Shown here in pieces: positions 1-64,000 of a DNA stretch of 64,000 bases. Positions within the stretch are counted from its first letter, which is position 1; each line of letters starts with the position of its first letter. The position numbers and the translations under genes are program-made. A model generated the notes under the pieces. That model was given only the letters and a program-made list of their open reading frames with translations. It did no database searches and had not been told where the DNA came from. The stretch comes from Candidatus Omnitrophota bacterium (lineage in GTDB: Bacteria; Omnitrophota; Omnitrophia; Omnitrophales; Aquincolibacteriaceae), in NCBI GenBank assembly GCA_035368605.1, contig DAOSLF010000001.1, positions 22,877-86,876 of the forward strand, written 5' to 3'.

Positions 1-582
1 GCGTTTCTGAAACTGCGTTTTCACGGGGCCCGGGCAAAACACGGTGGCGGTCACGCCGGTGCCGGATAATTCCCCGGAGAGCGCTTCCGTGAACGAAAGG
101 ACATAAGCCTTCGAGGCGAAATAACAGGCCATGAACGGGCCGGGCTGGAACGCGGCCGTGGAAGCAACATTCAGGACCTTTCCGGAAGCCTTCGCGATCA
201 TCCCCGGGAGCAGGAGCCGCGTCAAGTGAGTGAGCGCCATGATATTAAGCGAAAGCATGGCCTCCGTGGCTTTCCAGTCTGAACGGTCGAACGGGCCGTG
301 AATGCCGCACCCGGCGTTATTCACAAGCGTGCCGACCGCGATCGCTTGCCCGTCCAGTTCTTCTTTGATCTCCTGCGCGGCGCCCGGCCGGCTCAGGTCT
401 TTTGCGATGATGCGGACGTCAACCCCGTGAAGGGACGAGAGCTCGCGGGCGATATCAGCCAGCCGCGAATGATTCCGGGCGACAAGGACGATGGGAAAAC
501 GGTCGGCGGCGAACAGTTTTGCGAATTCCCGGCCGAGGCCTTCGGAAGCTCCCGTGATGAGAACGTATTCCCGCGCCTGCAT
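1..582 (-). CDS. classical short-chain dehydrogenase/reductase (SDR), partial (3' end outside window); possible 3-ketosphinganine-reductase-like partner of the upstream alpha-oxoamine synthase
   Basis: Minus-strand ATG (rc of cat at 580-582) lies 6 nt after the stop of the upstream gene. The N-terminus MQAREYVLITGASEGLGREFAKLF carries the TGxxxGxG Rossmann motif of classical SDRs. The ORF is in frame to position 1 and is absent from the ORF track because it runs off the window. Confidence 0.6.
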   Translation of the reverse strand, partial: MQAREYVLITGASEGLGREFAKLFAADRFPIVLVARNHSRLADIARELSSLHGVDVRIIAKDLSRPGAAQEIKEELDGQAIAVGTLVNNAGCGIHGPFDRSDWKATEAMLSLNIMALTHLTRLLLPGMIAKASGKVLNVASTAAFQPGPFMACYFASKAYVLSFTEALSGELSGTGVTATVFCPGPVKTQFQKR

Positions 583-587
583 AAGCC

Positions 588-1811
588 TCAACGCAGGATG
601 CCGGTGGAGCGGGCGATTTGCTCGAAGACATGAACCGCCCGTTCGATCTCCTGGAGGGAGTGTCCGGCCGTGACGGTGGCGCGGATGCGGGCCGTGTTGG
701 GTTCGACGGCCGGCGGGAGGATGGGGACGATGAAGATGCCTTTCTCTTTTGCGAGGTGTGTCATTTCGAGGGCCTTGCGTTCTTCGCCGATGATGATCGG
801 GACGATCGGCGTCTGGCTTCGGAGCGTGTCGAACCCGCGGTCCTTGAGCGTTTTCAGGAAAAAGGCCGTGTTCTTGCGGAGTTTTTCCACCCGCCACGTT
901 TCCTCTCCCATGACCTCGAAGGCGGTTTTCGCGGCCGCGGCGGATGCGGGCGGAAGCGCGGCGGAAAAAATGAACGGCCGGATCGAATGCTTCAGATAAT
1001 TCACGAGTCTGGAACTCCCGGCGATATAGCCGCCGATGCTCGGGATGGTCTTGCTGAGGGTTCCCATCTTGATGTCAATCAGTCCTTCGCGGGGATCGAT
1101 CCCGAAGTGTTCCTCGATGCCGGTGCCTTTCTTGCCGAGGACGCCGAGAGAGTGGGCCTCATCGACCATCAGCATCGCTTTGTGCTTCCGGCAGACACGA
1201 ATCATCTCGGGCAGGTCGACGATATCGCCGTCCATGCTGAAGACGGCGTCTGTCACGACCAGTTTGGTGCCTTTCCTGGATGCGCCATGGAGCGCTTTGT
1301 CGAGGGCCTCCATGTCGTTATGTTCGAACCGGACGAAGTGGGCGCGCGAGAGGATGCACCCGTCGACGATACTCGCGTGATTGATCTTGTCCGAGATGAC
1401 GGTGTCGTTCCGGCCGAGCAGGGCGGAGATCGTGCCGAAGTTGGCGCCGTACCCGGTCGAGATGGCAAGGGCGTCCTCGGTTTTTTTAAAGCTGGCGATC
1501 TTTTTTTCAAGTTCGACGTGCACTCGGGTCGTTCCGGTCAGGAAACGGACACCGTGGGTGCCGGTCCCGAACTTGTCGAGGGCTTGTTTTGCGGCGGCGT
1601 TGATCTTCGGATGGCCGAGGAGGTCGAGGTAAGAGTATGAAGCGAACTGGAGCATCGGACGGCCGTTCACCGTGATGTGCACGCCGGAAACCGCGTCGGA
1701 GCAGTGCATGTACGGATAGACGCCATGTTTTTTGGCGGCCCGGGTGCGGTAGTTCAGGGCTTCGATGCGTGAGAACAGGAGATTTTTCTGGGACATAGCG
1801 GAATCGCTCAT
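588..1811 (-). CDS. alpha-oxoamine synthase family PLP-dependent acyltransferase (serine palmitoyltransferase / KBL / BioF-like)
   Basis: 407 aa from ATG (rc of cat at 1809-1811), start MSDSAMSQKNLLF. Family motifs present: NHASIVDG, SMDGD, DEAHSLG, and the PLP-lysine region GTLSKTIPSIGGY. Which family member it is cannot be decided from sequence alone. Confidence 0.8.
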   Translation of the reverse strand: MSDSAMSQKNLLFSRIEALNYRTRAAKKHGVYPYMHCSDAVSGVHITVNGRPMLQFASYSYLDLLGHPKINAAAKQALDKFGTGTHGVRFLTGTTRVHVELEKKIASFKKTEDALAISTGYGANFGTISALLGRNDTVISDKINHASIVDGCILSRAHFVRFEHNDMEALDKALHGASRKGTKLVVTDAVFSMDGDIVDLPEMIRVCRKHKAMLMVDEAHSLGVLGKKGTGIEEHFGIDPREGLIDIKMGTLSKTIPSIGGYIAGSSRLVNYLKHSIRPFIFSAALPPASAAAAKTAFEVMGEETWRVEKLRKNTAFFLKTLKDRGFDTLRSQTPIVPIIIGEERKALEMTHLAKEKGIFIVPILPPAVEPNTARIRATVTAGHSLQEIERAVHVFEQIARSTGILR

Positions 1812-2164
1812 GGTTGTTTTTCTTTCAGGAAATGGAGTTGGTTGTTCCCGGTCTTTTCGAGAGTCATCTGTGCCGCGTGACTGAGCCCGTTGAAATCGTA
1901 ACAATCGACGGTGAGGAGATCGCCGGGCGCAATGCCGGTCAGGGAATCCACGCCGGCAAACGACGTTTTTGAGGTGATCCGGAAAAAGGACAGGATCACT
2001 GGTTGTGTGACGGTCATGGCGATATTCGCTCCCGGTTTTCTGGAAAGTCTATCGTTCCCGTCATGTTTGGCAAGGAAAAAGACGCCCGCCGGCAAAAATC
2101 AGGGATACACCCCGATTTACAGCGGTCGGGAAAATCGGAGTATGGCCCCGGTTTCCACTATCCT

Positions 2165-2194
2165 GTGGCAATATCGGTCTCCGGCAGTTATAAT
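2165..2194 (+). promoter_or_regulatory. candidate sigma70-type promoter for tRNA-His (-35 TGGCAA, 18-nt spacer, -10 TATAAT)
   Basis: TATAAT at 2189-2194 lies about 20 nt upstream of the tRNA 5' end. TGGCAA sits 18 nt upstream of the -10. Confidence 0.4.
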
Positions 2195-2214
2195 GCGCAC
2201 TCCAAAAAATCCTT

Positions 2215-2290
2215 GGTGGGCGTAGCTCAATTTGGTTAGAGCACAAGATTGTGGATCTTGGGGTTGCGGGTTCAATTCCCGTCGCCCACC
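2215..2290 (+). tRNA. tRNA-His (anticodon GTG) with genomically encoded G-1
   Basis: Cloverleaf read by eye. Acceptor 5' strand GTGGGCG pairs with 3' strand CGCCCAC. The extra 5' G at 2215 opposite discriminator C is the His-specific G-1. Anticodon loop is TTGTGGA with GTG. T-arm is GCGGG-TTCAATT-CCCGT. No encoded CCA. Confidence 0.85.
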
Positions 2291-2322
2291 CGTTTTTACA
2301 TCCGAAGTGATGGGAGGCAGGT

Positions 2323-2530
2323 CATGAAAGAATTTTTCGTCGGTCTGCTCGCGATCATCGTTGTTCTCCTCCTCGCCGGCGTGGGGGTTCTCCTTTTTCC
2401 GTTCTTTCTTCTTCTCGGGATCGCGCTGAGATTTTTGGTCCTTGTTCTGGTCGGCCTTTTCGCGATCTGGCTCGTCGGCAAGCTTGTTTTGCTCCTGATC
2501 GATTCCCTGAAGAAGAAAGACCAAACGTAA
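2323..2530 (+). CDS. small hydrophobic membrane protein (two predicted TM helices), hypothetical
   Basis: ATG at 2323 is preceded by GGGAGG. 68 aa, almost entirely L/V/I/G/F with a KKKDQT tail. The longer track ORF from 2249 would overlap the tRNA. Confidence 0.45.
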
Positions 2531-2540
2531 GGAAGACCGC

Positions 2541-2792
2541 ATGGAAAGACTGATGACCGCCCGGCAGGTCAGTGAATTGCTCGAGGTCAATCCGTCCACG
2601 GTCTACCAATGGGTCCACCTCGGACTGATCCCGTACGTCAAGCTCGGGAAATGCGTCCGCTTCAAGAAGATCGAACTGTTCCGCTGGATCGACAAGAACC
2701 TGCGCCACGAAAAGGTCTCGTTCAAAACCGTCGAAAAAGTTCTTCGCAAACATCCTTCTGCCCGCCAGAAGGAATTCTCCGACCTGGAATGA
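2541..2792 (+). CDS. excisionase/AlpA-family helix-turn-helix DNA-binding protein
   Basis: MERLMTARQVSELLEVNPSTVYQWVHLGLIPYVKLGKCVRFKKIELFRWI matches the Xis/MerR-type HTH_17 pattern (L-t-x-xE-A-xLL-vs-xTvyrw-x-G-lP-x-kvG). Its stop overlaps the downstream OST start (ATGA at 2789-2792). Confidence 0.65.
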   Translation: MERLMTARQVSELLEVNPSTVYQWVHLGLIPYVKLGKCVRFKKIELFRWIDKNLRHEKVSFKTVEKVLRKHPSARQKEFSDLE

Positions 2793-5356
2793 AGACGGAC
2801 CTCTCCGGTGTTCTGAACAGACTTTCCGGGGCGGTGCCGGCCCGCATCGAGTTCCGGAGCCCCGTGACCGCTATCCTCCTGATGGTCCTCTGCCTCGGGG
2901 CCAATATCTATGTCCGTCTCTTTCCCGCGCATCTGCCCGGTCTCCGTCAGGAGGCGCTCCTGAACGTTGTGAACGCCGAACTGAAAGAGGGTGCCGGAAA
3001 CTATACCGGCGAGGCGAGGCTCAAGGGGCTTGCGGTTTCCGCCGCGGCACAAACCGGCATTACCCGGGATCCGACCGCTTTTTCCAGGAAGGTTGACGCA
3101 GAGCTCACGAAACTGAAAGGCCCGCTGCAGGATGAGAGTGGTTTGACCTATCTCCTGGAAAGCGATCCCTATGCCTGGGCGGTCTGGACGGAGAATGTCC
3201 TGCGGTATGGTCATCCGGGGAACCGGATCGTGAACGGGAAAAGTCATGACAGCCTGATGCTCGCCCCCCGCGGCCTCGAGGTCTTTCATTTTACATTCCT
3301 TTTTTATCTGACGGCGCACCTGTACAAGGCTGTTTCGCTTTTCAGCGGTGCGGTTTCTTTCCAGTCGTTCCTCTTTTATGTGCCGGTTTTTTATTCCGCT
3401 TGTTTTCTCGCGCTTTTTTATCTTTTCGTGAGGCGGTGGTCGACCGATCTCGCCGCGTTCTTTGCCGTGATGCTCGCGGGGTTTACGGGGGAAATGGTCC
3501 AGCGTGGCTGCGCGGGATGGTATGACTTCGATATGCTGAGCCTTTCCTTCGCGGTCCTTGTCGGCGGGTGTCTCGCGGAGGCCTTTCGGGACGGGGGATG
3601 GAAACGGATGATCCTTGGCACGGTGGCGGCGGCGTTTTTTGAAGGCGTCTACGCGATGACGTGGCTCGGCTGGTGGTTCATGCTTGTTGTCGCGGCCGGT
3701 TTTTTTATCTCGTCCGCCACGCTCGCGGTCATTGCAGGTCCCCAAAAGCTCAGTGCGGTGCTGCGTTCTCTTTTTTTCCATTTGTCCGCGGCGGTCCTCT
3801 TTTATGTCCTTTCGTTCCTGTTCGCCGGATGGATGACCGGTGTCGATATGATCGAACGGGTCGGGTGGCTCAGGTCGTTTCTCAGGTTCAATACGGCCCT
3901 GGGGGCGGACATCTGGCCGAATGTTTTCTACACGATCAGCGAACTCGGCGCCCTCTCGCTCCGGGGGATCGCAAGCCGTTTTTACGGGGTCATTCTTTTC
4001 TCGGCCATCCTTGTGTCTGTTGCGTTTGCGGTTGTCAGGGAATGGCGCTCGGACCGCCGGTCGGTGGTCCTGATCCTGCTTTCGTGGTTTGCTTTCATGT
4101 TTTTCGCTTCTTTTAGAGGAAATCGCTTCGTCCTTTACCTTGCGGTTCCGGCGTTCGCTTTCTTCGGGATCGCGCTTGCGGAATATTTGCCGGGCTGGAT
4201 CAAGGATCGTCTCGGCGGTATCTTGCGGATTCTTGCCTTTGGCGGTTATGTCGTTCTGCTCGGTTTTCTCGTCCGGACGGGATTTGCCTCCGGGATCGCG
4301 GTGGCCGAAAGCATCCGGCCCGTCATGAATGACGCATGGTATGAGGCCCTGAGCCGGATCGAACGTGAGACACCCAGGGATGCTATCATCAATTCCTGGT
4401 GGGATTTCGGGAGCTGGTTCCGCTATTACGGGAAACGCGGCGTGATCTTTGACGGTCAGTCTCAGGGCGGCCAGTTGGCGTACTGGATGGCAAGGGCGAT
4501 GCTTGAGACCGATGAAGAGAAGGCGGTCCGTATCCTTCGCATGTTGGACCTTTCGGGAACCGGCGCGTTTTTCCTTATCCAGGAACGGATTCGGGATCCC
4601 TACCGGAGCAAGACTGTTCTCGACAGCCTGTTGGCCTCGGATGAGGCAACTGCCCGTGAGATCCTCGCGTCGGAAGGTTTCGAGGCGGAAGGCGCGAAGA
4701 AGGTCCTGGATGATCTCTTTCGGCTTCCGGCGCCGGCGTATTTTGTCGTCGAAGGATCCATGGTCGGCAAGATGGCGAGTATCTCGTTCATTGGAAACTG
4801 GGACGCAAGGAAACTCATGATCGAACGCATGGCGGGTGAACCGGCGGAAGCTGTCCGGGGGCGGCTGACGTCCCTGTTCGGTCTCGCTCCGGAGGAGGCG
4901 GAAAGACTCTATCAAAGGCAGACGGAGACACTGAAAGGCGTTGATCGCAATGAAAGCATCTCCACGAGATCGGATTTCTTTTCAAGTCCCGTCAAGGGGG
5001 AGAAGGGGAAATCCCTCATCCGTTTTGACAATGGCGTTGTGTTCGACCCGGTTTCGCCGGAGGTGCTTTATTACTCGGAGGCCGCTTCGAAATTCAGGGT
5101 TCCGAAACGGGTCGTCTTGTGGCGTGAGGGTGTCCGCAGTGAAATGAAAAATGAAGGCGGTGGCGACGATGCGACGGTCCTGATCGCGGCGAACGGAGAG
5201 GAATACCGCGCGGTTCTCGCGAACGATGACCTGATCGATTCTCTTTTTGTGAGGCTTTATCTTCTCGGCGGTTCAGGCCTGAAACACTTCAATCCGTTCC
5301 ACTCGGATGACGAGTACAAGATTTATATTTACGAGATCGATTGGGGTGCTTCATGA
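2789..5356 (+). CDS. oligosaccharyltransferase of the STT3/AglB/PglB family (GT-C fold, N-glycosylation OST)
   Basis: 855 aa. The N-terminal half has many hydrophobic helices; the C-terminal half is a soluble domain. It contains the diagnostic WWDFG (INSWWDFGSWFRYYG), a TIxE loop motif (FYTISELGALS) and a DPY motif in the first external loop (ESDPYAWAVW, compare FDPYFNYR of eukaryotic STT3). Start MKTDLSGV at ATG 2789. Confidence 0.85.
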   Translation: MKTDLSGVLNRLSGAVPARIEFRSPVTAILLMVLCLGANIYVRLFPAHLPGLRQEALLNVVNAELKEGAGNYTGEARLKGLAVSAAAQTGITRDPTAFSRKVDAELTKLKGPLQDESGLTYLLESDPYAWAVWTENVLRYGHPGNRIVNGKSHDSLMLAPRGLEVFHFTFLFYLTAHLYKAVSLFSGAVSFQSFLFYVPVFYSACFLALFYLFVRRWSTDLAAFFAVMLAGFTGEMVQRGCAGWYDFDMLSLSFAVLVGGCLAEAFRDGGWKRMILGTVAAAFFEGVYAMTWLGWWFMLVVAAGFFISSATLAVIAGPQKLSAVLRSLFFHLSAAVLFYVLSFLFAGWMTGVDMIERVGWLRSFLRFNTALGADIWPNVFYTISELGALSLRGIASRFYGVILFSAILVSVAFAVVREWRSDRRSVVLILLSWFAFMFFASFRGNRFVLYLAVPAFAFFGIALAEYLPGWIKDRLGGILRILAFGGYVVLLGFLVRTGFASGIAVAESIRPVMNDAWYEALSRIERETPRDAIINSWWDFGSWFRYYGKRGVIFDGQSQGGQLAYWMARAMLETDEEKAVRILRMLDLSGTGAFFLIQERIRDPYRSKTVLDSLLASDEATAREILASEGFEAEGAKKVLDDLFRLPAPAYFVVEGSMVGKMASISFIGNWDARKLMIERMAGEPAEAVRGRLTSLFGLAPEEAERLYQRQTETLKGVDRNESISTRSDFFSSPVKGEKGKSLIRFDNGVVFDPVSPEVLYYSEAASKFRVPKRVVLWREGVRSEMKNEGGGDDATVLIAANGEEYRAVLANDDLIDSLFVRLYLLGGSGLKHFNPFHSDDEYKIYIYEIDWGAS

Positions 5357-6492
5357 GTGCCCATGATATTGAAGTTTCGGTGGTGATTCCGTGCCTGAAT
5401 GAGAGCGGGAGCGTCGGGACCTGTGTCGAAAAGGCGCGCGCTTATTTTTCGGCCAGGGGTATGGCGGGTGAGGTTATCGTGGTGGATAACGGTTCCTCCG
5501 ACGATTCGGTCGTGAAAGCACTGAATGCCGGCGCGCATGTCGTTCATGAGAAGGTTCGGGGGTATGGGGCCTCCTGCCTGCGGGGATTCCGGGAAGCTCG
5601 TGGTAAATATCTCGTCATGGGCGATGCTGACAATACCTACGATTTTGCTTCCCTGGACCCTTTCCTGGATCCCTTGCGAAGGGGGGCAGATGTTGTGATG
5701 GGGTCCCGTTTCCGGGGAAAGATCCATCGCGGAGCTATGCCGTGGACGAACCGCTATCTTGGCAATCCCGTCCTGACGGGGTTGTACCGCCTTTTCTTCC
5801 GCACGCGGCTCACGGACATCCACTGTGGCATTCGGAGTTTGACAAAAGATGCTTTTCTGAAGCTGAACCTGCACTGTCTCGGGATGGAATTCGCGTCTGA
5901 GATGGTTCTGGAAGCGCTGCAGAAGAAACTGAAGATCGTGGAAACACCGGTTGATTATTTTCCCCGCGAGGGCCGCTCAAAACTGGAGCCCATGAAAGAC
6001 GCCTGGCGGCATCTCCGCTTCATGCTTCTTTTCTGCCCGGACTGGCTTTATTTTGTCCCGGGTTTGTGTGTCGGGGGATCCGGATTTCTGGTGCTGCTCG
6101 CTCTTATCGGCGGGCCGGTCCATTTCCTGGGGCACGCCTGGGATATTCATATGCTGGTCTTTGCGGCATTCCTGAGCATTCTTGGCTATCAGATCCTCAA
6201 CGTTGGTCTCTACGCCAAGCTTTTTGCCGTTAAACAGGGATATCTGGAGAGTGATAGTACGCTGAACTGGTTCGCGCGGCACCTCCGTCTTGAGACCGGA
6301 GTTGTTTTGGGCCTGATATTGTTCGGCGCAGGACTTGTTCTGAATCTCTGGATCTTTGCTGAATGGTGGCAAAATGCTTTCGGGCCGCTCTATCGTATCC
6401 GCGAATCGGTCGCGGGGATGACGTTCATGACACTGGGCCTCCAGACGGTTTTTTCCTCTTTTTTTCTCAGCCTCATGAATCTCCGCCGCTGA
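5353..6492 (+). CDS. GT2 polyprenyl-phosphate glycosyltransferase (Dpm1/AglD/ArnC/GtrB-like) with C-terminal TM helices
   Basis: N-terminal GT-A domain with VVIPCLNE, VVDNGSSDDS and a DADNTYD (DxD) motif, followed by 2-4 hydrophobic helices. Start ATG 5353 overlaps the OST stop (ATGA). Confidence 0.8.
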   Translation: MSAHDIEVSVVIPCLNESGSVGTCVEKARAYFSARGMAGEVIVVDNGSSDDSVVKALNAGAHVVHEKVRGYGASCLRGFREARGKYLVMGDADNTYDFASLDPFLDPLRRGADVVMGSRFRGKIHRGAMPWTNRYLGNPVLTGLYRLFFRTRLTDIHCGIRSLTKDAFLKLNLHCLGMEFASEMVLEALQKKLKIVETPVDYFPREGRSKLEPMKDAWRHLRFMLLFCPDWLYFVPGLCVGGSGFLVLLALIGGPVHFLGHAWDIHMLVFAAFLSILGYQILNVGLYAKLFAVKQGYLESDSTLNWFARHLRLETGVVLGLILFGAGLVLNLWIFAEWWQNAFGPLYRIRESVAGMTFMTLGLQTVFSSFFLSLMNLRR

Positions 6493-6494
6493 AG

Positions 6495-7475
6495 ATGCAG
6501 AATTCAGTAACCAATCCCGCAGTCCCGAAAGCGTCCAGGGTTTCGATTGTGATCGCTGCGCGAAATGCCGAAAGGACGCTCGCTAAATGTCTCGATTCGC
6601 TCATGAAGCTCGATTATCCGGATTACGAGGTTATCGTGGTGGACGACGGCTCGACGGATGGAACGCGCGATATTGCGTGTCATTATCCCGGTATCGTCTT
6701 GCTTGGGACTGGTGGCGCAGGACCTGCCGTGGCTCGAAATACAGGTGTCAAGATCGCACGAGGCGAGTTCGTCGCCTTTTTAGATTCGGATTGTTATGTG
6801 CGCCCGGATTGGTTATCCGAGCTCCTTCGGGGGTTTGTTGACGACCGTGTAGCGGGGGTCGGGGGGTGCCAAGAAAGTCCGCATGATGAAGAACCCTTCG
6901 GGCGTGAGGTCCATCGTTTTTTCTCCTGCGCCGGATTCCTCACAAATTATATGCAGCGCGCCGTTGCGACGCGCGAGGTCACGCACAATGCGAGCTGCAA
7001 CGTCATGTACCGGAAGGCGGTCTATCGGGTGCTCGGCGGGTTCGAAGAAGGGTTCTGGCCCGGGGAGGATCTGGAGTTCGACCACAGGGTGCGGACCCGG
7101 GGATATCGTCTGTTTCAGGTGCCGGACGCGATCGTTTATCACTACCGGGCCGACACGATCGAACGGTTCAGGAACATGATGCACCGCTACGGCTGGGCGC
7201 AGGGGATGCTGGCCCGCCGGCACGGCCTGTTCCGTCCTATCCAGTGGGTGCCGGTCCTGATGTTGCTGCTGGCGGTGGGGGGCGGAGCGGGGTTTTTGGT
7301 TTCTCCAACCTGGACCGTGGTGCTGGCGGTTGTTGTTTCGTGGATTGTTTGGGAATGGCTCGGTCGCGATCCCGCGCTGCTGAAACTGTTTGTGAACGCT
7401 CTTTTTTTCTGGAACGCCGGTTTTATGAAAGGGCTGACGGAACGCCGCGAGGGTGAGAGGCGTCCGAATCGGTAA
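6495..7475 (+). CDS. GT2 family glycosyltransferase
   Basis: Start MQNSVTNP at ATG 6495, 2 nt after the previous stop. Motifs SIVIAARN, VIVVDDGSTDGT and FLDSDCYV (DxD), with a C-terminal hydrophobic segment. Confidence 0.8.
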   Translation: MQNSVTNPAVPKASRVSIVIAARNAERTLAKCLDSLMKLDYPDYEVIVVDDGSTDGTRDIACHYPGIVLLGTGGAGPAVARNTGVKIARGEFVAFLDSDCYVRPDWLSELLRGFVDDRVAGVGGCQESPHDEEPFGREVHRFFSCAGFLTNYMQRAVATREVTHNASCNVMYRKAVYRVLGGFEEGFWPGEDLEFDHRVRTRGYRLFQVPDAIVYHYRADTIERFRNMMHRYGWAQGMLARRHGLFRPIQWVPVLMLLLAVGGGAGFLVSPTWTVVLAVVVSWIVWEWLGRDPALLKLFVNALFFWNAGFMKGLTERREGERRPNR

Positions 7476-7517
7476 TGCCCGCGTGTTCTATTGGACGGAT
7501 GGAGAGAGATTCCCTGT

Positions 7518-8723
7518 ATGATGCGGTCTGTTTATCGTGTAGCCGTTAAGTGCTTTGCCTGGGGCATGCTGGGAATCGGGCGGGTGTTGCGGCGCTCCCG
7601 GCCTCGCTACGATTTTGCGACCATCCGGAAGATCCTAATCAATAAGTGTGACCGACTGGGAGACGCGGTCGTGATCTTGCCGCTACTCTTGGAACTTCAA
7701 AAACATTACCAGATCACCGTTTTGACTTCAGAACGGAACGATGAGTTCCTTCGTCGGTTTGTCCCGACGAAAAAGTATATTGCCGAACCGAAATCTTTTC
7801 ACCAAGTCCTGCGGATGCTCTTGAGTGGTTGTGCCGTTTTTTGGGGGAAGAGGGGCTCAAAGGATCCCGACTATGACCTTTACCTTGACTTCAACGGCCT
7901 CAAGGAGCTTGATGTTTTTTTTAAAGTTTGGAAGGATGCTCTTTGTGCACATCATGCCAGTTTCAATATGGGTTTTTGGAACGGGATGCTGGATTATTCA
8001 CATCGGGATTATCCGGTGCTTTTTTCCCGGAGGCCCGTTCTGGATTCTTATGCCCAATTGGTGTGCGAAGCGCTTGGAGTCGAAATTACATTAGCGAGCG
8101 TGGGAGGGGCACACGCTGTTTTTCCGGAGGAAATGCCGCCCGGTGATTTTGTCATCATTAATGTTTCCGGCCATGAACGTTATCGCGGACCGGCGCTGGT
8201 CTTCTATGCGGAGTTGATAAAGGAAATAGCACAGCGGTTGGGATGTTTCATTATGGATGAGCTTGGCGGGACCCATATGCCAGCCATCAAGGAAATGACC
8301 CGGGGAACAGACAATGTCTATTATGCGGAACGGGATTTTTCAATATGGGAGTTGGCCGGGCTTGCTTCCAAGGCCCGGGGCTATCTCGGTGCTGATTCCG
8401 GTATCAGTCATCTGATGGGGGGGCTAACGAATGCGATCGTTTTCTTTGGCGATCAAACAAGTGAAATCTGGCGGCCCTATGTTCCAAGTGGTTATGAAAA
8501 ATGCGAGTATAAGGAAGGGTTTATCCTTGAGAGATCGGTCGATCCGTCCGGTTTTTTGAAGGCTGTTATTTATCAACCCGTGCGCTGCCGGCCCTGTTTC
8601 GATTGGGGATGCCGTCGGCCCGTGTGCGTGGACGCATTTTTAGCTGTTAAGGAGCCATTGATCAACGTGGTGTTAGAGCTTTTCAGATCGTGCGGTGCGA
8701 TCCCGGGAGCGGTGGATTTATGA
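7518..8723 (+). CDS. GT9 family glycosyltransferase (heptosyltransferase-like)
   Basis: KILINKCDRLGDAVVILPLL is the typical GT9 N-terminal motif. The gene is visibly AT-richer than its neighbours. Confidence 0.6.
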   Translation: MMRSVYRVAVKCFAWGMLGIGRVLRRSRPRYDFATIRKILINKCDRLGDAVVILPLLLELQKHYQITVLTSERNDEFLRRFVPTKKYIAEPKSFHQVLRMLLSGCAVFWGKRGSKDPDYDLYLDFNGLKELDVFFKVWKDALCAHHASFNMGFWNGMLDYSHRDYPVLFSRRPVLDSYAQLVCEALGVEITLASVGGAHAVFPEEMPPGDFVIINVSGHERYRGPALVFYAELIKEIAQRLGCFIMDELGGTHMPAIKEMTRGTDNVYYAERDFSIWELAGLASKARGYLGADSGISHLMGGLTNAIVFFGDQTSEIWRPYVPSGYEKCEYKEGFILERSVDPSGFLKAVIYQPVRCRPCFDWGCRRPVCVDAFLAVKEPLINVVLELFRSCGAIPGAVDL

Positions 8724-9853
8724 GAATTGCCGTGGATGCGTTCCCTTTGGTCACCCCGAGGACCGGGTTCGGCCAGTGGGTCCATCATCTGGCGCGCGAA
8801 TGGTCGGGGGAGCGCAGCCAGGAACTTTATTTGTTTAATACGAAGAAACGCCGGATCGACGGATATCCCGGAGCTGTTTTTAATACCCGATATCCGACGA
8901 TCCTGGATCGATCCAGTATTTTTTGGATGACGGTCCGCGGTCGTGCCGAGCTGTCGGATTGTCGCCCCGACGTTTTTTGGGGAAGCCAGGGGTTCCTGCC
9001 ACTGCGGATGCCGGAGGAGGTCGCCAAGGTCATCACGGTCCATGATGCCGTTTATTATGCTTGTCCCGAAACGATGAGCGGCATCACACACTTTACCTAC
9101 CAGACTTTTTTAGAACAGTCGATTCGGAAGGCCGACGCGGTAGTGACGGTTTCCCGAACGATGAAAGAACAACTGGAGGGGATTTTTCTCAAAAGGGAGA
9201 TCCGCCGGGAACTGGATGTGGTTTACCCCGGCGTGGATGATGCCTTTCGATTTACGGAGAAGTCTTTAGCCCGAGAGTGTATCGCAGGGACTTACCGGAT
9301 AACCCGGCCGTATCTGCTTTTTGTCGGGACTTGCGAACCGAGAAAAAATCTTGTCGGATTGATAAGGGCGTTCCGGATTTTTCTTGAAAGAAATCCCTCT
9401 GACCACCAGCTGCTGATCGTGGGCGCCAAGGGGTGGAAGGACGCTCCGATCTATGCCGAGGTGAAACGCCAAGGCGCCGAGGATCGGGTAAGGTTTCTCG
9501 GGTATGTCCCTCAAAAAGACCTTCCCGCTTTTTATTCCGCAGCGGATGCGTTTGTTTTTGTGCCTTTTTATGAAGGATTCGGAATTCCGAACCTGGAAGC
9601 CATGGCTTGCGGCGTTCCGATCATTGCCTCAGATATACCGGTCTTCCGTGAGGTTCTGAACGACGCGGCATTCTTTGTCAGGCCGGAAGACCCGCGGGAC
9701 ATTGCCGACGGGATACAGGCAGTGCTTTTGAATACCGGCTTGCGAAACGACCTTGTCCGGAGGGGGGCGATCCGGGCTCGCGCTTTTTCCTGGCCCCGTT
9801 CTTCCGAAGCGATGCTCGATGTTTTTCGCCGGGTTTTGAAATCTCGCGCGTGA
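8720..9853 (+). CDS. GT4 (glycosyl transferase group 1) glycosyltransferase
   Basis: Start MRIAVDAF overlaps the previous stop (ATGA). C-terminal EGFGIPNLEAMACGVPIIASDIPVFREV is the GT4 EX7E-type motif. Confidence 0.8.
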   Translation: MRIAVDAFPLVTPRTGFGQWVHHLAREWSGERSQELYLFNTKKRRIDGYPGAVFNTRYPTILDRSSIFWMTVRGRAELSDCRPDVFWGSQGFLPLRMPEEVAKVITVHDAVYYACPETMSGITHFTYQTFLEQSIRKADAVVTVSRTMKEQLEGIFLKREIRRELDVVYPGVDDAFRFTEKSLARECIAGTYRITRPYLLFVGTCEPRKNLVGLIRAFRIFLERNPSDHQLLIVGAKGWKDAPIYAEVKRQGAEDRVRFLGYVPQKDLPAFYSAADAFVFVPFYEGFGIPNLEAMACGVPIIASDIPVFREVLNDAAFFVRPEDPRDIADGIQAVLLNTGLRNDLVRRGAIRARAFSWPRSSEAMLDVFRRVLKSRA

Positions 9854-9861
9854 AGAACGAT

Positions 9862-10269
9862 ATGAAAAAGACCATGACTATCACCGCGTTCAACCGGCCG
9901 GGATATCTCGAACAGATGCTGCGCGACGCGGGATCAATGGCGGTCTTGTTTCATGCCGCGATGGTTCGATGGACGGAATCTATCGCGGACCTGCGGGCTG
10001 TTGCTGACCCGGGAAGGATGGGATTGGGCGATCTTGAGGGGGGGGATCTTCGGCGGGGTTCTAAATTATTCGCGCTCCAGCCTCTTTACGCTCGGGCGAC
10101 ACACATCGGTCGGGATCAGGTGACTTACTGTGTCCCGGAGTTTTATGGCATTATTTTTGATGGAATCCGTTTGTGTGAAAGAACGATGCCGGTCCAGTAT
10201 CGCATTTCGCGAAAATGGTCCAACTTGTTCTGGAATGGTCTGCCCCTGGTTTACGATCTGTCGCGATAG
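9862..10269 (+). CDS. hypothetical protein; N-terminus resembles the start of a GT-A glycosyltransferase (possible gene remnant)
   Basis: MKKTMTITAFNRPGYLEQML resembles the xTxxNRPxYL opening of GT2 enzymes, but no DxD follows. No SD is visible. Followed by an AT-rich roughly 400-bp gap. Confidence 0.3.
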   Translation: MKKTMTITAFNRPGYLEQMLRDAGSMAVLFHAAMVRWTESIADLRAVADPGRMGLGDLEGGDLRRGSKLFALQPLYARATHIGRDQVTYCVPEFYGIIFDGIRLCERTMPVQYRISRKWSNLFWNGLPLVYDLSR

Positions 10270-10668
10270 GCTTCTTCAGGCAGATTCTTTTGATGTGTTT
10301 TGGGGAATGAAAGGGGATGTCTCCGGTTACGGGGATGATGATATGTGTCATAAATTAAAATAGATTCACGGAGATTGGTGGGGATTTTATAGCCCCAAGT
10401 TGAAAGTGATGATAGCGGTCCGGAATGAATTATGACCGGCGGTCTTGATGCCTGTATTAAACGAGAAGAATCATGATACTGATAGGGTGTTGTCTACCCG
10501 TGAAATCATGTGGGTTGATTTTCTTGCGGATGCTTTGGAGGACGATGATTTGAAAAAGAAATATTCAGAACCGGGGAAGCGGCGGGCGTATGACTTTCAT
10601 ATCGACAAGATCGTGCCGCAGTGGCTGGAGTGTCTCTCGTGAGATCAGTCCGTTCCGGGGATTCGTTT

Positions 10669-12255
10669 ATGAGGCACTCTTTCAGGTTCATGCTGTCCAG
10701 AGGATTATTTGCTGTTTCGGGTGTGCTATTCTGGTTTGTAGCGGCCCGGTGCTATTCGGTGGAGGCGATCGGTTTGGCATCGGCAGTGATCTCAGCGTCT
10801 TCTCTCATTCTTTTTTTTGCAGGATTGGGAATGGGCCCCGTTTTGGTGCGGTTTTTACCGCGGAGTTCAGAAAAAAAGAAGCTTTTGGCGACTCTTTTTC
10901 TTTTTTCCCTTATCCTGCTCGGTTTGTTGCTGACGGTTTTTATATCTGGCATAAAAAGTTTTCTGCCACAGGCTGCCTCTTTCGACCTCATCTATACCCG
11001 GATCCTCTTCGTCGCATCCGTCATCTCGTTCTTTGTGTTTTACGTACTGGAGGCAGTCCTGGTGGCTTTTAAACGGACCGGTGCGCTTGTCGCGACGGAC
11101 ATCCTGCAGTATTTTCCCCGGATCGTTTTCCTGCCGCTTATGGTCGGGTGGGGAGGGAGCGGTATTTATTTCGCGAATGGTTTGTCCGCGGCCCTCGCGG
11201 TGGTTGCCGGACTTTTTTTTATGCGGGATAAGATGGGCCCCGGGAACGGACAGAGCGGATTCGACCCCGGACTTTTGCGCGAGACGCTGCCCCTTTCGCT
11301 GGTCAATTTTTTCAGTTCTGCCACCCTTTTTTTACCGGGAGTATTAATCCCGCTAGTCATCGTTAGATGGTTTTCCGAACGCGAAGCCGGTTTTTTTTAT
11401 TTGCCGTGGATGATGTTCTCGGTCTACGCATCGTTCCTGGGGTCGGCGACCGGCACTCTTTTGATGAAAGCCTCTCACGGCGAGGACCCGGAACCGCTTT
11501 TTAAAAAAACCGTGGCTGTGACGATTTTTTTGGTTGTCGCAGGAGCCCTTGTTTTTCTACCGTTTGCGCCGGCGATCCTGGGGATCTTTAAAAAGGAATT
11601 TCAATCCGAATCCCTTGTGATCTTGAGGATTCTTTTTTTGTCCATTTTCTTTTTCCCGGTCCACCAGATTTACATCACGCTTTGTAATATCCGCAGGGAC
11701 GTGGTTCGGATCGGGTGGGTGGCTTTCGTTTTTTTAGCGCTGCTTGCGATCTTTTCGATCATTTTGTTTGTCCGCCAGGGTGTCGCGATATTCGCCTGGG
11801 CGTGGTTTTGGGCGAATGTGGTGACGGCAGGGTTTGTGCTATTGCTGGTAACTCTGGACAGGCGGAAGGGTATCCGGAGAAATTTCGACTCATCTCTTGA
11901 GCCGATTGTGTCGAGAGAATATAATAGCCCGGAGGAAAGACAGGGCCGATATCTTTGGTTGGGACGGCAATTCCAAAAAAAGCGGCTTGATTTTCATTGG
12001 AAGAGAAAGTGGAAATCAATGCGATCCAATTTTTTGTCAGAAAAAACTGGATTGGAGAGGTGGCCCATGACAGAACCTCAGCGACATACACTGGTTGCGA
12101 GCGGCGCATTTGTTGTGGTCGGGTGTTTTATCCTTTATCTGGCTCTTTTCGGTCTCCACGTTGTGGATCCCAAGGGGCTGATCCTGATGGTGGGATTCCT
12201 GGCCGCGGTCACGATGATCGCCGCGCAAAAGCGTAAACGCAATCCGTTGCTGTAA
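10669..12255 (+). CDS. Wzx-like polysaccharide/oligosaccharide flippase (MOP superfamily polysaccharide biosynthesis protein)
   Basis: About 12 hydrophobic helices with the typical PST-family organisation (LVRFLPRSSEKKKLL loop). Start ATG 10669. The unusual charged insertion plus extra TM at the C-terminus was not checked. Confidence 0.65.
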   Translation: MRHSFRFMLSRGLFAVSGVLFWFVAARCYSVEAIGLASAVISASSLILFFAGLGMGPVLVRFLPRSSEKKKLLATLFLFSLILLGLLLTVFISGIKSFLPQAASFDLIYTRILFVASVISFFVFYVLEAVLVAFKRTGALVATDILQYFPRIVFLPLMVGWGGSGIYFANGLSAALAVVAGLFFMRDKMGPGNGQSGFDPGLLRETLPLSLVNFFSSATLFLPGVLIPLVIVRWFSEREAGFFYLPWMMFSVYASFLGSATGTLLMKASHGEDPEPLFKKTVAVTIFLVVAGALVFLPFAPAILGIFKKEFQSESLVILRILFLSIFFFPVHQIYITLCNIRRDVVRIGWVAFVFLALLAIFSIILFVRQGVAIFAWAWFWANVVTAGFVLLLVTLDRRKGIRRNFDSSLEPIVSREYNSPEERQGRYLWLGRQFQKKRLDFHWKRKWKSMRSNFLSEKTGLERWPMTEPQRHTLVASGAFVVVGCFILYLALFGLHVVDPKGLILMVGFLAAVTMIAAQKRKRNPLL

Positions 12256-12496
12256 GTCCGGGGATTCGGGTCTGCGGATCCGTTTCTCGTGAAAAAACGG
12301 TTTAAGCGGGTCCCGAGATGCGGATTCCGGTTTCCGGTATTCCTCCTTGTCAAACTCATGCCTCTCCCTTACACTACCGCGGCTGTGAACCCCGTCGGAT
12401 TTTTAACCCGCACTGAGGCGAACGTTTCAGGGAAGAATGGAGTCATGAAATATTCTTTTGAGTTGAATCATTCGGGCCAATGGGAGATTTAACCAG

Positions 12497-13607
12497 GTGA
12501 ACGAAGAAGTTTTCGCCCTCAAAGCAACCCTCCAGGATCTCAAGGACAAACTCCAAGAGATAAGGAGGTATCTTTGACCTCGCCAGCCAGGAGCAGGAAG
12601 TCGAAGCGATAAACCGGAAGATGGCGGCTGCCGATTTCTGGGACTGTCAGTCGGAAGCCCAGACGACCGTCGAACGCCTGAAAATCCTCAAGAAGGTCGT
12701 CGAACCCTGGCATCATGCCGACCGCGCCTGCGCCGATCTTGTCGAGTTTCTCGATATGGTCGATGAAAACCAGATCGAATCCCTGAAAGATCTTGCCGTT
12801 GATGTTCAAAAGGTCCGGCAGGAGGTCGAGAACCTCGAATTCCAGCGTCTTTTCACCGATCCCTTTGATCCGAACAACGCGATTATCAGCATCAACGCCG
12901 GTGCCGGCGGCACCGAGGCCTGCGATTGGGCGCAGATGCTCTTCCGGATGTATACCCGTTATTGCGAACAGCATGATCAAAAGATCCAGATGATCGATCT
13001 GATGGAAGGGGAAGGCGCGGGGATCAAGAGTGCGACCTTTATCGCACAGGGGCCCTACGCGTACGGCTACCTCAAGGCCGAATCCGGCGTGCATCGCCTT
13101 GTCCGAATCTCGCCGTTCGACGCGAACAAACGACGCCACACCTCCTTTGCCTCTGTCGATGTGATCGCGGAGGTTGAGGACACGCCCGAAGTCGAGATCA
13201 AGGAAGCGGATCTCCGGATCGACGCCTATCGCGCGGGAGGCGCCGGTGGCCAGCATGTCAACAAGACCTCGAGCGCGATCCGCATCACGCACATTCCGAC
13301 CGGTATCGTGGTACAATGCCAGAACGAACGTTCCCAGGGACAGAATAAAGCGGTCGCGATGAATGTCCTCCGGGCGCGCCTTTACGAGCGGTACCGGCAG
13401 GAGCAGGAATCCGAACTTGCCAGGAAATACGGCCCCAAGAAAAAGATCGAGTGGGGTTCCCAGATCCGGTCCTATGTGTTCCATCCGTATTCCATGGTGA
13501 AAGATCACCGGACGGACGTCGAGACTTCGAATGTCCAGGCCGTGATGGACGGGGACCTCGATGAATTCATTCACGTCTATCTGAAACAGCACGTGTCAAA
13601 AATCTGA
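12497..13607 (+). CDS. prfB: peptide chain release factor 2 with programmed +1 ribosomal frameshift (join 12497..12574,12576..13607)
   Basis: Frame-0 ORF VNEEVFALKATLQDLKDKLQEIRRYL ends at the in-frame TGA (12575-12577) within AGGAGG TAT CTT TGA C. The +1 frame continues DLASQEQEV... to 13607. SPF motif (RISPFD) and GGQ (RAGGAGGQHVNKT) are present. This parallels E. coli RGYL-UGA-D. Confidence 0.9.
12563..12578 (+). promoter_or_regulatory. prfB autoregulatory +1 frameshift site (internal SD AGGAGG, slippery CTT, UGA-C stop)
   Basis: Sequence AGGAGGTATCTTTGAC matches the conserved RF2 recoding cassette. Confidence 0.85.
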
Positions 13608-13610
13608 GAA

Positions 13611-13640
13611 CCGGGACTCGTCCCCAGGGACGAATCCCGG
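13611..13640. repeat. GC-rich imperfect palindrome CCGGGACTCGTCCCCAGGGACGAATCCCGG (member of the CCGGG(G)ATTCG repeat family), likely terminator-like hairpin after prfB
   Basis: Inverted repeat read directly, 3-33 nt after the prfB stop. Confidence 0.6.
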
Positions 13641-13661
13641 GTGGGTTAAACGGAGGCGGTC

Positions 13662-14462
13662 ATGAAAAAGTTCGCACAACTATTTGTCTTGCTCGTTGGT
13701 TGTTTGGTCTTGTCAGGTTGCCTGACACAGGTTGAGGACGGCCAGGTCGGCGTGAAGATCGATTTCGGAAAGATCCAGGAGCAGCCGCTCGGCGCGGGCT
13801 GGCACTTCTTCGTGCCGGCGGTGACACAGATCGAGATCTGGAACGTCAAGATCCAGGAACTCAAGGAGCTGGCCATGGTGCCGTCTTCGGAAGGTCTGAT
13901 CTCTCAGCTCGATATCTCCATCCTTTATCAGGTCCCCGCAGGCCAGGCGAGCCTTGTCCGTCGCACGATCGGACGCTACTATGTGCAGATCGTGCTCGAG
14001 CCGTATGTCCGTGAAGCGATCCGGAACGTCGCAAGCGGCTACGCGGTGAAGGCCCTCTATAGCGAGGCGGGCCGGAAGGAGATCGGCAAGAACATGCTCG
14101 ATTTCCTGCAAAGCAAGTTGGACGAGAAAGGCATCATCGTGCAGGATGTGCTTCTGCGGGATGTGAAGCTGCCGCCGTCGTTTTCCCAGTCGATCGAGGC
14201 GAAGCTCCGGGCCGAACAGGAGGCCCTCCAGAAGGAGTTCGAATTGCAGAAGGCGAAGAAAGATGCCGAGATCGAGGTTGCGCGCGCGGAAGGTGTCGCG
14301 AAGGCCAACCAGATCATTGGGGATTCCCTCAAGAACAACGAACCGTACCTCCGGTACCTCTGGATCAACAACCTCAAGGAGACGAAGAACAATGTGATCT
14401 ACGTCCCGACCGAGGCGGGGCTGCCGATCCTCGAGGCATCCAGGAAAACAAACACTCAATAA
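13662..14462 (+). CDS. SPFH/band-7 (prohibitin/HflC-like) domain lipoprotein
   Basis: Signal peptide with lipobox LSGC. Coiled-coil AEQEALQKEFELQKAKKDAEIEVARAEG is typical of the SPFH C-terminus. GGAGG RBS precedes the start. Confidence 0.7.
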   Translation: MKKFAQLFVLLVGCLVLSGCLTQVEDGQVGVKIDFGKIQEQPLGAGWHFFVPAVTQIEIWNVKIQELKELAMVPSSEGLISQLDISILYQVPAGQASLVRRTIGRYYVQIVLEPYVREAIRNVASGYAVKALYSEAGRKEIGKNMLDFLQSKLDEKGIIVQDVLLRDVKLPPSFSQSIEAKLRAEQEALQKEFELQKAKKDAEIEVARAEGVAKANQIIGDSLKNNEPYLRYLWINNLKETKNNVIYVPTEAGLPILEASRKTNTQ

Positions 14463-14470
14463 AAAGGAAT

Positions 14471-14498
14471 GGGTCCGGGGATTCGTTCCCGGGACCCG
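14471..14498. repeat. hairpin repeat GGGTCCGGGGATTCGTTCCCGGGACCCG (same family)
   Basis: Imperfect palindrome immediately after the SPFH gene stop. Confidence 0.6.
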
Positions 14499-14559
14499 TG
14501 AATTGCTTTAAAAAACATATCCGAAGGAACCGGCCGCAAGCCCCGATTTTGGAAAAAAT

Positions 14560-17235
14560 ATGATCAATTTCATCCTGAAAAAAATATTCGGAACGCAGAA
14601 CGCAAGAACGTTGAAAACCCTCTGGCCGGTCGTCGCACAGGTGAACGCTTTCGAACCGGAGATCCAGAAGCTTTCGGACGACGCCCTGCGGGCAAAAACG
14701 GATGAGTTCCGGAAAAGGCTCGCCGCCGGCGCGACGATAGATGAGATTCTGCCCGAGGCGTTCGCCGTGGTCCGGGAGGCCTCCAGGCGGACGACGAAGA
14801 TGCGACATTTCGACGTCCAGATTCTCGGCGGTCTTGTGCTCCATAAGGGAAAGATCGCGGAGATGTCGACCGGGGAAGGGAAAACGCTGGTCGCGACGCT
14901 CCCGCTTTATTTGAACGCGCTGGAAGGGAAGGGCGCGCACCTTGTCACAGTGAACGACTATCTGGCTAAACGTGACCGGAACTGGATGGGACCCATCTAC
15001 GAGTTCTTGGGGCTTACCGTTGGCGTCATCCAGCATGACATGCCGCACGAGGAACGCCAGAAGGCCTATGCCTCGGATATCACCTATGGGACGAACAACG
15101 AGTTCGGGTTCGATTACCTGCGCGATAACATGGTTACGAGCCTCGAGGGACGTGTGCAGCGGCCGCTCCATTTTGCGATCGTCGACGAGGTCGACTCGAT
15201 CCTTATCGACGAGGCCCGGACGCCGCTCATCATTTCCGGCCCCGCCGAAGAATCCACGGACAAGTATTACCGGGCCCAGCGAGCCACCCATGTCCTGAAG
15301 GGTTACCGGATCGTCAAGGAAGAGGTCGACCCCGAATGGAAGGCGAAGCTCGAGGAGATCAAGAAGGACTACGATTACATCGTCGATGAAAAGGCGAAGA
15401 CGGTCCGCCTCACGGAATCAGGTGAGGCCAAATCGGCGAAAGCGATGGGGGTCGAGAATATGCACGACTCCGACACCGTGGCGGAACGTCACCACATCAT
15501 CACGGCCATTCGGGCGAAGGAGTTCTTTGAGAAGGACGTTGATTACATCGTCAAGGACGGCGCGATCATCATCGTGGACGAGTTCACGGGCCGCCTGATG
15601 CCCGGCCGCCGCTTCTCGGACGGTCTTCATCAGGCCCTCGAAGCGAAGGAATCGGTCGAGATCAAGCGAGAGAACCAGACGCTCGCGACGATAACGTTCC
15701 AGAACTATTTTCGCATGTACAAGAAACTTGCGGGCATGACCGGTACCGCCGCGACGGAAGCGGTCGAGTTCGACAAGATCTACAAGCTCGATGTTGTCGT
15801 TATCCCGACGAACCGGCCCTGCATCCGCGCCGACCATCACGATTCCGTCTATCGCACCGAGCGCGAGAAGTTCGACGCGGTAGTGCGCGAAGTGGCCGAG
15901 ACGCACAAAGCGGGGCGTCCCGTGCTCGTTGGCACGATCTCCATTGAAAAATCGGAGCAGCTTAGCAAACTCCTCCAGAAGATCAATCTTCCTCACACGG
16001 TCCTGAACGCCAAATACCACGAGAAAGAGGCTGAAATCGTCGCGCAGGCGGGCCAACCCGGTGCCGTCACGATCGCGACGAACATGGCGGGGCGCGGTAC
16101 CGACATTGTGCTTGGTCCCGGCGTCAGGGAAAAGGGCGGTCTCGCGGTGATCGGCACCGAGCGTCACGAGTCGCGTCGCATCGATAACCAGCTGAGAGGG
16201 CGATGCGGGCGGCAGGGGGACCCGGGGACATCGAAGTTCTTCATCTCGCTTGAGGATGAGCTTATGCGGCTTTTCGGTTCCGACCGTATTGCGAGCCTTA
16301 TGCAACGGCTTGGGATGCAAGAGGGCGATGAAATCCAGCATCCTCTTGTCAGCCGCGCGATGGAGACGGCTCAACGGCGCGTCGAGGCGTACAACTTCGA
16401 GATTCGCAAACACCTGCTCGAATATGACGACGTCATGAACCGCCAACGGGAACTTATTTACGGCGAACGCGATCTTGTTCTCAAAGGGACTTACGAGGAA
16501 CTCAAGAAACACATTCTCGACATGTCCGACAACGTTGTAGAGAACCTTCTCCTGACGTATGTGAATCCGGATATCCGCGACGATGAAAAGGACCCCGAGG
16601 GGCTCGTCGCCGCGATGAGGGAGAAGTACGGCGCGGATCTGCGCCAGGCGGTCGATGAGAATATGTACGGGATCGATTCTCTCCAGGCTGAGCTCGAGGA
16701 GAGGGTCCGTGCCATCTACGACGCGCGGGAGAAGGCGTTCGGGATCGAACGGTTTCATTTCCTGGAAAAGTACATCCTTCTGCAGGTGATCGATACGAAA
16801 TGGAAAGAACATCTTTACGCGCTCGACAATCTCCGTGACGGGATCGGTTTGCGGGCCTATGGCCAGCGGGACCCGCTCGTTGAGTACAAGAAAGAAGCGT
16901 TCGATCTTTTCGACGCGATGACCGATGTGATCAAGGATGAGGCGATCGAGCTTCTGTTCCGCGTCCAGGTGGTCCATGAAGAAAAGATGAAAGCCGCGCC
17001 GGAAACGCCGAAAGCCCGGTACCTTCATCCGGATTCCGGTGGTATGAAAAAGACAGCCGAGAAAGTCCATCAACAGGTCGAGCAGGGCATGGAATCCCGC
17101 TTTGCTCCGCGGCAAGGCGCACCCGACCAGAAACCCGAACCGATCCACCGGGAAGGCCCGAAAGTCGGAAGAAATGACCCCTGTCCCTGCGGAAGCGGCA
17201 AAAAATTCAAAAAGTGCTGCGGAGGCAATGAATAA
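14560..17235 (+). CDS. secA: preprotein translocase ATPase SecA
   Basis: Start [19 protein letters not shown]. Walker [19 protein letters not shown]-like helicase motifs. C-terminal zinc-binding [14 protein letters not shown]. Confidence 0.95.
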
Positions 17236-17236
17236 A

Positions 17237-17317
17237 CCCGGGTCTAGAGACTCGTTCCCGGGGGCTCAAGAAGACAAGGCGCCGGACGAGTCCCGGGAGA
17301 CCGGCTCCGGGTCCCGG
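17237..17317. repeat. cluster of CCCGGG-containing inverted repeats (GAGACTCGTTCCCGGG ... GGACGAGTCCCGGGAGACC ... GGGTCCCGGG) after secA
   Basis: Multiple SmaI-type CCCGGG palindromes and the TCGTYCCCGGG motif lie between the secA stop and the lnt start. Confidence 0.55.
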
Positions 17318-17330
17318 GTTTAAGGACGAC

Positions 17331-18848
17331 ATGAAAAAAGTCAGGTTTTTATTAGCTATTGTAAGCGGCATTCTCCTCGCCCTCTCCTTTCCTCACCCCG
17401 GTTGGGGCTGGATTGCCTGGGTTGCACTGATCCCTCTTTTTTATGCGATCCGGTCCGCTCAGAGCGGGCTGTCGGCCTTTGGCCTCGGGTATCTCGCGGG
17501 GTTCGTTTTCTTTTCCGTCTCGATGCAGTGGATGACGCATGTGACCGCCGTCGGCTGGCTTCTTCTCGCGATCCTGGAGTCCTTTTTTATCGGCGTGTTC
17601 GCTTATCTGGTCTACCTCGGGAAACAGACGTCCTGGCCGGTGTTCTGCAAAGTCCTCTGGACGGCGTCCGCGTGGACGCTTACGGAATATGCCCGGTCTG
17701 AAGTGCCCGTGTTCGGTCTCGGCTGGAATCTGCTCGCTTACTCGCAGGCGTCTTGCCCTGTCATGATCCAGATCGCGAACGCGGGCGGCGCTTACGGTCT
17801 GGGGTTTCTGATCGCGGTTGTGAATGTCAGCCTCGCGAAACTTTGTCTTTTTGAGAAAAAACGGAAACGCGGCGTCACAGCGGGGCTTTTTGCGTCGGCG
17901 CTACTCGTTCTTTTCGGGACCTATGCTTATGGCGAATGGCAGCTCGCGGAGGCGAAGCCCGCCGAAGAATTCCTGAGGGTAACGGTCCTGCAGGGAAATA
18001 TCCCGCAGTCCCTGAAGTGGGCGCCGGTCGCGCGAGAAAAGATCATCGAGGTTTATTCCAAACTCACGGAGCTCGCCTCTCTTTCGCAATCGGATCTGGC
18101 CGTCTGGCCCGAGGCCTCTTTTCCGGGATATTTCAACCGCGATCTCCTGGCGGAGGTTGTCAAACGCCGGATCCGGGAACTTGGCGTGCCGGTGTTGCTC
18201 GGCGGGCTTCACTGGGAAAGCCGCGAGGAGGTCTACAACAGCGCTTATTTTGTGGATCGGAACGGCGAGACCGGTCAGCGGTATGACAAGCTGAACCTTG
18301 TTCCGTTCGGGGAATACATCCCGCTGAAGCGGATTTTTTTCTGGCTGACGCCGATCGCGGACGCTCTCGGGATCAGCGATTTCAGCATGGGGAAGGACGC
18401 GGTTCTTTTCCGTTGGGCGAGGGAGGCCTGGCCGTTCGGCACGCTGATCTGTTTTGAGGATGTGGTGCCGTCACTTGCGCGGGAATTTGCCGCGCGCGGC
18501 GCGACCTTCCTTGCCGTGATCACGAATGACGCGTGGTTCCTCGACACGGGGGCGCCGTTCCAGCATCTCCAGGCCTCGATCTTCCGGGCTGTCGAGAACG
18601 GGATTCCCGTCGTGCGTTCTGCCAATACCGGCGTTTCCGGTTTTATCACCCACCGCGGGGAGGTGAGCAAGACCGTTACCGGTAACAATGGCAAGGAAAC
18701 CTTTGTGACGGGGCTCACGACTCACGATATCCCGCTCATCTCCAGGATAACCTGGTATCGCCGTGGCGGTTGGATGTTCCCGCACGCGACACTTATTGTC
18801 TTCATGGTCTTGAGTGTTGTTATGTGGCGGAGAAGATCCCATGGATAA
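17331..18848 (+). CDS. lnt: apolipoprotein N-acyltransferase
   Basis: N-terminal multi-TM region (LALSFPHPGWGWIAWVALIPLF) followed by a CN-hydrolase domain (VWPEASFPGYF, ICFEDVVP). Confidence 0.85.
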   Translation: MKKVRFLLAIVSGILLALSFPHPGWGWIAWVALIPLFYAIRSAQSGLSAFGLGYLAGFVFFSVSMQWMTHVTAVGWLLLAILESFFIGVFAYLVYLGKQTSWPVFCKVLWTASAWTLTEYARSEVPVFGLGWNLLAYSQASCPVMIQIANAGGAYGLGFLIAVVNVSLAKLCLFEKKRKRGVTAGLFASALLVLFGTYAYGEWQLAEAKPAEEFLRVTVLQGNIPQSLKWAPVAREKIIEVYSKLTELASLSQSDLAVWPEASFPGYFNRDLLAEVVKRRIRELGVPVLLGGLHWESREEVYNSAYFVDRNGETGQRYDKLNLVPFGEYIPLKRIFFWLTPIADALGISDFSMGKDAVLFRWAREAWPFGTLICFEDVVPSLAREFAARGATFLAVITNDAWFLDTGAPFQHLQASIFRAVENGIPVVRSANTGVSGFITHRGEVSKTVTGNNGKETFVTGLTTHDIPLISRITWYRRGGWMFPHATLIVFMVLSVVMWRRRSHG

Positions 18849-19095
18849 CTTTTTGAAACGGGATTATGAACCTGGTGTCCGGAGGAAACGTCGGCTTGGT
18901 GTGATTTCATGGCTCCGGACTCATGGCTGGCTGATGATCTTTCCGGCCCTTTTGTTAAGCGGCTGTGTCCGGCTTACCGGAACGGCCGGGTACTGGAAAA
19001 CGGACAAGCAGGGGAATCCTGACACGAAGCGAGCGACCTTTGATTCGGCGGATTTTTTCCCGGGAAGTCCCGCGCCCGGTTCGATCGATTACTGA
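18841..19095 (+). CDS. small predicted lipoprotein, hypothetical
   Basis: MDNFLKRDYE...LMIFPALLLSGCVRL has a lipobox LSGC. Overlaps the lnt 3' end by 8 nt. Confidence 0.35.
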   Translation: MDNFLKRDYEPGVRRKRRLGVISWLRTHGWLMIFPALLLSGCVRLTGTAGYWKTDKQGNPDTKRATFDSADFFPGSPAPGSIDY

Positions 19096-19325
19096 ACGCG
19101 TGCCATGCTCGCCACGCAAGTGCACCGCAGAAGGATGGTCCGGTACCGCGAAGATCCATGAAGCGTTTTTCCTCATCGGGTCCCCGTCCCTGTTTTTAGC
19201 CGCCGCGTATATCATTAAGGAAGAAAGAAGGGAAGAAGACACGGGTTCGCCCCGACCTTGTGCCCGATGAATGCATTGAGCGGTGCCGGCGCGTGGGATT
19301 GGCCGGCTGACGTTCTTCAGGCCTG

Positions 19326-19898
19326 CTACGCTCTTCCCGAAACCTCTCCGGTGTCGGTATTCACCCGAACAATGTCCCCGCTCTCAATGTACTGGGGAAC
19401 CTGGACCTCGATCCCTGTTTCAAGTTTCGCGGTTTTGAGCGAACGGCCGGATGCCGTCGCGCCCTTGAGTGCCGGGTCCGTTTGTGTGACGGCGAGTTCG
19501 ACGTAGACGGGCAGTTCCAGCGAAACGACGGAACCGTTTAGTTTGAGGGCCTGGATCTCGAGGTCTTCTTTCAGGTAAAAGCGCTGGTCCCCGAGTTTGT
19601 TCGCGCTGAGGGAGAACGGCTCATAGGTTGAGTTGTCCATAAAGTGATAATCGATCCCGGAAAGGTACTGGAAGACCACGGGTGATTTTTCCACGTCGGC
19701 GAGGTCGAATTTCTCGGAGGTCGTGAAGGTCTTGTCCAGAACGGCACCCGTGAGGAGGTTGCGGACCCTGGCTTTGGCCATTGTGGAGGCGCCGCGGGCG
19801 GTCGGGGTCGCGAATTTGACATCAAGGACATAGTAGGGCGTGCCCTCGATATAGATATAAAGTTTCTTCTCCAGTTCTTTTGCCGACACCTGCGACAT
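19326..19898 (-). CDS. efp: elongation factor P (EF-P family)
   Basis: Start MSQVSAKELEKKLYIYIEG. Three OB-fold domain pattern. ARVRNLLTG matches EF-P RVKLRRLLTG. C-terminal VNTDTGEVSGRA resembles VDTRSGEYVSRV. Confidence 0.8.
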   Translation of the reverse strand: MSQVSAKELEKKLYIYIEGTPYYVLDVKFATPTARGASTMAKARVRNLLTGAVLDKTFTTSEKFDLADVEKSPVVFQYLSGIDYHFMDNSTYEPFSLSANKLGDQRFYLKEDLEIQALKLNGSVVSLELPVYVELAVTQTDPALKGATASGRSLKTAKLETGIEVQVPQYIESGDIVRVNTDTGEVSGRA

Positions 19899-20055
19899 GA
19901 GGACTCCTTCCTTGTTTGCAAATGAAAGCGGTATTGTATATGAGATGCCGTGCGTCACCAAGTCCCTCTTCCTTCAGTCGAATCTGCCGATATATTTCCA
20001 TGACATTGAGATTTGCGAGATGGCCGATCAATCTCAGTGATGTCAAGGGAGGAAA

Positions 20056-20646
20056 ATGATAGCGAAAGACAGGAGATTCCGTCCGCTCCCGCCTGTAACG
20101 CTTTTATTCCTTCTCGGTGTCGTGCTTCCTTTGATGAGCGGAACCACGTATGTTGCTTTCGAAGGCAACAAGGAAGTGGGGCGCTATGAGGAGCATGACG
20201 GTAAAAACGATGTCAAGATCGTGCGTCAAGATGCTCCCGCAGCTGAACCTGTTGCCGGGGAAGAGGGGACAGGAGTGACCGGGTCGGTGAGGAGGTCCGG
20301 CTGGTTCGATCGGATCAATGAGAAATTCCTCCACTTAAAAATCGAAGATCCCGACCTTGTTGATTTTCTGAACCGTCAGCCGTGGGTTCAGAAGCTCCGG
20401 ATATGGGATGAGGAGCATGATCTCGAAGAACGGTTTACCGCATGGCGCCCCGTCATGATCGGCGCCATCTTCGGTCTTCTCTCGATCGCGGTTCTTTACA
20501 GGGGCTACCGTGTTTTCCGGTGGATGCGCGGCCGCGCTCGCAGAAGCGCGGTCAAGATTCCGTTGCCGACGACGACGGATACGGTCGGGAAAGTTTCAGG
20601 CAAAAAAACGGATACTTCTTCTGAAGAACAGGAAAAGGCGGAATGA
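20056..20646 (+). CDS. hypothetical membrane-anchored protein
   Basis: GGGAGG RBS. N-terminal and C-terminal hydrophobic segments. No recognisable motif. Confidence 0.4.
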   Translation: MIAKDRRFRPLPPVTLLFLLGVVLPLMSGTTYVAFEGNKEVGRYEEHDGKNDVKIVRQDAPAAEPVAGEEGTGVTGSVRRSGWFDRINEKFLHLKIEDPDLVDFLNRQPWVQKLRIWDEEHDLEERFTAWRPVMIGAIFGLLSIAVLYRGYRVFRWMRGRARRSAVKIPLPTTTDTVGKVSGKKTDTSSEEQEKAE

Positions 20647-21479
20647 CCGCGAGCTTTTCGATTTCCTTGCGCGTTGTTTTGTTTTTCGTGCCGATGGTGC
20701 TGTTGTCCGTTCCCTCCGCCTCCGCGATCCGCTATGACAAGGGGACCTATCAGCGCAAGGTCTATGAGAGCAAGGCCAGGGAACGGTTGAACAGTTTCAC
20801 GGTCCAGAACTTCACGGTGCTGCATGAGGTCTCCCTGACCCGGGAGCAGGTGAGCGCTCTCACGAAGGTTATCGAAAGCGCGATCGCGACCGTCAGAAAT
20901 GATTTCCAGTTCCAGCCGACCGGCACGTATGAGGTCATGCTTTTCGCGGGCGGGACCTATGAAAAGGTAGACAGCTCCAACCAGGTGACCGCCGGATTTT
21001 ACCAGGCCAAGAAGATCCGCGTACGTTTCGGGGACAGCGCCGGTCCTCCGGGGAATCTCGGCTACTTTCGCAAAGTGTTCACGCATGAACTGACCCACCT
21101 GGCTGTCCGTTCGCTTGACGGAGGCAAAATGACCCGCTGGATGGGGGAAGGTCTTGCCGTTTATGAGGAAAAGGGAATCCGGACCCGCACTCCGTTCATC
21201 GCGAAGGAGCTTTATGAACGGCGGAACCCGAAATACCGGAAACTCACTCCGGAGCAATTCTTCGATTTTGCCGCGACCGTCAATTCGGACGGGACGTATC
21301 CCCCGGGTTTTTACGAGAACAGCTATGCGGTCACCAAATTCATCATCGATGAGTACGGCTTCCCGAAGGTGCGGGACCTTCTGAAACGCATGAAATCGGG
21401 AGCCTCGTTCAGCGCGGCGTTCAAGGAGGTTTACGGTATGACGCCGTCCGAAATGGGCGCGAAGGCTTACGGATTCTGA
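20643..21479 (+). CDS. secreted putative zinc metallopeptidase (HExxH motif)
   Basis: Signal peptide MTASFSISLRVVLFFVPMVLLSVPSASA. HELTHL zinc-binding motif. Translationally coupled (ATGA) to the upstream gene. Confidence 0.5.
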   Translation: MTASFSISLRVVLFFVPMVLLSVPSASAIRYDKGTYQRKVYESKARERLNSFTVQNFTVLHEVSLTREQVSALTKVIESAIATVRNDFQFQPTGTYEVMLFAGGTYEKVDSSNQVTAGFYQAKKIRVRFGDSAGPPGNLGYFRKVFTHELTHLAVRSLDGGKMTRWMGEGLAVYEEKGIRTRTPFIAKELYERRNPKYRKLTPEQFFDFAATVNSDGTYPPGFYENSYAVTKFIIDEYGFPKVRDLLKRMKSGASFSAAFKEVYGMTPSEMGAKAYGF

Positions 21480-21483
21480 CGGG

Positions 21484-22242
21484 TCAGATCAGGGACAGAC
21501 CGCCATCCGCGATGACGATCTGACCGACGATCCAGGAAGATTCGGGTGAGCAGAGGAATGTGATGACGCGCGCGAGGTCTTCGGGGGTTGCGACGCGGCC
21601 GGCCGGTGTCCTTTTGACGACTTCTTGCTTGAAGATCTCGAAAAAGGGGAATGCCTTCAGCGCATCCGTGTCCACAAGCCCGCCGGAGACTCCGTTCACC
21701 CGGATTCCCTTGGGCATCAGCTCCACCGCGAGATAACGGATCAGGCTTTCGAGCGCCGCCTTGGAGATACCGATGGCCCCGTAATTCGGGATGTAGCGGT
21801 GAGAACCCAGACTTGAGATCGCGAGGATCGCTCCTTCTTTTTTTGCCTCCATGCCCGGCAGGACCTTCTGGACCATGGCGAGGAAGGCCTTTGTGTTGAT
21901 GTTCATCGAAAGGTCGTATTGATTCATCTTGAGTTTGTGGACCGGCTTGAAGGCCCCGAGCGCGGCGTTGTGGATGAGGATGTCGATCGATCCAAAAGTT
22001 TTGGTGACATTCTCGAACAGCGCGGGGAGTGCGTCGAGGTCGCCGACATTGCACTGGAAGATTTCGGCTTTGACGCCTTTCAAGCGGATTTCTTCGGCCG
22101 TTTTTTGCGCGGCGCCTTCGTTCTGAAGATAATTGACCGCAATGTTCGCACCTTTTTCCGCGAGCGCGAGGGCCGTGGCTTTTCCGATCCCGCGGGATGC
22201 GCCAGTAATGAGGGCTGTCTTGCCATGAAGCGGTGTCGTCAT
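21484..22242 (-). CDS. SDR family reductase, FabL/FabG-like (enoyl- or ketoacyl-ACP reductase)
   Basis: MTTPLHGKTALITGASRGIGKA. Catalytic YGAIGISKAALE (YxxxK). Divergent from the radical SAM gene. Confidence 0.8.
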   Translation of the reverse strand: MTTPLHGKTALITGASRGIGKATALALAEKGANIAVNYLQNEGAAQKTAEEIRLKGVKAEIFQCNVGDLDALPALFENVTKTFGSIDILIHNAALGAFKPVHKLKMNQYDLSMNINTKAFLAMVQKVLPGMEAKKEGAILAISSLGSHRYIPNYGAIGISKAALESLIRYLAVELMPKGIRVNGVSGGLVDTDALKAFPFFEIFKQEVVKRTPAGRVATPEDLARVITFLCSPESSWIVGQIVIADGGLSLI

Positions 22243-22329
22243 AGGCCGAGAGAATAGCAAAGAACACCGGAAAGCTCAATTTAATTCCCCGTGGCCGGTA
22301 AAACAAATTCGGGTAAAAAAGGGAAAGTC

Positions 22330-22338
22330 TGTTATACT
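22330..22338 (+). promoter_or_regulatory. extended -10 element TGtTATACT placed 6 nt upstream of ATG (predicts a leaderless transcript for the radical SAM gene)
   Basis: TCTGTTATACTTCCGCA-ATG. The same TATACTTCCG motif recurs at 59474 and 63192. Confidence 0.5.
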
Positions 22339-22344
22339 TCCGCA

Positions 22345-23946
22345 ATGAAAGTTCTCCTGATTAATCCAAAATTCGCCCCGACGATCTGGTCGTTCGACGG
22401 TCTTCGCCCGTTCACGGGCACGAGTTTTTCGACGACCCCTCTCGGGCTCGCGACCGTCGCCGCCTTGACGCCCGCTTCCTGGGAAGTCGAAATTCTCGAC
22501 GAGAATGTCGAGCCGATCGATTTTGAAAAACCGGCCGATCTCGTTGCCGTCAGCGCCTTCAATGTCCAATACCGTCGCGCGATCGAGATCGCGCGCGAAT
22601 TCAGATCCCGCGGCCGGAAAGTGGCGTTTGGCGGACCGTATTGCAGCCTTTTTCCGGAGGCGTTCGAGGGCAAGGCCGACCACCGCATCGTGGGGGAGGC
22701 CGAGGACATTTGGCCGCTTTTTCTTCGTGATTTCGAAGAAGGCAAGGCGCTTGAGCTTTATGTGGCTCCGAAAGCGAGCGTGGATATCCGGAAGAGCCCT
22801 GTCCCGCGTTTTGATCTTATTAAGGGCGATCGATACAATATGTTTTCCCTTCAGACGACTCGAGGTTGTCCCTATAACTGTGAATTTTGCGATATCATCA
22901 TCATGGACGGCCGGAAACCCCGTACGAAGACCGTTCAGCAGGTGCTTGCCGAAGTGGACCATTGCGTTCAGCAGGGGGCCCATTACATCGTGTTCGGTGA
23001 CGCGAATTTTATCGGCAATATCGGCTTTGCCAGGGAACTGCTCACGGCCCTCGCGGATTATTCGAAAAAGAACGGCTACCCGATCGAGTTCTCATGCGAA
23101 TTGACGATCAATGTCGCCCATCACCCCGATCTTCTGGAGCTTCTTCAGGAGGCGAACTTCTACGCCGTTTTCGTGGGGATCGAATCGCCGAGGAAGCAAA
23201 GCCTCCTCGAAGCCGGAAAGTATCAGAACACGCGCGAGGACATCATCGAAGACATCAAGCGTATCCAGTCGTATCACATTTCGGTTGTTGCCGGCATGAT
23301 CGTCGGCTTTGATTCCGACGACAAGGGAATCTTCAAGGAGACCTACGATTTTCTCCAGGAACTCGGCATTGCGTTTACGACCTGCGGGACGCTGATGGCC
23401 CTGCCTCACACGCCGCTCCTTAAACGCCTTAAGGCCGAAGGGCGGCTTCTCGATCTCGAGTGGACGGGCATGAACGGTCACGGCGCTTCGGACTGCAATT
23501 TCATCCCGAAGCTCATGACGCTCGACGAACTGCGTAAAGGCTATAATTGGCTTAGCCGCTGCCTCTATCGTTACGATAGTTACGCTGACCGCCTTGTCGC
23601 CACGCTGAACCGTTTCAGGAACCGTAATAAAGAACATAAAAGAGCGAGTCTCGACACGAAATTCCTGAGCGTTCTCGTCAAGGTCTTCGCCTATTACACG
23701 CTGACCTTCGATCTCAAAAGGATGTCGTTTTTTTACGGAACCATGTGGCGTGTCGCGGTGGGCGGGCCCTTTTCTGTCGGGAAATGGCTGGAATTCTTCC
23801 GCTGGATCGCGACGCATCGCGCTTTTCGCCAATATGTGATGGAAACCCAGGGAGATCCGGAAGAAATGGATCCCAACTCGCCTCCGTTCGATGTCGAGTG
23901 TGCCCCGGTCACGGACGACAGTCCCCGGGAAGAGGTGTTGGTTTAA
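22345..23946 (+). CDS. B12-binding-domain radical SAM enzyme (class B radical SAM)
   Basis: N-terminal cobalamin-binding-like domain (MKVLLINPKF...DLVAVSA). Radical SAM cluster motif CPYNCEFC. About 530 aa with a C-terminal extension. Confidence 0.8.
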   Translation: MKVLLINPKFAPTIWSFDGLRPFTGTSFSTTPLGLATVAALTPASWEVEILDENVEPIDFEKPADLVAVSAFNVQYRRAIEIAREFRSRGRKVAFGGPYCSLFPEAFEGKADHRIVGEAEDIWPLFLRDFEEGKALELYVAPKASVDIRKSPVPRFDLIKGDRYNMFSLQTTRGCPYNCEFCDIIIMDGRKPRTKTVQQVLAEVDHCVQQGAHYIVFGDANFIGNIGFARELLTALADYSKKNGYPIEFSCELTINVAHHPDLLELLQEANFYAVFVGIESPRKQSLLEAGKYQNTREDIIEDIKRIQSYHISVVAGMIVGFDSDDKGIFKETYDFLQELGIAFTTCGTLMALPHTPLLKRLKAEGRLLDLEWTGMNGHGASDCNFIPKLMTLDELRKGYNWLSRCLYRYDSYADRLVATLNRFRNRNKEHKRASLDTKFLSVLVKVFAYYTLTFDLKRMSFFYGTMWRVAVGGPFSVGKWLEFFRWIATHRAFRQYVMETQGDPEEMDPNSPPFDVECAPVTDDSPREEVLV

Positions 23947-24029
23947 AAGATGCGGGATTGTCTCGGGATTGTCGAGGACCCGGATCCGCGGGCGAACCGG
24001 CCGAATGCTCCTCTCTTATAAAAAGATGC

Positions 24030-24059
24030 TTGGGAGCTAAAAAGTCCCTGTGTTATAAT
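24030..24059 (+). promoter_or_regulatory. strong candidate promoter: -35 TTGGGA, 18-nt spacer with TG, -10 TATAAT (TGtTATAATTCCG)
   Basis: Read directly in the rSAM-methyltransferase intergenic region. Confidence 0.55.
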
Positions 24060-24095
24060 TCCGAACCCTTGAACAGGGCAGGGACCATTTCTATT

Positions 24096-24731
24096 GTGGA
24101 ATCGCTCTCAAATACACTTCGGACATACCAGCGAAAACTGTTGGATACGTTAGTCAGGTGTCATTTTCGTCCGACGCTCGAAGCGAGGGCGGAATCATTC
24201 GTCAGGCTCTTTGAAACGTTTCTCCCGAAAGGGAGCCGGATTCTGGACCTCGGCGGCGGCTGGGGGTTCTATAGCGAACCGCTTGCCCGGCGCGGGCACG
24301 ATTCGCTCGTTCTTGATGTCGTAAAGCCGGGATATCAAAAGGCACCGGTTGTCATTTACGACGGGAGCAAGATCCCGTTCGGGGACAAAAGCTTTGATGT
24401 AACCCTCCTTGTGACCATGTTACATCATGTGCCGGACCCGGAGGCGCTGATGCGGGAGGTGACGCGCGTGACGCGCTCGCGGGTGGTCGTGGTCGAGGAT
24501 CTTTATCATCATGGAGCGGGACGTTTCTGGACCATCCTTCGGGACCGGTTGCTCAATATGGAGTTCGTGGAACATCCGCATCAGTTCCGGACCCACGGGG
24601 ATTGGCTTCATTTTTTTTGTAGTAAGGGGTTCCGGCTTGAGAAGTTCGCGCGGGTCTATACTTGGCTCGCGGGATTCCGTATTCTGAACGGTGTTTATGT
24701 TTGGGAGTGTGAACCATCGCTCCGCCATTGA
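24096..24731 (+). CDS. class I SAM-dependent methyltransferase
   Basis: Motif I ILDLGGGWGF and motif post-I VLDVV. The start is uncertain; the in-frame GTG at 24096 is the first start downstream of the promoter. Confidence 0.65.
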   Translation: MESLSNTLRTYQRKLLDTLVRCHFRPTLEARAESFVRLFETFLPKGSRILDLGGGWGFYSEPLARRGHDSLVLDVVKPGYQKAPVVIYDGSKIPFGDKSFDVTLLVTMLHHVPDPEALMREVTRVTRSRVVVVEDLYHHGAGRFWTILRDRLLNMEFVEHPHQFRTHGDWLHFFCSKGFRLEKFARVYTWLAGFRILNGVYVWECEPSLRH

Positions 24732-24766
24732 GAACGATACGCGGGGAATGACATCAAGGGCAGGAC

Positions 24767-25177
24767 ATGTCCACTGTTTCGATCGAAAAAGTGCTCTGGA
24801 TCAGGGAGGGAGAAGGGATCGCCGCTTGCGGCCGCATCCCGAGTGACTCGGAGTTTTTTCGCGATCATTTCCCCGAGTTCCCGGTCCTGCCGGGCGTGCT
24901 GGCGCTTGAGATGCTCAAACAGACAGCCGAGAAGTACTTGGCGTCGCTTGGGAACGGCGCGGGGGGCCGTTATTTCCTGAAGCATATCCGCGCGACGCGT
25001 TTCACGAAATATCTGCGTCCCGGGGACGAATGGGAAAGCCGGCTCACGCTGACGCAGAGTTCGGACGAAGAAACGGCTTGGGACGCCAGGCTTTATTATC
25101 ACGGTGAGGTCGCGGTATCCGCCAGACTGACGCTCGCCAGGGTCAAGAATCCTCAATCATCGGCGACATCGTTATAA
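24767..25177 (+). CDS. FabZ/FabA-like hot-dog 3-hydroxyacyl-ACP dehydratase (catalytically competent)
   Basis: FFRDHFPEFPVLPGVLALEMLKQ contains the catalytic His (HFP) and Glu of FabZ. Confidence 0.8.
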   Translation: MSTVSIEKVLWIREGEGIAACGRIPSDSEFFRDHFPEFPVLPGVLALEMLKQTAEKYLASLGNGAGGRYFLKHIRATRFTKYLRPGDEWESRLTLTQSSDEETAWDARLYYHGEVAVSARLTLARVKNPQSSATSL

Positions 25178-25196
25178 CGCAAGGAAAAGGAGAATC

Positions 25197-25607
25197 ATGA
25201 ATAACGAGATTTTCAAGAAAGTGCAGGAAACATTAGCCGGCGCGCTTGGTGTTGACGCCTCTGACGTCACGCCCGACGCCTCCCTGAAGAGAGACCTTGG
25301 CGCCGAATCGATCGATTTTATCGACATCATCTTCCGCCTGGAAAAAAGTTTCGACCTCAAGATTCCCGCGAACGACCTTTTCCCGAGCCATATCTTCACG
25401 AACGAACGTTTCGTGAAAGAGGGAATGGTCACTCCGGAAGGGATTCATGAACTCCGCACGAAACTTCCGTACCTTGACCTCGGGGCTTTCGACAAGGACC
25501 CGCAGGTTGTGAAGCTGGCCGATTATTTCACCGTCAAGATGATCCTCCGTTATCTGGAAGAGCGGCTGGGAAAATCCTCGGGTTGTTCCGGCACCTGCAA
25601 ATCGTGA
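25197..25607 (+). CDS. acyl carrier protein with roughly 55-aa C-terminal extension
   Basis: AAGGAG RBS. DLGAESIDFIDIIFRLEKSF is the ACP phosphopantetheine-attachment helix II region (Ser in AES). Unusual C-terminal tail ending SSGCSGTCKS. Confidence 0.8.
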   Translation: MNNEIFKKVQETLAGALGVDASDVTPDASLKRDLGAESIDFIDIIFRLEKSFDLKIPANDLFPSHIFTNERFVKEGMVTPEGIHELRTKLPYLDLGAFDKDPQVVKLADYFTVKMILRYLEERLGKSSGCSGTCKS

Positions 25608-25978
25608 CGGTCAAAACGCGCCGTCTTCATGGGGTCGGGGTCGATCTCGTATCCCGTTCGCGCATGAAAATGTTTCTGTCCCGCCATCGCGATATGATCA
25701 CGCGCAGGTTCCTGAATGACAGTGAGCGCCGGCGCCGCACCAACATCGGTCTCACGGAACTTGCGGAACTTTTCACCGCCAAGGAAGCTTTCTTCAAGGC
25801 CTGTAATGAGCCCTGGATGGGGTTAGGAGGTTTTCGGGGAATGCGGATCACGGAACGTCGCGGCGACGGATTCACCATGGAATGGAAGGTAGCTGGCACC
25901 CGGCGATGTTATCGCGGTGAGGGGGTTTTTTTCCGTGACGGTGATCTGGTCGGTGCCCACACGATGATCTGGAGTTGA
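25604..25978 (+). CDS. acpS: holo-ACP synthase (4'-phosphopantetheinyl transferase, AcpS type)
   Basis: GVGVDLV near the N-terminus and FTAKEAFFKA match AcpS motifs (GxGxDxV, AxKEAxxKA). GTG start overlaps the ACP stop (GTGA). Confidence 0.7.
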   Translation: MTVKTRRLHGVGVDLVSRSRMKMFLSRHRDMITRRFLNDSERRRRTNIGLTELAELFTAKEAFFKACNEPWMGLGGFRGMRITERRGDGFTMEWKVAGTRRCYRGEGVFFRDGDLVGAHTMIWS

Positions 25979-25980
25979 GT

Positions 25981-26415
25981 ATGCGTTGGCTTCTTCTTGA
26001 CAAAGTTCTCTCGATCCACCGTGGCAAACGAGCCGTGACCGAATCCCGTGTTCCCTGCGCGCCCTACTCAAGCGAAGTCCTTTTTGTCGAAATGATGGCC
26101 CAGACCGGAGGTCTTCTGGTCGGAGCGGAAAGCGATTACCGGAACGACGTGATCTTCGCGAAGATCGAGTCTGCTTCGTTCGCCGGGGTTCCGGCCCCAG
26201 GTACTCCGATCACGGTTGAGGCGTTCGCGGACGGGCTCGCTCCCGAGGGTGGGTGGATCGAAGGTGTGATAACAATGGCCGGCGTGGTCATCGCGAAGGC
26301 AAAACTGCTTCTTATGTCTGTCGGGCGGCTCGTCCCGGGGCATTCTCAACCCATCACCTTCCATGATAATTTCATGGAGCATTTCAAGGTCCGGGAGAAG
26401 GTGTCGGTATCATGA
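25981..26415 (+). CDS. hot-dog fold dehydratase-like protein lacking the catalytic His (probable non-catalytic DH partner)
   Basis: Hot-dog length and FVEMMAQTGGLL central helix resemble FabZ, but there is no HxP/HFP motif. Confidence 0.6.
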   Translation: MRWLLLDKVLSIHRGKRAVTESRVPCAPYSSEVLFVEMMAQTGGLLVGAESDYRNDVIFAKIESASFAGVPAPGTPITVEAFADGLAPEGGWIEGVITMAGVVIAKAKLLLMSVGRLVPGHSQPITFHDNFMEHFKVREKVSVS

Positions 26416-27701
26416 CCAGGCACCGGGTGGTCGTCACGGGGTTTGGTGTTATCAGCGCCTGCGGGAACGGATGGGAACCCTATTGGGACAGCGCTCTCCA
26501 GGGACGCTCGGCGGTTCGTGAAGTCGAACGTCTCAAACTGAACGGATTTTCTTTCAAATATGCCGGAACGATTCGGGATTTTGACCCCAAACAATACGTG
26601 GAGAACCGAAAATCCCTCAAGGTCATGTCCCGCGAGATCCAGCTCGCCGTGGGGGCCGCGAAGCTTGCCCTCCAGGATGCCGGTCTTTTCGGGACCGCTT
26701 ATGACCAGTCCCGCTTCGGTGTGACGCTCGGGACCGGTATCATCAATAACGATCTTGACGAGATCGGTGTGGGTTTCAAGAACGCGATCGATGGCTCGGG
26801 ACGTTTTTCGATGGCGAAGTTCGGCCAGGAAGGTGTCCGCTCTCTTTTTCCGCTCTGGTTCCTGAAATACCTTCCGAATATGCCTGCCTGTCACGTTTCG
26901 ATCGCTTACCATCTCCGGGGACCCAGCAACACGATCACGACATCCTCGGCGGCGGGGGCCCAGGCGATCGGGGAGGCGTATCGGGTGATCGAGCGCGGCG
27001 ACGCGGATATCATGCTGGCCGGCGGGACCGATTCAAAATTGAATGCGATGGGGATCTCCCGTTTCCATCTGCTCGGTCTTCTCTCAAAACGGGCCGGATT
27101 GCCGGAGCATGTCTACACGCCGTTCGATGAGCGTCACGACGGGATCGTGCTCGGGGAAGGAGCCGGCATTCTTGTTCTGGAATCGCTGGAGAACGCGAAA
27201 CGGCGCGGGGCTCCCATCTATGCCGAGATCACGGGTTATGGTTCCTCTTCGGATTTCAATTTCGATCCGCGTGACGAGGATGATTTCACCGGCAAGCGGG
27301 TCGCGATGCGGCGAGCGCTCGAAGACGCGGGGATCGAACATCACGACGTCGATGTGATCGTCGCAAACGGGAGCGGCGTTCCCCAGGGGGATATCCAGGA
27401 AGCCCTTGCCATCCACTCGTTCTGTATGGGGTCGTTCGACAAACAGAGCGTGACCGCGCTCAAATCCGTGACGGGAGATCTCGTCTACGGCTCGGGTGGT
27501 GTCGAGGCTGTGATCGCCGCGTTGATCGCCAACAAGCGGGTCGTACCGCCCGTGACCAATCTTAAAAAACCTTATCCGGAATGTCCGCTGCCGCTTGTCC
27601 GGGACAAAGCCAAGTCCGCCGACGTCACGAACGTCATGTTCAACAACTTCGGTTTCGGCGGACAGAACGCGTCACTGGTGTTCAAACATGTCAAAGCGTA
27701 G
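26412..27701 (+). CDS. ketosynthase-like protein lacking Cys/His/His catalytic triad (chain-length-factor-like KS-beta)
   Basis: Thiolase-fold KAS architecture. Active-site positions read ITTSSAAGAQAIGEA (Cys to Ser), DVIVANGSGV (His to Asn) and KSVTGDLVYGSGGVE (His to Asp). ATGA coupling to the upstream gene. Confidence 0.85.
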   Translation: MTRHRVVVTGFGVISACGNGWEPYWDSALQGRSAVREVERLKLNGFSFKYAGTIRDFDPKQYVENRKSLKVMSREIQLAVGAAKLALQDAGLFGTAYDQSRFGVTLGTGIINNDLDEIGVGFKNAIDGSGRFSMAKFGQEGVRSLFPLWFLKYLPNMPACHVSIAYHLRGPSNTITTSSAAGAQAIGEAYRVIERGDADIMLAGGTDSKLNAMGISRFHLLGLLSKRAGLPEHVYTPFDERHDGIVLGEGAGILVLESLENAKRRGAPIYAEITGYGSSSDFNFDPRDEDDFTGKRVAMRRALEDAGIEHHDVDVIVANGSGVPQGDIQEALAIHSFCMGSFDKQSVTALKSVTGDLVYGSGGVEAVIAALIANKRVVPPVTNLKKPYPECPLPLVRDKAKSADVTNVMFNNFGFGGQNASLVFKHVKA

Positions 27702-28983
27702 GATCGTCGTTACAGGAGTGGGGGCGGTGACGCCTCTCGGGAACAATGTCAGGGATACCTGGCTCCGTGTCACACAGGGTAAATCGGGGATCGGTCCTAT
27801 TACGCTTTTTGACGCCTCGACGTTCAACACGCGGATCGCGGGCGAAGTGAAAAATTTCAATTTTGAACGCTGGCTCGAACGGAACCCGCCACTCGCGTCT
27901 GCCACGCGCAGTACGTTCTTCGCGCTTCAGGCCGCCGCGGAAGCCTATAAAGACGCGATGTTGAAGCCGTTCAGTGTTGATTCGCGGCGCTTCGGCCTTT
28001 ATTTCGGTGCCGGGGACAGCGGAATCGATTTCGAGCCGTTTATCAAGACCCTCATGGCCTCCTTCGGCCCGGGCGCCGAGTTGGTCGATAAGGGGAAATA
28101 CCTCCACCATGCCCCGGAACACATGAGCGCCTTGCGCGAGCTCGAAAGCCAGCCGTTCATGACGGTAACGCATCTGACGCGCCTTTTCGACATCCGGGGT
28201 CCCGTGTCGAACTGTCTGACAGCCTGCGCGGCTTCCTCGCAGGCGATCGGCGAAGCTTACGAATGGATCAAGCGCGGTGATGCGGATGTTATGATGTCGG
28301 GCGGTTCTCATTCCATGGTCTATCCGCTGGGTATCGCGGGTTTCAGTCTCCTGACCGCGCTGTCGACGCGTAATTCGGAGCCCGAGAAAGCGTCGCGGCC
28401 GTTCGACAAGAAACGTGACGGTTTTGTGATCTCGGAAGGCGCTGGCGTGCTGATTATCGAGGAACTCCAGCACGCGAAGAAACGCAAGGCGCATATTTAT
28501 GGTGAGGTTGTCGGCTACGGTTCGACAGCCGACTCGTACCGGCTTACGGATATGGATCCGGAGGCTCGCGGGGCCTCGGAGGCGATGCGGATCGCGATGA
28601 CGAAAGCCGGCATCGGACCCGCTGACGTTGATTACATCAACGCGCACGGGACCTCGACCTCGGTCAACGACTCTCTTGAAACAACCGTAATCAAGAAGGT
28701 CATGGGGGAGTATGCGAAGAAGATCCCTGTGAGCTCGACCAAATCGATGCTTGGGCATATGATCGCGGCGGCGGGTGGTGTGGAAGCGATCTTCTGCCTG
28801 CTCGCAATGCGTGATTCGATCATCCCTCCGACGATCAATTATGAAGAGCCCGACCCGGAACTCGATCTGGACTATGTTCCCAACGTTGCCCGCCGCACCG
28901 ACGTGAATGTCGCGCTTTCCAACTCATTTGGCTTCGGCGGTCAGAATATCTGCTTGGCATTGAGGAGATACGATGGCGCATGA
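27688..28983 (+). CDS. beta-ketoacyl-ACP synthase (FabF-like KS-alpha, catalytic)
   Basis: Start MSKRRIVVTGVGAV. CLTACAASSQAIGEA (Cys), YINAHGTSTSVND (His) and KSMLGHMIAAAGGVE (His). Overlaps the KS-beta 3' end by 14 nt. Confidence 0.9.
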   Translation: MSKRRIVVTGVGAVTPLGNNVRDTWLRVTQGKSGIGPITLFDASTFNTRIAGEVKNFNFERWLERNPPLASATRSTFFALQAAAEAYKDAMLKPFSVDSRRFGLYFGAGDSGIDFEPFIKTLMASFGPGAELVDKGKYLHHAPEHMSALRELESQPFMTVTHLTRLFDIRGPVSNCLTACAASSQAIGEAYEWIKRGDADVMMSGGSHSMVYPLGIAGFSLLTALSTRNSEPEKASRPFDKKRDGFVISEGAGVLIIEELQHAKKRKAHIYGEVVGYGSTADSYRLTDMDPEARGASEAMRIAMTKAGIGPADVDYINAHGTSTSVNDSLETTVIKKVMGEYAKKIPVSSTKSMLGHMIAAAGGVEAIFCLLAMRDSIIPPTINYEEPDPELDLDYVPNVARRTDVNVALSNSFGFGGQNICLALRRYDGA

Positions 28984-30064
28984 TCTTGTTTTTATGACCG
29001 GAGCGACCGGTGTGCTCGGTCAGGAGCTTGTCAAAAAACTGCTGCTCACGACGGAGTCCGATATCGCGATTCTTTCACGCGCGAAGAATCGCGTGCCCCA
29101 TGCCGAGCGTGTCCGGAAGATCCTGAAGGCGGCGGGGATGGACGCCCATTTCGGTTCGCGGGTCCGCGTGGTGGAAGGGGATGTCACGAAGCGTAAATTC
29201 GGATTGAAGAAAGAGGATCTCGATTTTCTCGAAAGGGAATGCCGCGTTTTTTATCATATTGCCGCCCTGACCGCGTTGAATGGAACGGATAAGGAATGCC
29301 AGCAGATTAATGTGGGCGGGACCGAACACGCGCTTGAGCTTGCGTGGGATCTCCGGAAAAAGGGGAATCTCGAGCGCTTTATCTATTTCAGCACCGCGTT
29401 CGTGGCCGGCAGTGTCTGGAATTACCGGTCTACGGAGGATTCGCTTCCCGAGAAACCCGCATTTGCAAACTACTACGAGTCCAGCAAGCATGAGGCAGAA
29501 GGCAAGGTCCGGAAGGCGATGGGACACGGCCTGCCGGTGACCATCATCCGGCCGAGCATCGTGGTCGGCGACTCCGTGACGGGCGAGGTTTCCGATTTTA
29601 ACGTGATCTACCCTTTCATCAAACTGTTCGCGCACGGCATCCTGACGAAGCTTCCGACCCACCCTGAGAATACGTTCAATATCGTGCCGATCGATTTCGT
29701 CATCAACGCGACGACGGCCATCGTCAGGAATCCCCGATCGATCAACAAGTGTTTCCATCTGGTGTCGCCGGAGCCGCCTTCCATCGGTTCCCTGGTGGCT
29801 CTCCGCGAATCTTTCCCGAAGGTCGCCAAGATCGAGATGATCGATCCGTCGAGCTTTAAAAAGGACCAGCTGGACCCGCAGGGGCAGATGGTCTTTTCGA
29901 TGCTGGAGCCCTATCTCGGTTATTTGAACGGCAAGTTGACCTTCGACACCTCGAACACCGAAGAAATCCTGCGTGATACGGACGTCCGGATGCCTGAGAC
30001 GGGTCCCGCTTTCCTGAAAACGCTGATCACCTATGCCGCCAAGGCGGGATATTTGGCGATCTGA
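28973..30064 (+). CDS. stand-alone thioester reductase (NAD(P)-dependent, extended SDR; fatty acyl-ACP/CoA reductase-like terminal R domain)
   Basis: FMTGATGVLGQELVKKLL (TGxxGxxG) and YYESSKHEAE (YxxxK) with the overall TR-domain layout. Overlaps the KS stop. Confidence 0.75.
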   Translation: MAHDLVFMTGATGVLGQELVKKLLLTTESDIAILSRAKNRVPHAERVRKILKAAGMDAHFGSRVRVVEGDVTKRKFGLKKEDLDFLERECRVFYHIAALTALNGTDKECQQINVGGTEHALELAWDLRKKGNLERFIYFSTAFVAGSVWNYRSTEDSLPEKPAFANYYESSKHEAEGKVRKAMGHGLPVTIIRPSIVVGDSVTGEVSDFNVIYPFIKLFAHGILTKLPTHPENTFNIVPIDFVINATTAIVRNPRSINKCFHLVSPEPPSIGSLVALRESFPKVAKIEMIDPSSFKKDQLDPQGQMVFSMLEPYLGYLNGKLTFDTSNTEEILRDTDVRMPETGPAFLKTLITYAAKAGYLAI

Positions 30065-30577
30065 CGGGTTCCGGAGCGTTTCGGTATGTTTTTAGCGGCG
30101 GATCGGAAATAGCGCAAATCCGATCGGTCCAGGGAGCGCATGAAGGAGATGCCCTCCGGTCAGTTGTTCCATCCGGTGCGCGTTTTTTGTCGTGCTTCTT
30201 GTCTTTCTTGCCTGTCCCTCTATCCCCGAATTAGCGGCCGACCCTGTATCTGTCTCCGCCACGGATAACGCATGATAATGTCAATGTTCTTATGCAAGGA
30301 TTGAGAGGCGTTTTCTCGAAGATCAGTTCCCGGACCCTGTTTTTCAGCCCCTAGGGATTTTTATCGGTGTGAATGGCGGGGGGGGATATGAGGTTCTGGT
30401 CACGGGCATCGGAAGATTGGTTTGCGCGGGCCATTCCACCCGATCCTTTCGAGATACGGGCGCTTTTTGATCCCGTCAGCCTATGCCGGGAAAGCCGCTC
30501 GGGCCAGCCGGAACCGGGATGGTCGCGTTGCTTCAAAAGAAAAAACAATGGCCAAGGCGGAATAGGGGTTTTTATTT

Positions 30578-31753
30578 CTATCGCCAGTGTGTCGGGTGTT
30601 TCAGCGCGGCCATTTTCAGGGCATCCGCGAGGATGAGCGTGAAAACGGCGGCGGCAAGCGGATGAAACAATGCTGATACCGGATTCGCCTTGACTATCGT
30701 ATGGGTCTTAAACGCCGTGATCCAGATGATGAACGCAAGTCCTGTCGCCAGAATCCCGGCCAGTGAATTTCCGAAACAGAAAGGCAGGATGGCGAACGGT
30801 AACACCGAAAAAAGAAAAGTGCTCAGGACACAGCGTAGAAGGTCCGCCGGATTTTGTTCAAAGGCGTGAAGGTAGATGCGCCGCCACCCCCGCCATAGCG
30901 TCTCGAACGAGTCATACATCCGGGTACCATAGAGATTCATTCCGAAAGCGCAAATCCCCTTTGCCCCGGTTTCCTTGGTCTTTCTCATCAGCGCGAAGTC
31001 TTCGAGAAAAGCCTCCTTGACCGCGTGATGACAGCCGAGTTTCCGGTAATGGCTGTGCCGGAGAAGGAGGTACTGGCCGTTTCCGAAGTAGACCTTTGAT
31101 TCGGGATCGTTGATCTTCCGGACAGGGAACCATAGCCCCATGTAGCCCATCGCGCAGGGCTGGATGAGGTTTTCCCAGAAGCCGTGAGCCAGACAGCGGG
31201 GAAGCAGGGTCAGGAGGTCAAGGGAGTTTGTTTCCGAAAAAGCGATCGCGGCGTCGACGCTTCCCGGTTCGTGTCTTGTGTCGGCGTCCGTGAAAAGCAG
31301 CCAGTCGCCTTTGGCGTAGTCTTTGCCGAGATGAAGCGCATAGTTCTTTCCCGTCCAGCCTTCAGGAGTCTCGGGAGTATTGAGATATCCCAAAAAGGGT
31401 CCGTCGCTACTGTCCTTTTTTGTACCGAAAAAGGTGCCTGACCCCTTGATTTCCTCAGCGCCAAGGTCTTTCAGGATCGCTTCGGTTCTGTCTGTGGAGC
31501 CGTTATTGATGACGATGATCTCATCGCTCTCTCGGAGCTGGCTCAAAAAGGGCCGGACGCATGCCGCGATGTTTTTTTCCTCGTTCCGGGCCGGGATCAG
31601 GACCGTCACAGAACCTTTGCGAATGTTTCCGGAAGGAATTCTGAGCGCGGGGGCTTGGGCCAGTTCGGAGAGGGACCGGATGCTACGGTAAATCCATACA
31701 CCAAGCGCAGTCAGGAGATAGGTCAGGAGGATGGGCTCCATAGAGTCAGGCAT
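30578..31753 (-). CDS. membrane-anchored GT2 glycosyltransferase
   Basis: N-terminal TM, VLIPARNEE, IIVINNGSTDRT and FTDADT (DxD), plus C-terminal hydrophobic helices. Start assumed at MPDSMEPILLTY. Confidence 0.7.
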   Translation of the reverse strand: MPDSMEPILLTYLLTALGVWIYRSIRSLSELAQAPALRIPSGNIRKGSVTVLIPARNEEKNIAACVRPFLSQLRESDEIIVINNGSTDRTEAILKDLGAEEIKGSGTFFGTKKDSSDGPFLGYLNTPETPEGWTGKNYALHLGKDYAKGDWLLFTDADTRHEPGSVDAAIAFSETNSLDLLTLLPRCLAHGFWENLIQPCAMGYMGLWFPVRKINDPESKVYFGNGQYLLLRHSHYRKLGCHHAVKEAFLEDFALMRKTKETGAKGICAFGMNLYGTRMYDSFETLWRGWRRIYLHAFEQNPADLLRCVLSTFLFSVLPFAILPFCFGNSLAGILATGLAFIIWITAFKTHTIVKANPVSALFHPLAAAVFTLILADALKMAALKHPTHWR

Positions 31754-31821
31754 CTTAGCAAATGGAGATGGCGGGTCAAGGAAAACTATCAACGGCTAGC
31801 ATTTCTAATCGTTGGGATGGA

Positions 31822-31850
31822 TTGATTATTGGAGGCGCCTGGCTTATAAT
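31822..31850 (+). promoter_or_regulatory. canonical sigma70 promoter for lysS (-35 TTGATT, 17-nt spacer, -10 TATAAT)
   Basis: TTGATTattggaggcgcctggctTATAAT lies about 100 nt upstream of the lysS ATG. Confidence 0.6.
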
Positions 31851-31949
31851 ACTCGCTCTTCACCATAAACCTTTTCCGCCACAAGGCATAGGTTGGTTCC
31901 GCGCTTGCGATGGTAAGTCGGTCATGCTAAAGGCATAAGGATAAACGAC

Positions 31950-33371
31950 ATGAGTGTTTCAGATTACGGAGCCCGGTTTCTTCCCAAAGAGTCCCTTGCC
32001 GGGATCGTTTCCGATTTCCAGCCCGGGCGAAAGGTCCGCGTGGCGGGGAGACTCATGTCCCGCCGTGATATGGGCAAGAGCACGTTCGCAGACATCAAGG
32101 ATGAAGGCGGACGCATTCAGACCTATGCCAAAAAAGACGTGCTCGGCGACGAATCTTACGCCGCGTTCAAGTCGCTGAGTTTGGGTGACATCATCGGGCT
32201 TGAGGGCGAGCTCTTTCTCTCGAGAACGGGCGAGAAGACGATCAAGATCGAAAAGTATGAGCGGCTTTCCAGGATCGTCCGCACACTCCCGGAGAAATGG
32301 CACGGCCTGAAGGATATCGAGACGCGTTACCGCCGGCGGTATGTGGACTTGATCGTCAATGATGAGGTCCGCGAAACTTTCAGGAAGCGGAGTCGCATCA
32401 TCAGCGAGATACGTAAATTCCTCGACGCTAAAGGATTCATGGAGGTCGAGACCCCCATGATGCAGCCTCTCGCGGGAGGTGCCCGCGCCAAACCGTTCGT
32501 GACGCATCACCATGCCCTCGCGACCGATCTTTACCTGCGTGTTGCTCCCGAGCTGTATCTGAAGCGACTTCTGGTGGGCGGTTTCGAAAAGGTGTATGAG
32601 ATCAACCGGAATTTCCGCAACGAGGGAATCTCCGTTCGCCACAACCCCGAATTCACGATGATGGAGCTTTACCAGGCGTACGCGGATTACACGGACATGA
32701 TGAGCATCACCGAAGAACTGGTTCGTCATCTGGTGATGATGCTTTATGGCAAGGACGAAATCCCGTACGGGGATCGCACCCTGAATTTCAAGGCCCCGTG
32801 GAAGCGGATTTCCTTTTACGGCGCTCTCGAAGAGACGACGGGGATGGATTTTCGCAAAGTGAACGTGCGGGAAGCCGCGAAAAAACTTCACGTCAAATTC
32901 GACGAGGATATGGAGGATATCGATGTCCTGAATGAGATCTTTGGTGAGAAGGTCGAGAAAAACCTTTGGGACCCGACGTTCGTCGTCGATTATCCGACGG
33001 TCATGACGCCCCTCGCGAAGGCGAAGGCGGAAGACCCTGAGCTTGTGTACCGGTTCGAACTTTTTATCGCCAAAATGGAAGTGGCGAATGCCTTTTCGGA
33101 GCTGAACGATCCCGCGGTCCAGCGCGGGCGGCTTGAAAAACAGCAGGAGTTGATCGGCGAGCACAAGGAGATCGATGATGATTTCCTGATGGCGCTTGAA
33201 TACGCGATGCCTCCGGCGGGGGGGCTCGGCATCGGTATCGACCGACTCGTGATGCTGCTCACCAACCGGATTTCGATTCGGGATGTGATCCTGTTCCCGC
33301 AACTTAAGCCGAAGAAGAAGGCTGAATTGGAAAACGAAATGGAAACGACGGAAGAAGGTTCCGCTCAATGA
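31950..33371 (+). CDS. lysS: lysyl-tRNA synthetase (class II)
   Basis: OB-fold N-domain (KVRVAGRLMSRRDMGKSTFADIKD). Class II motifs (FRNEG, GGLGIGIDRLVMLLT). Confidence 0.9.
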   Translation: MSVSDYGARFLPKESLAGIVSDFQPGRKVRVAGRLMSRRDMGKSTFADIKDEGGRIQTYAKKDVLGDESYAAFKSLSLGDIIGLEGELFLSRTGEKTIKIEKYERLSRIVRTLPEKWHGLKDIETRYRRRYVDLIVNDEVRETFRKRSRIISEIRKFLDAKGFMEVETPMMQPLAGGARAKPFVTHHHALATDLYLRVAPELYLKRLLVGGFEKVYEINRNFRNEGISVRHNPEFTMMELYQAYADYTDMMSITEELVRHLVMMLYGKDEIPYGDRTLNFKAPWKRISFYGALEETTGMDFRKVNVREAAKKLHVKFDEDMEDIDVLNEIFGEKVEKNLWDPTFVVDYPTVMTPLAKAKAEDPELVYRFELFIAKMEVANAFSELNDPAVQRGRLEKQQELIGEHKEIDDDFLMALEYAMPPAGGLGIGIDRLVMLLTNRISIRDVILFPQLKPKKKAELENEMETTEEGSAQ

Positions 33372-34678
33372 AATTCGAGCTTTTTATCGCCCACAGGCAT
33401 CTGACCCGGCGACGGAAGACGGGATTCATCTCCCTTATTTCGTTGATATCGATGGGCGGGATCGCGATCGGTGTGATGGCGCTTATTATTGTGCTTTCGG
33501 TCATGACCGGGTTCGATAATGAACTCAAACGCAAGATCGTCAGCATCCAGCCGCATCTCCGGATCGAAAAGTCGGAGGATTGGACGAACTCGGCCGACGA
33601 TATGGCGAAGATCCGGGCGTTAAACATCCCCGGGCTCAAGATTGTAATGCGATTCATCGAAAAGCAGGCGATCCTTCGCACCGATACCGCCGCGCAGGGC
33701 GTGGTGGTGATGGGGCTGGATACGGAGAACGGGGATTTTTCGATCTATGAAAAGAATCTTGTGTCCGGGACGCTTGGTTTCCAGGAGTCCGTTTACACGG
33801 AAAAGAGACGCCGCTGGTGGTCCTTCAAAAGCAAGGTCGAGAAGTCGAATGTCCCCAGTATCGTGCTGGGCGAGATCCTGGCTTCCCGGCTTCGGGTTCA
33901 GGTGGGGGATGTTATCCATCTGATCACGCCGGAGCCCGAAAAAAAGAACCCGTTCATGCCGCTCCCGATGCATGTCAAGACGTGGCCGGTCATCGTGCGG
34001 GGGATTTTTCATATCGGGATGTCCGATGCCGACGCCCAGGTGGCGTTGCTCAGCCTTGAGACGGCCCAAAAGTTCTATCACATGGAGAATAAGATTTCGG
34101 GACTGAGTCTTCAGTTCAGCGATGTGGATGAGGCGGAAAAATGGAAGTGGGTTCTGGCGGGTCATTTCCCGATGCAGTACCGGCTCGCGTCCTGGTATGA
34201 CATGAATCAGCATTTTTTTCAGGCGCTGAAGGTCGAAAAATTCCTCATCAGCATTCTGCTCTCCCTGATCGTTGTCGTGGCGGCGTTCAATATCATTTCG
34301 ACCCTGATCATGGTCTCCATGGAAAAGACCAGGGATATCGGGATCCTCCGCGCCCTTGGGGCCACGCGGTCCGCGATCCGGAGAATCTTCCTGATCGAAG
34401 GGATGAGTTACGGGTTCTGGGGAATGGTGATCGGCGTGGGCATGGGCGTGTGGGGGGCGCTTCACATCAACGATCTTTCGGAATTTCTCAAGACGACGTT
34501 CGGATTCGAGGTTTTCCCGAGAGATGTTTATATTTTTGACAGAATTCCGGCGGAAGTCCGCATGGAGGATATCATGGTGGTCGCCGGGCTGGCGTTCATT
34601 CTTGCCGTGATCGCGGCGCTTTATCCCGCGCACCGGGCAGCAAGCCTCAAACCGGTGGAGGCGCTTCGTTATGAATAA
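33368..34678 (+). CDS. lipoprotein-releasing system permease (LolC/LolE, FtsX family)
   Basis: MKFELFIAHRHLTRRRKTGFISLIS. Four TM helices with a large periplasmic loop. Confidence 0.8.
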   Translation: MKFELFIAHRHLTRRRKTGFISLISLISMGGIAIGVMALIIVLSVMTGFDNELKRKIVSIQPHLRIEKSEDWTNSADDMAKIRALNIPGLKIVMRFIEKQAILRTDTAAQGVVVMGLDTENGDFSIYEKNLVSGTLGFQESVYTEKRRRWWSFKSKVEKSNVPSIVLGEILASRLRVQVGDVIHLITPEPEKKNPFMPLPMHVKTWPVIVRGIFHIGMSDADAQVALLSLETAQKFYHMENKISGLSLQFSDVDEAEKWKWVLAGHFPMQYRLASWYDMNQHFFQALKVEKFLISILLSLIVVVAAFNIISTLIMVSMEKTRDIGILRALGATRSAIRRIFLIEGMSYGFWGMVIGVGMGVWGALHINDLSEFLKTTFGFEVFPRDVYIFDRIPAEVRMEDIMVVAGLAFILAVIAALYPAHRAASLKPVEALRYE

Positions 34679-35366
34679 CGCGGCGGCGATCCTCAGCGCA
34701 TCCGGACTGCGGAAGGATTATGACACCGTGACCGGTAGCCTCGAAATCCTGCGAGGGGTTAATCTGGAGGTTTGCCAGGGGGAAATGCTTTACATCACGG
34801 GTAAATCGGGGTGCGGGAAGTCGACCCTGCTTCATCTCCTGGGCGGTCTTGACCGACCGACGGACGGGAAGCTTTTCTTTCGGGGGCGTGAGATGACCGG
34901 CATGCCCGAACGCGAGATCGCAAGAATCCGCTGTCGCAATATCGGTTTCGTGTTCCAGTTCTATCATCTGTTGCCGGAGCTCACGGTCCATGAAAATGTA
35001 TTACTCCCCACACTTATCGCGAAAAAAAAGGACTCGGGCTGGGTCAAGGAGGTTCTGAAACGTGTGAAGCTCTGGAACCGGAGGACGCATTTCCCGTCCG
35101 AGCTCTCCGGCGGGGAGAAACAGCGCGTGGCGATCGCCCGGGCCCTCGCCAATCGACCGGACGTCGTTCTTTGTGACGAACCGACCGGCAATCTCGACGA
35201 AGAAACGGCCGGGACGATTACGTCGTTGCTCGCGGAATTGAACCAGAAAGAGGGTCACACATTTCTTATCGTGACCCATGATGAAGAAATTGCCCGGACA
35301 GGGAGCCGGTCGCTGACGCTTCACGAAGGTCAGCTGATGCCGGCTTCGAATGTTTTTAAACATTGA
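34671..35366 (+). CDS. lolD: lipoprotein-releasing system ATP-binding protein
   Basis: Walker [13 protein letters not shown] signature [15 protein letters not shown], Walker [13 protein letters not shown]. Confidence 0.85.
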
Positions 35367-35398
35367 TCGCAGCGGATCCTTAAACAAGGAGATTCAAG

Positions 35399-36304
35399 AT
35401 GGAACTTCAAATCTATATCGACGGTAAATGGTATCCCAGGAGTGAAGCGAAAGTGTCTGTCTTCGATCACGGCCTTCTTTACGGAGACGGTGTTTTTGAG
35501 GGGATTCGCGCCTACGATGGAATCGTCTTCAAGCTCGAGGAGCATCTCAAACGGCTCTGGGAGTCGGCCCATACGATCATGCTCGAAATTCCGATGACGC
35601 CCAGGGAAATGGAAAAAGCCGTTATTGAAACCCTTCGCAGGAACAAGCTGACGAGCGGCTATATCCGACTGGTCGTCACGCGCGGCACGGGGGACCTCGG
35701 ACTATCGCCCTTTCTCTGCAAGAAACCGACAGTTTTCATTATCACGGACAAGATTGCACTTTATCCGGCGGATTTGTACCAGAAAGGGTTGGAGATTATC
35801 ACCGTTCCGACCGTCCGGAATCTCCCCGAGGCCGTGAATCCGTCGATCAAAAGCCTGAACTATCTCAATAATATCATGGCCAAGATCGAGGCAAGGAACG
35901 GCGGTTGTATGGAAGCGCTGATGCTCAACCACCAGGGCTACGTCGTAGAATGCACGGGTGACAATGTGTTCATGGTCAAGAAAACCGGCAAGGGGTCGGC
36001 CGTGAAGGATTGCACGCTTTTGACGCCTCCGTCCTATCTCGGAGCGCTCAAGGGGATCACGCGTGATGCGATCATCGAGATTGCCCGCAAACTCAAACTG
36101 CCTTTCGCGGAAAGAATCCTGACGCGGCATGATTTTTTTAACGCCGATGAGGTATTCCTCACGGGAACGGCGGCGGAGGTCATCCCGGTCGTCAAGATCG
36201 ACGGACGCGTTGTCGGAAGCGGTAAGCCGGGCAAGATTACCAAACTGCTTTTGGAGGATTTTCACGCGCTGGTCCGCAAGGACGGGGTCCGGTTCTCCCT
36301 TTGA
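35399..36304 (+). CDS. ilvE: branched-chain amino acid aminotransferase (class IV PLP)
   Basis: AAGGAG RBS. YGDGVFEGIRAY and EVFLTGTAAEV motifs. Confidence 0.85.
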   Translation: MELQIYIDGKWYPRSEAKVSVFDHGLLYGDGVFEGIRAYDGIVFKLEEHLKRLWESAHTIMLEIPMTPREMEKAVIETLRRNKLTSGYIRLVVTRGTGDLGLSPFLCKKPTVFIITDKIALYPADLYQKGLEIITVPTVRNLPEAVNPSIKSLNYLNNIMAKIEARNGGCMEALMLNHQGYVVECTGDNVFMVKKTGKGSAVKDCTLLTPPSYLGALKGITRDAIIEIARKLKLPFAERILTRHDFFNADEVFLTGTAAEVIPVVKIDGRVVGSGKPGKITKLLLEDFHALVRKDGVRFSL

Positions 36305-36326
36305 TCGGGCCGGGAGCGAAGCGAAC

Positions 36327-36848
36327 ATGATCTGCAATGTGTGCGGGACAAAGGAAGCGACGATTCACCTGACCGAGGTTGTGAGCGGTCAGATGGCGGA
36401 AGTGCATATCTGCGAGCAGTGCGCCGAAGAGAAGGGGACGGATTTCAAGACCTATTTCAACTTTGGCGACTTCTTCACGGGTTTCGCGGGGATCGGAAAA
36501 CTTCTTGAGACGCCGGGGGAAAAAACCGCGGTCGCCTGCAAATCCTGCGGTATGACCTTCGAGGAATTCTCCAAACAGGGACGTCTTGGATGCGCGCAGT
36601 GTTATACCGCGTTTCATCGTCAGCTTGAAGCCGTGATCAAACAGGTCCAGCGGGCGGGGGTCCATGTCGGCAAAAAACCGTCCAGAATCCCGAAGGATGT
36701 TCGGCGCGCTCACGATCTCCGCCAGCTTCAGGACCGTCTGCGCAAATGCATCCAGAACGAGGCGTTTGAGGAAGCGGCGCGCCTTCGCGACGAGATCAGG
36801 CAGATCGAAGACAAGAACAAGCGCCCGAGGAAAACAAAAAATGACTGA
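36327..36848 (+). CDS. mcsA: protein-arginine kinase activator McsA-like (zinc-finger plus UVR domain)
   Basis: Paired CxxC motifs (CNVCG...CEQC; CKSCG...CAQC). C-terminal UVR motif AFEEAARLRDEIRQIE. Confidence 0.7.
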   Translation: MICNVCGTKEATIHLTEVVSGQMAEVHICEQCAEEKGTDFKTYFNFGDFFTGFAGIGKLLETPGEKTAVACKSCGMTFEEFSKQGRLGCAQCYTAFHRQLEAVIKQVQRAGVHVGKKPSRIPKDVRRAHDLRQLQDRLRKCIQNEAFEEAARLRDEIRQIEDKNKRPRKTKND

Positions 36849-37905
36849 GAACGGTTCTTCGCCGGCGCAGTCGGTCAACTGGCTTCGGGCCACGGGTCCC
36901 GAGAACGATGTGGTCGTCAGCTCCCGCATACGGCTCGCGCGCAATCTCGCGAATTACCCGTTCCTGATCAAGATGACGCCCGATCAGCGGATCGCCCTGA
37001 TCGCGGAGATGGAAAAGGCGGTCCGCGCCTCGAGTTTTCTGAAGAAGGCCAACATGATCCTGACGAAGGAGATCGGCGAGATCGACCGGCAGTTCCTTCT
37101 CGAGCGGTATCTGATTTCGAACGCGCTGGTGCGCGAGGACGGTGCGAGCGCGGTTGTGATCACGCCGGATGAAATGGTCAGCCTCATGATGATCGAGGAA
37201 GACCACCTCCGGCTCCAGGTCTTCCAGTCGGGGCTGAACCTTGCCGAGGCGTGGCGCATTGCCGACGAGATCGATATGGAACTCGAAAAGAGCCTTAGTT
37301 ACGCTTTTGACGCGACGCTTGGTTACCTGACGGCCTGCCCGACGAATGTCGGGACCGGTATTCGCGCCTCCTGCATGCTGCATCTGCCGAGCCTTGTGAT
37401 TACGAAACAGATCCAGAAGGTGTTGCAGGCGCTTTCAAAACTGAACCTCGCGGTGCGAGGCCTTTACGGCGAAGGGACACAGGCGCTCGGGAGTTTTTTC
37501 CAGTTCTCGAACCAGATCACGCTCGGACAGCCTGAGACGGAGATCATCTCGAATCTCGAAGGAGTCATTAAACAGGTAATCACGCATGAGCGGGAGGCGC
37601 GGGAATATCTCCGGAAGAAACGCAAAACAAAAATGGAAGACCAGGTGTGGCGGGCGCTCGGCGTTCTGAAATCGGCGAGGCTCATCTCGTCCCAGGAAGC
37701 GATCCAGCTTTTGTCGCTTGTGCAGACCGGTGTCGATACCGGGATCATCGAAGGCCGGGTGACCCACCGGGACCTGAACCAGCTTTTTTTATGGATCCAG
37801 CCCGGGCATCTCCAAAAAATGCACGGGTCGGAACTCAGCGCTGCGGATCGCGACATTCAACGCGCTGACCGGATCCGGACGTTCTTCTCAAAGTTGTTAC
37901 TTTAA
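36841..37905 (+). CDS. mcsB: protein arginine kinase McsB (ATP:guanido phosphotransferase)
   Basis: Phosphagen-kinase signature CPTNVGTGIRAS. Overlaps the mcsA 3' end. Confidence 0.85.
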   Translation: MTENGSSPAQSVNWLRATGPENDVVVSSRIRLARNLANYPFLIKMTPDQRIALIAEMEKAVRASSFLKKANMILTKEIGEIDRQFLLERYLISNALVREDGASAVVITPDEMVSLMMIEEDHLRLQVFQSGLNLAEAWRIADEIDMELEKSLSYAFDATLGYLTACPTNVGTGIRASCMLHLPSLVITKQIQKVLQALSKLNLAVRGLYGEGTQALGSFFQFSNQITLGQPETEIISNLEGVIKQVITHEREAREYLRKKRKTKMEDQVWRALGVLKSARLISSQEAIQLLSLVQTGVDTGIIEGRVTHRDLNQLFLWIQPGHLQKMHGSELSAADRDIQRADRIRTFFSKLLL

Positions 37906-37908
37906 CCC

Positions 37909-39621
37909 ATGAGGATACCGTTTATGAAGAAGCCCCTTCTCGTTCTCATCCTTTCAATATTGTGGGTGCCGGCGAGCGTGTTCGCGGAAAATGTGACAGC
38001 TGATTCGAGGATCAGTCAGGTGACGGTGTATTCGAATGATGCCTTTGTTACGCGCGCGGCAACGGTCGAGGTCAATCCGGGCGACACCAGGGTCGTGTTG
38101 CCGAATCTTGTGGCCGCTTTCGATCCGGACTCGCTTCGCGTGAGGGGCCGCGGGACCGCCGCCGTGAAAATCCTGGGTGCCCAGGTTGAGAGGGCTTTTC
38201 TCAAGGAAACCCCTGTCGCAAGGGTGAAGGAGCTTGAAGCGCAGATCGAAGGGATCGAGGACCAGAATAAAAAACTTGAGAACGAGAAGAATGTTTTGAA
38301 GGAAGAGAAATCTTACCTGGATTCGATCAGGCTCTTCGCGGGGCAGAAACTTCCCGAGGACCTGGTGACCAGGATGCCGACCGCCCAGGATCTGGAATCA
38401 ACGCTTGTATTCCTGGGTACCAGGTTGAAGGAGAATTTCAGCCGCGGTCTGGCGATCGACCTTGAGATCCGTGAGAACGTGAAGAAGCTTGAGGTCCTGC
38501 GCCGCGAACTCGCCGAGCTCTCCGGTTACGGGCAGAAGGTGAAATACTCCGTCGTGGTGGATATCGAAGTGGCGAAAGCCGGTCGACTCGATCTCGAGGC
38601 CGCCTACAAGGTCGGCGGGGCATCGTGGGAATCCGTCTATGATGCCCGCGCCCAGCTTGACAAGGCTAGGACCGAGCTTGTGACCTATGCGATTGTCCGC
38701 CAGACCACGGGCGAACCCTGGGATGATGTGGATATGACACTTTCGACGGCGCAGGTGAATGCCGGCGGCAGCATGCCTGAGGTGAACAGCTGGTTCATTC
38801 ATCCGTATCAGCCGCCGGTGCCTGTGAATCGCGGAAAAATGATGTATGCGGCAAAGGCTGGGTCCCTGGAGGCAAAGTCGCCGGGTGACTTTGACATGAT
38901 GAGAGCTTCGGCGGCCCCGCCACAGCTCGCGATGGAACCCGAAATGATGATCGCCGAAACGGCTTATACCCAGGCCGAAAGCAAGGGCATCTCCGTTGTT
39001 TACAAACTGCCCCGGCGAGTTACGATCAAACCGGACGGAGCCGATCACAAAGTGCCGGTGACCGCCCAGGACCTGGTCTCCAACTTCGAATATTCCGCGT
39101 ATCCGAAAATGGTCCCGGTCGCATATCTCAAGAGCCGGGTCACGAACGCGAAAGATATCCAGCTTTTGGGAGGCAAGGTGAATGTCTTCTTTGAAGGGGA
39201 TTTCGTCGGGAACTCCCGTATCCCGAACATCGCTCCGGGCGAGGAATTTGACCTTTATCTGGGCGCGGACGACAACGTGAAAGTGAAGCGGGAATTGCTC
39301 GAGAAGAAATCCGATAATGTCCTGATCGGCAATATTCCGTCGTCCACCAAGAAAATCGCTTATAAATACAAGCTGACAGCCGAAAATTATAAGGCCCAGG
39401 CCGGTAAACTCAGCCTGTTCGAGGCGATCCCGGTCTCCCAGGATGAGCGCATCAAGGTCAAGGTCACTCAGATCAGCCAGGAACCCCAGGACAAGGACTG
39501 GAAGGACAGGAAGGGTGTCTGGCGCTGGGAGCTTCAGCTTGAACCGAAAGCCAAAAAAGAGATTTTCTACACCGTGACCGTTGAGTTCCCGCGGGACATG
39601 ACGGTGGAGGGACTCGAGTAA
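37909..39621 (+). CDS. secreted coiled-coil protein, DUF4140/DUF4139-like (hypothetical)
   Basis: Signal peptide MKKPLLVLILSILWVPASVFA. N-terminal VTVYSNDAFVTRAATVEV. Long coiled-coil. Family assignment is from memory only. Confidence 0.45.
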   Translation: MRIPFMKKPLLVLILSILWVPASVFAENVTADSRISQVTVYSNDAFVTRAATVEVNPGDTRVVLPNLVAAFDPDSLRVRGRGTAAVKILGAQVERAFLKETPVARVKELEAQIEGIEDQNKKLENEKNVLKEEKSYLDSIRLFAGQKLPEDLVTRMPTAQDLESTLVFLGTRLKENFSRGLAIDLEIRENVKKLEVLRRELAELSGYGQKVKYSVVVDIEVAKAGRLDLEAAYKVGGASWESVYDARAQLDKARTELVTYAIVRQTTGEPWDDVDMTLSTAQVNAGGSMPEVNSWFIHPYQPPVPVNRGKMMYAAKAGSLEAKSPGDFDMMRASAAPPQLAMEPEMMIAETAYTQAESKGISVVYKLPRRVTIKPDGADHKVPVTAQDLVSNFEYSAYPKMVPVAYLKSRVTNAKDIQLLGGKVNVFFEGDFVGNSRIPNIAPGEEFDLYLGADDNVKVKRELLEKKSDNVLIGNIPSSTKKIAYKYKLTAENYKAQAGKLSLFEAIPVSQDERIKVKVTQISQEPQDKDWKDRKGVWRWELQLEPKAKKEIFYTVTVEFPRDMTVEGLE

Positions 39622-39667
39622 GCGAGTGTCGTTCGTCATCGTACCATAAAATCTCCGGAGGTTTTTC

Positions 39668-42130
39668 ATGTTCGACCGTTTCACCGAGCGAGCCCGCAAG
39701 GTCATCATCCTTGCGAAGGAAGAGGCCAAACGCTTCAATCACGATTACATTGGGACCGAGCACATCCTTCTCGGTCTGATCAAAGAGGGGGAGAGCGTCG
39801 CTGCGGCTGTACTGCAGAACCTCGGACTTTCGCTCGACACGATCCGTCTCGAGATCGAGAAGCTCGTGCAGTTTGGACCAAGCACCGTTGTGTCAGGGGA
39901 TATCCCGTTCACGCCCAAGGCGAAAAAGGTCATCGAGCTCGCAATGGACGAGGCGCGCCGGCTTGGGCACAACTACATCGGGACCGAGCATCTGCTGCTC
40001 GGTCTCATCAAGGAGGGGGAAGGCGTTGCGAGTCACGTGCTCACGAACGTCGGCCTTGACCTCAATAAGGTCCGTTCAGAAGTCATCAAGCTTCTCGGAT
40101 CGGCTTCGCCCGGCGGCGATGCGGGCGGTGCCCCGGGACAACCGGCTTCCGGGATCGGGGGCGGCAGCAAGGCAAAGACCAAAACGCCGGCGCTCGACGC
40201 TTTTGGACGCGATCTTTCGCAGCTCGCGCGTGAGGGAAAACTCGACCCCGTGGTCGGCCGCCATGACGAGATCGAGCGCGTGATCCAGATTCTCGCCCGG
40301 CGCACAAAGAACAACCCGGTGCTTCTCGGAGAGGCCGGGGTCGGCAAGACCGCGATCGTTGAAGGGCTCGCCCAGAGGATCATCGCGGGCGATGTCCCGG
40401 AGATTCTGATCGACAAGCGCATGATCGTGCTGGATCTTGCTTTGATGGTTGCCGGTACGAAATACCGCGGGCAGTTCGAGGAACGCATCAAGGCGGTGAT
40501 GGACGAGATCCGCCGCGCCGACAACGTGATTATTTTCATCGACGAGCTTCACACTCTGGTAGGGGCCGGCGGCGCGGAAGGCGCGATTGATGCATCGAAC
40601 ATCTTGAAGCCATCGCTTTCCCGCGGCGAGATCCAGTGCATTGGCGCGACGACGCTCGACGAATACCGTAAATACATCGAAAAGGACGCCGCGTTGGCCC
40701 GCCGTTTCCAGACCGTCATCGTCGATCCTCCCTCGGTCGACGACACGATCCAGATTCTGAAAGGCCTTCGCGATAAGTATGAGGCGCATCACCGGGTCAA
40801 GATCACCGATGAAGCCCTCTCCGAAGCCGCGAAACTCTCCGACCGCTATATTTCCGGCCGGTTCCTTCCGGACAAAGCGATCGATATTATCGATGAGGCC
40901 GCTTCGCGCGCCCGTCTTTCCGTGACGACGCTCCCGAAGGACCTGAAGAAAATGGAGACCGAGATCGAATCGCTTCGCCGTGAAAAAGAAGCTTCGATCA
41001 AGGGACAGGATTTCGAAAAGGCCGCAAAGCTCCGGGACGAGGAACGCAAGGCCAAGGAAGACCTCCAAAAGATGAAGAAGAGCTGGAAGGAATCCAAATC
41101 CGAGGTCGAAATCCAGGTGACGGGTGAGGATATCGCGTTCGTGGTCTCGAAGTGGACCGGTGTTCCGCTCGCACGTCTTGAAGAAAAAGAGACCGCGCGT
41201 CTTCTCAAGATGGAGGAAGAAATCCATAAACGGATTATCGGCCAGGACGAGGCGATCCGGGCGATCGCGCACGCGGTCCGCCGCTCGCGGTCCGGGCTCC
41301 GCAATCCGCGCCGTCCCATCGGCACCTTTATTTTTCTCGGTCCCACAGGTGTCGGCAAGACGCTGCTCGCGCGCGCTCTCGCCGAGTTTATGTTCGGCGA
41401 CGAAGACGCCATCATCACGGTCGATTGCTCCGAATATGGTGAGAAGTTCAACGTCTCACGTCTCGTCGGTGCGCCCCCCGGCTATGTCGGGTACGAAGAG
41501 GGCGGTCAGTTGACGGAAAAGGTGCGCCGGCGCCCCTATTCGGTGGTGTTGCTTGACGAGATCGAAAAAGCGCATCCGGACGTTTTTAATATCCTTCTCC
41601 AGCTGATGGAGGAAGGCCGGCTGACGGATTCTTTCGGCCGCAAGGTGGACTTCCGGAACACGATCGTCATTATGACCTCCAACGTCGGCGCGGATCTCGT
41701 CCGCAAACAGGGCGACCTTGGCTTTACGGTCAAAAAGGACGATCTGAACTACGACAATCTCAAGACGAAGCTCCTCGATGAGACCAGGAGAGTCTTTCGT
41801 CCGGAGTTCTTGAACCGGGTCGACGACATCATCGTCTTTCACCCGTTGACGCGCCAGGACCTCGAACAAATCATTGATATCGAGCTCGGCGAGGTCAAGG
41901 ATCGGCTCAAGGAAAAGAAGATGGAACTTTTGCTCTCCGATGAGGTGCTCAAGTTCCTGATCGACCAGGGTTATGATCCCGTGTTTGGTGCCCGACCGCT
42001 CAAGCGGACGATCCAGCGGCATATCGAAAACATTCTTGCTGAGGAAATCCTTGGCGGCAAGTTCCGGGAAGGTGACAAGATACGAGCGGAAGTCCGCGGT
42101 GACAGGATCGTTTTTGAGAAAGCGACCTGA
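39668..42130 (+). CDS. clpC: ATP-dependent Clp protease ATP-binding subunit ClpC
   Basis: Two Clp_N repeats. Two AAA modules (GEAGVGKT; GPTGVGKT). Middle UVR motif ([15 protein letters not shown]). Confidence 0.95.
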
Positions 42131-42136
42131 CGCCTT

Positions 42137-44053
42137 GTGAAAAAACGCCGAATCCTCAGACTCATCCTTCTGCTGGCGGTTCTGGCTGCGCTGGTGGCGG
42201 GAGGGGCCGTTCGTGTGGTTCTTTCACGGGTTGCCGCATCCGACGAGTTCCGGATCTTTGCTGAACAACGCGCCGGAGAATACCTTAAGGCTAAGGTTTC
42301 GATCGGCAATATCCGCCCCTACCGTTTCAACCAACTTGCGCTTGAGAATGTTATCATCGAATTTCCCCCGATGGGAGGCGGCTCTCAGCTGGTCCGTCTG
42401 GACCGTCTCATTTTCTGTTATCACCTCAGCCAGTTGTGGAACCGCAACCTGGAGGCTCCGGCCGGGGTGACGTTCCGGAATCCGTCGATGATTGTTGAAA
42501 ATGGGGATTTCCCGTATCAGTATTTTGAAACTCCCGCCCGGGCCGAGATGCCGGCCCTCAATTTCAAGGGCGGAGAGATCCGCTATCATATTCCCACCAT
42601 CGGAAGGGAGATCGTTCTCCGGGATATCGATGGCAAGGTCACGCCCGACGCCGAATTGAAGGTCCGGATCGATATCCGGGCGTCTGCCAGCGGATTTCTC
42701 GAAGGGGATGTGTTTGTGCGCGGGGTGGTGGACCCCGTCCGGCGGACACATGATCTGTGGCTTGAACTCGGAGGCATGGATTTCTCCCGTGATATTCCGC
42801 TCCCGTTCCGCGGCCTGACCGGTAAAATTCACTGGACCGGCAAGAATCTCGCCTTTAATGATGTCGCGACGGTCGTCCACGGCTGGTCGGCGAAGCTATC
42901 GGGCAAATTTTCGAGCGAGGACGGTAAGCCGCAACTGAGTTTTCGTTCGCTGATCGGAAAGGAAAATCCGTGGATTACCCTCGATTTCATGCTGGATCTT
43001 TCCGGCCAGCGGGTTGAAGGAGGCCTGGATATCGCCGGCGCGGGTCGCTATTCCTTTGACGGTAGCGCACGTTTGGCCGGCCGGCGCTTCATCATGGATT
43101 CGCTCATGCTGAACGGTCTCTACCAGGGGCGCGGGGAACTCGATTTCGCTTCCGGTAATTATGAAATAGCCGTTGAAAAGGGCTCCAGGCGGATCTCGGT
43201 GATGTCAAATCTCCGGGGTCTTGATTTTACCGTTCGCGGCAAGCTGGACCACCTGGACCTTTTTGGCATGGATGCCGTGACGCAGGGCCGGCTCTATATT
43301 CACGCGCTTGACCCGGCGTGGCAGGACCGGCAGTTCCGTTTCAAGGCGGATCTCGAAACCGATTACTTCATCATTAACCAGGAACCGCTTCAGGACCTGA
43401 AAGGGTCTTTTGATATCAGTCCCATGGGGATTACCGGTATCCGGTTCTCGTGGGGCCGAAAATTCGAAATGACCGGCCAGGTGATGCCCCCCCTCAAGGC
43501 GCCCCAGGCGAAACTTGTGATCCGGACGGTGAGTTTCGATCTCGGGCAGGTACAGTTTTTTGCCTCCAGGCCGCTTCCTAAAGAACTCGGCGGCCTGATG
43601 GATGGGAAGCTATCGATCGAAGGAGATCTCCGCAGGCCAGAGTTCGCCGCGACCATCAACATCCGTGACGGGAAGTGGGGAAAGATCGACTATGACCGGG
43701 GGATCATCCAGTTCCGCGGTTTTTCGCCTTACTTCCCACTGCAGGATTCCAAGATATGGAAAGGGCGTAGTGTCTTTTTTTTGACGGGTGCGGTGGATTT
43801 GACGCTTGACAACATGCTCGCGGGCGTAAAAATAGAGACTTTGGACAGACTGGTCGTGTGGAAGGGGTTTGAGGTTACCCTTCATGAGAAGGACAGTAGC
43901 GTTCAGCTCGTGAAGGGTACCAATATCGATGTTCCCGTGCCGTCGATCGATGTCGGGGCGGTCAGGCCGTCCGGGGATCGAAACGGTAACAGGGACGGAG
44001 ACGGAAGGCCGGATGAAAAGGGCCTTACCGTGGGGACGAAACTGAAGTTCTAG
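42137..44053 (+). CDS. large membrane-anchored/exported protein, possibly AsmA/TamB-like (uncertain)
   Basis: GTG start. N-terminal TM (ILRLILLLAVLAALVAG) then a 600-aa beta-rich region. Immediately upstream of mlaEFD. Confidence 0.35.
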   Translation: MKKRRILRLILLLAVLAALVAGGAVRVVLSRVAASDEFRIFAEQRAGEYLKAKVSIGNIRPYRFNQLALENVIIEFPPMGGGSQLVRLDRLIFCYHLSQLWNRNLEAPAGVTFRNPSMIVENGDFPYQYFETPARAEMPALNFKGGEIRYHIPTIGREIVLRDIDGKVTPDAELKVRIDIRASASGFLEGDVFVRGVVDPVRRTHDLWLELGGMDFSRDIPLPFRGLTGKIHWTGKNLAFNDVATVVHGWSAKLSGKFSSEDGKPQLSFRSLIGKENPWITLDFMLDLSGQRVEGGLDIAGAGRYSFDGSARLAGRRFIMDSLMLNGLYQGRGELDFASGNYEIAVEKGSRRISVMSNLRGLDFTVRGKLDHLDLFGMDAVTQGRLYIHALDPAWQDRQFRFKADLETDYFIINQEPLQDLKGSFDISPMGITGIRFSWGRKFEMTGQVMPPLKAPQAKLVIRTVSFDLGQVQFFASRPLPKELGGLMDGKLSIEGDLRRPEFAATINIRDGKWGKIDYDRGIIQFRGFSPYFPLQDSKIWKGRSVFFLTGAVDLTLDNMLAGVKIETLDRLVVWKGFEVTLHEKDSSVQLVKGTNIDVPVPSIDVGAVRPSGDRNGNRDGDGRPDEKGLTVGTKLKF

Positions 44054-44060
44054 GAGCTTT

Positions 44061-44873
44061 ATGACGCGGTGGGGGAATCTTAAAAGACTGGTCAGTGTCA
44101 GGTCCTGGCTCGGGCATTTTGGCGGGCTGTGCGTTGAGTTTTTTGAGGATGCGGGCGGGATCGCCCTTCTCTTTCGGGATACCTGTGCGCATCTTTTCAG
44201 GAACAGGATTCGATGGAAAATGACGCTCGATCAGATGAACAAGATCGGCGTGATGTCATTGCCGCTTGTCTTCCTGACATCACTCTTCACGGGGATGGTG
44301 CTGGCTCTCCAGTCCGCTTATCAGCTCCGTCTCTTCGCGGCTGAAAAGTTCACGTCCGACCTGATCGCGGTTTCCCTGTGTCGCGAGCTCGGTCCGGTCC
44401 TCACCGCAATGGTCGTCGCGGGCCGCGTCGGCGCCTCGATCGCTGCGGAGCTCGGGACCATGAAGGTCACCGAACAGATCGACGCACTGAAGGCGCTTGC
44501 CGCGAGCCCGATCCAGTATCTCGTGATCCCCCGATTCGTTGCGGCGCTTTTCATGCTTTTCGTGCTGACGATCTACGCGGATTGCATCGGGATGTTCGGC
44601 GGGTACCTGATTTCGGTTTTCAAGCTCGGCATGAGTTCTCACACGTACATCAAACGCGGCATGGACGCGCTTATGGTGAAGGACGTTGTGACGGGGCTCA
44701 TTAAAGCGTTTTTCTTCGGGGGGTTCATTTCGATCGTGGGATGTTTCTACGGTTTCCGCGCACGCGGCGGCGCCGAAGGCGTGGGACGTGCGACGACGCT
44801 TGCGGTCGTTGTTTCGCTGATTCTCGTCATCGCTTCGGACGCGCTTTTTTCCGCGATTTTTTATTTCTTTTAA
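44061..44873 (+). CDS. mlaE: MlaE-family ABC transporter permease
   Basis: LALQSAYQLRLFAAEKFTSDLIAVSLCRELGPVLTAMVVAGRVGASIAAELGTMKVTEQIDAL matches the MlaE/YrbE core. Confidence 0.8.
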   Translation: MTRWGNLKRLVSVRSWLGHFGGLCVEFFEDAGGIALLFRDTCAHLFRNRIRWKMTLDQMNKIGVMSLPLVFLTSLFTGMVLALQSAYQLRLFAAEKFTSDLIAVSLCRELGPVLTAMVVAGRVGASIAAELGTMKVTEQIDALKALAASPIQYLVIPRFVAALFMLFVLTIYADCIGMFGGYLISVFKLGMSSHTYIKRGMDALMVKDVVTGLIKAFFFGGFISIVGCFYGFRARGGAEGVGRATTLAVVVSLILVIASDALFSAIFYFF

Positions 44874-44888
44874 AGGAATAATGTTTTT

Positions 44889-45659
44889 ATGATCGAGATC
44901 AAAAACGTTCATAAATGGTTTGGAGCGAATCACGTCCTGCGGGGTGTGGATCTGGAGATCCAGAAAGGCGAGACGCTTGTTATCATCGGGCGCTCCGGCT
45001 GTGGGAAGAGTGTTCTCCTCAAACATATCATTGCTATCCTGGAGCCTGACGAAGGCGATATCCGCATCGATGGGCGTTCGATGTTCGCCATGACGCCCGG
45101 TGAACAGGACGAATTTCGCTTGCGGCTGGGGATGCTCTTCCAGGGGGCCGCGCTCTTTGACTCATTAAATGTCCGGGAGAATGTCGGGTTTTCCCTTTAT
45201 GAACACACAAAACTTGCCGAGGAGACGATCAGCGCCCGGGTCAAGGAAAAGCTCGGGCTTGTGGGACTCAGTGGTATCGAAGACCTGATGCCGTCGAGCC
45301 TTTCGGGAGGAATGAAGAAGAGGGTTGGGCTCGCGCGTGCGATTTGCAGCGAGCCGGAGATTATTCTGTATGACGAACCGACGACGGGTCTGGATCCGAT
45401 CAACGCTGACGTGATAAACGATCTTATTCTGCGGATGCAGGCCAAACTCAAGGTGACCTCGATCGTTGTGACCCACGACATGACGAGCGCCTACAAGGTC
45501 GGCAACCGGATCGCGATGCTTTACGAAGGAAAGATCATCGGTCTTGGGACGCCGGACGAGATCCGGAGTTCCCGGAACCCGGTCATCCGGCAGTTTATCA
45601 CGGGATCGGCCAACGGCCCGATCACGAACGGAACGAAAAAGGAAACGGAGAATATATGA
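44889..45659 (+). CDS. mlaF: MlaF-family ABC transporter ATP-binding protein
   Basis: Walker A GRSGCGKS, signature LSGGMKKRVGLARA, Walker B ILYDEPTTGLD. Confidence 0.85.
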   Translation: MIEIKNVHKWFGANHVLRGVDLEIQKGETLVIIGRSGCGKSVLLKHIIAILEPDEGDIRIDGRSMFAMTPGEQDEFRLRLGMLFQGAALFDSLNVRENVGFSLYEHTKLAEETISARVKEKLGLVGLSGIEDLMPSSLSGGMKKRVGLARAICSEPEIILYDEPTTGLDPINADVINDLILRMQAKLKVTSIVVTHDMTSAYKVGNRIAMLYEGKIIGLGTPDEIRSSRNPVIRQFITGSANGPITNGTKKETENI

Positions 45660-46474
45660 AAAAAAATACCAATGAGATGGCGGTCGGCGTTTTCGTGATT
45701 GTCGGCTTCATTTTTCTTACGATGGTGCTTTTCTTTGTCAGCGGCGTCTACCTGTTCCGGTCCGGCTACGGTCTCAGGATCATGTACGAGTATGTGAGCA
45801 TTCTGGACCGGGGGGCGCCCGTGAGGATGGCGGGTGTCCGGGTGGGCGAGGTCAGCAAGGTGCGGTTGTTCTTTGACGAGATGAAGAAAAAGAACCGCGT
45901 GGAGGTGAAGCTTTTCATTGAAAAGGGAGTGGAAATCGGTGAGAATTACCAATTCAAGATCCAGGGAACGCATATCCTGAGCGAGCCCCATATAGAGATC
46001 ACACCCGTGGTCGGCGCTACCCGCCTCCTGAAGGACGGCGATTCGGTTGAAGGTGTAAGCCCGGTAGCTGTGGAAGAGCTGGTTGAGCGGGCTCACGAGA
46101 TCTCAAACCAGATCTCGGAGATCATGGCGAAGTTCCGTGCCGGTGTCGAGTCTGATGGGACGATCGAGGATCTGAAGACCATGGTCAAAAACTTCTCCGA
46201 TATCAGTACCGCGCTCAACACCACCGTGGGAGGTTCCGAAGGCCGGCTCAAACAGAGCGTTCAGAATATCGAATCATCAACCGATTCACTAAGCAAGATT
46301 CTTGATGGAGTCGAACGGGGGGAAGGGACCCTCGGAAAACTCCTCAGGGAGGACGAACTTTACGAAGAGATGTGCGCCTTCGTCAAGGATATCCGCGCCC
46401 ATCCCTGGAAATTGCTGAAAAAAGATTCCAAGGATGGAAAGAAAAAGAAGTGGTATTACCTGTTCCTGAAATGA
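45656..46474 (+). CDS. mlaD: MlaD-family MCE-domain protein
   Basis: N-terminal TM then MCE domain (RSGYGLRIMYEYVSILDRGAPVRMAGVRVGEV). Confidence 0.75.
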   Translation: MKKNTNEMAVGVFVIVGFIFLTMVLFFVSGVYLFRSGYGLRIMYEYVSILDRGAPVRMAGVRVGEVSKVRLFFDEMKKKNRVEVKLFIEKGVEIGENYQFKIQGTHILSEPHIEITPVVGATRLLKDGDSVEGVSPVAVEELVERAHEISNQISEIMAKFRAGVESDGTIEDLKTMVKNFSDISTALNTTVGGSEGRLKQSVQNIESSTDSLSKILDGVERGEGTLGKLLREDELYEEMCAFVKDIRAHPWKLLKKDSKDGKKKKWYYLFLK

Positions 46475-46524
46475 GCGAATAAATATCTTCTATTTGTTCG
46501 GAAGTGACCAAAGGAGTTGTGATT

Positions 46525-47673
46525 ATGATCATATTTATCCGGTGTTTGTTTGTCCTGTGCTGCGCGGCGGTGGGCTGGTCGATGCAGATGCAGACCTTTT
46601 TGAACATCCAGCTGCCGCATGGGGCCTGGATCTCGGCTGTGGTTGGCGGGATCGTCGGCAGTCTCATCGTGCTGATCGATATTTTCTTCAAGCAGTATAC
46701 GGTCCGCAACATCCTGTCAGTCATCGTGGGGCTTGCGTTCGGCCTTTTGACGCACAAGCTGTTCATGACGGTGGTGGCGTACGGGAATCTGACGCCTGAA
46801 CAGAGCCGGATCCTTGCGATTTCATCGGCGATCCTTTTCTCGTATCTTGGCATTATCACGATTCTCCGCGGCCAGGATGAGTTTGCCCTGATGATCCCGT
46901 TCGTGCGCCTCGACACAAAGGGGACGGGGGAGGATCTCGTACTGCTCGACACCTCCGTGATTATCGACGGTCGTATCGCCGACATCGCGAACACCCATTT
47001 CCTCGGCGGGAAGCTCATCCTTCCCCGTTTCGTCCTGAAAGAGCTTCAGCTTATCGCGGATTCTTCGGATCCCCTCAAACGCAACCGGGGTCGTCGCGGT
47101 CTCGATGTCCTGAATGCGATCCGCGAGAACCCGAACATCAACGTCAAGATCCACGAAATGGATTTTCCCGAGTTCAACACCGTGGACGCGAAACTCGTGA
47201 AGATGGCCCAGGTCATCGAGGCGAAGGTGTTCACGAATGACTACAACCTCAACAAGGTTGCCGAATTACAGGGAGTCAAGGTTCTCAATATCAATGATCT
47301 CGCGAACGCGCTCAAGCCCGTCGTGATGCCCGGTGAAGAGATGGAGATCAAGATTCTCAAGGAAGGCAAGGAGCATGAGCAGGGCGTGGCGTATCTGGAC
47401 GACGGGACGATGGTCGTCGTGGATTCCGCGCGCCGCCGGATCGGTCAGACCGTTCGCGTGACGATCACGAGCGTGCTGCAAACCCAGGCCGGGCGCATGA
47501 TCTTCGCAAAGCTTTCGGATGATTCGGACGGGCGGCGCGATCGGCATGACAGGGGACGCGGGGACCGCTGGCATGACAACCGGGGCCGGGATCAGCGCTC
47601 CCGCGGAAATGGGCACGGTCAGCACCAGCCATCCTCCAGCCCGGGTCAACAGGGCCCGGGACAGAACGCCTAG
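46525..47673 (+). CDS. yacL: PIN/TRAM domain membrane protein (YacL-like)
   Basis: AAGGAG RBS then ATG 46525. N-terminal TM helices. PIN domain ([17 protein letters not shown]). TRAM domain ([11 protein letters not shown]). Lies upstream of ispDF, as in known yacL-ispD-ispF arrangements. Confidence 0.7.
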
Positions 47674-47708
47674 CCCATAGCGCATTCGCCCGGGATCGCT
47701 GTGATCTG

Positions 47709-48965
47709 ATGTCAAAAAAGTCCAGGACGGATCGACGGAAAGGTTTTTCCGGCGCAAGCCTGATTGTTCCCGCCGCGGGGCTTGGAACGCGTTTTGTCGA
47801 TAGCTTAAGGAAGCCCGGAGCCCCGAGGCCTTCCGATCGCTCCAAGCTCTTTTATCAGCTCGGCGGTGAACCGGTGCTCCTGCGAACCCTCAGGGTATTC
47901 GCGGGAATACCGGAAATTCGCGAGATTATCCTTGCGGTGAGTCCCGAAATGCACGCCGGCGTACGGTCCCTGTTAAGGGATCTGAATGATCCGCGCGTGA
48001 CCTGGGTGCCTGGCGGGAAGACCCGTGCCCAATCGGTATGGAACGCGCTCCGGAGAACATCCTCAACATCCGAGTGGGTCCTGGTCCATGATGGCGCGCG
48101 CCCTCTCATCACGGAACGCGATATCCGGAAAGTGCTCAGGGCGGGCAACGGATGGGATGGTGTTATTCTGGCGCGCAAGGTCGTCCCGACAATCAAGCGT
48201 GTTTTGAAAAGCGACGGCCATATCGAAGGTACGGTGGACCGGAGCGTGCTTTATGAAGCGGAAACCCCTCAGATGGTCCGTCGTGAGGTCCTGCTTCGGG
48301 CTTATAAAGCGGATTCCGCCGCGGTATTGCGCGCGACCGACGAAGCGGGACTTCTGGAGGCGATTGGCGCCCGTGTGAAGATCGTGACCCATACCGGCTG
48401 GAACCCGAAACTGACAACTGTTACGGATCTTATGCTCGCTCAGGCGATGATGGAAAAAGGTGGCGCTCCGGGCGTCCGGATCGGGATCGGCTTTGACACG
48501 CACCGGCTTGTCCCCGGGAGGAAACTTTGGCTTGGCGGCGTGACCGTCCCGTCGACGAAAGGTTCTTTGGGGCATTCGGACGGGGACGCGCTTCTTCACG
48601 CCGTCGCTGACGCGATCCTTGGGGGGATCGGCCGGGGCGATATCGGAGAATGGTTTTCGGACAAGGATCGCCGCTGGAAGAACATGAAAAGTTCCATTAT
48701 TGTCAGTACGGTCATGAGGGAAGCGAAAAAGCTCGGATGGGTCCCGTATCACATCGATTCGAATATTATCCTGCAAACGCCAAAGCTTGGCCCTCACAAG
48801 ATGAGGATTCGAAAAAAGGTCGCGAAGATTGTCGGGTTGCCGCCCGATAGCGTTTCGGTCAAGGCGCGGACGCGGGAGGGACTGGGGCCCGAAGGTGAAG
48901 GCCTCGCCGTGACCTGCCAGGCGGTTGTCGCGATGAAGAGGGTTTCAGATGATCAGATTCCATAA
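47709..48965 (+). CDS. ispDF: bifunctional 2-C-methyl-D-erythritol 4-phosphate cytidylyltransferase / 2-C-methyl-D-erythritol 2,4-cyclodiphosphate synthase
   Basis: IspD N-domain (LIVPAAGLGTRF). IspF C-domain (IGIGFDTHRL, GHSDGDALLHA). Confidence 0.9.
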   Translation: MSKKSRTDRRKGFSGASLIVPAAGLGTRFVDSLRKPGAPRPSDRSKLFYQLGGEPVLLRTLRVFAGIPEIREIILAVSPEMHAGVRSLLRDLNDPRVTWVPGGKTRAQSVWNALRRTSSTSEWVLVHDGARPLITERDIRKVLRAGNGWDGVILARKVVPTIKRVLKSDGHIEGTVDRSVLYEAETPQMVRREVLLRAYKADSAAVLRATDEAGLLEAIGARVKIVTHTGWNPKLTTVTDLMLAQAMMEKGGAPGVRIGIGFDTHRLVPGRKLWLGGVTVPSTKGSLGHSDGDALLHAVADAILGGIGRGDIGEWFSDKDRRWKNMKSSIIVSTVMREAKKLGWVPYHIDSNIILQTPKLGPHKMRIRKKVAKIVGLPPDSVSVKARTREGLGPEGEGLAVTCQAVVAMKRVSDDQIP

Positions 48966-50364
48966 CACGTTGACCGGCCGGCTTGAGGAGTTCACGCCTC
49001 TTGTCCCGGGCAGGGTTTCGCTTTATACCTGCGGTCCGACGGTCTATCACTACGCGCATATCGGCAATTTCAGGACCTTTGTTTTCGAGGACCTCCTGCG
49101 CCGATACCTTGAATCCCGGGGGTACCAGGTCACGCATGTGATGAATGTGACCGATGTTGACGACAAGACCATCGCCGGTGCGATCCGCGAGAAAAAATCG
49201 CTCGGGGAATACACTTCCTTTTACACGCAGGCATTCCTGGATGATATGAAGACGCTGCATGTCCTGGCGCCGACGATCCGGCCGCACGCGACCGGGGAGA
49301 TCCCCGCCATGATCAGACTGATCGGGGACCTTGAAAAGAAAGGGATCGCGTACAAGGCTGAGGACGGATCGGTCTATTACCGTGTCTCCAGGTTCCCGGG
49401 ATACGGGAAGCTTTCGAAAAAGAAACTCGACGGAAACATCGCGGGAGCGCGGGTCGATGTCGATGAATATGAAAAGGAAGAGGGCGCGGATTTCGTGCTC
49501 TGGAAGGCCGCGAAAGAAGGCGAGCCCGCCTGGGACTCGCCGTGGGGGAGGGGCCGTCCGGGCTGGCATATCGAATGCTCGGCGATGTGCATGCGCTATC
49601 TTGGCGAGACTATCGATATTCACGCGGGCGGCGAAGACCTTGTTTTCCCGCATCACGAGAACGAAATCGCCCAATCCGAGGCTTCGACGGGCAAGGCGTT
49701 CGTCCGTTACTGGCTTCATGCGAAACATCTCCTTGTGAACGGCGAGAAGATGTCGAAATCCAGGGGTAATTTCCTCACGCTTCGCGATCTTTTGGACAAA
49801 GGCCACGATCCGATGGCTATCCGCCTCGCGCTGATGTCCGTGCATTACCGCGCGTCGCTCAACTTTACTTTGGATGGCCTGAAAGAGGCGCGTGAGATTA
49901 TTGAGAAATTTGATAACTGTTATTCGCAGTGTCTGAGCCGTCTTCAGCTGGCGGCCCCCGGCGCGGGCAGTGAACTCGACCTCAAGGGAGCGTTGGAGGA
50001 GATCGGTACGGATCTCGCGGAGGACCTCAATGTCGCGTCGGCCCTCGCGACCCTCCAGAAAGCCGTGACGGAAATCAATGCCCATCTTGCGCAACTTTCC
50101 GTGACCGGGCTCGCGGGTTGCGTGGAATTCTTTCGGGCTGTCGACCGGGTTTTTGGATTTGATATCGCGGCGGTTGCCGGTATCCCGGCGGATGTGAAGA
50201 TGGTCCTCTCGGATTATGTTGAGGCGCGAAAGGCGAAGGATTTCGCAAGGTCGGATGCCCTTCGCAAACAGATCGCGGACCAGGGGTGGCTCGTCAAGGA
50301 TGGTCGTCCCGGAGAACCTTCCTCGGTGAAGAAGATTCGACGGGTATGGGATGTAAAAAAATGA
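48949..50364 (+). CDS. cysS: cysteinyl-tRNA synthetase
   Basis: HIGN (YHYAHIGNFR) and KMSKS motifs. Zinc-binding CGP. Confidence 0.9.
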   Translation: MIRFHNTLTGRLEEFTPLVPGRVSLYTCGPTVYHYAHIGNFRTFVFEDLLRRYLESRGYQVTHVMNVTDVDDKTIAGAIREKKSLGEYTSFYTQAFLDDMKTLHVLAPTIRPHATGEIPAMIRLIGDLEKKGIAYKAEDGSVYYRVSRFPGYGKLSKKKLDGNIAGARVDVDEYEKEEGADFVLWKAAKEGEPAWDSPWGRGRPGWHIECSAMCMRYLGETIDIHAGGEDLVFPHHENEIAQSEASTGKAFVRYWLHAKHLLVNGEKMSKSRGNFLTLRDLLDKGHDPMAIRLALMSVHYRASLNFTLDGLKEAREIIEKFDNCYSQCLSRLQLAAPGAGSELDLKGALEEIGTDLAEDLNVASALATLQKAVTEINAHLAQLSVTGLAGCVEFFRAVDRVFGFDIAAVAGIPADVKMVLSDYVEARKAKDFARSDALRKQIADQGWLVKDGRPGEPSSVKKIRRVWDVKK

Positions 50365-50978
50365 AAAAGGGCGTTTTTATCACGTTCGAGGGAGCGGAAG
50401 GGAGCGGGAAGAGTACGCAGATCAGGAATGCGGCATCTTTTTTCCGTCATCAAAAACGCCAGGTCGTCCTTTTGCGTGAGCCGGGCGGGACCCGGATCAG
50501 CGAGGCGATCCGTTCGGTGCTTCTTGACAGGGGCAACCGGGGGATGAGTCACGTGACCGAACTTCTCCTGTACCTTTCGGCGCGCGCCCAGATCGTTCAC
50601 GAGAAGATTCTGCCGGCCCTTCGCTCGGGAAAGGTCGTCATCTGCGACCGGTTCGAAGACTCGACCCTGGCGTATCAGGGCTATGGACGCGGGATTCCGC
50701 TTCCCCTGATCCGTGAGGTGAGTCGGCTTGTTCGCGGGACGCTCCGGCCGGACCTCACGTTCGTCCTTGATATCGATATCAAAAAGGGGCTTTCGCGCGG
50801 CGGCCGTCATGACCGGATCGAGCGGGAGGCGTTCAGTTTTCATCAGAAGGTGCGCCGCGGGTTTCTGGCGCTTGCCCGGAAGGAGCCGCGACGCGTGATC
50901 GTGGTCGACAGCGGTCAGCCGCTTCCCGAAGTCAGCCGGCGCGTCCTGGAGAAATTACAGAATGTATTTGGCGAATAA
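50361..50978 (+). CDS. tmk: thymidylate kinase
   Basis: FITFEGAEGSGKSTQ P-loop. ATGA overlap with cysS. Confidence 0.9.
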   Translation: MKKGVFITFEGAEGSGKSTQIRNAASFFRHQKRQVVLLREPGGTRISEAIRSVLLDRGNRGMSHVTELLLYLSARAQIVHEKILPALRSGKVVICDRFEDSTLAYQGYGRGIPLPLIREVSRLVRGTLRPDLTFVLDIDIKKGLSRGGRHDRIEREAFSFHQKVRRGFLALARKEPRRVIVVDSGQPLPEVSRRVLEKLQNVFGE

Positions 50979-51840
50979 GACCCAGAAGCTGGCGGCCCGG
51001 ATCCTGGATTCCCATCTTGCGCAGGACCGTATTTCGCACGCGTATATTTTTAGCGGAGCGGGAACCTCATCCGGATCGGCCGAGTTCGCCGCGGAACGGG
51101 GCGGGGATATCCGGGAAGGATTTGCCGCCGCTTTTGCGGCCGCGCTTGTGAGCGGCGGGACACGGCTTTTCGGGAAAACGGATCCGGCGTTTCTCCGGCG
51201 TGTCGAGCGGCATCAGCATCCGGACGTGCGGTGGATCGGTGAGGACCGCGAAGAGAAGTCGATCAAGATCGGCGAGAATTCCGGGGATGCCGGCACGGTT
51301 CGCGATGTGATCCACTGGGCGGGCTTGAAGCCTTACGAAAGCCCGCGGAAGGTGTGCGTGGTGATCAAGGCGGAGCGGCTGACGGACGAGGCCGCGAATG
51401 CTTTTTTAAAAACGCTCGAGGAACCGCCGAAACATACGGTGTTTATCCTCCTGGTCGAGAACAAGACGCAGCTTCTGGAGACGATCCAGTCGCGATGTTT
51501 CGAGCTGCGTGTCGCGGCGACCGGGGATGACGCGGTGGGGCACGCCGCGTTTCTGGATGCGATGCCGGTGCGGGAAATCTTTGAATCGTATCCCGGACTT
51601 CCGAAACCGGAACTGAAAGGCAAACTGGACGGGCTCATGGCGCTCGCCCGCACGAAAGCGGAGAAGCTTCTGTCGGGAGGGTCGGCCAACACCCGGGCGG
51701 CCCACACCTGGCTCGAGGCTTTTGATCTTGTCTATGATTCAAAGTCCGCGATCGAGGCGAACGCCAATCAAAAACTGATGGCGACACGCCTCGCGATGAG
51801 GCTTGCAAAACTTTTTCCGTCAACGAAAGCGACGCTCTGA
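50962..51840 (+). CDS. holB: DNA polymerase III delta-prime subunit-like (HolB)
   Basis: HAYIFSG, LKTLEEPP and SRCF motifs. Degenerate Walker A, typical of delta-prime. Confidence 0.7.
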   Translation: MYLANKTQKLAARILDSHLAQDRISHAYIFSGAGTSSGSAEFAAERGGDIREGFAAAFAAALVSGGTRLFGKTDPAFLRRVERHQHPDVRWIGEDREEKSIKIGENSGDAGTVRDVIHWAGLKPYESPRKVCVVIKAERLTDEAANAFLKTLEEPPKHTVFILLVENKTQLLETIQSRCFELRVAATGDDAVGHAAFLDAMPVREIFESYPGLPKPELKGKLDGLMALARTKAEKLLSGGSANTRAAHTWLEAFDLVYDSKSAIEANANQKLMATRLAMRLAKLFPSTKATL

Positions 51841-53381
51841 TGACAAAACGGTATTACCTTACGACGCCGATCTATTACGTGAATGGAAAACCCCATATCG
51901 GCCACGCCTACACCAGCATCCTGTGCGACACGTTCGCGCGGTATCACCGGATGCTCGGTGACGAGGTGTTTTTTTTGACGGGGACTGATGAACACGGCAT
52001 CAAGGTGCAAAAGGTTGCGACGGCCGAGGGGATGGAACCGAAGGCCTTTGTGGACGGAATCGTTCCGAAATTCAGGGAACTGTGGTCCCTTCTGGGGATT
52101 CGTTACGAGCATTTCATCCGGACGACGGACGACTATCACAAGACCGGCGTTCAAAAGGTGCTGGGCGATCTCGAAAGAAAGGGGGACATCTACAGGGCGG
52201 CCTATCACGGCTGGTACTGTACTCCCTGCGAATCGTTCTGGACAGAACTCCAGCTGAAGGAGGGGAGGTGTCCGGATTGCGGCCGCGACGTGGAACGTCT
52301 GGAGGAGGAGAACTATTTCTTCAAACTTTCAAGCTATCAACAGTTTCTGATCGATCACATCAGAGCGAATCCCGATTTCATTCAGCCGGACTATCGCAGG
52401 AACGAGATTCTGGGATTCCTCCGTCAGCCGCTCGAAGATCTTTGCATTACCCGGCCGAAGACCCGGCTCACTTGGGGGATCGAATATCCGGGCTCCCCCG
52501 ATCATGTGGTCTATGTATGGTTCGACGCGCTGCTTAACTATCTGACCGGTATCGGATTCGGGACCGATGACGCCAGGTTTCGCAAGTTCTGGCCCGCCGA
52601 TTGCCATATGGTCGGCAAGGATATCCTGCGTCAGCATGCCGTTTACTGGCCGATCATGTTGAGGGCGATGGGCGTTGAACTGCCGAAGCGCGTGTACGCG
52701 CACGGCTGGTGGAAGATCGGCGGGGCCAAGATGTCGAAATCGCTCGGCAATATCGTCGATCCCGTCGAGATCGTCACGAAGTACGGGACGGACGCGTTCC
52801 GGTATTTCCTGATGCGTGAAGTAACGCTCGGCCTGGACGGCACCTATTCGGAGGACCTTCTGCTCGAGCGTTACACGAGCGACCTTGCGAACGATCTCGG
52901 AAATCTGTGGCACCGGACCGCGTCGATGATCGAAAAGTATTTTGAAGGCAAGGTCCCGCAGGTGGCGCCGGAGGTCTGGCAGACGAAACTCATGAGGGAC
53001 ACGCTCGCGCTCTGGCGTGGTGTCACGGACGATGTCCTGCGGTATGATCCCCGGGAGGCCCTCGCAAAGATCTGGTCGGTTGTTACCGAGGCGAACCAGT
53101 TCGTGGAAGAGAAAAAGCCGTGGTCGCTTGCGAAAGATCCGGCGAAACACGGGGAGCTCGCGGATGTTCTTTATGCTCTTGCCGAGTGCGTCGCGCACAT
53201 CGGTATCCTGATCGGTCCGTTCATGCCCGCGACTTCAGAACGGATTCTCAGCCGGTTGAAGGTCGCCACCGCAGGTCGGGTCAGTGACGAAGCCGGATTT
53301 GGGGAACCGATGACCGTGCCCGGAACGCCGATCGAAAAAGGCGCTCCTCTCTTTCCACGACTCGATGAAAAGACCGCATGA
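51840..53381 (+). CDS. metG: methionyl-tRNA synthetase (short form)
   Basis: PYVNGKPHIGHAYT (HIGH), KMSKSLGN and zinc knuckle CPDCG. Confidence 0.9.
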   Translation: MTKRYYLTTPIYYVNGKPHIGHAYTSILCDTFARYHRMLGDEVFFLTGTDEHGIKVQKVATAEGMEPKAFVDGIVPKFRELWSLLGIRYEHFIRTTDDYHKTGVQKVLGDLERKGDIYRAAYHGWYCTPCESFWTELQLKEGRCPDCGRDVERLEEENYFFKLSSYQQFLIDHIRANPDFIQPDYRRNEILGFLRQPLEDLCITRPKTRLTWGIEYPGSPDHVVYVWFDALLNYLTGIGFGTDDARFRKFWPADCHMVGKDILRQHAVYWPIMLRAMGVELPKRVYAHGWWKIGGAKMSKSLGNIVDPVEIVTKYGTDAFRYFLMREVTLGLDGTYSEDLLLERYTSDLANDLGNLWHRTASMIEKYFEGKVPQVAPEVWQTKLMRDTLALWRGVTDDVLRYDPREALAKIWSVVTEANQFVEEKKPWSLAKDPAKHGELADVLYALAECVAHIGILIGPFMPATSERILSRLKVATAGRVSDEAGFGEPMTVPGTPIEKGAPLFPRLDEKTA

Positions 53382-54145
53382 TCCTGACTGACACGCATCT
53401 CCATCTTCATTTTCCTCAATATGATGCCGACCGCGAGGATGTGATCCGGAGGGCGTTCGCGGGCGGCGTCGGCCGCCTGATCAATATCGGTACCGGTCTC
53501 GAAGACTCGCGGAAGGCGGTTGCGGTTGCGGAGCGTTATCCCGAGGTGTACGCCGCGGTCGGCTACCACCCGCATGAAAGCAAGAATGCTACGGCCGGGG
53601 ACCTGGCCGGGCTTGAAGCGCTGGTCGCGCATCCCAGGGTGGTGGCGATCGGGGAGGTGGGACTCGACTACTTTCACGACCATTCGCCAAGGAACGTCCA
53701 GATGGAGCTGTTCCATACGTTCCTCGGATGGTGCCGCAAACATCAGAAGCCGCTCATTCTGCACTGCCGTGAGGCTTATGGCGATATGCTGAGAATCCTT
53801 CGCGAGACCCTTCCGGTGCCCTGCCGCGGGGTCCTCCACTGTTTTTCCTCCGACGCCGCCACAATGGAAAAATTCCTTGAGATGGGATTCCATATCGCGT
53901 TCGGTGGCGCGATCACTTATAAGAATAACGATGCCCTCCGGGAGGCTTGCAGGGCCTGTCCCGCGGATCGCCTTGTGCTTGAGACCGATGCCCCTTATCT
54001 TGCTCCCCAGTCAAAGCGGGGACGGAGGAACGAGCCGCTTTATATGATCGAGACCGCCGAGTTCATCGCGAAGCTTCGGGGCGATACTGTGGACCGGATC
54101 GCAGCGGCGACCACGGAGAACGCCAAAAAACTGTTCGGTCTATGA
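53378..54145 (+). CDS. tatD: TatD-family metal-dependent hydrolase/DNase
   Basis: DTHLHL, IGEVGLDY and LHCR motifs. Confidence 0.85.
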   Translation: MILTDTHLHLHFPQYDADREDVIRRAFAGGVGRLINIGTGLEDSRKAVAVAERYPEVYAAVGYHPHESKNATAGDLAGLEALVAHPRVVAIGEVGLDYFHDHSPRNVQMELFHTFLGWCRKHQKPLILHCREAYGDMLRILRETLPVPCRGVLHCFSSDAATMEKFLEMGFHIAFGGAITYKNNDALREACRACPADRLVLETDAPYLAPQSKRGRRNEPLYMIETAEFIAKLRGDTVDRIAAATTENAKKLFGL

Positions 54146-55236
54146 TAAAAGACATCCTGAAGTTCTTTAAACGCGAGCGGTTATATCTTCTGTTGGTCCT
54201 GTTGCTCGGCGCTTTCTATGCGTTCATGACGCTGGGGCCCAAGCCGCAAACGGAGCATCCGCGGGCGCAATCATCTTTGTCGGGTCTCGAACAGTTCAGG
54301 GCGGCCGAACGGAAATTCAGCGATGAGACATTGTCCGAACCGGCATTCGGAAATTTCGCCAGGAAGGAGCCGCTTCTCGCGGCCGGGTTCGGCGCTTACA
54401 CGGCATTGCTCGGTCTGGCGCTCACTGTGGGGTTCGTCATTAATTTTTTGGCCGTGTTCCGTCCCTCGTTCAGGGAAAAGATACTGCCGCGGCTTCCTCC
54501 CCCTTCCGAGACCCGCGTCTGGCCTTTCTCGATCCTCTTCAAGACCGTGGTTCTTTTTGTGGTGTGGAGTATCCTGATCAGCTTTTTGATGGGAGTGGTC
54601 AGCGCCATTTTTCCGGTCGAGGGCGCCGACAATGCCTACATGGTTCTTCACACGTTCATCCTGAATGTCCTTTGCGTGATGTTCATGGTCCGGTTTCTTA
54701 AGCAGCAGGGAAGTTCCTGGCGGGACTTGGGATTCAACGTTCCCCAGGGGAAGCCGTTCCGGGAGATGATGATCGGGTGGACGGGATATCTCGGGGTGCT
54801 GCCGATCTTCGCCCTGGTGCTCGCAGTGTTGCTTTTTCTGGCGAACCTGGTGCGCTATGAGCCGCCGCCGCATCCGCTCGTGAACGTTTTCATCGAAGAG
54901 GAGAAACGTCTGCCGTTTCTCGTGGCGTTCTCCGCATTCCTTGGCGCCGTGATCGGTCCTGTCTTCGAGGAGGTCTTTTTTCGGGGGTTCTGTTACCCGA
55001 TCCTCAAAGGGAAGGTCGGGAAGGTTTGGGCGATGGTCATCAGCGCCGCGTTTTTTGCCTCGATCCATCACACGGGTTTCGTGTTCTGGCCGATCTTTGT
55101 GCTCGGCCTTGCCCTCGCGTATCTCTACGAATCCCGGAGGTCGCTCCTCGCTCCCATTACCCTGCACGTCACGCACAATACGCTTTTTATCAGCTATTTT
55201 TTCCTGGTCAAACAAATGATCAGCTCGAGCGCCTGA
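54142..55236 (+). CDS. CPBP-family intramembrane glutamic endopeptidase (CAAX protease-like)
   Basis: EEVFFRG and FFASIHH motifs in a polytopic membrane protein. Confidence 0.75.
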   Translation: MIKDILKFFKRERLYLLLVLLLGAFYAFMTLGPKPQTEHPRAQSSLSGLEQFRAAERKFSDETLSEPAFGNFARKEPLLAAGFGAYTALLGLALTVGFVINFLAVFRPSFREKILPRLPPPSETRVWPFSILFKTVVLFVVWSILISFLMGVVSAIFPVEGADNAYMVLHTFILNVLCVMFMVRFLKQQGSSWRDLGFNVPQGKPFREMMIGWTGYLGVLPIFALVLAVLLFLANLVRYEPPPHPLVNVFIEEEKRLPFLVAFSAFLGAVIGPVFEEVFFRGFCYPILKGKVGKVWAMVISAAFFASIHHTGFVFWPIFVLGLALAYLYESRRSLLAPITLHVTHNTLFISYFFLVKQMISSSA

Positions 55237-55253
55237 TCGAAACGAGGTAGAAT

Positions 55254-56324
55254 GTGCCCATGAAAAATCCCAAAGTCCCGTTCTCTCCGGTTGAATTCCG
55301 CAAGGAAACGCTTTATCTGCTTGACCAGAGAAAACTCCCGAACCGGGAGGTTTGGGTCGCTTGCCGGACCTCCCGGGCCGTTTGGAAGGCGATCCGCCAC
55401 ATGATCGTGCGGGGCGCCCCGGCGATCGGGATCGCGGCGGGATACGGTCTCTACCTCGGCGTCCGCGGATTTCGCGGCGGACGGTATGAATTCATGCAAG
55501 AGCTGAGCCGTCAGGGCCGGTACCTTGATTCTTCGCGTCCGACCGCTCGAAATCTTGCCTATGCGCTCGAGCGTATCTTGAACCGGGTATGCCTGAGTCG
55601 TCAGGATCACATTGTGGACCTCAAGCGTCTTGTGCTCGAAGAGGCACGGCAGATCCATCTGGATGATATCGTGCTTTGCCGGAAGATCGGTCAGTATGGT
55701 TCAAGGCTCTTCAAACGGGGTGACACGATCCTCACGCATTGCAACGCGGGGGGGCTCGCAACCTCTGGCTACGGGACGGCGCTCGCGGTTTTCTATGCCC
55801 TGAAAGAAAAGAAGATTCCGTTCTCGGTCTTCGTTGATGAAACCCGCCCGCTCCTTCAGGGCGCGCGGCTTACGGCGTGGGAGCTGAGCAGGAGCAAGAT
55901 TCCGGCGACGCTTATTTGCGATAATATGGCCGCGAGTCTGATGCGGGCTCGCAAGATCCAGGGCGTGGTCGTGGGCGCGGACCGGATCGCGATGAACGGT
56001 GACACGGCCAACAAGATCGGGACCTACGGCGTGGCGGTCCTCGCCCATGTTCACCGAATCCCGTTCTATATTGCCGCCCCGAGCACGACATTCGACCTCA
56101 AGGCGAAGACCGGGAAGGATATCCCGATCGAGGAGCGTCCGCATGACGAGGTCCGGAAGCTCCACGGCAAGCAGCTCGCGCCGAAGGGGATAAAGGTCTT
56201 TAATCCGTCGTTCGACGTGACACCCGCGAAATACATCTCCGGCATCATTACCGAGGCGGGGGTCCTCCGGCCTCCTTTTGCCAGGTCGATCGGGAAGGTG
56301 AAACGGCTTCTTGAGCACGCATGA
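55254..56324 (+). CDS. mtnA: S-methyl-5-thioribose-1-phosphate isomerase (MtnA / eIF-2B-related family)
   Basis: GAPAIGIAAGYG and GADRIAMNGDTANKIGTYGVAVLA. Start is either GTG 55254 (6 nt after GAGG) or ATG 55260. Confidence 0.75.
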   Translation: MPMKNPKVPFSPVEFRKETLYLLDQRKLPNREVWVACRTSRAVWKAIRHMIVRGAPAIGIAAGYGLYLGVRGFRGGRYEFMQELSRQGRYLDSSRPTARNLAYALERILNRVCLSRQDHIVDLKRLVLEEARQIHLDDIVLCRKIGQYGSRLFKRGDTILTHCNAGGLATSGYGTALAVFYALKEKKIPFSVFVDETRPLLQGARLTAWELSRSKIPATLICDNMAASLMRARKIQGVVVGADRIAMNGDTANKIGTYGVAVLAHVHRIPFYIAAPSTTFDLKAKTGKDIPIEERPHDEVRKLHGKQLAPKGIKVFNPSFDVTPAKYISGIITEAGVLRPPFARSIGKVKRLLEHA

Positions 56325-56366
56325 TCACAAGACCCTGTTACGCAGGGGACTGGGGAGCAGGCCGTG

Positions 56367-57296
56367 ATGGATGAGTTCACTTTTATCGAAAGATTGAAAA
56401 AAAAGATCCCGCCCGCGAAGAACGCTGTCCTTGGCATCGGAGATGATGCGGCGGTTTTAAGGTTTTCCGGTCCCGGGCGACTTGTGGTTTCAACGGACAT
56501 GATCGTCGAAAAGGTTGATTTTGTCCTGAACCGGTCCGAGCCGGAACAGATCGGGCGCAAGGCATTGGCCGTGAACTTGAGCGATCTCGCGGCAATGGGC
56601 GCCAAACCGCTCGCGTTCGTCATTAGTATCGGCAAACCCGCTTACGTTGATGCCCGGTGGCTTGACCGTTTCTATGACGGACTTCTGAGACTGGCTCGCC
56701 GGTACAAAGTCGATTGCGTGGGCGGGGATTTTTCGGCCGCAAAAGAGTTTTCCGCAAGCGTTACGATCTTTGGGACAGCCCGAAAACCGATTCTCCGCTC
56801 CGGCGCGAAAGCGGGCGACTGGATCGCGGTGACGGGACGCCTGGGAGGTTCAATCCTGCGTCATCATTTTGATTTCACCCCGCGTGTCCGCGAAGGCCTT
56901 GCGCTCGCCCGAAGCGGTCTTGTCCATTCGATGATTGATATCTCGGATGGCCTTTGCCAGGACCTGCATCATATTCTGAACGCGTCTTGTGTGGCCGCCG
57001 AGCTTGATCCGCGGCGAATTCCCGTTTCGTCCGACGCGATCCATCTCGGTCGCAAGAACAGCCTGGCCGCTCTGGAGAGGGCCTTGACCGATGGCGAGGA
57101 TTTCGAGCTTTTGTTCACCGTGCCCGGACCCGCGAAATCCGTTCTGGAACGACGCTGGAAAAAGGAGTGCCGGGGCGTTTCGCTGAACTGGATCGGCCGG
57201 ATCGTCAAGGGAAAACCCGGTATTCGCTGGATCTCAAATGACAAGCGGGTCCGGATGCGGCGGGGGTTGTCGCGGAAAGGATTCAGGCATTTTTAG
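56367..57296 (+). CDS. thiL: thiamine-monophosphate kinase
   Basis: LGIGDDAAVL and AIR-synthase-related fold motifs. The GTG at 56364 is an alternative start. Confidence 0.8.
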   Translation: MDEFTFIERLKKKIPPAKNAVLGIGDDAAVLRFSGPGRLVVSTDMIVEKVDFVLNRSEPEQIGRKALAVNLSDLAAMGAKPLAFVISIGKPAYVDARWLDRFYDGLLRLARRYKVDCVGGDFSAAKEFSASVTIFGTARKPILRSGAKAGDWIAVTGRLGGSILRHHFDFTPRVREGLALARSGLVHSMIDISDGLCQDLHHILNASCVAAELDPRRIPVSSDAIHLGRKNSLAALERALTDGEDFELLFTVPGPAKSVLERRWKKECRGVSLNWIGRIVKGKPGIRWISNDKRVRMRRGLSRKGFRHF

Positions 57297-57299
57297 ATC

Positions 57300-57779
57300 A
57301 TGGAGAAATTGTCGACCATTACAACGTCTTCCGATGAAACGATCGCGTTCGCGGAAAGGTTTGCGTTGACCCTGAAACCGGGAAGTGTTCTTTGCCTCGA
57401 AGGGGATCTCGGAAGCGGGAAAACAACGTTTATCAAGGGAGTCGCGGCAGGTCTTGGGCTTCCACGTTCCGAACAGGTAAAGAGCCCGACCTTTGTCCTC
57501 ATGCATGTGTACCGGACAAAGATTCCCTTGTATCATTTTGACTGTTACCGGATCGATTCGGTCGACGAACTTGCCAATATCGGAGTGGGGGATTTTGCGG
57601 CGGATCCGGGAGCGATTTGCTGTATCGAATGGGCTGAGAAGGCGGGTGATCTGATTCCGCCGCACGCTTACCACGTCCGGTTGGCGATCCTTGGCGAATG
57701 CGAGCGGAAGATCGATATTGTTTGCCCAAAGGCTGTCGCCGATGTGAAAAGGTCCGGGAAGGGGCGGAGGATGACATGA
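57300..57779 (+). CDS. tsaE: tRNA threonylcarbamoyladenosine biosynthesis protein TsaE (P-loop ATPase YjeE)
   Basis: LCLEGDLGSGKTTFIKG Walker A. Size about 160 aa. Confidence 0.85.
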   Translation: MEKLSTITTSSDETIAFAERFALTLKPGSVLCLEGDLGSGKTTFIKGVAAGLGLPRSEQVKSPTFVLMHVYRTKIPLYHFDCYRIDSVDELANIGVGDFAADPGAICCIEWAEKAGDLIPPHAYHVRLAILGECERKIDIVCPKAVADVKRSGKGRRMT

Positions 57780-58057
57780 TCCGGAACCGCCTGCGCTGAT
57801 GCCGGTGGAGTTGCCGACCGACGAACCAAACGACCCCCAAAATTGAATTGCCCGAGCCGGGGCCTGACGAAGAACCTGAGGATGAATCTTTAAATTCGAT
57901 GTTGTAAGCATTAAGCATCGCAGAACGGTTATAGCCAAGGTACAGTGGCGAGTCAGGAACGTTGCTGTGCCTTTTCTTTTTAGCGATCGTTACACCTGCG
58001 TTTCCGGAAGTTCCTGCCACCGGCCAAACAGGGGCAGCAAAGATGCGTCGGCTCCTG

Positions 58058-58091
58058 AAAAAAAGGGGAATGTTTTTCATGCGACATTCCC
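58058..58091 (-). terminator. Rho-independent terminator of the minus-strand flippase gene (hairpin GGGAATGT/ACATTCCC followed by a T7 tract on the minus strand)
   Basis: Plus strand reads AAAAAAAGGGGAATGTTTTTCATGCGACATTCCC, 48 nt beyond the flippase stop. A second hairpin GGGAAA-tatcg-TTTTCCC follows at 58097-58114. Confidence 0.7.
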
Positions 58092-58138
58092 ATTGTGGGA
58101 AATATCGTTTTCCCCATAGTGCCCTTCCGGGCGGGCGT

Positions 58139-59425
58139 TCATTTTAGTCTTAACTGTTTGACTGTGAAGTACGTGATCGTGAAGATCCCGGCTTCGATGA
58201 TGACGGTTGCGATGGCGGCTCCGGCATAGGAAAAAGAATAGATCAAGAGAAAGATCAACGGGAGACCCACCATCGCCATGACGATGTGGATTCTGGAGTA
58301 AATGGAGGTCTTGCCGCAGATCAGCAGGAACTGGATCCGGAAGGCGTTTGCGCCGACGATAAAGACCGCGCAAAGAAGGATCCGGAGGGTCAGGACGGCC
58401 TGGGGTGAATCGCCGCCGCAGATGATGCGGACGATCGGCCCGGCGAAGAGGAAGATCAGCGGAAGACAGATCAGGGAGATCGAGACCGTGATCTGCTGGA
58501 TTTTTCTCATGAATTCATAGGCGCGCCGCTGGTTTTTCTGGAAGATCTTGCTGAGCCTCGGGAAGAGTGCCTGTGAAAACGATGAGAGCGGGAACTGCTG
58601 GCAGAACCCGGCGATCCTTTCCGCGATCGAATAATATCCCGTGAGGGTGTTGTTCGTGAGAAGCCCGACCGTGAACACGCGCGTGGTCGTATAGGCGTTG
58701 ATCGCGACGTTGGATATGAAAATGTCCCAACCCGCCTTCATCTGCTGCTGCATGGAGGTGTAGCCCGGGAACCGGAAGGAGATTCCGAGTTTCGTAAAGC
58801 CGATGAAGAGGGCCCAAAGGCCCGTCATGATAGAGACAACGGAATAGACGAGCGGTACTATGAGGTAGTCGGACGGGCTCTTGACAAACATGAACACGAA
58901 AAGCGCGAAAAGGACTCCGCCGAGGATGTTGAGATCCGCGATGTGCTTCATTTTCTCGGTTCCCTGGAACAGCCACACTGGGAAAATCGTGTTTCCGATG
59001 ACCGCTCCGAAACTGAAAAGGTAGACCATCCAGTCCGCGCGGAAGCGCGGGACCAGGTAGACAATGGCGCCCAGGATCATCAGGCTCAACGCGGCCAGGA
59101 CGATCTTGGCCGTTATAACCGCGGAAAAGATTTCGCTGATCCTGGCGCGGCGATCCTGGTAGAGAGAGATCTCCCTGGTGGCCGAGATGCCGAATCCGTA
59201 GTCGGTCAGGATCATGAAATACTGGATGAAGGACTGCGCGAAAGCGATCAGGCCGAACTTGTCAGGACCGATGACCCGGAACAGGTAAGGGATGATGATG
59301 ACCGGAAGGATGTACGTGATCGCTTGAAGGATCGAAAGCGAGGCGAAATTCTCAAGCACGGTCCGGCGTTCGTGCCGGCCGGCCATGCGATAAGTTTTTT
59401 TGATCTGTCCGATGAGGGAGCGCAT
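58139..59425 (-). CDS. Wzx-like polysaccharide flippase (MOP/PST family)
   Basis: Start MRSLIGQIKKTYRMAGRHERRTVLENFASLSILQAITYILP (rc of cat at 59423-59425). 12-14 TM helices. The long track ORF N-extension was rejected. Confidence 0.7.
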   Translation of the reverse strand: MRSLIGQIKKTYRMAGRHERRTVLENFASLSILQAITYILPVIIIPYLFRVIGPDKFGLIAFAQSFIQYFMILTDYGFGISATREISLYQDRRARISEIFSAVITAKIVLAALSLMILGAIVYLVPRFRADWMVYLFSFGAVIGNTIFPVWLFQGTEKMKHIADLNILGGVLFALFVFMFVKSPSDYLIVPLVYSVVSIMTGLWALFIGFTKLGISFRFPGYTSMQQQMKAGWDIFISNVAINAYTTTRVFTVGLLTNNTLTGYYSIAERIAGFCQQFPLSSFSQALFPRLSKIFQKNQRRAYEFMRKIQQITVSISLICLPLIFLFAGPIVRIICGGDSPQAVLTLRILLCAVFIVGANAFRIQFLLICGKTSIYSRIHIVMAMVGLPLIFLLIYSFSYAGAAIATVIIEAGIFTITYFTVKQLRLK

Positions 59426-59473
59426 GGCGTGTAATCTATCTGTTTCGAGGGTATAAAACAAGGATGCCGAGTG

Positions 59474-59482
59474 TGCTATACT
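59474..59482 (+). promoter_or_regulatory. extended -10 TGcTATACT 6 nt upstream of the GH1 ATG (leaderless geometry)
   Basis: GTGCTATACTTCCGGC-ATG. Same motif and spacing as at 22330. Confidence 0.5.
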
Positions 59483-59488
59483 TCCGGC

Positions 59489-60712
59489 ATGAAAAAATTT
59501 CCGGACGGATTCCTGTGGGGCGCGGCGACGGCCGCTCATCAGGTGGAGGGGGGCAACATCGGTTCCGACTGGTGGGAGTGGGAACAGACACGGGGGAGGG
59601 AGCGGTCCGGCGATGCGTGTCGTCATTATGAGTTGTATGAGCGGGATTTTGATCTTGCGAGAAGCCTCCACCACAACGCCCATCGCCTTTCGGTTGAGTG
59701 GGCCCGCGTCGAGCCTCAAGAGGGAAGATTCAGTGACGATGCCCTGAAACATTACGCGGAGGTCGTGCTTGCCCTCAAAGACCGGGGCATTGAGCCGGTC
59801 GTGACCTTGCATCATTTCACAAACCCTCTCTGGTTCGCGCGGGACGGCGGCTGGGAAGATCGACGCGCCCCCGGGAGATTTCTCCGGTACTGTGACGCTG
59901 TGGTGAGGATTCTCGGCAAGCATGTCCGGTACTGGATTACGATCAACGAGCCGACGATCTATGTCTCTCACTCGTTTCTCTTTGGCGTTTGGCCTCCTCA
60001 AGCCAGGTCGCTTTGGAGGATGTGGCGGGTCAGCCGGAACATGGTTCGCGCGCATGTTGCGGTTTTTCGCATGATCCATCAGGTCTGCAGAGATTTTGGC
60101 CTCCGGGAGCCTGCCGTCAGCATCGCCCAGCACATGACGGCGCTGGTACCGTGCGGGAGCGGTCTGAGATGCCGATTCGCGTCCTGGCTCCGGCACAAGA
60201 TTTTCAACGAAAGTTTTGTGGATGCCCTGGTCCGCCGCCGCGCCCTTGATTTTATCGGATTGAATTATTATTCACGGCAGCTTGTGGAGCCTTCGAATTG
60301 GGGGATCCGCAGCCTGCTTTCCGATGTGTGCCGGGAGAACCACCGGCCTGTTCCCAAAAATTCCGTCGGTTGGGACATCTATCCCGAAGGGCTGTACGAA
60401 TTGCTTCTGAAACTCAAAAAATATGATCTGCCCGTCATGATCGCCGAGAACGGAATCTGTGCTGAGGAAGACGCTTCGCGCTGGATTTTTATCCGGGATC
60501 ATCTGCGGAGCGTGAGCCGCGCGATCGGAGCGGGTGTTCCCGTCACAGGCTATCTCTACTGGTCGCTCCTTGATAACTTTGAATGGGAAAAGGGGTTTGG
60601 ACCCAGGTTCGGGCTTGTTGAAATGAACTATCGGACTTTTGAGCGAAAGGTTCGTCCGAGTTCTCTCAAATACGCCGAAGTCTGCAGGACCGGCGTTCTC
60701 TCCGCTGAATAA
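59489..60712 (+). CDS. glycoside hydrolase family 1 beta-glucosidase
   Basis: MKKFPDGFLWGAATAAHQVEG. Acid/base ITINEP. Nucleophile MIAENGI. Confidence 0.9.
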   Translation: MKKFPDGFLWGAATAAHQVEGGNIGSDWWEWEQTRGRERSGDACRHYELYERDFDLARSLHHNAHRLSVEWARVEPQEGRFSDDALKHYAEVVLALKDRGIEPVVTLHHFTNPLWFARDGGWEDRRAPGRFLRYCDAVVRILGKHVRYWITINEPTIYVSHSFLFGVWPPQARSLWRMWRVSRNMVRAHVAVFRMIHQVCRDFGLREPAVSIAQHMTALVPCGSGLRCRFASWLRHKIFNESFVDALVRRRALDFIGLNYYSRQLVEPSNWGIRSLLSDVCRENHRPVPKNSVGWDIYPEGLYELLLKLKKYDLPVMIAENGICAEEDASRWIFIRDHLRSVSRAIGAGVPVTGYLYWSLLDNFEWEKGFGPRFGLVEMNYRTFERKVRPSSLKYAEVCRTGVLSAE

Positions 60713-60824
60713 TTGAGCACGGTTGTCATTTGAGCAGTTTGAGGTTGCCCGCGAAATGCGAATTCTGCAATAAAAAAATGCGAAATAAACATTGACTTGT
60801 GGTCCTGGAGAATTAAGATGAGTC

Positions 60825-61505
60825 ATGGTCAAAGGCATTAAGAGCTGGCCGGAAAGCGAGCGGCCGCGTGAAAAGCTGTTAAAAAAGGGGAGCGATGCGT
60901 TGTCGGACGCGGAACTCCTGGCGGTACTCTTTTGTCATGGTATTCGGGGGCTCGATGCGGTCAGCTTTTCCAGGGTGCTTCTGGCGGAAGCGGGAGGCCT
61001 TCGGGGGCTCTTGAACCGCCCTCATGAATGGGCCGGAAAATTGAAAGGTCTGGGAAAGGCCAAGATCGCCATGCTCGCTGCAGTCCGCGAGTTGGGTGTG
61101 CGGCATCTCCGGGAAAAAATGACCGGGCAGAATTTCATCCGGAGCCCGCAGGCGGTCGCGGATTATCTTTATGCCGCGCTGCGTGACAGGAAACGGGAGG
61201 TTTTCAAGGTTCTCTTTCTCGACAAGTCGCTCCGCATTCTCGGAGAGCGGGACCTCTTTATAGGGACGGTTGATGAGGCGGCCGTGCATCCCCGCGAGAT
61301 CGTGAAGGCCGCGCTGGAATTCCACGCGTCCAATATCGTGCTCGTGCACAATCACCCCTCGGGGAAAACGGAGCCGAGCCGGGAGGATTACGAGATCACA
61401 CAGAAGATCAAAGCCGCCTGCCAGACGGTCTCGGTGCGGGTGTTGGACCATATCATCGTCGGTGAGAATCAGCACTTCAGCTTTTCCGAGCGCAATGTTT
61501 TATAA
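60825..61505 (+). CDS. radC: RadC-like JAB/MPN domain protein
   Basis: HNHPSGKTEPSREDYEITQKI (JAMM-like HxHPxG motif). N-terminal HhH-like region. Confidence 0.8.
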   Translation: MVKGIKSWPESERPREKLLKKGSDALSDAELLAVLFCHGIRGLDAVSFSRVLLAEAGGLRGLLNRPHEWAGKLKGLGKAKIAMLAAVRELGVRHLREKMTGQNFIRSPQAVADYLYAALRDRKREVFKVLFLDKSLRILGERDLFIGTVDEAAVHPREIVKAALEFHASNIVLVHNHPSGKTEPSREDYEITQKIKAACQTVSVRVLDHIIVGENQHFSFSERNVL

Positions 61506-61513
61506 AAAAATAC

Positions 61514-62260
61514 GGGGTCAGACACCATTTCCCTGTAATGGTGTCTGACCCCATTCGTTGGAGGCTATTATGGCGAGGCCGAATCGCGGATTTATTGACG
61601 GGGGGATTTACCACATTTTGAATCGTGGCAACGGAAGGCAACCGGTTTTCCTCAGCGAGGGGGATTATCGGGCCTTTATAGATGTGCTTCAGGAATCCAA
61701 AAGAAAATTTTCGGTCGCGTTGTATGCTTATTCGATCATGCCGAATCACTTTCATTTTGTGGCGGAGTGCTCAAGCGCGAAAACTTATAGCCCCTGGTTG
61801 CAGTGGCTGACGACAACTCATGCTCGGCGTTATCACAAGTATTACGGAGGGAGCGGCCACGTCTGGCAAGGGAGATTTAAAAGCTTTTTGATAGGATCAG
61901 ATGAATATTTCCTGACAGTGCTGCGTTACGTCGAATCGAATCCGCTTCGGGCGGGTCTGGTCTGTTCTGCGGATCTTTGGCCCTGGTCTTCATTCAGGCA
62001 AAGGGATGGTTTTGATGACAATAAATGGATTGATGAGCCGCCTGTTCCATTACCCCAGGGTTGGAGCGATTGGGTGAATCGCCCAATCGGGGAGCCGGAG
62101 CTAATTGCCCTCCGTGCAAGTGTTAACCGTCAGGCGCCTTACGGCCCGAAACTGTGGCAAATAGAGATGTGCAAGAGGCTAAAAATGGAGTCAGTGTTAA
62201 AGCCATTGGGACGGCCGAAACGGGGTCAGACACCGTAATAGGGAAATGGTGACTGACCCC
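61514..62260 (+). mobile_element. IS200/IS605-family or REP-associated (RAYT-like) Y1 transposase element bounded by inverted 39-bp palindromic hairpins
   Basis: Left GGGGTCAGACACCATTTCCCTGTAATGGTGTCTGACCCC (61514-61552). Right GGGGTCAGACACCGTAATAGGGAAATGGTGACTGACCCC (62222-62260). The loops are reverse complements of each other. The element sits between the convergent radC and HAD genes. Confidence 0.75.
61570..62238 (+). CDS. tnpA: Y1 (HUH) transposase, IS200-like/RAYT
   Basis: GGAGG RBS. GIYHILNRGN and MPNHFHFV (HUH motif) plus YVESNPLRAGLV (catalytic Tyr region). The last codons RGQTP-stop are encoded by the right-end hairpin. Confidence 0.8.
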   Translation: MARPNRGFIDGGIYHILNRGNGRQPVFLSEGDYRAFIDVLQESKRKFSVALYAYSIMPNHFHFVAECSSAKTYSPWLQWLTTTHARRYHKYYGGSGHVWQGRFKSFLIGSDEYFLTVLRYVESNPLRAGLVCSADLWPWSSFRQRDGFDDNKWIDEPPVPLPQGWSDWVNRPIGEPELIALRASVNRQAPYGPKLWQIEMCKRLKMESVLKPLGRPKRGQTP

Positions 62261-62261
62261 A

Positions 62262-62948
62262 TTATTTGAGGCAGGCCAGAAACGCGGGGATATCGGTGAG
62301 GTCCTTCAGGATATGGTCGGGTCGGTTTTGGGAGAAGTGCTCACGGGAACGTCCGTTCGTGAGTACCGCGATGCTTCGTAGCCCCGCCGCATTGGCTGCC
62401 GCAATGTCGTATTCGGTGTCGCCGATAACGAAAGTCCGGGAGCGCTCGAATTTCCTGCCGGCAACCTTTTCGGAATGCGCGATCCCTGCCATGAGAATCT
62501 TCCGGCGCTCCCTTGAATCCATCCCGAATCCGCCTGCTCTGAAATAACGCTCGATCCCGCCTCGCGCGAGCTTCATGCGTCCCGCGCCTTCAAAATTTCC
62601 CGTAGCGAGGGCCAGAAAGATATCTTCGCGCGCGGAGAGATGTTCGAGCAGGGGAATGACGCCCGGCATGAGTCTGAACCGGACCGCCTGGTTAATATAT
62701 TTTCCGAAAAGCAGCTCGTAGCGACGCATGAGGGTGTCGAATTCATCCGCAGAAAGCAATCGCCCGATCTCCCGGAGCGCGATTTCGTCGAAGATCGCGG
62801 CATCTGTCCGTCCGTGAGGATCGAGATCCTTCCAGCAACCGGATATCCCGAAGATTGCTTCAAACGCTTCTTCAAGCGCAATCTTCCCGACGCCTTCCGC
62901 CAGCAGCAGGGTCCCGTCTATGTCGAATAAAAGAAGTTTTTGCAGCAT
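62262..62948 (-). CDS. HAD-superfamily hydrolase (phosphoglycolate-phosphatase-like)
   Basis: LLFDIDGTLL (motif I) and VIGDTEYDIAAA (motif IV). The stop lies 2 nt from the IS hairpin. Confidence 0.75.
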   Translation of the reverse strand: MLQKLLLFDIDGTLLLAEGVGKIALEEAFEAIFGISGCWKDLDPHGRTDAAIFDEIALREIGRLLSADEFDTLMRRYELLFGKYINQAVRFRLMPGVIPLLEHLSAREDIFLALATGNFEGAGRMKLARGGIERYFRAGGFGMDSRERRKILMAGIAHSEKVAGRKFERSRTFVIGDTEYDIAAANAAGLRSIAVLTNGRSREHFSQNRPDHILKDLTDIPAFLACLK

Positions 62949-63191
62949 CCGGGATTTTAGCATAAATATCCAATGTTCGTTATGTTGACATGGGCATTCA
63001 AAAGTTTTTCTTGTGAAGATGATGGCGGTCGAGGCGTTGCTTGGCCGGAGGACCGATGATGGTCTTTACCCTTTGTGGGAGCACGGTTTTTTTGCGAGAT
63101 TCCGGCGCCTTTACTCTAGCGATCTGTCCGAAGCCGTGCTTCCCGTATATGCGCATCGGTAAAAGCGCTTTCAGGTTCTCTCCCGTTCGGC

Positions 63192-63197
63192 TATACT
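63192..63197 (+). promoter_or_regulatory. -10-like TATACT within the recurring GCTATACTTTCCG motif upstream of mutS
   Basis: Third copy of the TATACTT(T)CCG element. TTTCAG sits 17 nt upstream as a weak -35. Confidence 0.35.
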
Positions 63198-63234
63198 TTC
63201 CGCGATACTAACGAGACATTTCAGGAGTTATCCG

Positions 63235-64000
63235 TTGACGCAGTCGAATCTTCCGAACCTGGACGCCCCGGTCAGGCTGACGCCCATGATGGAACAGTAC
63301 CGTTCCATCAAGAAGACGTTATCCGCTGACACGGTCCTTTTCTTCCGCCTTGGGGATTTCTATGAGATGTTTTTCGAGGATGCCGTGCGCGCATCGGATA
63401 TCCTGAATATCACCCTCACGGGGCGCGAGGGGGGAGAGGCCGGCCGTATTCCGATGTGCGGAATCCCGCATCACGCTTTTCAGGGGTATGTCCGGACGCT
63501 GCTCGATCATAATCTCAAGGTCGCGATCTGCGAACAGGTCGGGGATCCCGAACAGGCCAAGGGACTTGTCGAACGGAAGATCACCCGCATCATCACGCCC
63601 GCGACCTATCTCGATGACGAAACCCCCGAGCAGAATCTCCAGTACATGGTCTCGATCCTGGAGAATCAAGGGATCGCGGTCCTTGCCTATCTTGAACTGA
63701 GCACGGGGGAATTCCATGTCCGCGAGATCACGTCCGAGCGTCTCATGGACGAACTGACGCTTCTTTGGCCCAGGGAAGTGGTGATCCCCCGGTCGCTTGA
63801 AACGCGGGAGGAACTCAAGAACTTCATCAAGGAAACCCTTCAGGCGACGCTGACTGTCTATGAGGACTGGATTTTCGAGTATGAGGATTCAGCGAGATTG
63901 CTCATGGAGGTCTTCAAGTTCGGATCCCCGAAGAGCATTTCGTTCCACGATCACCGTCTTGCGGTCGGCGCGAGCGGCGCGATCCTTTATTACCTCAAGG
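63235..64000 (+). CDS. mutS: DNA mismatch repair protein MutS, N-terminal part (continues past window end)
   Basis: TPMMEQYRSIKK...LFFRLGDFYEMFFEDA matches the MutS domain I. TTG start at 63235 is preceded by AGGAG at 8-nt spacing. ATG 63286 is an alternative start. Confidence 0.85.
   Translation, partial: MTQSNLPNLDAPVRLTPMMEQYRSIKKTLSADTVLFFRLGDFYEMFFEDAVRASDILNITLTGREGGEAGRIPMCGIPHHAFQGYVRTLLDHNLKVAICEQVGDPEQAKGLVERKITRIITPATYLDDETPEQNLQYMVSILENQGIAVLAYLELSTGEFHVREITSERLMDELTLLWPREVVIPRSLETREELKNFIKETLQATLTVYEDWIFEYEDSARLLMEVFKFGSPKSISFHDHRLAVGASGAILYYLK

Follow-up and report, generated by a model that had tools for sequence, protein, structure and literature searches.

The window, a 64,000-nucleotide stretch of an Omnitrophota contig, contains a run of packed or overlapping genes on a single strand, beginning with a methyltransferase and continuing through a FabZ-like dehydratase, a 136-aa acyl carrier protein (ACP), a phosphopantetheinyl transferase (PPTase), a second hot-dog protein, a catalytically dead FabF paralog, and an active ketosynthase (KS) to a reductase, TR, which is the last gene of the operon (Table 1). 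Neither a ketoreductase nor a malonyl transferase is encoded in the operon. The cassette is native: its GC content is the same as the window's, and housekeeping and envelope genes (Lnt, LolCDE, Mla) surround it.

Table 1. Genes and sequence signals at the reductase locus (window coordinates)
Feature	Position	Strand	Evidence and occurrence
FabL-like classical SDR, probable enoyl-ACP reductase, 252 aa, divergent	21484..22242	-	NF005975 FabL, 306 bits (cut-off, 328); 30/37 loci
B12-binding radical SAM protein with DUF4070, 533 aa, accessory lineage-specific insertion	22345..23946	+	PF04055, PF02310, PF13282; 4/37 loci
Promoter-like site upstream of methyltransferase	24030-24059		Consensus match only
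Class I SAM-dependent methyltransferase, 196 aa, first operon gene	24141..24731	+	PF08241, 4e-14; 40/41 loci
FabZ/ApeI-like dehydratase, 136 aa, DHFPxxPxxPGV motif	24767..25177	+	PF07977, 1.3e-11; PF22818 ApeI-like; 38/41 loci
Dedicated ACP, 136 aa	25197..25607	+	PF00550, 5e-12, residues 8-62 only; 41/41 loci
AcpS-type 4'-phosphopantetheinyl transferase, 124 aa	25604..25978	+	PF01648, 1.6e-11; 38/41 loci
Second hot-dog (FabZ-like) protein, 144 aa	25981..26415	+	NCBIfam FabZ, weak, 1.6e-7; 41/41 loci
Catalytically dead FabF paralog (CLF-like partner), 429 aa	26412..27701	+	Alignment with KS; 41/41 loci
Active FabF-like ketosynthase, 431 aa, Cys179 His319 Lys351 His356	27688..28983	+	TIGR03150 fabF, 487 bits (cut-off, 493.75)
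KS/TR junction: AGGAG box, TR ATG 28973, KS stop TGA 28981-28983	28961..28983	+	Direct sequence reading
Stand-alone thioester reductase (TR/FAR-type extended SDR), 363 aa	28973..30064	+	PF07993, TIGR01746, MxaA R match, AF2 model, motifs
Terminator-like hairpin and T-rich tail right behind TR stop	30071..30094	+	Consensus scan only
Membrane-bound GT2 (HpnB/CruG-like), 387 aa, convergent	30578..31741	-	TIGR03469 HpnB, 4e-36; CruG, 4e-31; both under cut-off

The TR gene runs from an ATG start to a TGA stop, and its product carries both motifs named in the original prediction, TGATGVLG (T9-G-A-T-G-V-L-G16) and YxxxK (Y168-E-S-S-K172). No carrier or synthase domain is fused to it, so the description of the enzyme as stand-alone holds. 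Because the KS stop codon falls after the TR start codon, the two genes share 11 nt (ATGGCGCATGA), as had been proposed, and 53 of 58 orthologous loci have an overlap of 8 or 11 nt. Within the KS coding sequence, 7 nt 5' of the TR start, is an AGGAG Shine-Dalgarno-like box, and from this geometry we infer that translation of the two genes is coupled. The gene is real far beyond chance, with 329 database homologs, the best of them near 1e-200, and an identical protein on 24 metagenome contigs. The antisense open reading frame at 29075..29758 (minus strand) is a shadow of it. The total of terminator-like sites in the region was not above the shuffled expectation, and an Rfam search over 19000-33000, including the 513-nt gap 3' of TR, returned no RNA family.

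Aligned with the KS, the dead paralog has S, N, K, and D at the positions of C179, H319, K351, and H356. The C-H-K-H pattern of the KS is held in 58 loci, and in most orthologs of the partner the Cys is replaced (S/A/V/T/F). The pair therefore has the arrangement by which type II polyketide synthase KS-CLF pairs are recognized, with an active triad in one subunit and no active-site Cys in the other. The partner is nonetheless not a CLF of the actinobacterial type: the Cys gives way to Ser (here), Ala, Val, Thr, or Phe, not to Gln, and the nearest solved structures are of FabF (2.8e-79, versus 8.4e-43 for the actinorhodin CLF). In one relative (L075), both KS genes have an intact active-site triad. 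The cluster had been called FAS-like; with an active KS joined to a dead FabF paralog and with its own ACP and PPTase, it is not a plain fatty acid synthase.

The ACP has an insertion of about 45 aa ahead of its last helix, common also to the relatives L074 and L075, and its AESID serine motif was found in 47 loci; it is the presumed substrate carrier of TR. The solved structures nearest to the first dehydratase are of FabZ. The second hot-dog protein lacks the HFP catalytic-His motif on reading of its sequence and has no Pfam match. Upstream, the classical SDR scored 306 bits as FabL and 173 bits as FabG. The radical SAM/B12 gene was rejected as a core partner with ladderane-like chemistry, being present at few cassette loci and far under the TIGR04072 cut-off (79.8 versus 360 bits). 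The convergent family 2 glycosyltransferase (GT2) has two to three C-terminal hydrophobic segments and, by eye, one N-terminal stretch that is under the scan threshold.

Family and fold of the reductase

Profiles and predicted structure support the assignment of TR to the thioester reductase (terminal R/TR) branch of the extended SDRs. In a Pfam scan the protein matched the entire PF07993 (NAD_binding_4) profile (4.4e-53; 180.5 bits against a cut-off of 20.1), and a profile search of the PDB ranked the R domain of MxaA first (1.6e-42) and the polyketide synthase TR 8v1x second (7.6e-33), followed by NRPS R, FAR, and CAR entries. A closer likeness to sugar epimerases or dehydratases had been named as the observation that would count against this class, and in both searches the comparison favored the reductases: the epimerase profile PF01370 reached 6.8e-16, and the best sugar-type SDR in the PDB reached 1.4e-9. 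The AF2 model (pLDDT 92, pTM 0.92) agrees with these results. Thioester, carboxylate, and fatty-acyl reductase domains fill Foldseek ranks 1-23, with a TMq of 0.83 to MxaA R (374 columns) against about 0.65 to sugar epimerases, and the C-terminal substrate-binding subdomain and overall fold are closest to those of solved R domains.

The active site follows the same pattern. The Rossmann motif TGxxGxxG lies at the N terminus (T9-G10-A-T12-G13-V-L15-G16), where the model has a strand and a helix, and this motif and Y168xxxK172 are invariant or nearly so across 80 homologs. Of 66 genome loci, 60 keep them together with Arg36, which follows strand 2, and Ser140-Thr141. In the alignment with MxaA, S140-T141 falls on VST and Y168-xxx-K172 on YAQSK.

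Within the family, TR falls outside two groups. It aligned with TIGR01746 over positions 2-371 of 371 (E = 4.2e-48), and its 164.5 bits are below the curated cut-off of 213.35, which places it in the Pfam family but outside NCBI's curated NRPS/PKS-embedded subfamily. Alcohol-forming FARs are recognized by a C-terminal FAR_C domain (PF03015) or a second SDR domain in a protein of about 510-660 aa. TR has neither, as the Pfam scan found no FAR_C/Sterile domain and the protein ends at residue 363; its match to NF005539/PRK07201, the two-domain bacterial FAR type, covers profile positions 4-338 of 657 (2.8e-46; 158.5 bits against a cut-off of 549). No AAR or LuxC/ALDH-type homology was found, the Pfam and NCBIfam scans returning only SDR-superfamily models and the structural neighbors being SDRs; the tambjamine acyl-ACP reductase TabE, which is of the ALDH type, was rejected as a homolog. 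The original prediction regarded a stand-alone reductase of this kind as unusual, which is too strong, given that 139 of the 150 best cluster representatives of the family are shorter than 500 aa and that Zmn14 is a characterized precedent (PMC5811116).

Distribution and neighbors in relatives

About 60 Omnitrophota species genomes contain the cassette, and no description of it was found in the searchable literature. It is kept down to 47% TR identity, with the ACP and the dead KS in 41 of 41 loci and the GT2, at most 6 kb downstream of TR, in 41 of 43; the GT2 is absent from two cassette loci. The housekeeping gene lysS is also syntenic with the cassette.

More distant TR homologs (38-40% identity) again lie behind a KS pair, and their loci also have the long ACP and an ApeI-like dehydratase. 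Near TR, the relative L074 has a 769-aa MGDG-synthase-like glycosyltransferase and an ABC exporter, and a class-III aminotransferase with the same orientation lies about 7 kb downstream. Sulfotransferases adjoin TR in L073 and L068, with genes for PAPS synthesis also present in L073. L075 has a separate SDR/KR adjoining the ACP and still keeps TR. Across these loci the variable neighbors of the TR family are hydroxyl-modifying enzymes: the GT2 here, the glycosyltransferase in L074, and the sulfotransferases in L073 and L068.

Near the closest TR homologs from outside the phylum (Tautonia, Planctomycetales, Acidobacteriota, and Defluviicoccus; 46-51% identity), we found no KS or ACP, so the TR family is not obligatorily tied to the ACP of the cassette. 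Only a methyltransferase recurs as a neighbor in these contexts, with a sulfotransferase in one, and they bear only on the idea of hydroxyl modification.

Proposed chain release, rival readings, and known systems

We think it likely that TR is a soluble thioester reductase, stand-alone and dependent on NAD(P)H, and the final enzyme in an acyl-chain synthase that is dedicated and dissociated (type II). The conservation of the operon makes reductive off-loading from its own ACP the most economical reading, and the ACP-bound chain would most likely be released as an aldehyde or alcohol. In the proposed pathway, the PPTase of the operon would activate its own 136-aa ACP, the active KS paired with the dead FabF paralog would extend the chain, the two hot-dog proteins would carry out dehydration, and the FabL-like SDR, with housekeeping FabD and FabG that are not encoded here, would complete the cycle, while the methyltransferase would modify the chain or its primer. 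The cycle thus relies on unseen housekeeping enzymes, because the operon has no ketoreductase or malonyl transferase of its own. TR would then reduce the thioester carbonyl of the acyl-S-phosphopantetheinyl-ACP with a hydride from NAD(P)H, by way of Thr141, Tyr168, and Lys172; collapse of the hemithioacetal would yield free holo-ACP and an aldehyde, and a second hydride transfer would probably give the primary alcohol. The convergent membrane GT2 probably glycosylates this alcohol, forming an envelope lipid of the alkyl-glycoside type. Within this scheme we infer the substrate of TR (its own ACP), its cofactor, the end product (aldehyde or alcohol), and the glycosylation step.

The GT2 in 41 of 43 loci and the glycosyl- and sulfotransferase neighbors of distant relatives suggest that the alcohol is then derivatized, and the GT2 is the candidate user of the released alcohol. 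Its adjacency could also be mere conserved gene order, considering the synteny of lysS and the two cassette loci without a GT2. We extend the scheme only tentatively, and think it rather unlikely to hold in full, to a pathway spanning the Omnitrophota in which the cassette and the GT2 make an envelope lipid based on a fatty alcohol (alkyl glycoside), assembled by a dissociated KS/dead-KS synthase whose ACP bears an insertion, with the KS-KS-TR module reused in other phyla for sulfated or exported lipids. If so, the product would belong to a class of non-glycerol lipids hitherto known mainly from cyanobacterial heterocytes.

TR by itself is unsurprising, because its enzyme class is well known; the point of interest is the cassette that it terminates, which is kept throughout a phylum that is almost entirely uncultured. 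Clusters of this kind would appear to include a reductive release step. Were the product a lipid derived from a fatty aldehyde or alcohol, it would provide a testable gene-to-lipid hypothesis for the membranes of the Omnitrophota and for the orphan alkyl lipids of anoxic settings, and a compact reductase-ACP pair for fatty alcohol production.

One alternative, which we consider improbable, is that TR is a reductase acting generally on fatty acyl-CoA or housekeeping acyl-ACP, one that makes fatty alcohols from the ordinary acyl pool and neighbors the KS through gene order only. The Pfam family is common to FARs, the NF005539/PRK07201 match spans the N-terminal half of that profile, one of the top structural matches is rice FAR (7eoz), homologs at 46-51% identity in other phyla have no KS or ACP neighbors, and Zmn14 takes acyl-CoAs in vitro (PMC5811116). 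Against this, TR lacks the additional domains of FARs, its start overlaps the KS stop in nearly all of the orthologous loci, a dedicated ACP (41/41 loci) and PPTase (38/41) belong to the same operon, and the KS-KS-TR order appears again in distant relatives.

A second reading, to which we give equally little credence, ends release at the aldehyde as a true intermediate, to be transaminated or condensed as in the zeamine, coelimycin, and koreenceine pathways. The second-best PDB match, 8v1x, is a polyketide synthase thioreductase domain from Streptomyces coelicolor and may belong to the coelimycin synthase, whose aldehyde is aminated. Many TR domains do stop at the aldehyde, with transamination in zeamine and koreenceine synthesis (PMC5811116, PMC6498172), and the aminotransferase downstream in L074 would fit such a route. 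The original prediction likewise suggested that the product could feed amination or ether-lipid synthesis, and nothing points to either. No aminotransferase lies within the conserved Omnitrophota cassette, the conserved neighbor being the membrane GT2. IlvE (35399-36304) was rejected as a partner, as it is 5 kb downstream beyond lysS and lolCDE and looks housekeeping, and so was an SPT/BioF-like gene (588-1901) 27 kb away. For ether lipids, the conserved cassette has no dedicated enzyme, its relatives adjoin glycosyl- or sulfotransferases, and no AGPS, PlsA, or ElbD-like gene was found among the window proteins scanned, a set that leaves out, among others, the genes at 54-64 kb. The best structural match also argues against an aldehyde end point: MxaA closes the myxalamid PKS-NRPS pathway and carries out a four-electron reduction to the alcohol.

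It is very unlikely that TR is instead the missing ketoreductase of the operon, acting on a beta-ketoacyl-ACP or another ketone and not on a thioester. The cassette does have no FabG-type ketoreductase, its sole other SDR scoring best as FabL; TR has weak matches to OleD-type 3-oxo reductases (2.9e-14); and Zmn14, an enzyme of the TR fold, reduces 2-octanone in vitro (PMC5811116). However, every one of the strongest matches, in sequence and in structure, is a thioester or carboxylate reductase; L075 keeps TR despite its separate SDR/KR, and the position as last gene fits a release step. That TR is a sugar-nucleotide epimerase or dehydratase preparing a donor for the adjoining HpnB-like GT2 is scarcely credible and was rejected on Pfam, NCBIfam, PDB sequences, and PDB folds: the extended-SDR fold brings weak matches to PF01370, to HpnA (a "hopanoid-associated sugar epimerase," 9.2e-16), and to RmlD, but the reductase profiles are better by about 37 orders of magnitude, the PDB and TMq comparisons above point the same way, and TR is co-oriented and overlapping with the KS, not with the GT2.

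The preferred reading, reductive release from a dedicated ACP, has parallels in several known systems. The R domain of MxaA (PDB 4u7w/4w4t), at about 25% identity, is alike in its Rossmann motif, the Arg after strand 2, the Ser/Thr-Tyr-Lys residues, and the C-terminal subdomain; it is, however, the domain that ends a multidomain assembly line and draws its substrate from a fused carrier, whereas TR is a separate protein in a dissociated system. Zmn14 of the zeamine pathway is, by its description, likewise a discrete protein, with a proposed role in freeing a long alkyl chain from the ACP of a fatty-acid-like synthase; both thioester-to-aldehyde and aldehyde-to-alcohol reduction are possible for it, and it prefers NADH (PMC5811116). 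Unlike TR, it partners a type I PUFA-synthase-like complex, and its aldehyde is transaminated (PMC5811116).

At the level of the pathway only, the proposed cassette follows the logic of the heterocyte glycolipid (hgl) pathway of cyanobacteria, in which KS, CLF, ACP, and TER are followed by the glycosyltransferase HglT (PMC10569477, PMC11804610): a KS/CLF-made chain, a thioester reductase yielding a fatty alcohol, and a glycosyltransferase adding the head group. The hgl island also has an ABC exporter, as does L074. The hgl enzymes are type I multidomain polyketide synthases found only in cyanobacteria, whereas those of the cassette are dissociated. The noncanonical type II polyketide synthase for koreenceine in Pseudomonas resembles the cassette in its dissociated KS/CLF pairs, ACP, and proposed aldehyde release, but its proposed reductase, a domain fused to an aminotransferase, is acyl-ACP-reductase-like (COG5322) and does not belong to the PF07993 SDRs, and the product undergoes amination and cyclization (PMC6498172).

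The "ladderane-type" cluster of anammox bacteria comprises, according to passages of two reports, amxACP, amxFabZ, FabF2, FabF, a phytoene-desaturase-like protein, and a B12 radical SAM protein (PMC2649909, PMC10139942). On that description it is like the cassette in having a dedicated ACP, a FabZ paralog, two FabF paralogs (one with a deviant active site), and a B12 radical SAM protein. Those passages mention no thioester reductase, which the cassette has, and no function has been proven for the anammox cluster. With no phytoene-desaturase-like gene in 21484-31741 and with the low radical SAM score given above, the present locus falls outside the anammox type. "Ladderane" biosynthetic gene clusters have been reported in Omnitrophota metagenome-assembled genomes by genome mining (PMC9902471).

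Identity and family of the reductase

The ORF corresponds to the original prediction of a 363-aa reductase that overlaps the stop of the ketosynthase (KS) gene, and it carries TGATGVLG (residues 9-16) and YESSK (residues 168-172). Its ATG lies 11 nt inside the KS gene (ATGGCGCATGA), which ends with the TGA at 28981-28983, and an AGGAG box sits 7 nt 5' of that ATG within KS coding sequence. The identical protein was present on 24 metagenome contigs, and a collection of 5.8 billion proteins yielded 329 homologues (E <= 1e-3), almost always 355 to 390 aa long and, where the source was named, labelled Candidatus Omnitrophota. TGxxGxxG, Arg36 (after strand 2), Asp70, Ser140-Thr141, and Tyr168xxxLys172 were invariant or nearly so in an alignment of 80 sequences and were kept in 60 of 66 genome loci. 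Arg36 aligned with the arginine of LVRSK in MxaA, a hint that the enzyme may use NADPH.

Every test run supported its identity as a stand-alone thioester reductase, and a closer kinship with sugar epimerases or dehydratases, sought in Pfam, NCBIfam, the PDB, and Foldseek, was found in none of them. The Pfam acyl/thioester-reductase family PF07993 (NAD_binding_4) matched over its whole profile at 4.4e-53, against 6.8e-16 for Epimerase (PF01370). In NCBIfam, the thioester reductase domain TIGR01746 aligned end to end (4.2e-48), scoring 164.5 bits against a curated cut-off of 213.35, which places the protein outside the curated subfamily embedded in NRPS and PKS enzymes; the next match covered the N-terminal half of PRK07201, the two-domain type of bacterial fatty acyl reductase (FAR), and reductase domains from MxcG, Lys2-type, and CAR enzymes came after it, with sugar enzymes only from 1e-16 downwards. 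When a profile built from 12 family members was compared with all PDB sequences, the best matches were the terminal R domain of MxaA (1.6e-42) and a thioreductase domain from a Streptomyces coelicolor PKS (8v1x, 7.6e-33). Further matches included an archaeal NRPS T-R didomain, the R domain of M. tuberculosis Nrp, rice FAR, and CARs; the best sugar-type SDR reached 1.4e-9. An AlphaFold2 model based on 80 homologues (pLDDT 92, pTM 0.92) gave the same picture: reductase domains acting on thioester, fatty-acyl, or carboxylate substrates filled Foldseek ranks 1 to 23, and TMq was 0.83 for MxaA (about 374 columns) versus about 0.65 for sugar epimerases.

The reductase is an ordinary member of a known enzyme class, and describing it as unusual for a FAS-like cluster overstated the case. 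At E <= 1e-30 an exhaustive search returned 414 cluster representatives, a number that rose to 6055 at E <= 1e-10; only 11 of the best 150 exceeded 500 aa, so stand-alone PF07993 proteins are common. A stand-alone thioester reductase that has been characterised, Zmn14, is proposed to free the zeamine chain from the ACP of a PUFA-synthase-like complex (PMC5811116).

The operon and its conservation

Features of the window and of loci (L068 and L073 to L076) that hold homologous reductases
Feature	Position	Strand	Remark
Alpha-oxoamine synthase	588-1901	-	27 kb from cassette
STT3/PglB-like oligosaccharyltransferase (915 aa), then GT2 and GT4 glycosyltransferases	2609-9853	+	possible protein N-glycosylation locus
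Lnt	17331-18848
B12/radical SAM/DUF4070 gene	22345-23946	+	between FabL-like SDR and methyltransferase
Class I methyltransferase	24141-24731	+	operon
FabZ/ApeI-like dehydratase	24767-25177	+	operon; catalytic-His motif
ACP	25197-25607	+	operon; 136 aa
AcpS-type PPTase	25604-25978	+	operon
Second hot-dog protein	25981-26415	+	operon; lacks catalytic His
FabF paralogue (dead KS)	26412-27701	+	operon
FabF-like KS	27688-28983	+	operon
Thioester reductase (TR)	28973-30064	+	ATG to TGA; final gene of tightly packed operon
ORF antisense to TR	29075-29758	-	shadow of TR gene
TR-GT2 gap	30065-30577		513 nt
Terminator-like hairpin	30071-30084		3' of TR stop; consensus match only
LolCE/LolD	33368-35366
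McsA-McsB-ClpC	36129-42130
MlaEFD	44061-46474
ACP, L074	5115-5534		shares insertion
ACP, L075	15709-16107		shares insertion
Second PF07993 paralogue, L075	11113-12189	-	convergent to TR
Second PF07993 paralogue, L076	4086-5162	-	convergent to TR
Sulfotransferase neighbourhood, L073	2043-11965
Sulfotransferase neighbourhood, L068	10001-13364

Scanning one genome for each species yielded 66 loci, of which almost all lay in Omnitrophota MAGs. Among loci with sufficient flank (denominators vary from 37 to 43), the ACP, the second hot-dog protein, and the dead KS were present in 41/41, the methyltransferase in 40/41, and the dehydratase and PPTase in 38/41 each; beside the cassette stood a FabL-like SDR (30/37) and a GT2 glycosyltransferase (41/43). 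The cassette was retained down to 47% reductase identity, and the KS stop overlapped the reductase start by 8 or 11 nt at 53 of 58 loci. The radical SAM gene, considered as a core member, was ruled out: its presence in only 4 of 37 cassette loci marks it as an accessory insertion, which may add a lineage-specific chain modification. Its best NCBIfam match was the "ladderane" lipid radical SAM family, far under the cut-off.

The KS retains Cys179, His319, Lys351, and His356, positions at which the aligned FabF paralogue has Ser, Asn, Lys, and Asp, so that all three catalytic residues are changed (Cys to Ser, His to Asn, His to Asp). Orthologues show the same division, with CHKH in the KS at 58 loci and the partner's Cys replaced by S, A, V, T, or F at most loci. 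FabF matches the dead KS better (2.8e-79) than the actinorhodin CLF does (8.4e-43), and the Cys is not replaced by Gln; the protein, probably CLF-like in role, lies outside the classical CLF clade. The second hot-dog protein, which had no Pfam match, carries RVPCAPYSSEV in place of the HFPxxPxxPG catalytic-His motif, and this loss, together with its wider conservation than the motif-bearing dehydratase, suggests a partner in a heterodimeric dehydratase or some other role. The ACP owes its length to a conserved insertion of about 45 aa that separates its final helix from the region of helices II and III, and Pfam PP-binding covers only residues 8-62. The insertion may shield the chain or help the reductase to dock.

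The divergent upstream SDR scored best as enoyl-ACP reductase FabL (306 bits versus 173 for FabG). Downstream lies a convergent GT2 of HpnB/CruG type with hydrophobic segments at its N- and C-terminal ends; the gap before it, in which Rfam identified no RNA family, shrinks to a few bases in distant orthologues. The cluster looks native and unlike an imported island, since it is flanked by genes with housekeeping and envelope functions (SecA, Lnt, EF-P, LysS, LolCE/LolD, IlvE, McsAB, ClpC, MlaEFD, and IspDF) and its GC content equals that outside it (0.56 in both). Genes for envelope-lipid trafficking (Lnt, LolCE/LolD, MlaEFD) thus lie around the cassette, as does a McsA-McsB-ClpC module, which is more familiar from Gram-positive bacteria.

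Probable reductive release and competing explanations

The comparisons establish the family and fold of the reductase, its catalytic residues, its place in the operon, and its conservation, whereas the chemistry is inferred: the cassette's ACP-bound chain is probably released reductively. In the simplest reading, the reductase would dock on the operon's own acyl-ACP and use NAD(P)H as hydride donor to reduce the thioester; Tyr168, Lys172, and Thr141 would work as in other R domains, and holo-ACP and an aldehyde would leave. The aldehyde could plausibly be reduced again, to the primary alcohol: the best-matching R domain, that of MxaA, performs this four-electron reduction, and the variable neighbours of the reductase family are enzymes that modify hydroxyl groups, namely a membrane GT2 in the window, a large glycosyltransferase in L074 (with an exporter), and, at L073 and L068, sulfotransferases. 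Such guilt by association is the weakest link of the argument; lysS shows synteny with the cassette too, which means that adjacency by itself proves nothing, and the GT2 is missing at two cassette loci. An alcohol that is then glycosylated is accordingly about half as likely as reductive release itself.

A general acyl-CoA/ACP FAR would suit the breadth of the family and its members outside any KS/ACP context. The closest homologues beyond Omnitrophota (Tautonia, a Planctomycetales MAG, an Acidobacteriota MAG, and Defluviicoccus; 46 to 51% identity) had no such context at their loci; a methyltransferase adjoins the homologue in two of the four, with a sulfotransferase as well in Defluviicoccus. 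The overlap of the KS and TR genes speaks against a general FAR, which we consider unlikely, and so does the operon's possession of its own ACP and PPTase. Equally unlikely is an aldehyde end point that feeds amination: the zeamine and koreenceine pathways offer precedents (PMC5811116, PMC6498172), but the conserved cassette contains no aminotransferase; the conserved neighbourhood likewise lends no support to the ether-lipid fate first proposed beside amination. The cluster encodes neither a ketoreductase nor a malonyl transferase, and that the reductase stands in for the former is very improbable; a sugar epimerase serving the GT2 is scarcely credible.

Known pathways and distant cassettes

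The cassette represents a variant, spread across the phylum and so far uncharacterised, of lipid pathways already known to use reductive release. In heterocyte-glycolipid synthesis, fatty-alcohol glycosides arise from the combined action of KS, CLF, TER, and a glycosyltransferase (PMC10569477, PMC11804610). In the koreenceine pathway, dissociated KS/CLF pairs are joined by a reductase of another, AAR-like type, which is proposed to release the chain reductively (PMC6498172). The anammox "ladderane-type" cluster, whose function is putative, shares with the cassette a dedicated ACP, a FabZ paralogue, and two FabF paralogues, and with the window a B12 radical SAM enzyme; the accessible portions of its descriptions mention no reductase (PMC2649909, PMC10139942). 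"Ladderane" BGCs have been reported from Omnitrophota MAGs (PMC9902471). The literature searched, chiefly outside subscription journals, described no PF07993 reductase at the end of a type II KS/dead-KS cassette. The cassette would gain in interest if its product were a core alkyl-glycoside-type envelope lipid of Omnitrophota, a reading we regard as doubtful.

Distant members from an exhaustive HMMER search (38 to 40% identity) again lie in KS-KS-TR cassettes. L074 encodes an ApeI-like dehydratase, a 139-aa ACP, PPTase, DUF1571, KS, KS, TR, a hot-dog protein, and radical SAM, followed by an ABC exporter, a 769-aa MGDG-synthase-like glycosyltransferase, a deacetylase, and an aminotransferase. 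L075/L076 have SDR, KS, KS, TR, the second PF07993 paralogue, two DUF1571 proteins, an ApeI-like dehydratase, a 132-aa ACP, and SDR; in L075 the triad is intact in both KS genes, unlike the Cys loss kept across Omnitrophota. At L073, KS, TR, ACP (without the 45-aa insertion), and a hot-dog protein have as neighbours genes for PAPS synthesis, an MMPL transporter, a sulfotransferase, and a type I PKS of 3043 aa. The sulfotransferases of L073 and L068 adjoin reductase homologues of 39 to 46% identity, a hint that sulfated alkyl lipids may be made with the same reductase family.

Elsewhere in the window, the alpha-oxoamine synthase had serine palmitoyltransferase as its top match (430 bits; cut-off 640), narrowly above BioF (409; cut-off 426), and could serve sphingolipid-type or other amino-lipid synthesis.

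Follow-up and report, generated by a model that had tools for sequence, protein, structure and literature searches.

A probable resident TIRtron between radC and a HAD-family hydrolase gene in an uncultured Omnitrophota bacterium

A transposase gene between two palindromes

The window, a stretch of 64,000 nucleotides from an uncultured Omnitrophota bacterium, contains near its right end a gene for a TIRYT/RAYT-like Y1 (HUH) transposase (positions 61570–62238, plus strand, 222 aa). It is bordered on the left by radC (60825–61505, plus strand) and on the right by a gene for a HAD-family hydrolase (62262–62963, minus strand), both of which are conserved neighbours of the site, and a 39-nt palindrome stands at each of its ends. 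The first-pass annotation described an element wedged between these convergent genes, and the distances agree with it: the radC stop ends 9 positions before the left palindrome, and that of the hydrolase gene lies 2 positions from the right one, which leaves 8 and 1 bases in between. The start codon of the transposase gene, ATG at 61570, is the one chosen by gene callers in public assemblies, and a putative ribosome-binding site, GGAGG (61560–61564, plus strand), can be read 5 nt upstream of it. No sigma-70-like promoter was found in positions 61300–62500, and no Rfam family matched positions 61000–62800 at E ≤ 1.

The left palindrome (61514–61552), a putative cognate REP/TIR unit, consists of a perfect 16-bp stem and a 7-nt loop, GGGGTCAGACACCATT/TCCCTGT/AATGGTGTCTGACCCC (stem/loop/stem); in 13-mer notation its arms are GGGGTCAGACACC and GGTGTCTGACCCC. 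The right palindrome (62222–62260) has a 13-bp stem with one mismatch, GGGGTCAGACACC/GTAATAGGGAAAT/GGTGACTGACCCC. Neither is assigned to a strand. As single-stranded DNA they had folding energies of −18.6 kcal/mol (z = −7.7) and −12.8 kcal/mol (z = −4.2), respectively, and in both cases none of 200 shuffled sequences folded as well. The gene is thus flanked, as had been claimed, by two 39-nt palindromes of which one is perfect and the other nearly so. The further claim that they are inverted copies of each other, loops included, also holds for the window: their alignment gave 84% identity over 49 nt in the inverted orientation versus 78% in the direct one, and 10 of 13 loop positions agreed when reverse-complemented, versus 5 of 13 when read directly. 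This arrangement is not conserved among the orthologous loci described below, being inverted in L182 and L183 and direct in L181, L313, L326, and L357. The outer arm of each hairpin starts with GGGGTCAG, which matches the motif GGGGWSAS, and the foot of the hairpin carries neither GTAG nor GTGG.

The last codons of the gene, CGG GGT CAG ACA CCG (RGQTP), are followed by the stop codon TAA at 62236–62238. Since the right hairpin starts at 62222, the tail (R)GQTP is encoded by its 5′ arm and the stop codon lies in its loop, just as the earlier annotation had it. According to our comparison, this position of the stop codon is typical of the family and nothing special to the copy in the window; in 40 of 75 family loci the right repeat, GTAGCCTGTCCCC, provides the stop with its TAG. 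The reading frame has no stop of its own; its conserved GRP(K/R) end runs on into the adjoining repeat, where the frame is terminated, which is also the case for most members of the family.

Class of the enzyme and of its terminal repeats

The protein matched the Pfam profile PF01797 (Y1_Tnp) over profile positions 6–121 of 121, scoring 51.4 bits (cutoff 23). The NCBIfam equivalog NF047646 (REP_Tyr_transpos) was a near miss at 78.0 bits, where 80 are required, and we count this against our preferred explanation. The profile comparison that had been proposed for this gene thus came out divided, above the threshold for Y1_Tnp and just under it for REP_Tyr_transpos. The best match among PDB sequences was 4er8, the structure of E. 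coli TnpA_REP (YafM) (Messing et al., 2012), at about 20% identity; in this alignment H60-F-H62 corresponds to HMH, and Y120 to the catalytic Y115. The AF2 model of the transposase (pLDDT 87.5) likewise had 4er8_A as its top Foldseek match (E = 1.6e-9; TM 0.75, target-normalised), followed by the TnpA structures of ISDra2 and IS608. In our family alignment of 27 homologues (A1), 39 columns were invariant, all of which are by construction kept in the protein of the window; they include the HUH histidines, the tyrosine, N124, P125, and the GRP motif. The claim that the gene encodes a Y1 HUH transposase with both catalytic elements is therefore borne out, and, as judged from its sequence and its modelled structure, the protein is an HUH/Y1 transposase with a TnpA-type fold.

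The motifs of the protein are N59-H-F-H62 (NHFH codons at 61744–61755), W99-Q100, Y120-VESNP with N124-P125 (codon of the catalytic Tyr120 at 61927–61929), and W139-S-S141. The conserved C-terminal part reaches G214-R-P216, and the codons of this invariant, AT-hook-like GRP lie at 62209–62217. Subclass 2.1 of TnpA_Y1 has been defined by NH[YF]H, W[EQ], Y[IV]ExNP, an SS tail, a median length of 238 aa, and a C-terminal extension (PMC6006769, Table 1), and it is equal to RAYT Group 1 of Bertels et al. (2017; PMC5581495). The window's protein shares with it the key motifs, a length near the median, and the C-terminal extension, and apparently also the small number of copies per genome, along with an occurrence that is wide but patchy; a search with Pfam detected no Bac_DnaA_C or HTH domain in the C-terminal part, in which it differs from the subclass. 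By its motifs and flanking repeats, the locus fits a TIRYT/TIRtron, equal to subclass 2.1 and RAYT group 1, the subclass being assigned here by motifs and not by the HMM profiles of Quentin et al. We found no subclass 2.1 members with biochemical evidence in the literature, which we also count against our preferred explanation.

TIRtrons were described as loci in which inverted repeats bearing GGGGWSAS flank the gene of a RAYT-like tyrosine transposase, TIRYT (Di Nocera, De Gregorio & Rocco, 2013, BMC Genomics 14:522; PMC3733652). Their repeats may overlap the 3′ end of the gene (“3′ov”), and some are self-complementary; some of them make up dispersed families of moderate abundance, and the hosts are mainly genomes without GTAG REPs (PMC3733652). 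The tyrosine transposase gene, the GGGGWSAS inverted repeats, the 3′ overlap, and the self-complementarity are all present in the window, whereas each end here is a full 39-nt palindrome instead of a single arm, and the host is an uncultured Omnitrophota bacterium. Among family loci from many phyla, 61 of the 69 usable ones were bounded by inverted repeats of at least 11 nt, and 29 of these 61 carried strict GGGGWSAS; the terminal repeats were mostly AAAAGGGGACAGGCTACTTTT or a GGGGACATTCTAC variant.

The locus can also be compared with two better-known systems. E. coli TnpA_REP, with its REPtron, is the closest match both in sequence and in fold; the HUH motif and the catalytic tyrosine align, and the organisation is likewise that of an apparently single-copy gene between cognate palindromes, which the E. 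coli enzyme is thought to mobilise instead of itself. The window's locus differs in that the protein is about 80 aa longer at the C-terminus, in a helical part ending in GRP, in that the hairpins lack a GTAG foot, and in that there is one palindrome per side and not REP arrays or BIMEs. A canonical RAYT of the GTAG-REP type (subclasses 2.2, 2.4, 2.5, 2.7, and 2.8) was considered and rejected, since the hairpins have no GT[AG]G foot. With the TnpA proteins of the IS200/IS605 family (IS608, ISDra2), in turn, it has in common the HUH/Y1 fold and the predicted recognition of hairpins in single-stranded DNA. The tyrosine motif of class 2 is Y---NP and that of IS200 (subclass 1.1) is Y---Q (PMC6006769, Table 1); the motif of the window's protein is YVESNP, the gene occupied one locus only on the contigs read, and the same palindrome stands at both ends, instead of a multicopy element with distinct subterminal hairpins at left and right in the same orientation.

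Residency, hairpin types and losses at the radC/HAD site

On each of the 23 contigs read, the exact transposase protein occurred at the same single locus, always in the order radC-RAYT-HAD-mutS-mutL, and the transposase was likewise present on 23 of 23 contigs read that carried the exact HAD protein. A 1-kb region was 99.6–100% identical at the nucleotide level across samples from several studies. Orthologues occupy the radC/HAD site in at least six diverged Omnitrophota relatives (L181, L182, L183, L313, L326, and L357), close relatives having been recovered through the HAD neighbour; the flanking proteins of the relatives that share the site are only 68–72% identical. When analysed together with 42 homologues found in other contexts, the site-resident RAYTs formed a clade in 90% of 300 neighbour-joining (NJ) bootstraps. 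We considered and rejected a functional link to radC or HAD, as neither gene was nearby in any of 80 family loci from other phyla.

In 17 related genomes, radC directly adjoins the HAD gene. Between the two genes, these RAYT-less genomes have an empty spacer (mostly 3–9 nt, a few longer), a mini-palindrome (for example AAAGGGGTCAGACCCCTTT), or a solo hairpin in decay, and the gene itself shows outright deletion and not decay. The decayed solo hairpins match the type of the RAYT of the sister taxon (L318 and L320 beside L313; L314 for type A). The search for empty sites that the first-pass annotation had suggested thus found them among relatives, but no empty-site allele within the species on the contigs read.

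These observations bear on the reading of the locus as an autonomous compact IS200-like element, in which the whole unit of hairpin, tnpA, and hairpin transposes and was inserted between radC and HAD. The Y1_Tnp domain, the hairpins at both ends, the tight fit between the genes, and the relatives with empty radC/HAD sites would suit such an element. The single fixed locus, occupied in hosts with such divergent flanking proteins, and the grouping of the residents in one clade argue against it, as do the Y---NP motif and the fact that the dispersed copies in relatives (see below) are bare hairpins without the gene. Furthermore, neither relatives of the protein nor copies of the palindrome were found on viral contigs, and the plasmid relatives of the transposase are less than 40% identical to it. 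We consider an autonomous element most improbable. Of the two descriptions offered by the earlier annotation, that of a very compact IS was therefore abandoned, the same protein standing at the same site on every contig read and its orthologues at the same site in relatives, while that of a domesticated REP-associated transposase agrees with the likeness to TnpA_REP, the Y---NP motif, the fixed locus, and the syntenic orthologues.

Within each genome, the left hairpin matches the right one; between genomes, four types can be distinguished: type A, GGGGTCAG[A/T]CACC; type B, GGTGCCAGGCAT; type C, GGGACAGGCTGA; and type D, GGGGACAGTCCCC. The similarity of the RAYTs tracks the type of hairpin. 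Type A forms a clade of the window, L181, and L182 with 99% bootstrap support, although their hosts are distant. In terms of RadC and HAD, the hosts L181 and L183 are 88% identical, versus 58% for their RAYTs, and the window and L181 are 71% identical, versus 65% for their RAYTs. RAYT divergence thus does not track host divergence, which indicates that simple clock-like vertical descent is not the whole story.

This led us to consider the replacement of cassettes at the radC/HAD site, either by targeted insertion into a resident hairpin or by homologous exchange among Omnitrophota via the conserved flanks. The conflict between RAYT and host identities, the type A clade, and the presence of four hairpin types among hosts that are 83–90% identical in RadC and HAD are all in its favour. 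On the other hand, the residents are monophyletic relative to the 42 non-resident homologues, and the hairpin-HAD junction, CCCC-N-TTA, is identical across all types and in most relic sites. In addition, NJ trees built on saturated distances can misplace fast-evolving lineages, and the solo type C relics belong to sisters of the taxon with the type C RAYT, as descent with loss predicts. On balance, cassette replacement appears unlikely.

Dispersed hairpins and a proposed role of the locus

Beyond the two flanking copies, no further hairpin was found in the window and about 10 kb of additional flank (about 74 kb in total). Our palindrome scan of the genome collection gave 90 stretches, all from organisms other than that of the window. 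In Omnitrophica RIFOXYB12_FULL_50_7, the closest relative in the collection, which has a type A RAYT at radC/HAD, the type A unit occurred at 10 further sites with exact arms and at one more as an A-variant, so that the search for additional palindrome copies proposed in the first-pass annotation has a positive outcome in this relative; for type B, two extra sites were found within 20 kb of L183. The dispersed copies in relatives are bare 39-nt hairpins and not gene-carrying units. They follow stop codons at a distance of 5–12 nt, in many cases between two convergent genes, and are flanked by A-runs on the 5′ side and T-runs on the 3′ side. Eleven copies over the whole RIFOXYB12_FULL_50_7 assembly would amount to a low density, so that finding none in 74 kb may be uninformative. 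Quentin, Siguier, Chandler & Fichant (2018; PMC6006769) reported no REP-like sequences near subclass 2.1 genes, whereas close relatives carry the flanking palindrome studied here in dispersed copies too, with the 11 sites mentioned above in one genome.

The lack of extra copies in these 74 kb, together with the stem mismatch in the right hairpin, could also be taken to mean that the locus in the window's genome is an inactive relic, with the gene kept by chance and the hairpins immobile. This is improbable in our view: the full-length reading frame retains all 39 family-invariant residues, including those of the HUH, Tyr, and GRP motifs, the nucleotide sequence is nearly invariant in samples taken by several studies, the stem of the left hairpin has no mismatch, and relatives that have lost the function show deletion and not gene decay.

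The surroundings of the hairpins raise a different question, namely whether they are ordinary bidirectional terminators of radC and HAD, between duplicates of which a transposase gene happened to land, with no relationship between enzyme and hairpin. On the minus strand, the left palindrome is followed by a T-run and has the look and score of a terminator; the copies in relatives sit after stops with the A-run and T-run flanks described above, and mini-palindromes are found at the same spot in RAYT-less relatives. However, the arms conform to GGGGWSAS, the repeat found on either side of this gene family across phyla, the two copies agree inside every genome and vary together with the type of RAYT, and the reading frame systematically ends inside the repeat. 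A coincidental neighbourhood is thus very improbable, and a terminator role would in any case be compatible with recognition by the RAYT and not exclusive of it.

Taken together, our analysis suggests, with a probability of roughly 0.8, that the locus is a resident single-copy TIRtron, in which the gene of a TIRYT-type HUH/Y1 single-stranded DNA transposase stands between two 39-nt palindromes of the GGGGWSAS type that are its likely targets. Besides the two points already named, we count against this the lack of further hairpin copies in about 74 kb, the missing GT[AG]G foot, the report of no REP-like sequences for subclass 2.1, and the RAYT divergence that departs from that of the hosts. By analogy with E. 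coli TnpA_REP and the TnpA proteins of IS608 and ISDra2, the enzyme would bind the hairpin when the DNA is single-stranded and cleave beside it by means of Tyr120, the HUH histidines holding a metal ion; the strand would then be rejoined elsewhere, so that the hairpin units and not the gene itself would be copied to new sites. Such units land right after stop codons, and, given their A-run and T-run flanks, they probably benefit the host by terminating transcription in both directions or by stabilising RNA. The gene has probably resided between radC and HAD since before the diversification of this Omnitrophota clade, gene and hairpins having changed together, and the cassette has been lost repeatedly, leaving solo or collapsed hairpins behind. 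The enzyme may still be active in the genome of the window.

Within its family, the locus is unremarkable, being one more gene of the TIRYT/RAYT type with flanking repeats, and our findings leave the current understanding of RAYT systems unchanged. Their value lies in the comparison, which reveals a dispersed flanking palindrome for a subclass said to be without REPs, a joint change of the enzyme and of its left and right hairpins at one and the same syntenic site, and a series of decay after loss, from the solo hairpin to the collapsed mini-palindrome and then to nothing. The four repeat types at one syntenic site and the scars of loss form a series that is absent from PMC3733652 and that specialists could use as a matched set in studies of enzyme-hairpin recognition and of the terminator role. 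A more far-reaching joint reading, which we put forward only tentatively, is that subclass 2.1/TIRYT runs a REP-like system in Omnitrophota, that its specificity has switched in situ at least three times (types A–D, in hosts 83–90% identical in the flanking proteins), and that the dispersed hairpins are mobile two-way terminators placed just after stops. If this were true, the loci would provide a natural matched series of enzyme/DNA pairs for working out how the subclass reads its target, as well as a case in which the benefit of a RAYT system to its host can be named.

The 13-mer arm occurs four times in the 750-nt stretch of the locus, and the remainder of the 64 kb contains a single half-site of it, with one mismatch, at position 31433. 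This half-site lies in frame within a GT2 glycosyltransferase, in a loop that is hypervariable, all of the homologues being variable at this place. It is possibly an intragenic REP relic.

Anatomy of the element and class of its transposase

According to our analysis, the transposase gene (ATG 61570 to TAA 62236–62238, with GGAGG upstream of the start, which the gene callers of public assemblies also use) lies between two 39-nt palindromes. In the left one (61514–61552), a loop of 7 nt tops a perfect 16-bp stem; in the right one (62222–62260), the stem is 13 bp long with one mismatch and the loop measures 13 nt. Folding as ssDNA gave z = -7.7 for the left and -4.2 for the right palindrome, and none of 200 shuffles was as stable in either case. 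Four copies of the 13-nt arm GGGGTCAGACACC are present at the element. The gene ends with CGG GGT CAG ACA CCG (RGQTP), codons that make up the right palindrome's 5' arm, and the stop TAA falls within the loop. The convergent radC (60825–61505, plus strand) and HAD hydrolase (62262–62963, minus strand) genes enclose the element, leaving 8 bases from the radC stop to the left hairpin and 1 base from the HAD stop to the right one. The first-pass annotation had described this compact layout correctly. No promoter-like site was found upstream of the transposase gene, which may therefore be transcribed by read-through from radC. Of the two strands of the left hairpin, only the minus strand has a terminator-like score.

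The palindromes had also been described as inverted copies of each other. This holds here as a slight preference (84% over 49 nt as inverted copies vs. 78% as direct copies; 10 of 13 loop positions agree when reverse-complemented vs. 5 of 13 directly), and the orientation varies among orthologous loci retrieved from other genomes: L182 and L183 have inverted copies, and L181, L313, L326, and L357 have direct ones. The 3' flanks of the two window hairpins (61553–61569 and 62261–62275) are alike in direct orientation, as they are in L182 and in L181 (TTTATTGGAGGCAG and TTTATTTGAGGCAG) but not in L326. The left copy of this stretch holds the ribosome-binding site of the transposase gene, while the right copy is the reverse complement of the C-terminal HAD codons; the likeness could be an old duplication or a coincidence.

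The protein matches Pfam Y1_Tnp (51 bits vs. a cutoff of 23) and narrowly misses the NCBIfam RAYT (REP-associated tyrosine transposase) equivalog (78 bits vs. 80). Its top PDB sequence match is E. coli TnpA_REP (4er8), with H60-F-H62 aligned to the HUH motif and Y120 to the catalytic Y115, so that the HUH and Tyr residues reported earlier are both present. A confident AlphaFold2 model built from 27 homologues (pLDDT 87.5, pTM 0.87) has 4er8 as its top fold match (target-normalised TM 0.75), with the ISDra2 and IS608 transposases next. Unlike 4er8, the protein carries a helical extension of about 80 C-terminal residues, conserved in the family as far as the invariant G214-R215-P216; the residues beyond are disordered in the model. 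The family consensus at this point, RPRGRPKK, looks in sequence like an AT-hook.

Subclass 2.1 of Quentin et al. (2018; PMC6006769, Table 1) is characterised by the motifs NH[YF]H, W[EQ] and Y[IV]ExNP, a C-terminal extension, an SS tail motif and a median length of 238 aa; it corresponds to RAYT Group 1 of Bertels and, according to the same paper, to the TIRYT class of Di Nocera et al. (2013; PMC3733652). In that class, a RAYT-like gene lies between terminal inverted repeats that follow the consensus GGGGWSAS, of which some are self-complementary, some overlap the 3' end of the gene and some are dispersed (PMC3733652). The window protein agrees with this subclass (NHFH, WQ, YVESNP, WSS, 222 aa), and its hairpin arms begin with GGGGTCAG, which fits GGGGWSAS. 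The sole difference is that the family usually has one arm per end, whereas the window element has a full palindrome at each end. Judged by these motifs and repeats, the element is a member of the TIRYT/TIRtron class, subclass 2.1. Only the hairpin-type series, the relics and the dispersed copies described below go beyond these two papers.

Terminal repeats and the stop codon across the family

Among homologous loci of many phyla, 69 were usable, and in 61 of them inverted repeats of at least 11 nt flank the gene on both sides, mostly as AAAAGGGGACAGGCTACTTTT or a GGGGACATTCTAC variant. The TAG of the right repeat GTAGCCTGTCCCC is the stop codon in 40 of 75 family loci, and the protein alignment showed several relatives with tails read from the repeat (KRGQTLF, KRGQATF, or KRGQSLF). 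Thus, a stop inside the right-end repeat, correctly noticed at first, is the normal state of the family.

Residency, joint change and loss at radC/HAD

Twenty-three contigs of anaerobic-digester and other assemblies, GCA_022705965.1 among them, were found to encode the identical protein, and the radC-RAYT-HAD-mutS-mutL context recurs on every contig listed. All 23 contigs read with the exact HAD protein also have the transposase gene; therefore, no empty-site allele turned up. Between samples, identity over the 1-kb region is 99.6–100%, except for the indel-rich, low-coverage L376 (98.5%), and no mismatch located falls in the hairpins. In GCA_022705965.1 (JAKJDM010000002.1; L094/L379), radC is called as two pieces of 144 and 73 aa, while it is intact (226 aa) in other assemblies, which suggests a frameshift or assembly error just upstream of the element.

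Homologues with 51–69% identity occupy the same site in other Omnitrophota (L181, L182, L183/L184, L313, L326, and L357), and these resident RAYTs form one clade in 90% of 300 NJ bootstraps against 42 homologues from other contexts. Neither radC nor HAD was found near any of 80 family loci of other phyla, so the shared site reflects common clade history rather than a functional link. Two readings had been offered initially. That of a domesticated RAYT is supported by the single locus on the contigs read and the resident clade, whereas the fixed locus and the lack of an empty-site allele among the 23 contigs do not support a very compact IS.

At all orthologous loci the hairpin on the left matches that on the right, but genomes differ, and four types were delineated: type A, with the arm GGGGTCAG[A/T]CACC (window, L181, L182, and L326); type B, with the arm GGTGCCAGGCAT (L183); type C, with the arm GGGACAGGCTGA and a long AT-rich loop (L313); and type D, with GGGGACAGTCCCC doublets (L357). 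RAYT similarity tracks hairpin type: type A proteins share 61–69% identity and form a clade at 99% bootstrap, and the type B–D proteins have 51–58% identity to all others. In the type A RAYT gene of Omnitrophica RIFOXYB12_FULL_50_7 (MHFU01000136.1; L326/L369), an N run (scaffold gap) covers approximately residues 95–140, including the catalytic Tyr.

RAYT and host divergence are mismatched: L181 and L183 share 88% identity in RadC+HAD and 58% in RAYT, while the window and L181 share 71% and 65%, respectively. The enzyme may evolve in bursts upon a change of hairpin, or cassettes may be exchanged among related genomes via the conserved flanks; NJ trees with saturated distances do not separate the two.

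In 17 related genomes radC directly adjoins HAD. The spacer is either without a hairpin (mostly 3–9 nt, longer in a few), or holds a mini-palindrome such as AAAGGGGTCAGACCCCTTT (L319), which looks like the 39-nt unit minus its centre, or retains a single decayed full-length hairpin. In the RadC+HAD tree, the type C RAYT genome L313 has the genomes with a solo type C hairpin (L318 and L320) as its sisters, and the solo type A genome L314 groups with L181. The HAD-stop junction CCCC-N-TTA is common to all types and most relics, which fits an old cassette that was repeatedly deleted, probably by recombination between the two flanking copies. In L314 (CAYZYT010000008.1), the solo degenerate type A hairpin has as its neighbour a second, misplaced copy of the eight terminal HAD codons (PAFLACLK-stop), situated about 50 nt away from the true HAD end; this looks like a scar of cassette loss.

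Dispersed hairpin units and a proposed mechanism

In RIFOXYB12_FULL_50_7, the closest relative in the genome collection, the type A unit is a truly dispersed repeat: besides the two flanking copies there are one A-variant and, on other contigs, 10 more copies with exact arms. These dispersed copies have ATTTCCCTAAAAT or its complement as their common loop, are present in both orientations and lie 5–12 nt past stop codons, often between convergent genes. With A-runs on the 5' side and T-runs on the 3' side, they have the sequence look of two-way intrinsic terminators. Two extra type B copies occur within 20 kb of L183. No extra hairpin copy was found in the approximately 74 kb covered of the window's own genome (window plus added flank), which may be uninformative, since 11 dispersed copies in the relative's whole assembly point to a low density.

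The intact HUH/Y1 enzyme, the paired hairpins, their joint change across species, the dispersal in relatives and the loss series are direct observations. By analogy with E. coli TnpA_REP and the IS608/ISDra2 enzymes, the protein would bind the folded hairpin in ssDNA, cleave beside it via Tyr120 and rejoin the strand, so that hairpin units, and not the transposase gene, would spread. Further, the GRP tail may touch the A/T runs that adjoin the GGGG core, and a terminator role is possible for the dispersed units.

Single exact type A hairpins between convergent genes were seen in CAZDVO01 (L363), whose radC/HAD site holds just a mini-palindrome (L310), and in JBAZER01 (L367), whose site holds the type C RAYT (L313). 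In MAGs of many phyla (L001–L090), the exact arms GGGGTCAGACACC / GGTGTCTGACCCC also form multi-copy palindromes whose loops and flanks are specific to each genome, and the exact window-type palindrome is multi-copy in unrelated MAGs, e.g., JBAYRO01 (Burkholderiaceae) and DATGEH01 (Gaiellaceae); a RAYT homologue lies nearby in only 2 of the 90 palindrome stretches.

The rest of the 64-kb window holds a single 1-mismatch half-site of the arm GGGGTCAGACACC, at position 31433 (chance expectation for a match with up to one mismatch, ~0.08 per window). It lies in the stretch 31388–31447 inside the ORF 30578–31792 (minus strand), reads AAGGGGTCAGGCACCTTTTT on the minus strand and is flanked by an A-run and a T-run. 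The half-site is in frame in a GT2 glycosyltransferase, where it contributes ...KGSGTFF... to a loop whose sequence is hypervariable across all homologues. It may represent an intragenic REP that has since decayed.
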